This document shows positions 1-18,604 of a stretch of DNA of 18,604 bases, one piece after another. The position numbers and the translations under genes were made by a program. Numbering within the stretch: the stretch's first letter is position 1; each line of letters opens with the position of its first letter. This DNA is from Octopus sinensis (lineage: Eukaryota): contig NW_021824418.1 in assembly GCF_006345805.1 (NCBI RefSeq), forward strand, positions 1-18,604, given 5' to 3'. The notes beneath the pieces are model-generated. The model was not told where the DNA came from and ran no database searches. It worked only from the letters and a program-made list of their open reading frames with translations.

Positions 1-169
1 TGGTATGGTGTCTCTGTGTGTGCACACCAACTTCAAATTGGCAAAGTACAGATAAATTGTCAAAATCTTTTCCCCTTATAATTAGCGAATAATGGGGAAC
101 AAGCCTTAAATCATGCACTCCTCCAAGAATCTTCCACCCAAAAATCTAACATATCAAGAATATCCTCGA

Positions 170-397
170 TGATGAGGTCCTTAAAACCTTCCCCCCAAAA
201 AAATTAAAAAAAATTTTCTGCATTTTGGTTAAAATGAACAACTACGATGTCCTCGACTTACATGATGAGGTCCTTAAAACCTTCCTCCCAAAAAAAATTA
301 AAAAAAATTTTTCTGCATTTTGGTTAAAATGAACAACTACGATGTCCTCGACTTACATGATGAGGTCCTTAAAACCTTCCCCCTAAAAAAAAATTAA
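170..397 (+). repeat. About 2.4 units of the ~94-bp Helitron-internal tandem repeat
   Basis: TGATGAGGTCCTTAAAACCTTCC recurs at about 170, 263 and 359; same unit as the 7866-8751 array. Confidence 0.9.
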
Positions 398-402
398 ACC
401 GG

Positions 403-862
403 ATTGAATTTTTAAACTCCTTAGATCCCTCTGGAATGCCGAATCATCTTTTAAAGTTAAAGATAGGCGTTCCAGTGGTTTTATTACGAAATCTTGCGCC
501 ACCTAAATTATGCAACGGAACGAGGTTAGTTATCAAAAATTTGATGGCTAACGTAATAGAGGCGACGATATTAACAGGTAAGTATAGAGGTGAGGATGTT
601 TATATTCCACGAATTCCGATAATTTCTGATGAATTACCATTTAGATTTAAAAGGCTGCAATTTCCTTTGAGGATGAGTTTTGCAATGACAATAAACAAGG
701 CCCAGGGACAGTCATTAAAGGTAGTTGGGTTATTTTTAGAGAGTGAGTGCTTTTCACATGGACAGCTGTATGTGGGATGCTCGAGGGTAGGCAGAAGAGA
801 AAATTTTATATGCCAAGGAAGGACGGACGACAAACATCGTTTATCAACAGGCGATAGAATAG
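403..862 (+). pseudogene. Helitron RepHel PIF1-type helicase, C-terminal fragment (frameshifted near its end)
   Basis: Reads [31 protein letters not shown]...LCNGTRL...[24 protein letters not shown]...[13 protein letters not shown], the classic PIF1/Helitron motifs. A 5-bp deletion relative to the 9531-9719 copy shifts the C-terminus out of frame. Confidence 0.9.
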
Positions 863-1027
863 GGTTACATTAAACCAGGTAGTTTTATACATCTACATAA
901 ACTTATAGTTGTTTGATGAAACAGGCCCTCCGCAGGAGCTAGGTCGCGGTGAGCGAAGCGAGCTGCCGAGCTAGTTATACATAAAAATATATTTATATGT
1001 GGAATAAAAATATATTTAAAGAAAAAT

Positions 1028-2593
1028 ATGTGGAATATTGACGATCATAAATCAAAAATAATTCATAAATTAATTGGAGAAATGATTGCAGTTAATTTAT
1101 TACCCTAATCATTTGTTGGTGATATTGGTTTCATTCGATTACTAAATCATATTATTCCAAATTATTGTATTCTCTCCAGAAAATATTTTTCGGAAAATAT
1201 TATTCCTGAAATTTTCAAAAATGTTAAAGCAACGATTACAAATGATATCGATTCTATCAAATTTTTGTCCCTGACAATTGATATTTGGACGGCTACCACA
1301 GCAAATAAACCTTTTCTTTGTATAACCGGACATTGGTTAACAGATTTATTTGCACAACAAAGAGTTTTGTTACGAGTTATTCCCTTGGAAGGTTCTCATA
1401 CATCTTCTAAGATTTGTGACGAGATAACTAATGTATTAGATGAATATAATCTGAAAAAAGAAATCATTTTTTTAATTTGAAGAGATTCTGCCCCAAACAT
1501 GATTGCTGGTGTAAGAAAGTCAGGAATCGAATCGCAATCTTGTTTTTTACATTCACTTCAATTATCAATAAATGAATCAATTTTTTCTCAAGAAGATGTC
1601 AAAAATATTATTAGTACTAGTCGGGATATTGTAAGCCATTTTAATCATTCTGCACTTGCAATTAGCAAATTAACTAACTTGCAAACTCAATTAAATCTGC
1701 CTGTCCATAAATTGAAACAAGATATTAATATCAGATGGAATTCTACTTATTACATGTTATCGAGAGTGATCGAACAACGAAAAGCTCCCGTAACATATGC
1801 AATTGATAATAATCTTTCAATATTATCAGATATACAGTGGATAACAGCAGAAAAAATTGTTAAAATTTTGAAACCATTTGAGGAAATAACAATTGAAGCG
1901 AGCAAAAGGAGTGCTACTGCTTCCATGATTATTCCTTCAATCAAAACAATTCTCTTATTTCTTGAAAAGGCAAAAGAATCTTGTGAATTTTATGAAATCA
2001 AAGAAACAATTGAAAAATTAATGTCCTCTATTGATAAAAGATTTACCTTTTATTTTGAAAACGAATCACTATGTATTACAACAACATTGGATCCCAGATT
2101 TAAAACAAGATTTCATAAGACTTGTATGATTGAAAGAATTTAAAAATTGATTGTTAAATATATGAAGGATAGTAATTCTCCTGACACGAAGTTATCTGAA
2201 AATGCCATTTCTTTGACAAAAATACAAAATTCGGAAACATTAACATTTGAAGAAATATTTTCTCAAATTTCATCTTCTAACCGAATTATGTCTATGGAGA
2301 AAAATTACCAACATTGCTATTTGACGGAACTTCAAAATTATTTAGAGCTAGATTTTATACCACGAACTGATAATATATTTACCTGGTGGAAGAACTTCAC
2401 GAATATATTTCCCCGCTTAAGTAAAATGGCGTTGAAATATTTAACAGCTCCTGCTTCGTCTGTAGAAAGCGAAAGAGTTTTCAGCACTGGAGGAAATATA
2501 TATCAACCGAAAAGAAATAGACTTTTGCCAGAGAATGGAGAAATGATGATGTACCTTCAATATAATTTAAAAACATTAGACTTTAATTATTGA
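1028..2593 (+). pseudogene. hAT-superfamily (ZBED1/ZBED4-like) transposase pseudogene, N-terminal BED region absent from the window
   Basis: One continuous frame broken by TAA 1106, TGA 1478 and TAA 2141. Motifs: WNIDD...IGEMIA, SLTIDIWT, RDSAPNM, CFLHSLQL, RWNSTYYML, LDPRFK, and the hAT dimerisation motif WWK...FPRLSKMALKYLTAPASSVESERVFSTGG. Confidence 0.92.
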
Positions 2594-2661
2594 TTCTTTT
2601 AAAAAAATTTTGTTTTTTTAACGTTTTGTTGTATACAATTGTATTTTGGAAAATAATTACA

Positions 2662-2759
2662 TTACCGATTAATCGGCAGATTTTGCCGATTACCGATAAT
2701 TGGCAAAGTGGCCGATATGCCGATTACCGATTATCGGCCGATTAATCGATGCACCTCTA
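2662..2759 (+). mobile_element. Right terminus of the hAT element: CCGATTA subterminal repeats and terminal inverted repeat
   Basis: Dense (A/G)CCGAT(T/A)A and TAATCGG repeats ending ...ATTAATCGATGCACCTCTA (reverse complement TAGAGGTGCATCGATTAATCGG), which resembles hAT TAG-starting termini. The left end is not in the window. Confidence 0.7.
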
Positions 2760-2984
2760 ATCAATACTATTTTTTGGGTCAATGTGCTTTCTCACAGAAA
2801 TATATTAAAAAACCCTTACCATTTTCATAATGTTGAACTTGAGCGCCTCAAAAAAAATTTGAAAAAAAATGAAGCAATCATGGACTTACATGCCTGGAAG
2901 GAATTTGATGCGTTAAAACACTGCCAAATTCTGCCAAAATGTTCAAATTAGAATAATTAACACAAAATACTTTTTTGGTAAAAA

Positions 2985-3073
2985 CGATTCGACTGAATAG
3001 TGAAAGATGGGTACCATTTGTAGTCGTGTTTACTCTGACTCATCATAATCTTAAATATAAGTAATATGACCTT
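2985..3073 (+). repeat. ~90-bp repeat A, with an inverted copy at 5084-5174
   Basis: CGATTCGACTGAATAGTGAAAGATGGGTACCA...GTAATATGACCTT is the reverse complement of 5084-5174 with few mismatches. Confidence 0.9.
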
Positions 3074-3190
3074 CAGAATTATCAATTTATTTTGCTTTTT
3101 TCAACAAATTATCTGACATTCTAGAACTTTCGAACCAGGATAAAATTTTGAGGTTATTATAATATTTTTAATTAATTTATTGATATAGGT

Positions 3191-3435
3191 TAATAAATTG
3201 TGAATAATCTAGCATAGAAGATCGAATTTGTGATTCTCCTTGTTTTTAAAGCTAAAACAGCCAAATTAAACTTCTCTGATTTGTCGGGCAAAAATTCTGT
3301 TTTTAAAAATTTTAAATGACCATAGCAACTTTCAAAATTGCATTTAACTAACAAATAGACCTATTAGTTCGAATATAAAAACCGTTCAGATATCTAATAA
3401 CGTCTTATTTTTTAAAAGTCTTAATTTTAGAATCT
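3191..3435 (+). repeat. ~245-bp repeat B, with a diverged inverted copy at 6182-6429
   Basis: Shared blocks such as GATCGAATTTGTGATTCTCC, TTTGTCGGGCAAAAA and AAAAACCGTT.AGATATCTAATAACGTCTTATTT occur reverse-complemented and in collinear order at 6182-6429. Confidence 0.85.
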
Positions 3436-3768
3436 GACTGGAATGATATTTAAAAGCTGGAGGGAATTATATCGTGCACTTTATGAATAATCCTTGATTT
3501 AGTATTATTTAAATAAATCATTTCTATTAGTATTTATTATATGATTTGCTAAAAGTTATCTTCTCTGATAGCTTTGATAAATACTGATTCTTTTCTGTTT
3601 TTGATTGAATCAAAATATAAGTATTTTCTATTTTTATTTTCTATTTTTACTAAAAATTAACATTAATAAAATACATTTACAAAAAACATCGAATTTTGGA
3701 TCACACGTAATAAAATACATTTTTCCGTTCATAAATTTTGCTGCAAGACATTTCCCTACACGCCCACC

Positions 3769-4770
3769 TAAACCAAATCAGAAAATCAAACCCCAGTGGT
3801 AATTTTGCTTAATTGTGGCGATGATTTTTTTATTTGCCGACTCAGATTTATTAACATTTATTATTTGCACATTCCCAGATTTCGAAAATTGAACTTTAAC
3901 AATTAATGACAAATTCTACATCCGGATATGTAGGAGTATTTGGTTGGCATAATTTTAATAAAAAATCCAAAGTTTTTAAAGTATATTTTTGATGGGAATT
4001 GGTACTTTCCGTCTTCGAATAAACATGTCCCCCAATTTTTTTGATCTTGAATAAAAATATAGTTATTAAACTTACTAAATTTTATGTTTTCAATCAAAGA
4101 AATAAATAGTATATATAGCAATATTGTCCTGATCATTTTTAGACTTAAAAACCAGAATAATAATAATATATACATAAATAACATCTGTACTGACGCAAAC
4201 TCAACCTGTCAATTTTACTAAGAATATTAAGTAAAACACAGAAATAAGAACAAAGTAAATAACAAAAATAATTTTATTAATAATTACATTTCCTAAAATG
4301 GAACAAACCCTCTCCTTTTGAGACAACTTGTCAATTATTTTTCAACCTCAGACACAAATTCCATTTTCTAATAAAAACACATGCAAAAATAATTTTATTA
4401 AAAATTACGAAAAAAAGACAACATTAGTCAATCATTTCGTTCAAAAAACAAAAATATTTAACAGTTTAAAGAGATCTGAACAAAAAATTAAAATTCAATT
4501 AAACGTTCTACCATAAGAATTATCAAATATAAATTACATCCAGTCACCTACGCTGGCATTTTCTACATTCATAAAGTTTCGTTTATATAAGCACAAAATT
4601 TAACTTCTTTTAAAATAGGTACTCATCCACTACTCTCCCTAATAGACGTTTTCTTTCTAGGAAAGATCACTGAGTCAACGAAGGGTGATATTTACCATCA
4701 CAAACTAGTACGATCCCATCGACATATACTAAAATCAACTTCCAAAATTTGTTGTAGAATTTATTAATTA
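3769..4770 (+). repeat. ~1-kb duplicated segment, copy 1
   Basis: Near-identical to 7361-7751 joined to 9832-10441. Confidence 0.95.
3778..4136 (-). other. Possible small spliced gene or gene remnant inside the duplication (hydrophobic N-terminus, unknown product)
   Basis: ATG at 4136. Removing candidate introns 4046-4075 (GTAAG...AAG, 30 nt) and 3894-3919 (26 nt) gives an open frame of about 100 aa that is kept in the second copy. No recognisable homology, and upstream exon-like blocks do not splice into an open frame. Confidence 0.2.
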
Positions 4771-4905
4771 TCTTAATAATAAAATGGTATGGTGTGTGTC
4801 TGTCTGTCTGTGTGTGCACACCAACTTCAAATTGGCAATACGATGTCCTCGACTTACATGATGAGGTCCTTAAAACCTTCCCCCCAAAAAAAATTAAAAA
4901 AAATT
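4771..4905 (+). mobile_element. 5' fragment of the same Helitron, copy 2 (3' end missing)
   Basis: A|TCTTAATAATAAAATGGTATGG start, a short (CTGT)n tract and less than one ~94-bp unit. The paralogous empty site is A|T at 10441/10442. Confidence 0.85.
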
Positions 4906-4969
4906 TCGCTTGTGACACGTGTGGGATTATAACTTTGTTTATGTTCCTACGGAATGTGTAATAATAATA

Positions 4970-5070
4970 TGTCACAGTCGGTTAATGAAACACGCCGTTA
5001 ATGAAACGCCAACATCAAATTGATTAAATCCAATAAAATTATGTGATAATTTTATTATCGGACTGTGACA
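4970..5070. mobile_element. 101-bp MITE-like element with TGT...ACA inverted termini
   Basis: Left TGTCACAGTCGGTTAATGAAA versus reverse-complemented right end TGTCACAGTCCGATAATAAAA (18/21 match). Flanks AATA / AATT could be an imperfect 4-bp target-site duplication. Confidence 0.55.
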
Positions 5071-5083
5071 AATTAATAATTTC

Positions 5084-5174
5084 AAGGTCATATTACGTAT
5101 ATTTAAGAATATGATGAGTCAGAGTAAACACGACTCAACACATGGTACCCATCTTTCACTATTCAGTCGAATCG
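5084..5174 (-). repeat. Inverted copy of repeat A (2985-3073)
   Basis: Direct reverse-complement match. Confidence 0.9.
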
Positions 5175-5586
5175 TCCTGAATATTATAGGTCGCGCTATA
5201 CATCACTATTCCCCAGAATGATTGGCTGGAGAAATTGAAGAATAAAGGCAAAGATCAAAGAGAATGCTTCCATGGTCGTCGAGCAAAGAACGAAGTTAGA
5301 TATACCGGAAGGCAAGTACTGTCGCAGGTTACAAAGGCAGAATACCGAAGCGGACACAAAGACTAGCATGATCCCAAACATTAATTTTATCCAATAATAA
5401 AATTAATGTCTCAATAGAGATGTTGAATTTTATTTATAGATTTATTCCCAAGAAAAGAAATGCCACACCTCCGGAAATGAGTTTATTAAAAATGCAAAAA
5501 TGGATATGTGTTTAATTAAGTGGAGGAATGAATATTATTATTAAAAGAAAGAGTGTTAATATTTATTTCATTTCCTGTATGTTTCA

Positions 5587-6030
5587 GCATATGATGTTGT
5601 CTACATCATTCGGGAAACACTCATTACAGGCTTGGGTAAGTAATATTCATACCTGTTGCTCCTACAGTAGTCACTGTGAGTGTTCCGGAAAGTATTTTCC
5701 TTTTGGAATTATTACTGGACTATGAAATAGACACGGACTTACTTTAGAATTAATATAGCATTGGAATTTTGACCAACTGCCTCACCTCCAAGTATTCTAA
5801 GCTTATAAACCCAAATGCATACGATATTGGCTGGGCCTCATCAATTCTGAGGCACATGATAGAATTTATAATAGTAATGTTGTATTGAATATTTACAAAT
5901 GGACGGTACGTTTTGTATTTCGGCAATATACTAAAATTTAGTTATACTTAAGAAATACATCAATGACAAACTCGAACAAGTCAAAAATGCCGAACGACTC
6001 AAATACCGCAATTCCCAGCATAAATAGAGA
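5587..6030 (+). pseudogene. Possible decayed spliced gene fragment, product unknown
   Basis: Exon-like blocks separated by GTAAGTAAT...CTACAG (32 nt) and GTACGTTT...TTTAG (36 nt). The spliced frame YDVVYIIRETLITGL|VVTVSVPESIFLLELLLDYEIDTDLL hits in-frame stops. No family recognised. Confidence 0.2.
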
Positions 6031-6181
6031 CCTCTGTAGTTAAAAATAAATTATATTAGCCTATACAGTATATGTAATTTTTCCAGACCATAGAAAGTAT
6101 CGTTCAAAATATACATTAAGGAACCAGAACAGTCTCTAAAAAATAAATTGACAATGATCTACAGTGTTTCAAGTTGTGGGA

Positions 6182-6429
6182 AGATTCTAAAATTGGGTCT
6201 TTCAACAAATAAGACGTTATTAGATATCTCAACGGTTTTTATATTCGAATTATTAATTCTATTTGTTTGATAAATGCAATTTTGAAGGTTGCTATAGACA
6301 TTTAAAATTTTTTAAAAACATATGATTTTTGCCCGACAAATCACAGATGTTTAATTTAGCTGTTGTAGCTTTAAAAACTAGGAGAATCACAAATTCGATC
6401 ATCTATGCTAAATTATTCACAATTTATTA
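6182..6429 (-). repeat. Inverted copy of repeat B (3191-3435)
   Basis: Reverse-complement match with scattered substitutions. Confidence 0.85.
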
Positions 6430-6683
6430 TCTCATCCTGATGAATATTATATCTTTAATTTTAAAGACAGGAAATAAATAAGTAAAAATATTTTATTATT
6501 CACAAAAGATTAGAATACAAATTTGTTTTTGGAAGTATGTCTAAATTATGCCCAAATATTGTCAAAATTCCGTATGCAATTTTTTAATTTATAAAAAGAA
6601 TCTGGAAGAGAATTCCAAGTTTTGAAAATCACATCTTCAATTTTCTTTAGTATAAAATCAATATCACTTTTAATTTTACCTCA

Positions 6684-7317
6684 GAAATTGAATTTCCTGA
6701 TAGCATGAGCCGCCTCGACAGGTTCAGAATCAGGAAACTTTCTGAATCTGTTACATTCGAAAATAGAGTTGTATTCTACAATAGAACTGGTCTAAAATTG
6801 CGTTTTTTGCGAGGTTGAAATGGAGTCGAAGCTCAAATTTGTTGAAGTTGAAATTTATTTCAATATAATTTAGGCGGAACATAATCTTAATCACTTTAGA
6901 CGGGACCGCTTATTTTCAAAGCTGAGAAGATTGATTTATAGATACAAGGTCAAGTGGAGAGGTTGTATTTTAATTATTTTCTTAATTAGATTTAACCAAA
7001 GTATAAAGCGATAGATCTCATCTACTAGCGCCTCAAATGGATTTTTTGGAAGATACGTTGCATGCATTAAGGATATTGTTTTCGACTACAACAATATAGT
7101 GCACTCGACGACGAAGAAAGTCCCTTTCTATCTATTTGTGGGAATGTAAAATCCAGTGAATATTGAGAATGACAAAATGGAAGGCTTACTTCCATATGAT
7201 GACGACCTCAATGGGGCCCGCGAACAAGCATACCTGAATATAATAAATGCTGGTGAAAAAATGGTGCAACGAAGAAAGTGGAAATTTGACAAAGAATCCA
7301 TTGAAATTGGAGTCTAA
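6684..7317 (+). pseudogene. Intron-containing retroviral-type integrase remnant A (Ginger-like DNA transposon), internally deleted
   Basis: EFPDSMSRLDRFRIRKLSESVTFENRVVFY...(frameshift)KLKFVE|27-nt intron 6847-6873|AEHNLNHFRRDRL, then a deletion junction to IQGQVER|28-nt intron 6962-6989|FNQSIKR*...YNNIVHSTTKKVPFYLFVG. GQVERFNQ and YNxxVHSTTxxxPF are integrase-core motifs. Several in-frame stops. Confidence 0.75.
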
Positions 7318-7772
7318 AGTGAAGATAGGGAGATATTCGAGGGAGTTCACCATTCGAGATTAAACCAAATCAGAAAATCAAACCCCTGTGGTAATTTTGC
7401 TTAATTGTGGCAATGATTTTTTTATTTGCCGACTCAGATTTATTAACATTTATTATTTGCACATTCCCAGATTTCGAAAATTGAACTTTAACAATTAATG
7501 ACAAATTCTACATCCGGATATGTAGGAGTATTTGGTTGGCATAATTTTAATAAAAAATCCAAAGTTTTTAAAGTATATTTTTGATGGAAATTGGTACTTT
7601 CCGTCTTCGAATGAACATGTCCCCCAATTTTTTTGATCTTTAATAAAAATATAGTTATTAAACTTACTAAATTTTATGTTTTCAATCAGAGAAATAAATA
7701 GTATATATAGCAATATTGTCCTGACCATTTTTAGACTTAAAAACCAGATAATCTTAATAATAAAATGGTATG

Positions 7773-7844
7773 GTGTGTGTCTGTCTGTCTGTCTGTCTGT
7801 GTGTCTGTCTTGTGTCTGTCTGTCTGTCTGTCTGTCTGTGTGTG
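7773..7844 (+). repeat. (CTGT)n/(GT)n microsatellite within the Helitron 5' end
   Basis: Directly visible; shorter versions lie at the same position in the copies at 1 and 4771. Confidence 0.95.
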
Positions 7845-7865
7845 CACACCAACTTCAAATTGGCA

Positions 7866-8751
7866 ATACGATGTCCTCGACTTACATGATGAGGTCCTTA
7901 AAACCTTCCCCCCAAAAAAATTAAAAAAAATTTTTCTGCGTTTTGGTCAAAATGAACAACTACGATGTCCTCGACTTACATGATGAGGTCCTTAAAACCT
8001 TCCCCCCAAAAAAATTAAAAAAAAATTTTTCTGCGTTTTGGTCAAAATGAACAACTACGATGTCCTCGACTTACATGATGAGGTCCTTAAAACCTTCCCC
8101 CCAAAAAAATTAAAAAAAAATTTTCTGCATTTTGGTTAAAATGAACAACTACGATGTCCTCGACTTACATGATGAGGTCCTTAAAACCTTCCCCCCAAAA
8201 AAATTAAAAAAAAATTTTCTGCATTTTGGTTAAAATGAATAACTACGATGTCCTCGACTTACATGATGAGGTCCTTAAACCTTCCCCCCAAAAAAATTAA
8301 AAAAAAATTTTCTGCATTTTGGTAAAATGAACAACTACGATGTCCTCGACTACATGATGAGGTCCTTAAAACTTCCCCCCAAAAAATTAAAAAAAAATTT
8401 TCTGCATTTTGGTTAAAATGAACAACTACAATGTCCTCGACTTACATGATGAGTCCTTAAAACCTTCCCCCCAAAAAAATTAAAAAAAAATTTTCTGCAT
8501 TTTGGTTAAAATGAATAACTACGATGTCCTCGACTTACATGATGAGGTCCTTAAAACCTTCCCCCCAAAAAAATTAAAAAAAAAATTTTCTGCATTTTGG
8601 TTAAAATGAACAACTACAATGTCCTCGACTTACATGATGAAGTCCTTAAAACCTTCCCCCCAAAAAAATTAAAAAAAAATTTTCTGCATTTTGGTTAAAA
8701 TGAACAACGCGAATGTCCTCGACATTCATGATGAGGTCCATTAAAACCTTC
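7866..8751 (+). repeat. Tandem array of a ~94-bp unit, 9 full copies plus a diverged partial copy
   Basis: TAC(G/A)ATGTCCTCGAC recurs at about 7867, 7961, 8056, 8150, 8244, 8336, 8427, 8520 and 8615, with a degenerate copy at about 8709. Units differ mainly in homopolymer lengths. Confidence 0.95.
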
Positions 8752-8962
8752 AAGGCAAAAATCTCACGTATTAAGAATATCCTTGATGAAAACGACAGCG
8801 AGAATATTAACAATGATGAACTCCCAATTATTCGCGATAAAGAAATTCAATTCATCCTATGTTTTTCTCTCTTTAAAATAAATGCATATATCATTATCGA
8901 CCATGAATCAAAATTAAAGCTATTATCATATTTGACTTTGACAGAATGTGCAATCACAGATT

Positions 8963-9166
8963 GCACGACTTTGAATAGAGTGTGCAATTAACAGATTTTG
9001 AAAAACCACTTTGATAGTTGAAACCACATTAGCACAATCATTAACACAATTTACCACCAATTGACGCACGACCTTGAATAGAGTGTGCAATTAACAGATT
9101 TTGAAAAACACTTTGATAGTTGAAACCACATTAGCACAACCATTAACACAATTTACCACCATTGAC
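8963..9166 (+). repeat. Two-copy ~103-bp tandem duplication inside the Helitron
   Basis: GCACGAC(T/C)TTGAATAGAGTGTGCAATTAACAGATTTTGAAAAA...TTTACCACC at 8963 and 9066. Confidence 0.92.
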
Positions 9167-9361
9167 AGCGCAATCAGAAGAATTTGCGTAAAAATATTAA
9201 CTATTTACTTGAGTTTTTCGTAAAGATAGAATTTATTTTCGGTATGCCTCTTTTCCTAAACTTTTTTATTATTCAAAAATAATTTTTTAAATAGATAACC
9301 GAAGGAGGAAAAACGAAGCTGAAGAAAAAACGGTCAGCTTAATAAGGTAATTAATTAAATC

Positions 9362-9446
9362 TTTTTTGTGTGTCGCTTTTTTGTGTGTCGTTTTCTTGCC
9401 TGCCGCATTTCCGCCTGCCGCATCTCCCCCTGCCCCATTTCCGCCA
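9362..9446. repeat. Short 15-bp-period repeats (TTTTTTGTGTGTCG x2; GCCTGCCGCATTTCC-like x3)
   Basis: Directly visible GC-rich island inside the Helitron. Confidence 0.8.
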
Positions 9447-9530
9447 GTAAAAAAGAAAAAAAAGGAAATTACAAAGGAAAAATGAAAAAATTAAATATAA
9501 AAAAAAATAAACCACAAAAAATGAAAAAAG

Positions 9531-9719
9531 TTTGCAATGACAATAAACAAGGCCCAGGGACAGTCATTAAAGGTAGTTGGGTTATTTTTAGAGAGTGAGT
9601 GCTTTTCACATGGACAGCTGTATGTGGGATGCTCGAGGGTAGGCAGAAGAGAAAATTTATTCATATATGCCAAGGAAGGACGGACGACAAACATCGTTTA
9701 TCAACAGGCGATAGAATAG
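9531..9719 (+). pseudogene. Helitron PIF1 helicase extreme C-terminal fragment
   Basis: [62 protein letters not shown]; near-identical to 679-862. Confidence 0.9.
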
Positions 9720-10755
9720 GGTTACATTAAACCAGGTAGTTTTATACATCTACATAAACTTATAGTTGTTTGATGAAACAGGCCCTCCGCAGGAGCTAGG
9801 TCGCGGTGAGCGAAGCGAGCTGCCGAGCTAGTATATACATAAATAACATCTGTACTGACGCAAACTCAACCTGTTAATTTTACTAAGAATATTAAGTAAA
9901 ACACAGAAATAAGAACAAAGTAAATAACAAAAATAATTTTATTAATAATTACATTTCCTAAAATGGAACAAACGCTCTCCTTTTGAGACAACATGTCAAT
10001 TATTTTTCAACGTCAGGCACAAATTCCATTTTCTAACAAAAACACATGCAAAAATAATTTTATTAAAAATTACGAAAAAAAGGACAACATTAGTCAATCA
10101 TTTCGTTCAAAAAACAAAAATATTTAACAGTTAAAAGAGATCTGAACAAAAAATTAAAATTCAATTAAACCTTCCACCATAAGAATTAACAAATATAAAT
10201 TACATCCAGTCACCTACGCTGGCATTTTCTACATCCATAAAATTTCGTTTATATATATAAGCACAAAACTTAACTTCTTTTAAAATAAGTACTCATCCAC
10301 TACTCTCCCTAATATACGCCTCATTTCTAGGAAAGATCACTGAGTCAACGAAGGGTGATATTTGCCATCACAAAAAGAGTACGATCCCATCGACATATAC
10401 TAAAATCAACTTTCAAAATTTGTTGTAGAATTTATTAATTATACTTAGTACAGATACTAGATGACAGTAAATAAATGATAATTCATCAGCCAATAGTTTT
10501 GTAAATAGACTATTTAAGTTTGAAGTGATTCCAGCCTCTATGAGCCTAAAGCTGCTCTTGAATTCATCAATGATGCGCATATTTACAATCTCAAGACAAA
10601 TAGAGAGCAACAGTTACTTAGCAATAAGTCTTTATAAATAATAAAACATGTATTAACAAAGAAATAAAATGATATAAACAAATAAAATATATAATCTGAG
10701 ATTAAAACTAATATATAAATAATGAAATACGACAAACAGTCAAATACAACGTCTA

Positions 10756-11256
10756 ATGGTAAAATAAATAATTTTATTTATTTATAATTAAATATTACTT
10801 ATAGTGTTAATAAAATAATACTTTTAGAACAGCAAACCATTCAAAATGTTAGTCGAAAACCAAATTCTAAGGAAAAGCGTGTGTACTACCTGTATAAAAA
10901 AACAGAAAATGGAGAATACGTACAGAATTGATGACTATGAAAAAATCGACAAAGATTTGATACAAAAAATAGTCTTTGATATTGTGAAACAAAAGCTTAA
11001 ACAACATGTTTACGACTACAATTCAAGCCGAGAAGTGACTAAAAATTTGAGCGACAACATTATGCAAAATGTAAAAAAAACCGTTTCCAAACGCTTCCGA
11101 GTGATAGTCTTAGTCACAATGGGGCAGATTTTTTCCAACGTCGTTATTTCTTCGGGCAATCTTGCTGAGTACAAAATTGATGAGACCGTGACAGCTACGA
11201 CTCAAAATGGAAACATATTTACCCACGTGATTATAAACCTTGTTTACAAAAATTAA
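10756..11256 (+). CDS. Tctex-1 family dynein light chain (TCTEX1D/Tctex2-like), paralogue 1
   Basis: Core 10909-11256: MENTY...IVFDIVKQKL...YD...KNLSDNIMQNVKK...RFRVIVLVTMGQ...D..V.A...NGNIF.HV fits the Tctex-1 pattern. The start is uncertain: a lone ATG exon (10756-10758) followed by a GTAAAA...TAG intron (10759-10827) is in frame and conserved in paralogue 2. Confidence 0.8.
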
Positions 11257-11708
11257 TTTATTTAAATTATTATTTATCAAAAAATTACCCCGTGAGTCAA
11301 AGCTGTTTTTTCATAGTTATTCCCGAAAAATAAAATTAACTGTTACAAGACCAATTTTCAAAATTTTATTTTAATAAATTCTGTCCAGAATATGTCTTAA
11401 TTTTTTATCGTTTTTAATAACCTTTAAAGATTTTCAATTCAAAATTATAATTTTTAAATACAAAAATCACATCTATTTAAAAAACTACAAATTGAAATTG
11501 AATTATTCAACAGAACTTTTAAGGAATCAAACCCTAACGTTAATTGTTACCAAAATCAACCAAACATAACTTTAACATTTACCAAACCTTGATTTAAAAG
11601 CCAATTCTAACTTGACAAAAACCCATATTAAACCTTAACTTTTACCATAATTTTAAAATCAATCAGATTTTGAAATTTACACTGATGACAAAACTGTCAA
11701 AAACGAAA

Positions 11709-12237
11709 TTAACTAAGCTTTTTTAGCTTCGAAATATGCACGCCCGTTAAAATGTTTCCTTTATTATCTTCTAGAACATATAAATCCTTATAAACGGTCT
11801 TTACATAGTGCAGTGTAGCATCTAGCTCATCATAAACAGCCAGGTTTGGTCGATTTGCGTTTGAGTCAGTTTCTATAATTACACGATCTCTCTCAATTAT
11901 TGGATCCTCGTTGTGTTTTCACTTTCGTCTTTTGATCACTTTGTTCCTGCAACAAGAATGTTTTCATAAGCAATTTCACACGCATTACTTGACAGGTAGT
12001 TTTTTCTCTGTACTTAGGAAAATGAATCATTCAGAGAGGAATAACGTCGGCGATGTATCTATCACGCGGTCTCTTAGCGATTATACGAGTTATTTGAGAC
12101 TTCGTACCCATCAATTTCTTTGACTAACAAATATAAATCAAAAAAACAACCTGACAAAATAAACATTTTTAAACCTCAGTTGGGGTAACATCGTAGTGAC
12201 GATTAAGACGCTTGACAATCTCGTCCAAAATGATCAA
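11709..12237 (-). pseudogene. Intron-containing integrase remnant B, related to remnant A and internally deleted
   Basis: DHFGRD...RHYDVTPTEV*KCLFCQ|27-nt intron 12150-12124|SKKLMGTKSQITRIIAKRPRDRYIAD (HHCC finger and first catalytic Asp). After a deletion it reads AYENILVAGTK(frameshift)IKRRK*KH..., matching AYLNIINAGEKMVQRRKWKF of remnant A, and ends ...LEDNKGNILTGVHISKLKKLS*. Confidence 0.7.
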
Positions 12238-12535
12238 TATGTTATTTTAGAAAGAATTATGTTTACAGATTGAAACTAATAGATTATATAAATGTCGAAT
12301 CCATACTTTATATATTTATTAATTACTTTCAAATCAAATTTATTTAATGACACATTACGGAGTATTATAAGTCTAAAGGTTCATGACTGTCGAAATATAA
12401 ACTCTAAGCAACAGTCACTGGGAAATACTTTTAATTCAAACTAAGAAGAAAACAAAACGACAAAAACACTTATTATAATCTGAGATTAAAACTAAAATAT
12501 AAATATGTTATTTTAGAAAGAATTAAACACAACAA

Positions 12536-13020
12536 ATGGTAAAATAATTCGCTTAATATTTAAATATTAACTAATAAAATAATATTTTCAGAACAATAAA
12601 CCATTCAAACTGTTAATCAAAGACCAAATTCGAACGTTAAGTGTATGCAATAATTTTATGAAAAAACAGAAAATGGAAAATACATACAGAATTGACGACT
12701 ACGAAAAAATCGACAGAGAGTTAATACAGAAAATAGTCTTTAATATTATGGAAGAAGAGCTTAAAGAGCATGCTTACGACTACAATTCAAGCCCAGAAGT
12801 GATTAGAGATTTGAGTGACAAAATTATGCAAAATGTGAAAAAAAACGTTTCCAAACGCTTTCGAGTGATAGTCTTAGCCACCCTGGGGTGGATTTCTTCC
12901 AACGTCGTTATTTCGTCAGGCAATCTTGCTGAGTGTAAAATTGATGAGACCGTTACAGCTCGGACACAAAATGGGGACATATTTGCACACGTGATTATAA
13001 ATATTATTTATAAAAATTAA
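12536..13020 (+). CDS. Tctex-1 family dynein light chain, paralogue 2
   Basis: Core 12673-13020 is 90/115 aa identical (hand count) to paralogue 1. Same candidate ATG|GTAAAATAA first exon (12536-12538) with intron 12539-12591 in frame. Confidence 0.8.
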
Positions 13021-13193
13021 TATTTTTTCCTTAATCTGACAAATCAATATATTTTATTGAATCAAATTCTATTTTAATAGAAAAAATTGACTTCATTAAT
13101 GTGATTATTTATATTAATTATGATTAAATGAAATATATTTTTTTAATAATAATTAATTTAAATAAATTATAATAGTGAATTCTGCTACTCGTT

Positions 13194-13828
13194 ATGATGT
13201 CAAAAGAGAAAAATAAATCATACAAAACAGTACAAATAAAATGTAATTTTAAGAACTCCGAGTTATTTTCCTTAACATACGGAACCTTCGTCACCGAACT
13301 ACTCAAAGACTTATCAAGTATCGAGGAAGTTAATTCTCAATTAGACAAAATGTAGTACAATAATGAATATTTTTAGAGGATTCAACATGGGAGAGCGAAT
13401 GACAGATGACTTTATGGCTAACAACGTCAACATTAATTGTAGGGATTTTAAATCAAGTGGAGAACATTTTATTAAAGTATAATTTAAAAAAAATAATTAG
13501 ATTTTATTAAAATATTATTTTAATATTTCTTGTGAGATTTCAAACTGGTCTGAAATTTTTGATCAATATTCTCTCGTTTTTGAGAGCGACCCAATATCCA
13601 ACATTTTGAGTGCCAAATTGCCTCCCGCATACGATAAGCTAAACTATCTCCAATTCCTATGTGGGCTGATCAGAGGAACGTTGGAAGTAGTAAGTGACTG
13701 ATTGGTGTATTGTAAAGTTGAATATTAAAGTTGATGTGGTCCTTCTTAAAGATCGTTTAAAGGGTGATAAAAGTAATGAAATACGAGTCAAATTTATTAA
13801 AATATTGGACGAACAATTCGTTGAATAA
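13194..13828 (+). CDS. TRAPPC3: Trafficking protein particle complex subunit 3 (BET3); exons 13194-13229, 13254-13351, 13377-13476, 13501-13689, 13718-13828 (177 aa)
   Basis: Spliced translation MMSKEKNKSYKT|NSELFSLTYGTFVTELLKDLSSIEEVNSQLDKI|GFNMGERMTDDFMANNVNINCRDFKSSGEHFIK|ILLKYYF...LNYLQFLCGLIRGTLEV|LNIKVDVVLLKDRLKGDKSNEIRVKFIKILDEQFVE* matches BET3 throughout. Four GT-AG introns of 24, 25, 24 and 28 nt. Confidence 0.93.
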
Positions 13829-13999
13829 TTTTTTCTAATAATAAATATTTTGATTGTTATAAATATTATCACGAGTCGAGAATGAAACCATCACAGCTGA
13901 ATGTAGATTATTGTAAAAAAATTAATTAATCAATTATTTCAACGCAGACATTAACTTATTTTTGCTAATTATCTTTTTGGGGCGTTTAAAATTCACTTT

Positions 14000-14360
14000 C
14001 TTCACTATTTTTTACTTTGACAAGGTTCCTGGTGAGTAAATATTTTGAAGATAGGTTTACTAAAGGCAATAACCAAGAAAATTGATCATTTTGATTCTCA
14101 AATCTACAATAATAATTAATAAACTTTGAACATTTTAAGATCAATCAGATCGACTTTAAACCTTTTATTAGGTAAGGATATGGATCGATTTGTTATACTG
14201 TTTCAATGGCACAACAAACTTGCACATATTGCACTTACGACTTGACTAATGATGTTTTGCTTGATTAAGAAAAATCTCTTTTTATAAAGGGCATCCACTC
14301 CATTATGCCAATAGTTTCTTTCGTGAACTTCTTTAGCAATGATTTTTATTTCATCTGTGC
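14000..14360 (-). pseudogene. Intron-containing integrase remnant C (distinct subfamily)
   Basis: EVHERNYWHNGVDALY...CNMCKFVVPLKT (HHCC finger, with frameshifts)...KRFKVDLIDLKI|28-nt intron 14131-14104|FENQNDQFSWLLPLVNLSSKY. VDLIDL followed by W.L..V...SKY is the first integrase-core motif. Confidence 0.65.
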
Positions 14361-14853
14361 TTGTTAGAGCAGTCGATTAGTATTTTGCGTCGATTAGTAA
14401 CATGTTTTTCACTCTTGGCTTTCGAAGATTTATTTAAATAGAAAATTAGTCATTTTTTGTGATTTTATTAAATTGAATATTGTTTACGTTTCTAAGCGTG
14501 GAATTGAAAAATTATGAATTTTTAATTAAGTGTAAAACAATCAACTTTTTAGCATGATTAATATCAGATATATACCTTGATATATTGACGTCTCTGACTA
14601 TAATCGGCACATTTAATGGATACACTGTTATTCCTCAAAACCACAACTGAGACAATAGTGCACAAATAGTAAGCTTCATTAATTTGTGTTAATTGAAACA
14701 GCATAAACACGCCCACTAATTGTCAAAGAGGACTAGGAATGGTGTAATACTGGATTAAATGGTTTAGTGAGTTGTCGTGCCTAAAAAAATGAAAAATCGA
14801 GTGATAATCTTGTATTAAGTGAGTGGTCACCATGTGAGTAAAGAGAACAAAGA

Positions 14854-15729
14854 ATGGACCACAAACACGCCCAGAGACTATATAATAGATTATTTTGTTG
14901 TGCGAAGAAAATGGGTCGAACGATGATGGAATCGTTTAAAGCCAAATGGGTGAGAGTTTTGAGCAGTGTGAGTCCGGAGTACTACTCGGAGTACATTGGG
15001 TCAATTGTATTCTACTTTGGAGCACAAGGGAATTTTGCTACGTTTGTGAATGGACACGGAAGTTTTGCGACTCTGGTGTTCTCAACAGTCTGTGCTGTGC
15101 TCTTTGGACTGTACGTGGCTATGGCAAATGGTGGAGGCAATCTGTCAAGTGCGATCACAATGCCACTCTGTCTGGCCGGAAGAAAGTCGTGGAGAAAATT
15201 GCCGGGATATATGGTAGCACACTTTGTGGGAGCACTCACCGCCTGTTTGTGCAGTTATTGGTTATATCGTGACCAGTTCACGGCTGCCAACATGCCCACC
15301 GTCGCTATGATTCAAATGTACACGACGTACCCCGCCTCCCCAGGTGTCAGAGAGTCCACAATGTTCATGGAACAGTTCTTGGCTGCCTTTGGAGTTGTGT
15401 TTGGAGTCCTTGCAATTACCGACCCCAAGAACCCTGCCGAGTCGCCGGCCACACACGTGATTTCCATTTCGCTGATGGTTGGGGCACTACTTGGTAGTCT
15501 TGGGGCTTCGGGAGTGTTCATTCTTGTCCCTGACCTCGACATGGCAGGCCGGATCATTTCACTCATTTTTGCTGGCTCTGATGGTTGGACTGTTCTCGGC
15601 TCTCATTATTTCATCATCCCACAAATCTCCCTCTACACTGGTGGGCTGGCTGCGACCGTCATTTACAAACTCTTTATCGAATATCCTCGAGAAGGCAAGA
15701 CATCCAAGGTGGACGCCTGCGAACTGTAG
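14854..15729 (+). CDS. Divergent MIP-family channel, aquaglyceroporin (AQP3/7/9/10, GlpF-like) with non-canonical NPA boxes
   Basis: 291-aa ORF with six hydrophobic segments. Aquaglyceroporin hallmarks: EYIGS (TM1), W.KLPGY..A.F.GA, Y.D, YTTYP, EQFLAAF, AITDPKN, terminal IP...Y.GG..A..IY..FIE. The NPA boxes read NLSSA and LVPDLD. The exact start codon is uncertain. Confidence 0.88.
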   Translation: MDHKHAQRLYNRLFCCAKKMGRTMMESFKAKWVRVLSSVSPEYYSEYIGSIVFYFGAQGNFATFVNGHGSFATLVFSTVCAVLFGLYVAMANGGGNLSSAITMPLCLAGRKSWRKLPGYMVAHFVGALTACLCSYWLYRDQFTAANMPTVAMIQMYTTYPASPGVRESTMFMEQFLAAFGVVFGVLAITDPKNPAESPATHVISISLMVGALLGSLGASGVFILVPDLDMAGRIISLIFAGSDGWTVLGSHYFIIPQISLYTGGLAATVIYKLFIEYPREGKTSKVDACEL

Positions 15730-16299
15730 GCAATCCCTAATTTACTAACCTTTCTTAATAAGTGTATTTGAGACTTTCTATTCGAAAGAAGGGAATGTAA
15801 CATCGGAATTTAAGAGATAGATCTCAGTCAGATTTTTTAAAAGATTGATTGCTTATTATGTACTAAAAAGGCTTCTGAAGTGAGATGGGAAACATAAACA
15901 TTCTGAATACATCTTACTACGGCCAGGAGCGACATGCCATTGCTATGGTGCCTAGATGTATCGAAACAAGTCAAGTCATATATAAAGGACTTCTTTTATA
16001 TGAGAGGTAATCTACCGCTTTCTATTATCATTGCTGATATAGAGTTAAAAATTAAAAAACGATATGGAATTGTACAAAATCGGCTTTATTTAAGCTACTC
16101 TTTAAATAAGAATAAACAACAATATTAAAAAAATTACACGTATAAGATAACAGCCTTAAAAATGAAGGTTTGTTAAAATACTTACGAAGATTGACGATTT
16201 GAAATATTTGTTTGAAGTACTTTTAAAAATATAAAAATTTAAATTTGTAAAACCTATGTTACTTGGCATTGGCATATTTATTGTATTCGGTTTCTTATT

Positions 16300-17150
16300 C
16301 AATCCATTTGAATAAACATAATAGTTTTTTATTGTTTGGCCTGTCGCCATTTTCCAACCAAAATATGTCAAAAATAAGTCCATCTTTCAAACTAGACTTC
16401 TTATAATGGATTTTCCCAATTTTCAATTTTTTCTACCATATAGTCAAATTTTTGCTGATTAAACAATTAATTTATGGGATGGGCATTGGTCAAAAACCAA
16501 AAGAATTTTTCTCTTTTTTGTTTCAGTTGGTGTTCTAGGATAAGTCCATTGATTGAAAATTTTACTCTTCATCCACGCTTGTGATGAATGACAATAATCA
16601 ACAAAATTTTGGACTTAAAAATTTTTAAAGAAACACGGTTTCTGAAACTTTCCAATTATAAAAGATATTCGTTTGTCTGTTCCAGTCATATTCGTGCAAG
16701 GCAACGAAGAAAAATTTTAAAAATTATTTAACAAATAAAACTTATCTTTCACCATTGCTTGCTCTCGACTTTCTGGAAAACCTTTTTCGATAAAACAGAT
16801 TTTTAGGAAATGACATATTTGTCAGCTTTATAAATATTTTCTAATTTGTATTTTTAAATCTTTTGAGAAATCAATCAATTATATTAACTTACCAATTTCT
16901 TTTTTCTAGTCAACTCCAGTAATTGTGAAGTCTCCAGGTAAAGTTATCTCTTAAAATCGTTATATCTTTTGAACTTGCTTAAACATCCATTGCTAGGTTT
17001 AAATTTTTGGATTCCATGTGTGTTTGCAATGTTCTTTGTTTTCTACAAAATTATTTTATCAACCAGAAATCTACGTCAAGGTTCAATAAATTCCATCTAA
17101 GTTAGTAGTTCAATGTCATTAAAATTAAATTCCTTACATGATCTTCTGAT
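16300..17150 (-). pseudogene. pogo/Tigger (CENP-B HTH + DDE_1) transposase remnant
   Basis: Minus strand reads IL*KTKNIANTHGIQKFKPSNGCLSKFKR (HTH, cf. FKASNGWL.KFK), KYKLENIYKAD, CTNMTGTDKRISFIIGKFQKPCFFKN, SSQAWMKSKIFNQW, KRKILLVFDQCPSH and GWKMATGQTIKNY. Multiple stops and frameshifts. Confidence 0.8.
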
Positions 17151-18274
17151 GACCCAACCGTATCCCGGAAACGCCTTCTCTTCCTTCTGCAGAGCAACTC
17201 AATCGGTGTGTATTTCTTTATTAACCGACCAAAATTCCTCTGCAAGGGCCACCTTTTCCTTGAATGGGTTTCCCAGTTCCTTGCAGAAACGTAGGAAACC
17301 CTGTCCATTCCTCTGCGTCGCCTCCTCGGAAACAAGGCTGCCAACTGAGGTGTCAGTGTGGAGCATAATCTTCCTGCTGAGCGATTTCAAACGTTTCGCT
17401 TTCGAACAAGCAATTGCAAATCTCCAGGCTGAGCAGGCATACTCAACCGTCGGGGCAATCACTTGTTGGTAGACCTTGCTGACACAATCTTCCAGGGGAA
17501 AGGGACTCTTCTTTAACAGCGCTTTCAAGACGTTCCACTTCTGAAGACCTTTAGCTAAAACCTCCTCCACGTGACTTGAGAAAGTCATTAAGGAGTCGAA
17601 AACTACGCCAAGGATCTTCTGGGTACGCGAAGAGGGAATAGGTTTGTCTCCAATGAATAGTTCCAGTCCATCCTTGAATCTTCTATCAGTAGTGAAGAGG
17701 GTGAATTGGGATTTAGATGCAGACACACACAACATATTTGCAGATAGCCAATCACATACACGGTTGAGGTGTGACTGGACCATTGCAACAGCCACAGAAG
17801 GAGATTTATCTCTTGCAGCGATAATCAGGTCGTCCGCATAGAATAAGAACATACTGTCTAGGTCATTAGTAATAGGTAGGTCATGTAGAAATAGGTTAAA
17901 AAGGAGAGGAGATAAAAGGGAGCCTTGTGGGACACCATTGGGCAGTAGTCTTGATCTTGAAGTAGTATTGTCAATACGGACCCTTCCGCGTCGGCCAGTT
18001 AAGAAATTTTCCAACCACAGTTCGGATGTAAGTTCGAATCGAATATCTTCCGCGTTAGGAGTTTCGTCGGGACAGAATCAAAGGCTTTTTGTATATCGAT
18101 GGATACTAAGGCCATCCGTAGGTGTGTTCTCATGTTGAAACCGTCAGCAATAAACTGGGAGATAGAAGACAAATTGGTCGTTGTAGAACTATCTGGTCTA
18201 AAACTGTGCTGAAATTCTGACAATTGTAGAACAGGAGAGATTCGCGTTAATACAAACTTTTTCAATACTTTCGA
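17150..18274 (-). mobile_element. 5'-truncated non-LTR retrotransposon (LINE) reverse transcriptase fragment
   Basis: SKVLKKFV...FQHSFRP..ST...IDIQKAFDSV (18274-18000), a frameshift near 18010, then GVPQGSLLSPLLFNLF, FYADDL and KILGVVFDSLMTF. GC is visibly higher than the flanks. Clade not assignable by eye. Confidence 0.92.
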
Positions 18275-18604
18275 TAAAACACAAGTTTTTTTAGATAGCT
18301 ATATGATTATTATAAATAAATTCAAGAAAAGAATTTTAAATATATTATAATAAAATATTGGCACGTTGCTACTTATAATTCTTTTTGTTGTTGTTTATTG
18401 TTTAGGTTTATTTTCCAATGGTTAAAATTTGTCTTAAAATTGATTAAATATATTGTTGACTTACAGAATTTCTTATAATATTCGATATTTTGTAATTGAA
18501 TTGGTTTTTTTTCACAATAATTTAATCTTTTTTACATTTTAACTATTTAATATTGTTTTGACTCTTCTACAAACCATATTTCTTGACTATTTCTATATTT
18601 ATTG

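What the first reader, a model, noticed from the sequence alone, without database searches (positions are those of the whole stretch)
14854..15729. Aquaglyceroporin lacking both NPA asparagines and the ar/R arginine
Hand alignment to AQP3/9 gives loop B SGxHLNPAVT = GGGNLSSAIT and loop E YAxNPARD = FILVPDLD. So NPA becomes SSA and NPAR becomes VPDL, while the glycerol-channel Asp after the Arg position is kept. The TM2 aromatic filter residue appears to be Thr. Known: the two Asn and the Arg form the cation/proton exclusion and size filters of MIP channels, and an Arg-to-Leu filter in Trypanosoma brucei AQP2 accompanies permeability to large drugs. Losing all three while the ORF and membrane helices stay intact suggests a channel with unusual selectivity (large solutes, cations or protons) or a non-transport role. 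This is the strongest candidate for new biology in the window.
Basis: partly seen in the sequence, partly recalled or inferred. Interest (0 to 1): 0.8.

Follow-up and report, generated by a model that had tools for sequence, protein, structure and literature searches.

The report
Dicyemid parasite aquaglyceroporin without NPA filters
The ORF is an intact, conserved aquaglyceroporin that has lost both NPA asparagines and the filter arginine, but it belongs to a dicyemid kidney parasite whose DNA contaminates an octopus genome assembly, and what the altered pore lets through is untested.

Summary
ORF 14854..15729 (+) is a MIP/aquaglyceroporin. HMMER, MAFFT and an AlphaFold model all put SSA where loop B has NPA, and VPD-L-D where loop E has NPA-R-D. 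The TM2 filter residue is Thr, giving an ar/R set of T/L/F/L.

It is not decaying. A Dicyema japonicum aquaglyceroporin (B9ZYV3, 74% identical, colinear) carries the same motifs. Identity is concentrated in three identical runs of 23-32 residues that cover the pore-forming segments. A 33%-identical paralogue elsewhere in the assembly has NSA / HPN-L-D.

The window is a whole unplaced 18.6-kb contig of an Octopus sinensis assembly (host COX1 is an exact match). It derives from a dicyemid, a cephalopod renal-sac parasite:
- Its transposons occur only on unplaced contigs.
- Those contigs carry compact genes broken by a few stops in about 1.5 kb, and one such gene read in detail has 20-28-nt introns.
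- It lacks the host's common interspersed repeat.

Most likely this is a working solute channel with an uncharged, hydrophobic filter resembling Trypanosoma brucei AQP2, with weakened exclusion of cations and protons. That function is inferred, not shown.

I rate it a new variant of a known kind, of moderate interest.

The parts
14854..15729 (+). Open reading frame as reported (291 aa including the upstream extension), a MIP/aquaglyceroporin
   Evidence: ORF; PF00230, 40.4 bits; AQP10, TbAQP2, AQP3 at 1e-17 to 1e-19; MIP fold, TM-score 0.78-0.89 to AQP3/7/10/TbAQP2.
14911..15729 (+). Probable true coding sequence (272 aa; alternative start 14923). Intronless and colinear with the D. japonicum protein
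   Evidence: the alignment to P0001 (273 aa) starts here. GC is 50% from here on, against 37% for 14854-14910 and 29% in the flanks. The sequence is aaaATGg. The start is inferred, not shown.
15145..15153 (+). Loop B motif SSA (S98 S99 A100) in place of NPA; S98 is at the N-cap of half-helix HB
   Evidence: alignments; the helix begins at the second Ser; codons TCA AGT GCG.
15526..15540 (+). Loop E motif VPD-L-D (V225 P226 D227 L228 D229) in place of NPA-R-D
   Evidence: half-helix HE begins at P226; GTC CCT GAC CTC GAC.
15085..15087 (+). T78, the TM2 (H2) position of the ar/R filter (W in GlpF-type channels, I110 in TbAQP2, Ile in D. japonicum)
   Evidence: for the D. japonicum Ile.
15490..15492 (+). 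L213, the TM5 (H5) position of the ar/R filter (Gly in most aquaglyceroporins, V249 in TbAQP2)
15517..15519 (+). F222, the LE1 position of the ar/R filter (F200 in GlpF, L258 in TbAQP2)
15220..15222 (+). H123 in TM3, replacing the near-universal Gln that hydrogen-bonds the third residue of the loop E motif; a possible partner of D227
   Evidence: TbAQP2 Q155 maps to H123. It is invariant in all three dicyemid-type proteins. The S263-Q155 bond in TbAQP2 is described in PMC12803511. The D227-H123 pairing is inference.
14879..14885 (+). TATATAA, a possible core promoter element lying inside the annotated ORF's first codons
   Evidence: sequence only, function not tested.
15757..15762 (+). AATAAG, a possible polyadenylation signal 28 nt after the stop codon
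   Evidence: sequence only, function not tested.

Best explanation
The gene encodes a working aquaglyceroporin-type channel of a dicyemid mesozoan, a parasite of the cephalopod renal sac. Its DNA was co-assembled with the Octopus sinensis genome.

The MIP hourglass fold, the carbonyl ladder of loop B (G-G-x-L), the TM1 and TM4 acidic residues and the aquaglyceroporin Asp after the filter position are all kept. Both electrostatic and size filters have been rebuilt:
- The two pore-centre asparagines are Ser and Val.
- The ar/R constriction is Thr/Leu/Phe/Leu, with no arginine.
- Two acidic residues (D227, D229) remain beside the former Arg site.

By analogy with T. brucei AQP2 (NSA/NPS, Ile/Val/Leu/Leu), the expected result is an uncharged, hydrophobic pore that still passes small neutral solutes such as water, glycerol, urea and ammonia. 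Its barrier to cationic or bulkier solutes, and possibly to protons, should be much weaker. That would suit an animal with no gut that lives in and feeds from host urine.

Shown here: the sequence facts, the predicted fold, conservation across two dicyemid species, the existence of a paralogue, and the provenance. Inferred: that the pore is open and what it conducts.
For: Identity and fold.

Motif substitutions.

Constraint:
- The D. japonicum protein P0001 is 72-74% identical, colinear, and has identical SSA and VPD-L-D motifs.
- Identical runs of 24, 23 and 32 residues cover TM2-loop B, TM4 and TM5-loop E, while the termini and loop C diverge.
- The second copy on C10950 differs by 4 synonymous and 1 non-synonymous substitutions in 876 nt (0.57%), against about 2.3-4% in the flanks.
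- Coding GC is 50% against 29% in the flanks.

Lineage pattern: the paralogue on C8318 has NSA / HPN-L-D, and by my hand count its filter is Ile/Leu/Leu/Leu. The three proteins form one clade (100/99 support).

Pore lining: residues aligned to the TbAQP2 glycerol and drug contacts are conservatively hydrophobic (V82, L86, M90, V181, V185, I205, V209), and G94-G95-N96-L97 keeps the carbonyl ladder.

TbAQP2 precedent: I110, L258 and L264 are each required for pentamidine entry, and L264R abolishes it (PMC7473772; PMC12803511).

Provenance:
- Host COX1 is an exact match to O. sinensis / Japanese 'O. vulgaris'.
- The window's RT and hAT elements have 40 or more and 26 copies respectively, all on unplaced contigs.
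- Four of those contigs (C8702, C1794, C8459, C6303) carry compact CCT genes.
- A PGK gene on C13496 has about 10 introns of 20-28 nt, while the host PGK spans 10.6 kb.
- Introns that short are known in animals only from dicyemids and myxobolids (PMC13644364).
- There were no blastn hits between 43.5 kb of this DNA and 54.7 kb of host chromosome sample, although host loci share a SINE-like repeat.
Against: No functional or expression data exist for this gene. I could not obtain the D. japonicum coding DNA, so there is no proper dN/dS. The 4:1 count rests on five changes, three of them at CpG sites.

The H5 position is Leu where aquaglyceroporins have Gly, and Val replaces the loop E Asn. Together these could narrow or dewet the pore and close it. 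Model coordinates could not be inspected, so pore radius and the orientation of D227 are unknown.

The half-helix dipoles remain, so some cation barrier may persist. D227 may be buried against H123 rather than facing the pore.
Confidence: 0.55

Rival explanations
1. The protein keeps the MIP fold but no longer conducts solutes. Leu213 at H5, Phe222, Leu228 and Val225 would form a hydrophobic plug. The protein would then serve another role, such as membrane adhesion or scaffolding, a regulatory partner, or an intracellular 'unorthodox' aquaporin.
For: Gly->Leu at H5 and Asn->Val at the pore centre add bulk and remove polarity. The strongly conserved C-terminal KVDAC-x-L could be a protein-interaction motif. 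From general knowledge, other MIPs with deviant motifs (AQP11/12, plant SIPs, Big Brain, AQP0) have weak or non-transport roles.
Against: The strongest conservation lies exactly on the pore-forming segments, including the loop B carbonyl ladder. W->T at TM2 and N->S in loop B remove bulk. TbAQP2, with an equally aliphatic filter, is an open and unusually permissive channel.
Confidence: 0.2
2. It is functionally an ordinary water/glycerol facilitator. The substitutions would be tolerated drift in a fast-evolving parasite lineage, with Ser98 still capping the half-helix and no new selectivity.
For: Dicyemid proteins sit on very long branches (stem length about 1.0). Ser is a good helix N-cap. 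The aquaglyceroporin hallmarks (Asp229, the EQ pair in TM4, the LY-x-D motif) are kept. TbAQP2 still carries glycerol.
Against: From general knowledge of the mutagenesis literature (Beitz, Wu, Wree and colleagues; only the Wree 2011 point was seen here, as cited in PMC7473772), removing the Arg or the Asn residues in other aquaporins produces proton or cation leaks. So unchanged selectivity would be unexpected. The changes are fixed and identical in two species at 74% identity, which argues for selection and not drift.
Confidence: 0.2
3. It is a dead or dying gene copy or an assembly artefact: a young pseudogene whose frame happens to be open.
For: The sister copy on C10950 has two 1-nt deletions that shift the frame near the C-terminus. 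The contig is full of transposons. The exact protein is absent from the 15-billion-protein collection.
Against: The window copy is fully open and colinear with the D. japonicum protein. The motifs and pore segments are identical between species. Both deletions in C10950 lie in homopolymer runs, typical of long-read error. Substitutions are mostly synonymous and about 4-fold rarer than in the flanks.
Confidence: 0.03
4. The gene is a genuine octopus gene, for example acquired from or shared with dicyemids by horizontal transfer, and not parasite contamination.
For: The host's own aquaglyceroporin XP_029642182 also has Leu for the filter Arg. An AU test does not reject a clade of dicyemid AQPs with it (p 0.81).
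Against: Identity to the host protein is only 24-27%, against 74% to D. japonicum. The contig is unplaced. All its mobile elements are confined to unplaced contigs that carry genes with tiny introns. No host repeat is present.
Confidence: 0.03

Closest known systems
Dicyema japonicum aquaglyceroporin (UniProt B9ZYV3; P0001)
   Same: 72-74% identical and colinear over the whole protein, with identical GGGNLSSAIT and FILVPDLD motifs and the same L/F/L at H5/LE1/LE2. It is almost certainly the orthologue in another dicyemid species.
   Different: The TM2 filter residue is Ile in D. japonicum and Thr here. The termini and loop C diverge. I found no paper in the searchable library that discusses this protein or its motifs.
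Trypanosoma brucei aquaglyceroporin 2 (TbAQP2; PDB 8jy6, 8ofx)
   Same: It is an aquaglyceroporin with non-canonical NPA motifs (NSA/NPS) and an all-aliphatic filter, Ile/Val/Leu/Leu, with Leu for the Arg and the following Asp kept. The fold matches at TM-score 0.80-0.89. The paralogue on C8318 even has NSA in loop B and, by hand count, Ile/Leu/Leu/Leu.
   Different: TbAQP2 keeps both asparagines, whereas the window protein has neither. Sequence identity is only 22-24%. The free tree does not place the dicyemid clade next to the one hit that was named as trypanosomal (T. congolense AQP3, P0059), so convergence is the likelier reading, not homology of the change. TbAQP2's permeability to large cationic drugs is measured; nothing is measured here.
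Metazoan aquaglyceroporins AQP3/7/9/10 and E. coli GlpF
   Same: These are the best sequence and structure matches (AQP10 at 2.4e-19; AQP3 at TM 0.80-0.85, rmsd 2.1 A). The protein shares the Asp after the filter Arg position, the acidic-Gln pair in TM4, Phe at LE1 and the LY-x-D motif.
   Different: They have NPA/NPA and a W or F/G/Y or F/R filter. Here these are SSA/VPD and T/L/F/L.
Octopus sinensis aquaporin-8/9-like XP_029642182 / XP_029642181 (host aquaglyceroporin)
   Same: It has Leu instead of the filter Arg (VNPALD) and a small residue at TM2. A common clade with the dicyemid proteins is not rejected.
   Different: It keeps both NPA motifs and is only 24-27% identical. It is encoded on a record of 105.9 Mb, that is, a chromosome-scale scaffold.
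MIPs with degenerate NPA motifs (AQP11/12, plant SIPs, PfAQP NLA/NPS; Phytophthora boehmeriae KAG7398338 with IIS/SPN)
   Same: They show deviation from NPA in one or both loops. The Phytophthora protein has also lost both Asn.
   Different: All those seen here retain the filter Arg. The statements on AQP11/12 and SIPs rest on general knowledge and were not tested here.

Membership tests
Major intrinsic protein (MIP/aquaporin) superfamily | Significant match to the family profile (Pfam PF00230 above the gathering score) | tested here: met
   40.4 bits against a cut-off of 25, E 3.8e-10. There were 697 MIP hits at E<1e-3 in the representative library.
Major intrinsic protein (MIP/aquaporin) superfamily | Hourglass fold: six transmembrane helices plus two re-entrant half-helices | tested here: met
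   AlphaFold2 gave pLDDT 86.3 and pTM 0.84, with helices in the expected order and half-helices at residues 76-84 and 203-217 of the 268-aa model. Foldseek TM-scores to AQP3/7/10/TbAQP2/GlpF are 0.77-0.89. This is a prediction, not an experiment.
Major intrinsic protein (MIP/aquaporin) superfamily | Two Asn-Pro-Ala signature motifs at the N-termini of the half-helices | tested here: not met
   SSA and VPD occupy those positions. Only the second Pro and the first Ala survive.
Major intrinsic protein (MIP/aquaporin) superfamily | Arginine of the aromatic/arginine constriction directly after the second NPA | tested here: not met
   Leu228 is there. Arg occupies that column in 186 of the 205 compared MIPs.
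Aquaglyceroporin (GLP) subfamily | Asp following the filter Arg position (NPARD), the acidic-Gln pair in TM4, and best similarity to GlpF/AQP3/7/9/10 | tested here: met
   D229 is kept. MEQF aligns with the FDQF of eukaryotic GLPs. All top PDB hits by sequence and by fold are GLPs.
Aquaglyceroporin (GLP) subfamily | Wide amphipathic filter W or F / G / Y or F / R | tested here: not met
   The filter is T78 / L213 / F222 / L228; only LE1 is typical.
Aquaglyceroporin (GLP) subfamily | Glycerol, urea and water permeability | not testable with these tools
   This needs oocyte, yeast or proteoliposome assays.
TbAQP2-like permissive aquaglyceroporins | Aliphatic, uncharged ar/R filter with Leu for Arg and no aromatic residue at TM2 | tested here: met
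   T/L/F/L here, I/L/F/L in D. japonicum and (by hand count) I/L/L/L in the paralogue, against I/V/L/L in TbAQP2.
TbAQP2-like permissive aquaglyceroporins | Common descent with the trypanosome AQP2/AQP3 pair | tested here: not met
   The three dicyemid proteins form their own long-branched clade (100/99). They are not next to the T. congolense AQP3 hit P0059, the only hit named as trypanosomal. Deep nodes are weak.
TbAQP2-like permissive aquaglyceroporins | Permeation of large or cationic solutes | not testable with these tools

The most novel reading that the evidence does not exclude
Dicyemids may have converted their whole MIP complement into channels stripped of every canonical exclusion element: both Asn and the Arg in one type, and the second Asn plus the Arg in the other. 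These channels would conduct ammonium, protons or organic cations as well as neutral solutes. That would be an adaptation to absorbing nutrients and handling nitrogen in the ammonium-rich urine of cephalopods (my recollection of that literature, not checked here). It would also be a natural knock-out of both MIP selectivity filters that is kept by selection.
Probability: 0.25. Interest if true: 0.75.

Novelty: new variant of a known kind. Interest (0 to 1): 0.55.

Why it matters
The two asparagines and the arginine are the textbook basis for how aquaporins exclude protons and cations. A naturally occurring family member that has lost all three, yet is held constant between species, is a ready-made test of that model. 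It is also a second, probably independent, example next to TbAQP2 of an aliphatic, arginine-free filter.

For dicyemid biology, it points to a candidate route for solute exchange across the only surface these gutless animals have.

In practice, the Octopus sinensis reference assembly contains many dicyemid contigs among its unplaced sequences, some longer than 1 Mb. Gene-family, transposon and horizontal-transfer studies that use the assembly should mask them. The same contigs are a free long-read resource for a second dicyemid genome.

Tried and rejected
- **D. japonicum coding DNA for dN/dS:** the exact-protein look-up found no record. Only protein-level conservation and the C889/C10950 comparison could be used.
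- **More genome letters:** I asked for samples of host chromosomes and unplaced contigs for a k-mer comparison. I substituted repeat sharing among loci already held and whole-genome DNA and family searches.
- **Literature:** no paper combines dicyemids with aquaglyceroporin. The three that combine dicyemids with aquaporin are unrelated. The two dicyemid genome papers do not mention aquaporins.
- **A canonical motif hidden elsewhere:** the KNPAE tripeptide is in cytoplasmic loop D, not in a re-entrant loop. Rejected.
- **An in-frame tiny intron inside the ORF:** rejected. The protein is colinear with the D. japonicum sequence, apart from a 1-aa indel at the N-terminus and a 2-aa indel near the C-terminus in the global alignment.
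- **Transfer from the host:** rejected on 24-27% identity. Common ancestry with the host's Leu-bearing aquaglyceroporin could not be rejected, and the free tree searches were unstable. The placement of the dicyemid clade is therefore left open.
- **Canonical MIP genes on unplaced contigs:** C2441 is host DNA because it shares the host SINE-like repeat. C12834 holds an NPA-bearing exon (FNPAMATG, no Arg after it) at a contig edge, and its origin is undetermined. No canonical MIP could be assigned to the parasite, but its genome may be incompletely represented.
- **Pore profiling:** not possible, because model coordinates are not exposed.
Full report
**1. The observation**

The region 14854..15729 is a single open frame of 291 codons on the + strand. 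It matches the Pfam MIP model above threshold (40.4 bits, cut-off 25). Among solved structures it is most similar to aquaglyceroporins: human AQP10 (2.4e-19), T. brucei AQP2 (1.1e-17), AQP3 and AQP7, then PfAQP and GlpF.

The HMMER alignments place GGNLSSAIT on SGAHLNPAFS (AQP10) and on GGHLNSAVT (TbAQP2). They place LVPDLD on LNPARD and on MNPSLD. A MAFFT alignment with 33 other MIPs gives the same columns. There H73, N75, P76, N202, A204 and R205 are nearly invariant in the others but read N, S, S, V, D and L in the window protein.

In ORF numbering the residues are:
- Loop B: N96, L97, S98, S99, A100.
- Loop E: V225, P226, D227, L228, D229.
- The four ar/R positions: T78 (TM2), L213 (TM5), F222 (LE1) and L228 (LE2).

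An AlphaFold2 model built on that alignment is confident (pLDDT 86.3, pTM 0.84). It has six long helices and two short re-entrant helices that begin exactly at the second Ser of SSA and at the Pro of VPD. Foldseek against the PDB returns AQP3, AQP10, AQP7 and TbAQP2 first, with TM-scores of 0.78-0.89 at about 2.1 A.

The one NPA tripeptide in the protein (KNPAE) lies in the cytoplasmic loop between TM4 and TM5 and is not a displaced signature.

**2. The gene is under constraint**

A search of 5.8 billion proteins found one close relative: the aquaglyceroporin of Dicyema japonicum (B9ZYV3, 273 aa). It is 72-74% identical and colinear, and it carries the same GGGNLSSAIT and FILVPDLD. The only filter difference is Ile instead of Thr at TM2.

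A full HMMER scan of 1.84 billion representatives found no other protein better than 33% identity.

Identity between the two dicyemid proteins is far from uniform. Three perfectly identical runs cover the pore, while the termini and loop C are 30-60% identical:
- 24 residues across TM2-loop B.
- 23 residues across TM4.
- 32 residues across TM5-loop E.

A second copy of the locus lies on contig C10950. It is colinear over at least 17 kb, with transposon indels. In the 876-nt ORF it differs by four synonymous and one non-synonymous substitution (0.57%), against about 2.3-4% in the flanks. It also has two single-base deletions in homopolymer runs that look like long-read errors.

The coding sequence has 50% GC in 29%-GC surroundings. 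The first 57 nt of the ORF have 37% GC and contain TATATAA. The real start is therefore probably ATG 14911 or 14923.

A pseudogene or a chance ORF is effectively excluded.

**3. Where the DNA comes from**

The window is the whole of contig C889 in a 2.72-Gb assembly of 13,516 sequences. The COX1 on the assembly's mitochondrial contig is an exact match to the Octopus sinensis / Japanese 'O. vulgaris' protein. The nominal organism is therefore the East Asian common octopus, which from memory is the natural host of D. japonicum and other dicyemids.

Several independent results show that C889 is parasite DNA, not octopus DNA:
- **(a) Closest relative.** It is a dicyemid protein at 74% identity, whereas the host's own aquaglyceroporin is 24-27% identical.
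- **(b) Retroelement.** The reverse-transcriptase element at 17.1-18.1 kb has at least 40 copies at 89-95% identity. All are on unplaced contigs and none on the large numbered sequences that carry the host's multi-exon genes.
- **(c) hAT element.** The element at 1.1-2.6 kb has 26 copies at 94-100% identity, again all on unplaced contigs.
- **(d) Compact genes on the same contigs.** Contigs C8702, C1794, C8459 and C6303 carry the window's retroelement. They also carry CCT/HSP60 genes whose whole 490-position domain fits in about 1.5 kb, interrupted only by a few stops. The host copies spread over more than 10 kb.
- **(e) Tiny introns.** A PGK gene on unplaced C13496 is split by about ten GT..AG introns of roughly 20-28 nt, whereas the host PGK on C13 spans 10.6 kb. 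Introns under 30 nt are known among animals only from dicyemids and myxobolid myxozoans (PMC13644364). Lu et al. give a mean of 38 bp, 49% repeats and many LINE ORF2 copies for D. japonicum (PMC6736024).
- **(f) No host repeats.** 43.5 kb of this DNA has no blastn hit to 54.7 kb of host chromosomal sample. Six of eight host loci, and the unplaced host contig C2441, share a SINE-like repeat of about 230-330 nt.

Because identity to D. japonicum is only 74%, the animal sequenced apparently carried a different dicyemid species. The near-duplicate contigs (C889/C10950, C12467/C8901) suggest two haplotypes or strains. None of the window's proteins is in the 15-billion-protein collection, so they are apparently unannotated.

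**4. The lineage pattern**

The assembly holds only three dicyemid-type MIP loci: C889, its twin C10950, and a 262-aa intronless paralogue on C8318.

The paralogue is 33% identical and has GGGQLNSAVT and TIHPNLD. That is NSA in loop B, and His-Pro-Asn-Leu-Asp in loop E. By my hand count of its sequence, its filter is Ile/Leu/Leu/Leu.

All three proteins share a His in TM3 (H123) where MIPs have the Gln that hydrogen-bonds the third residue of the loop E motif. In TbAQP2 that bond is S263-Q155 (PMC12803511). The D227/N-H123 pair may be a compensating contact, which is inference.

The three proteins form a clade with 100/99 support on a long stem. No canonical NPA/NPA-Arg MIP could be assigned to the parasite. 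C2441 is host DNA, and the exon on C12834 is of undetermined origin.

**5. Comparison with other MIPs**

Among the 205 MIPs collected by the two searches, the loop B motif is NPA in 170 and the loop E motif is NPA in 159. The filter residue is Arg in 186. Only the dicyemid proteins lack both Asn and the Arg.

A Phytophthora boehmeriae protein has lost both Asn (IIS/SPN) but keeps Arg.

The host's own aquaglyceroporin (XP_029642182/XP_029642181) and an unnamed cluster (P0063) keep NPA or NPT but have Leu for Arg. Free tree searches put them apart from the dicyemid clade. However, the tree that constrains them together has a higher likelihood (by 35-76 log units) and is not rejected (p-AU 0.81-0.97).

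The Arg-to-Leu change may therefore predate dicyemids in a spiralian aquaglyceroporin lineage, with the Asn losses added later. The data cannot decide.

**6. How it probably works**

All structural hallmarks needed for an open aquaglyceroporin path are kept:
- the loop B carbonyl ladder (G94-G95-N96-L97);
- the hydrophobic wall, where V82, L86, M90, V181, V185, I205 and V209 align to TbAQP2 residues that contact glycerol and drugs;
- the TM1 Glu and the TM4 Glu-Gln pair;
- the Asp after the filter position.

Exactly the elements that exclude charge have changed. From general knowledge of the Beitz, Wu and Wree mutagenesis work, the Arg and the two Asn are those elements. The Wree 2011 finding is cited in PMC7473772.

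In TbAQP2 an Ile/Val/Leu/Leu filter with NSA/NPS lets a dicationic drug through. Restoring Trp, Tyr or Arg singly abolishes that.

In the window protein the net charge next to the constriction goes from Arg+Asp (neutral) to Leu+Asp, with a further Asp at the start of the loop E half-helix. I therefore think a conducting channel with relaxed selectivity is the most likely reading. It would pass small neutral solutes and offer a lowered barrier to cationic or larger solutes and perhaps protons.

Dicyemids have no gut and take nutrients from host urine across ciliated peripheral cells (PMC6736024), which gives such a channel an obvious use.

The main rival is a hydrophobically closed pore, because Gly-to-Leu at TM5 and Asn-to-Val add bulk. 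A third possibility is that function is essentially unchanged.

**7. Verdict**

The functional claim is still a hypothesis.

The protein type already exists in public databases under a generic name, but I found no description of its filter. It is best rated a new variant of a known kind.

Interest is moderate. It is a clean natural test case for aquaporin selectivity theory and a probable second, independent arginine-free aliphatic filter. As a by-product, the work shows that an octopus reference assembly carries a substantial dicyemid genome among its unplaced contigs.

Noticed in passing
window 1-18604 (= contig C889) and unplaced contigs such as C10950, C8318, C13496, C1794, C8459, C8702, C6303: The Octopus sinensis assembly contains a second animal genome with about 20-28-nt introns among its unplaced contigs, attributable to a dicyemid. 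Some of these contigs exceed 1 Mb. Near-duplicate pairs (C889/C10950 at 96.5-97.6% identity; C12467/C8901) suggest two haplotypes or strains.
   Followed up: partly
host protein P0068/P0220 (XP_029642182/XP_029642181), encoded on a 105.9-Mb record: The octopus's own aquaglyceroporin keeps NPA/NPA but has Leu in place of the ar/R Arg (VNPALD) and, by hand count, Ser at the TM2 filter position. An unnamed cluster (P0063) has NPT/NPA-Leu. A clade of these with the dicyemid proteins is not rejected (p-AU 0.81).
   Followed up: partly
L014:4801-5589 (-) = G000:C8318:259801-260589: An intronless 262-aa dicyemid-type paralogue, 33% identical, with loop B NSA and loop E HPN-L-D. By hand count its filter is Ile/Leu/Leu/Leu, very close to TbAQP2's NSA and Ile/Val/Leu/Leu.
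   Followed up: partly
window 10846-11256 and 12658-13020 (+): Two tandem, intronless Tctex-1 family dynein light-chain genes, 78% identical in protein and 85% over 300 nt of DNA. Lu et al. 2019 report multicopy dynein-complex gene clusters in D. japonicum.
   Followed up: partly
window 373-873 (+), 1109-2593 (+), 17199-18298 (-): Three kinds of mobile-element remains. There is a Pif1-type helicase fragment (Helitron-like). There is a hAT transposase split by stops but with 99-100% identical copies elsewhere. There is a LINE-type reverse transcriptase with 40 or more copies at 89-95% identity. All copies found are on unplaced contigs.
   Followed up: partly
window 7800-8750 and 176-468; also 3769-4068/7361-7660, 4164-4771/9829-10442, 679-975/9531-9832: A satellite of about 94 nt in two blocks, and several dispersed duplications at 91-100% identity within the 18.6-kb contig. 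There are also inverted repeats at 3191-3435 and 6182-6429.
   Followed up: no
L013:4069-4953 (G000:C10950): The twin copy of the aquaglyceroporin gene has two 1-nt deletions in homopolymer runs (CCC->CC, GG->G) that shift the frame after residue 254. This is probably long-read error but could be a real null allele.
   Followed up: partly
G000:C1425:413645-414982: A COX1 copy that scores the same as the one on the mitochondrial contig C13516 sits inside an unplaced nuclear contig. It is either a very recent NUMT or mis-joined mitochondrial DNA. Many older NUMT fragments lie on the chromosomes.
   Followed up: no
protein P0060 (Phytophthora boehmeriae KAG7398338): An oomycete MIP whose two signature motifs read IIS and SPN (both Asn lost) while the filter Arg is kept. 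It is another natural NPA-less channel worth comparing.
   Followed up: no
window 15706-15726 (C-terminus KVDACEL): The last seven residues, KVDAC-x-L, are conserved between the two dicyemid species although the preceding tail is not. The paralogue also ends in QL. This may be a trafficking or PDZ-type interaction motif.
   Followed up: no
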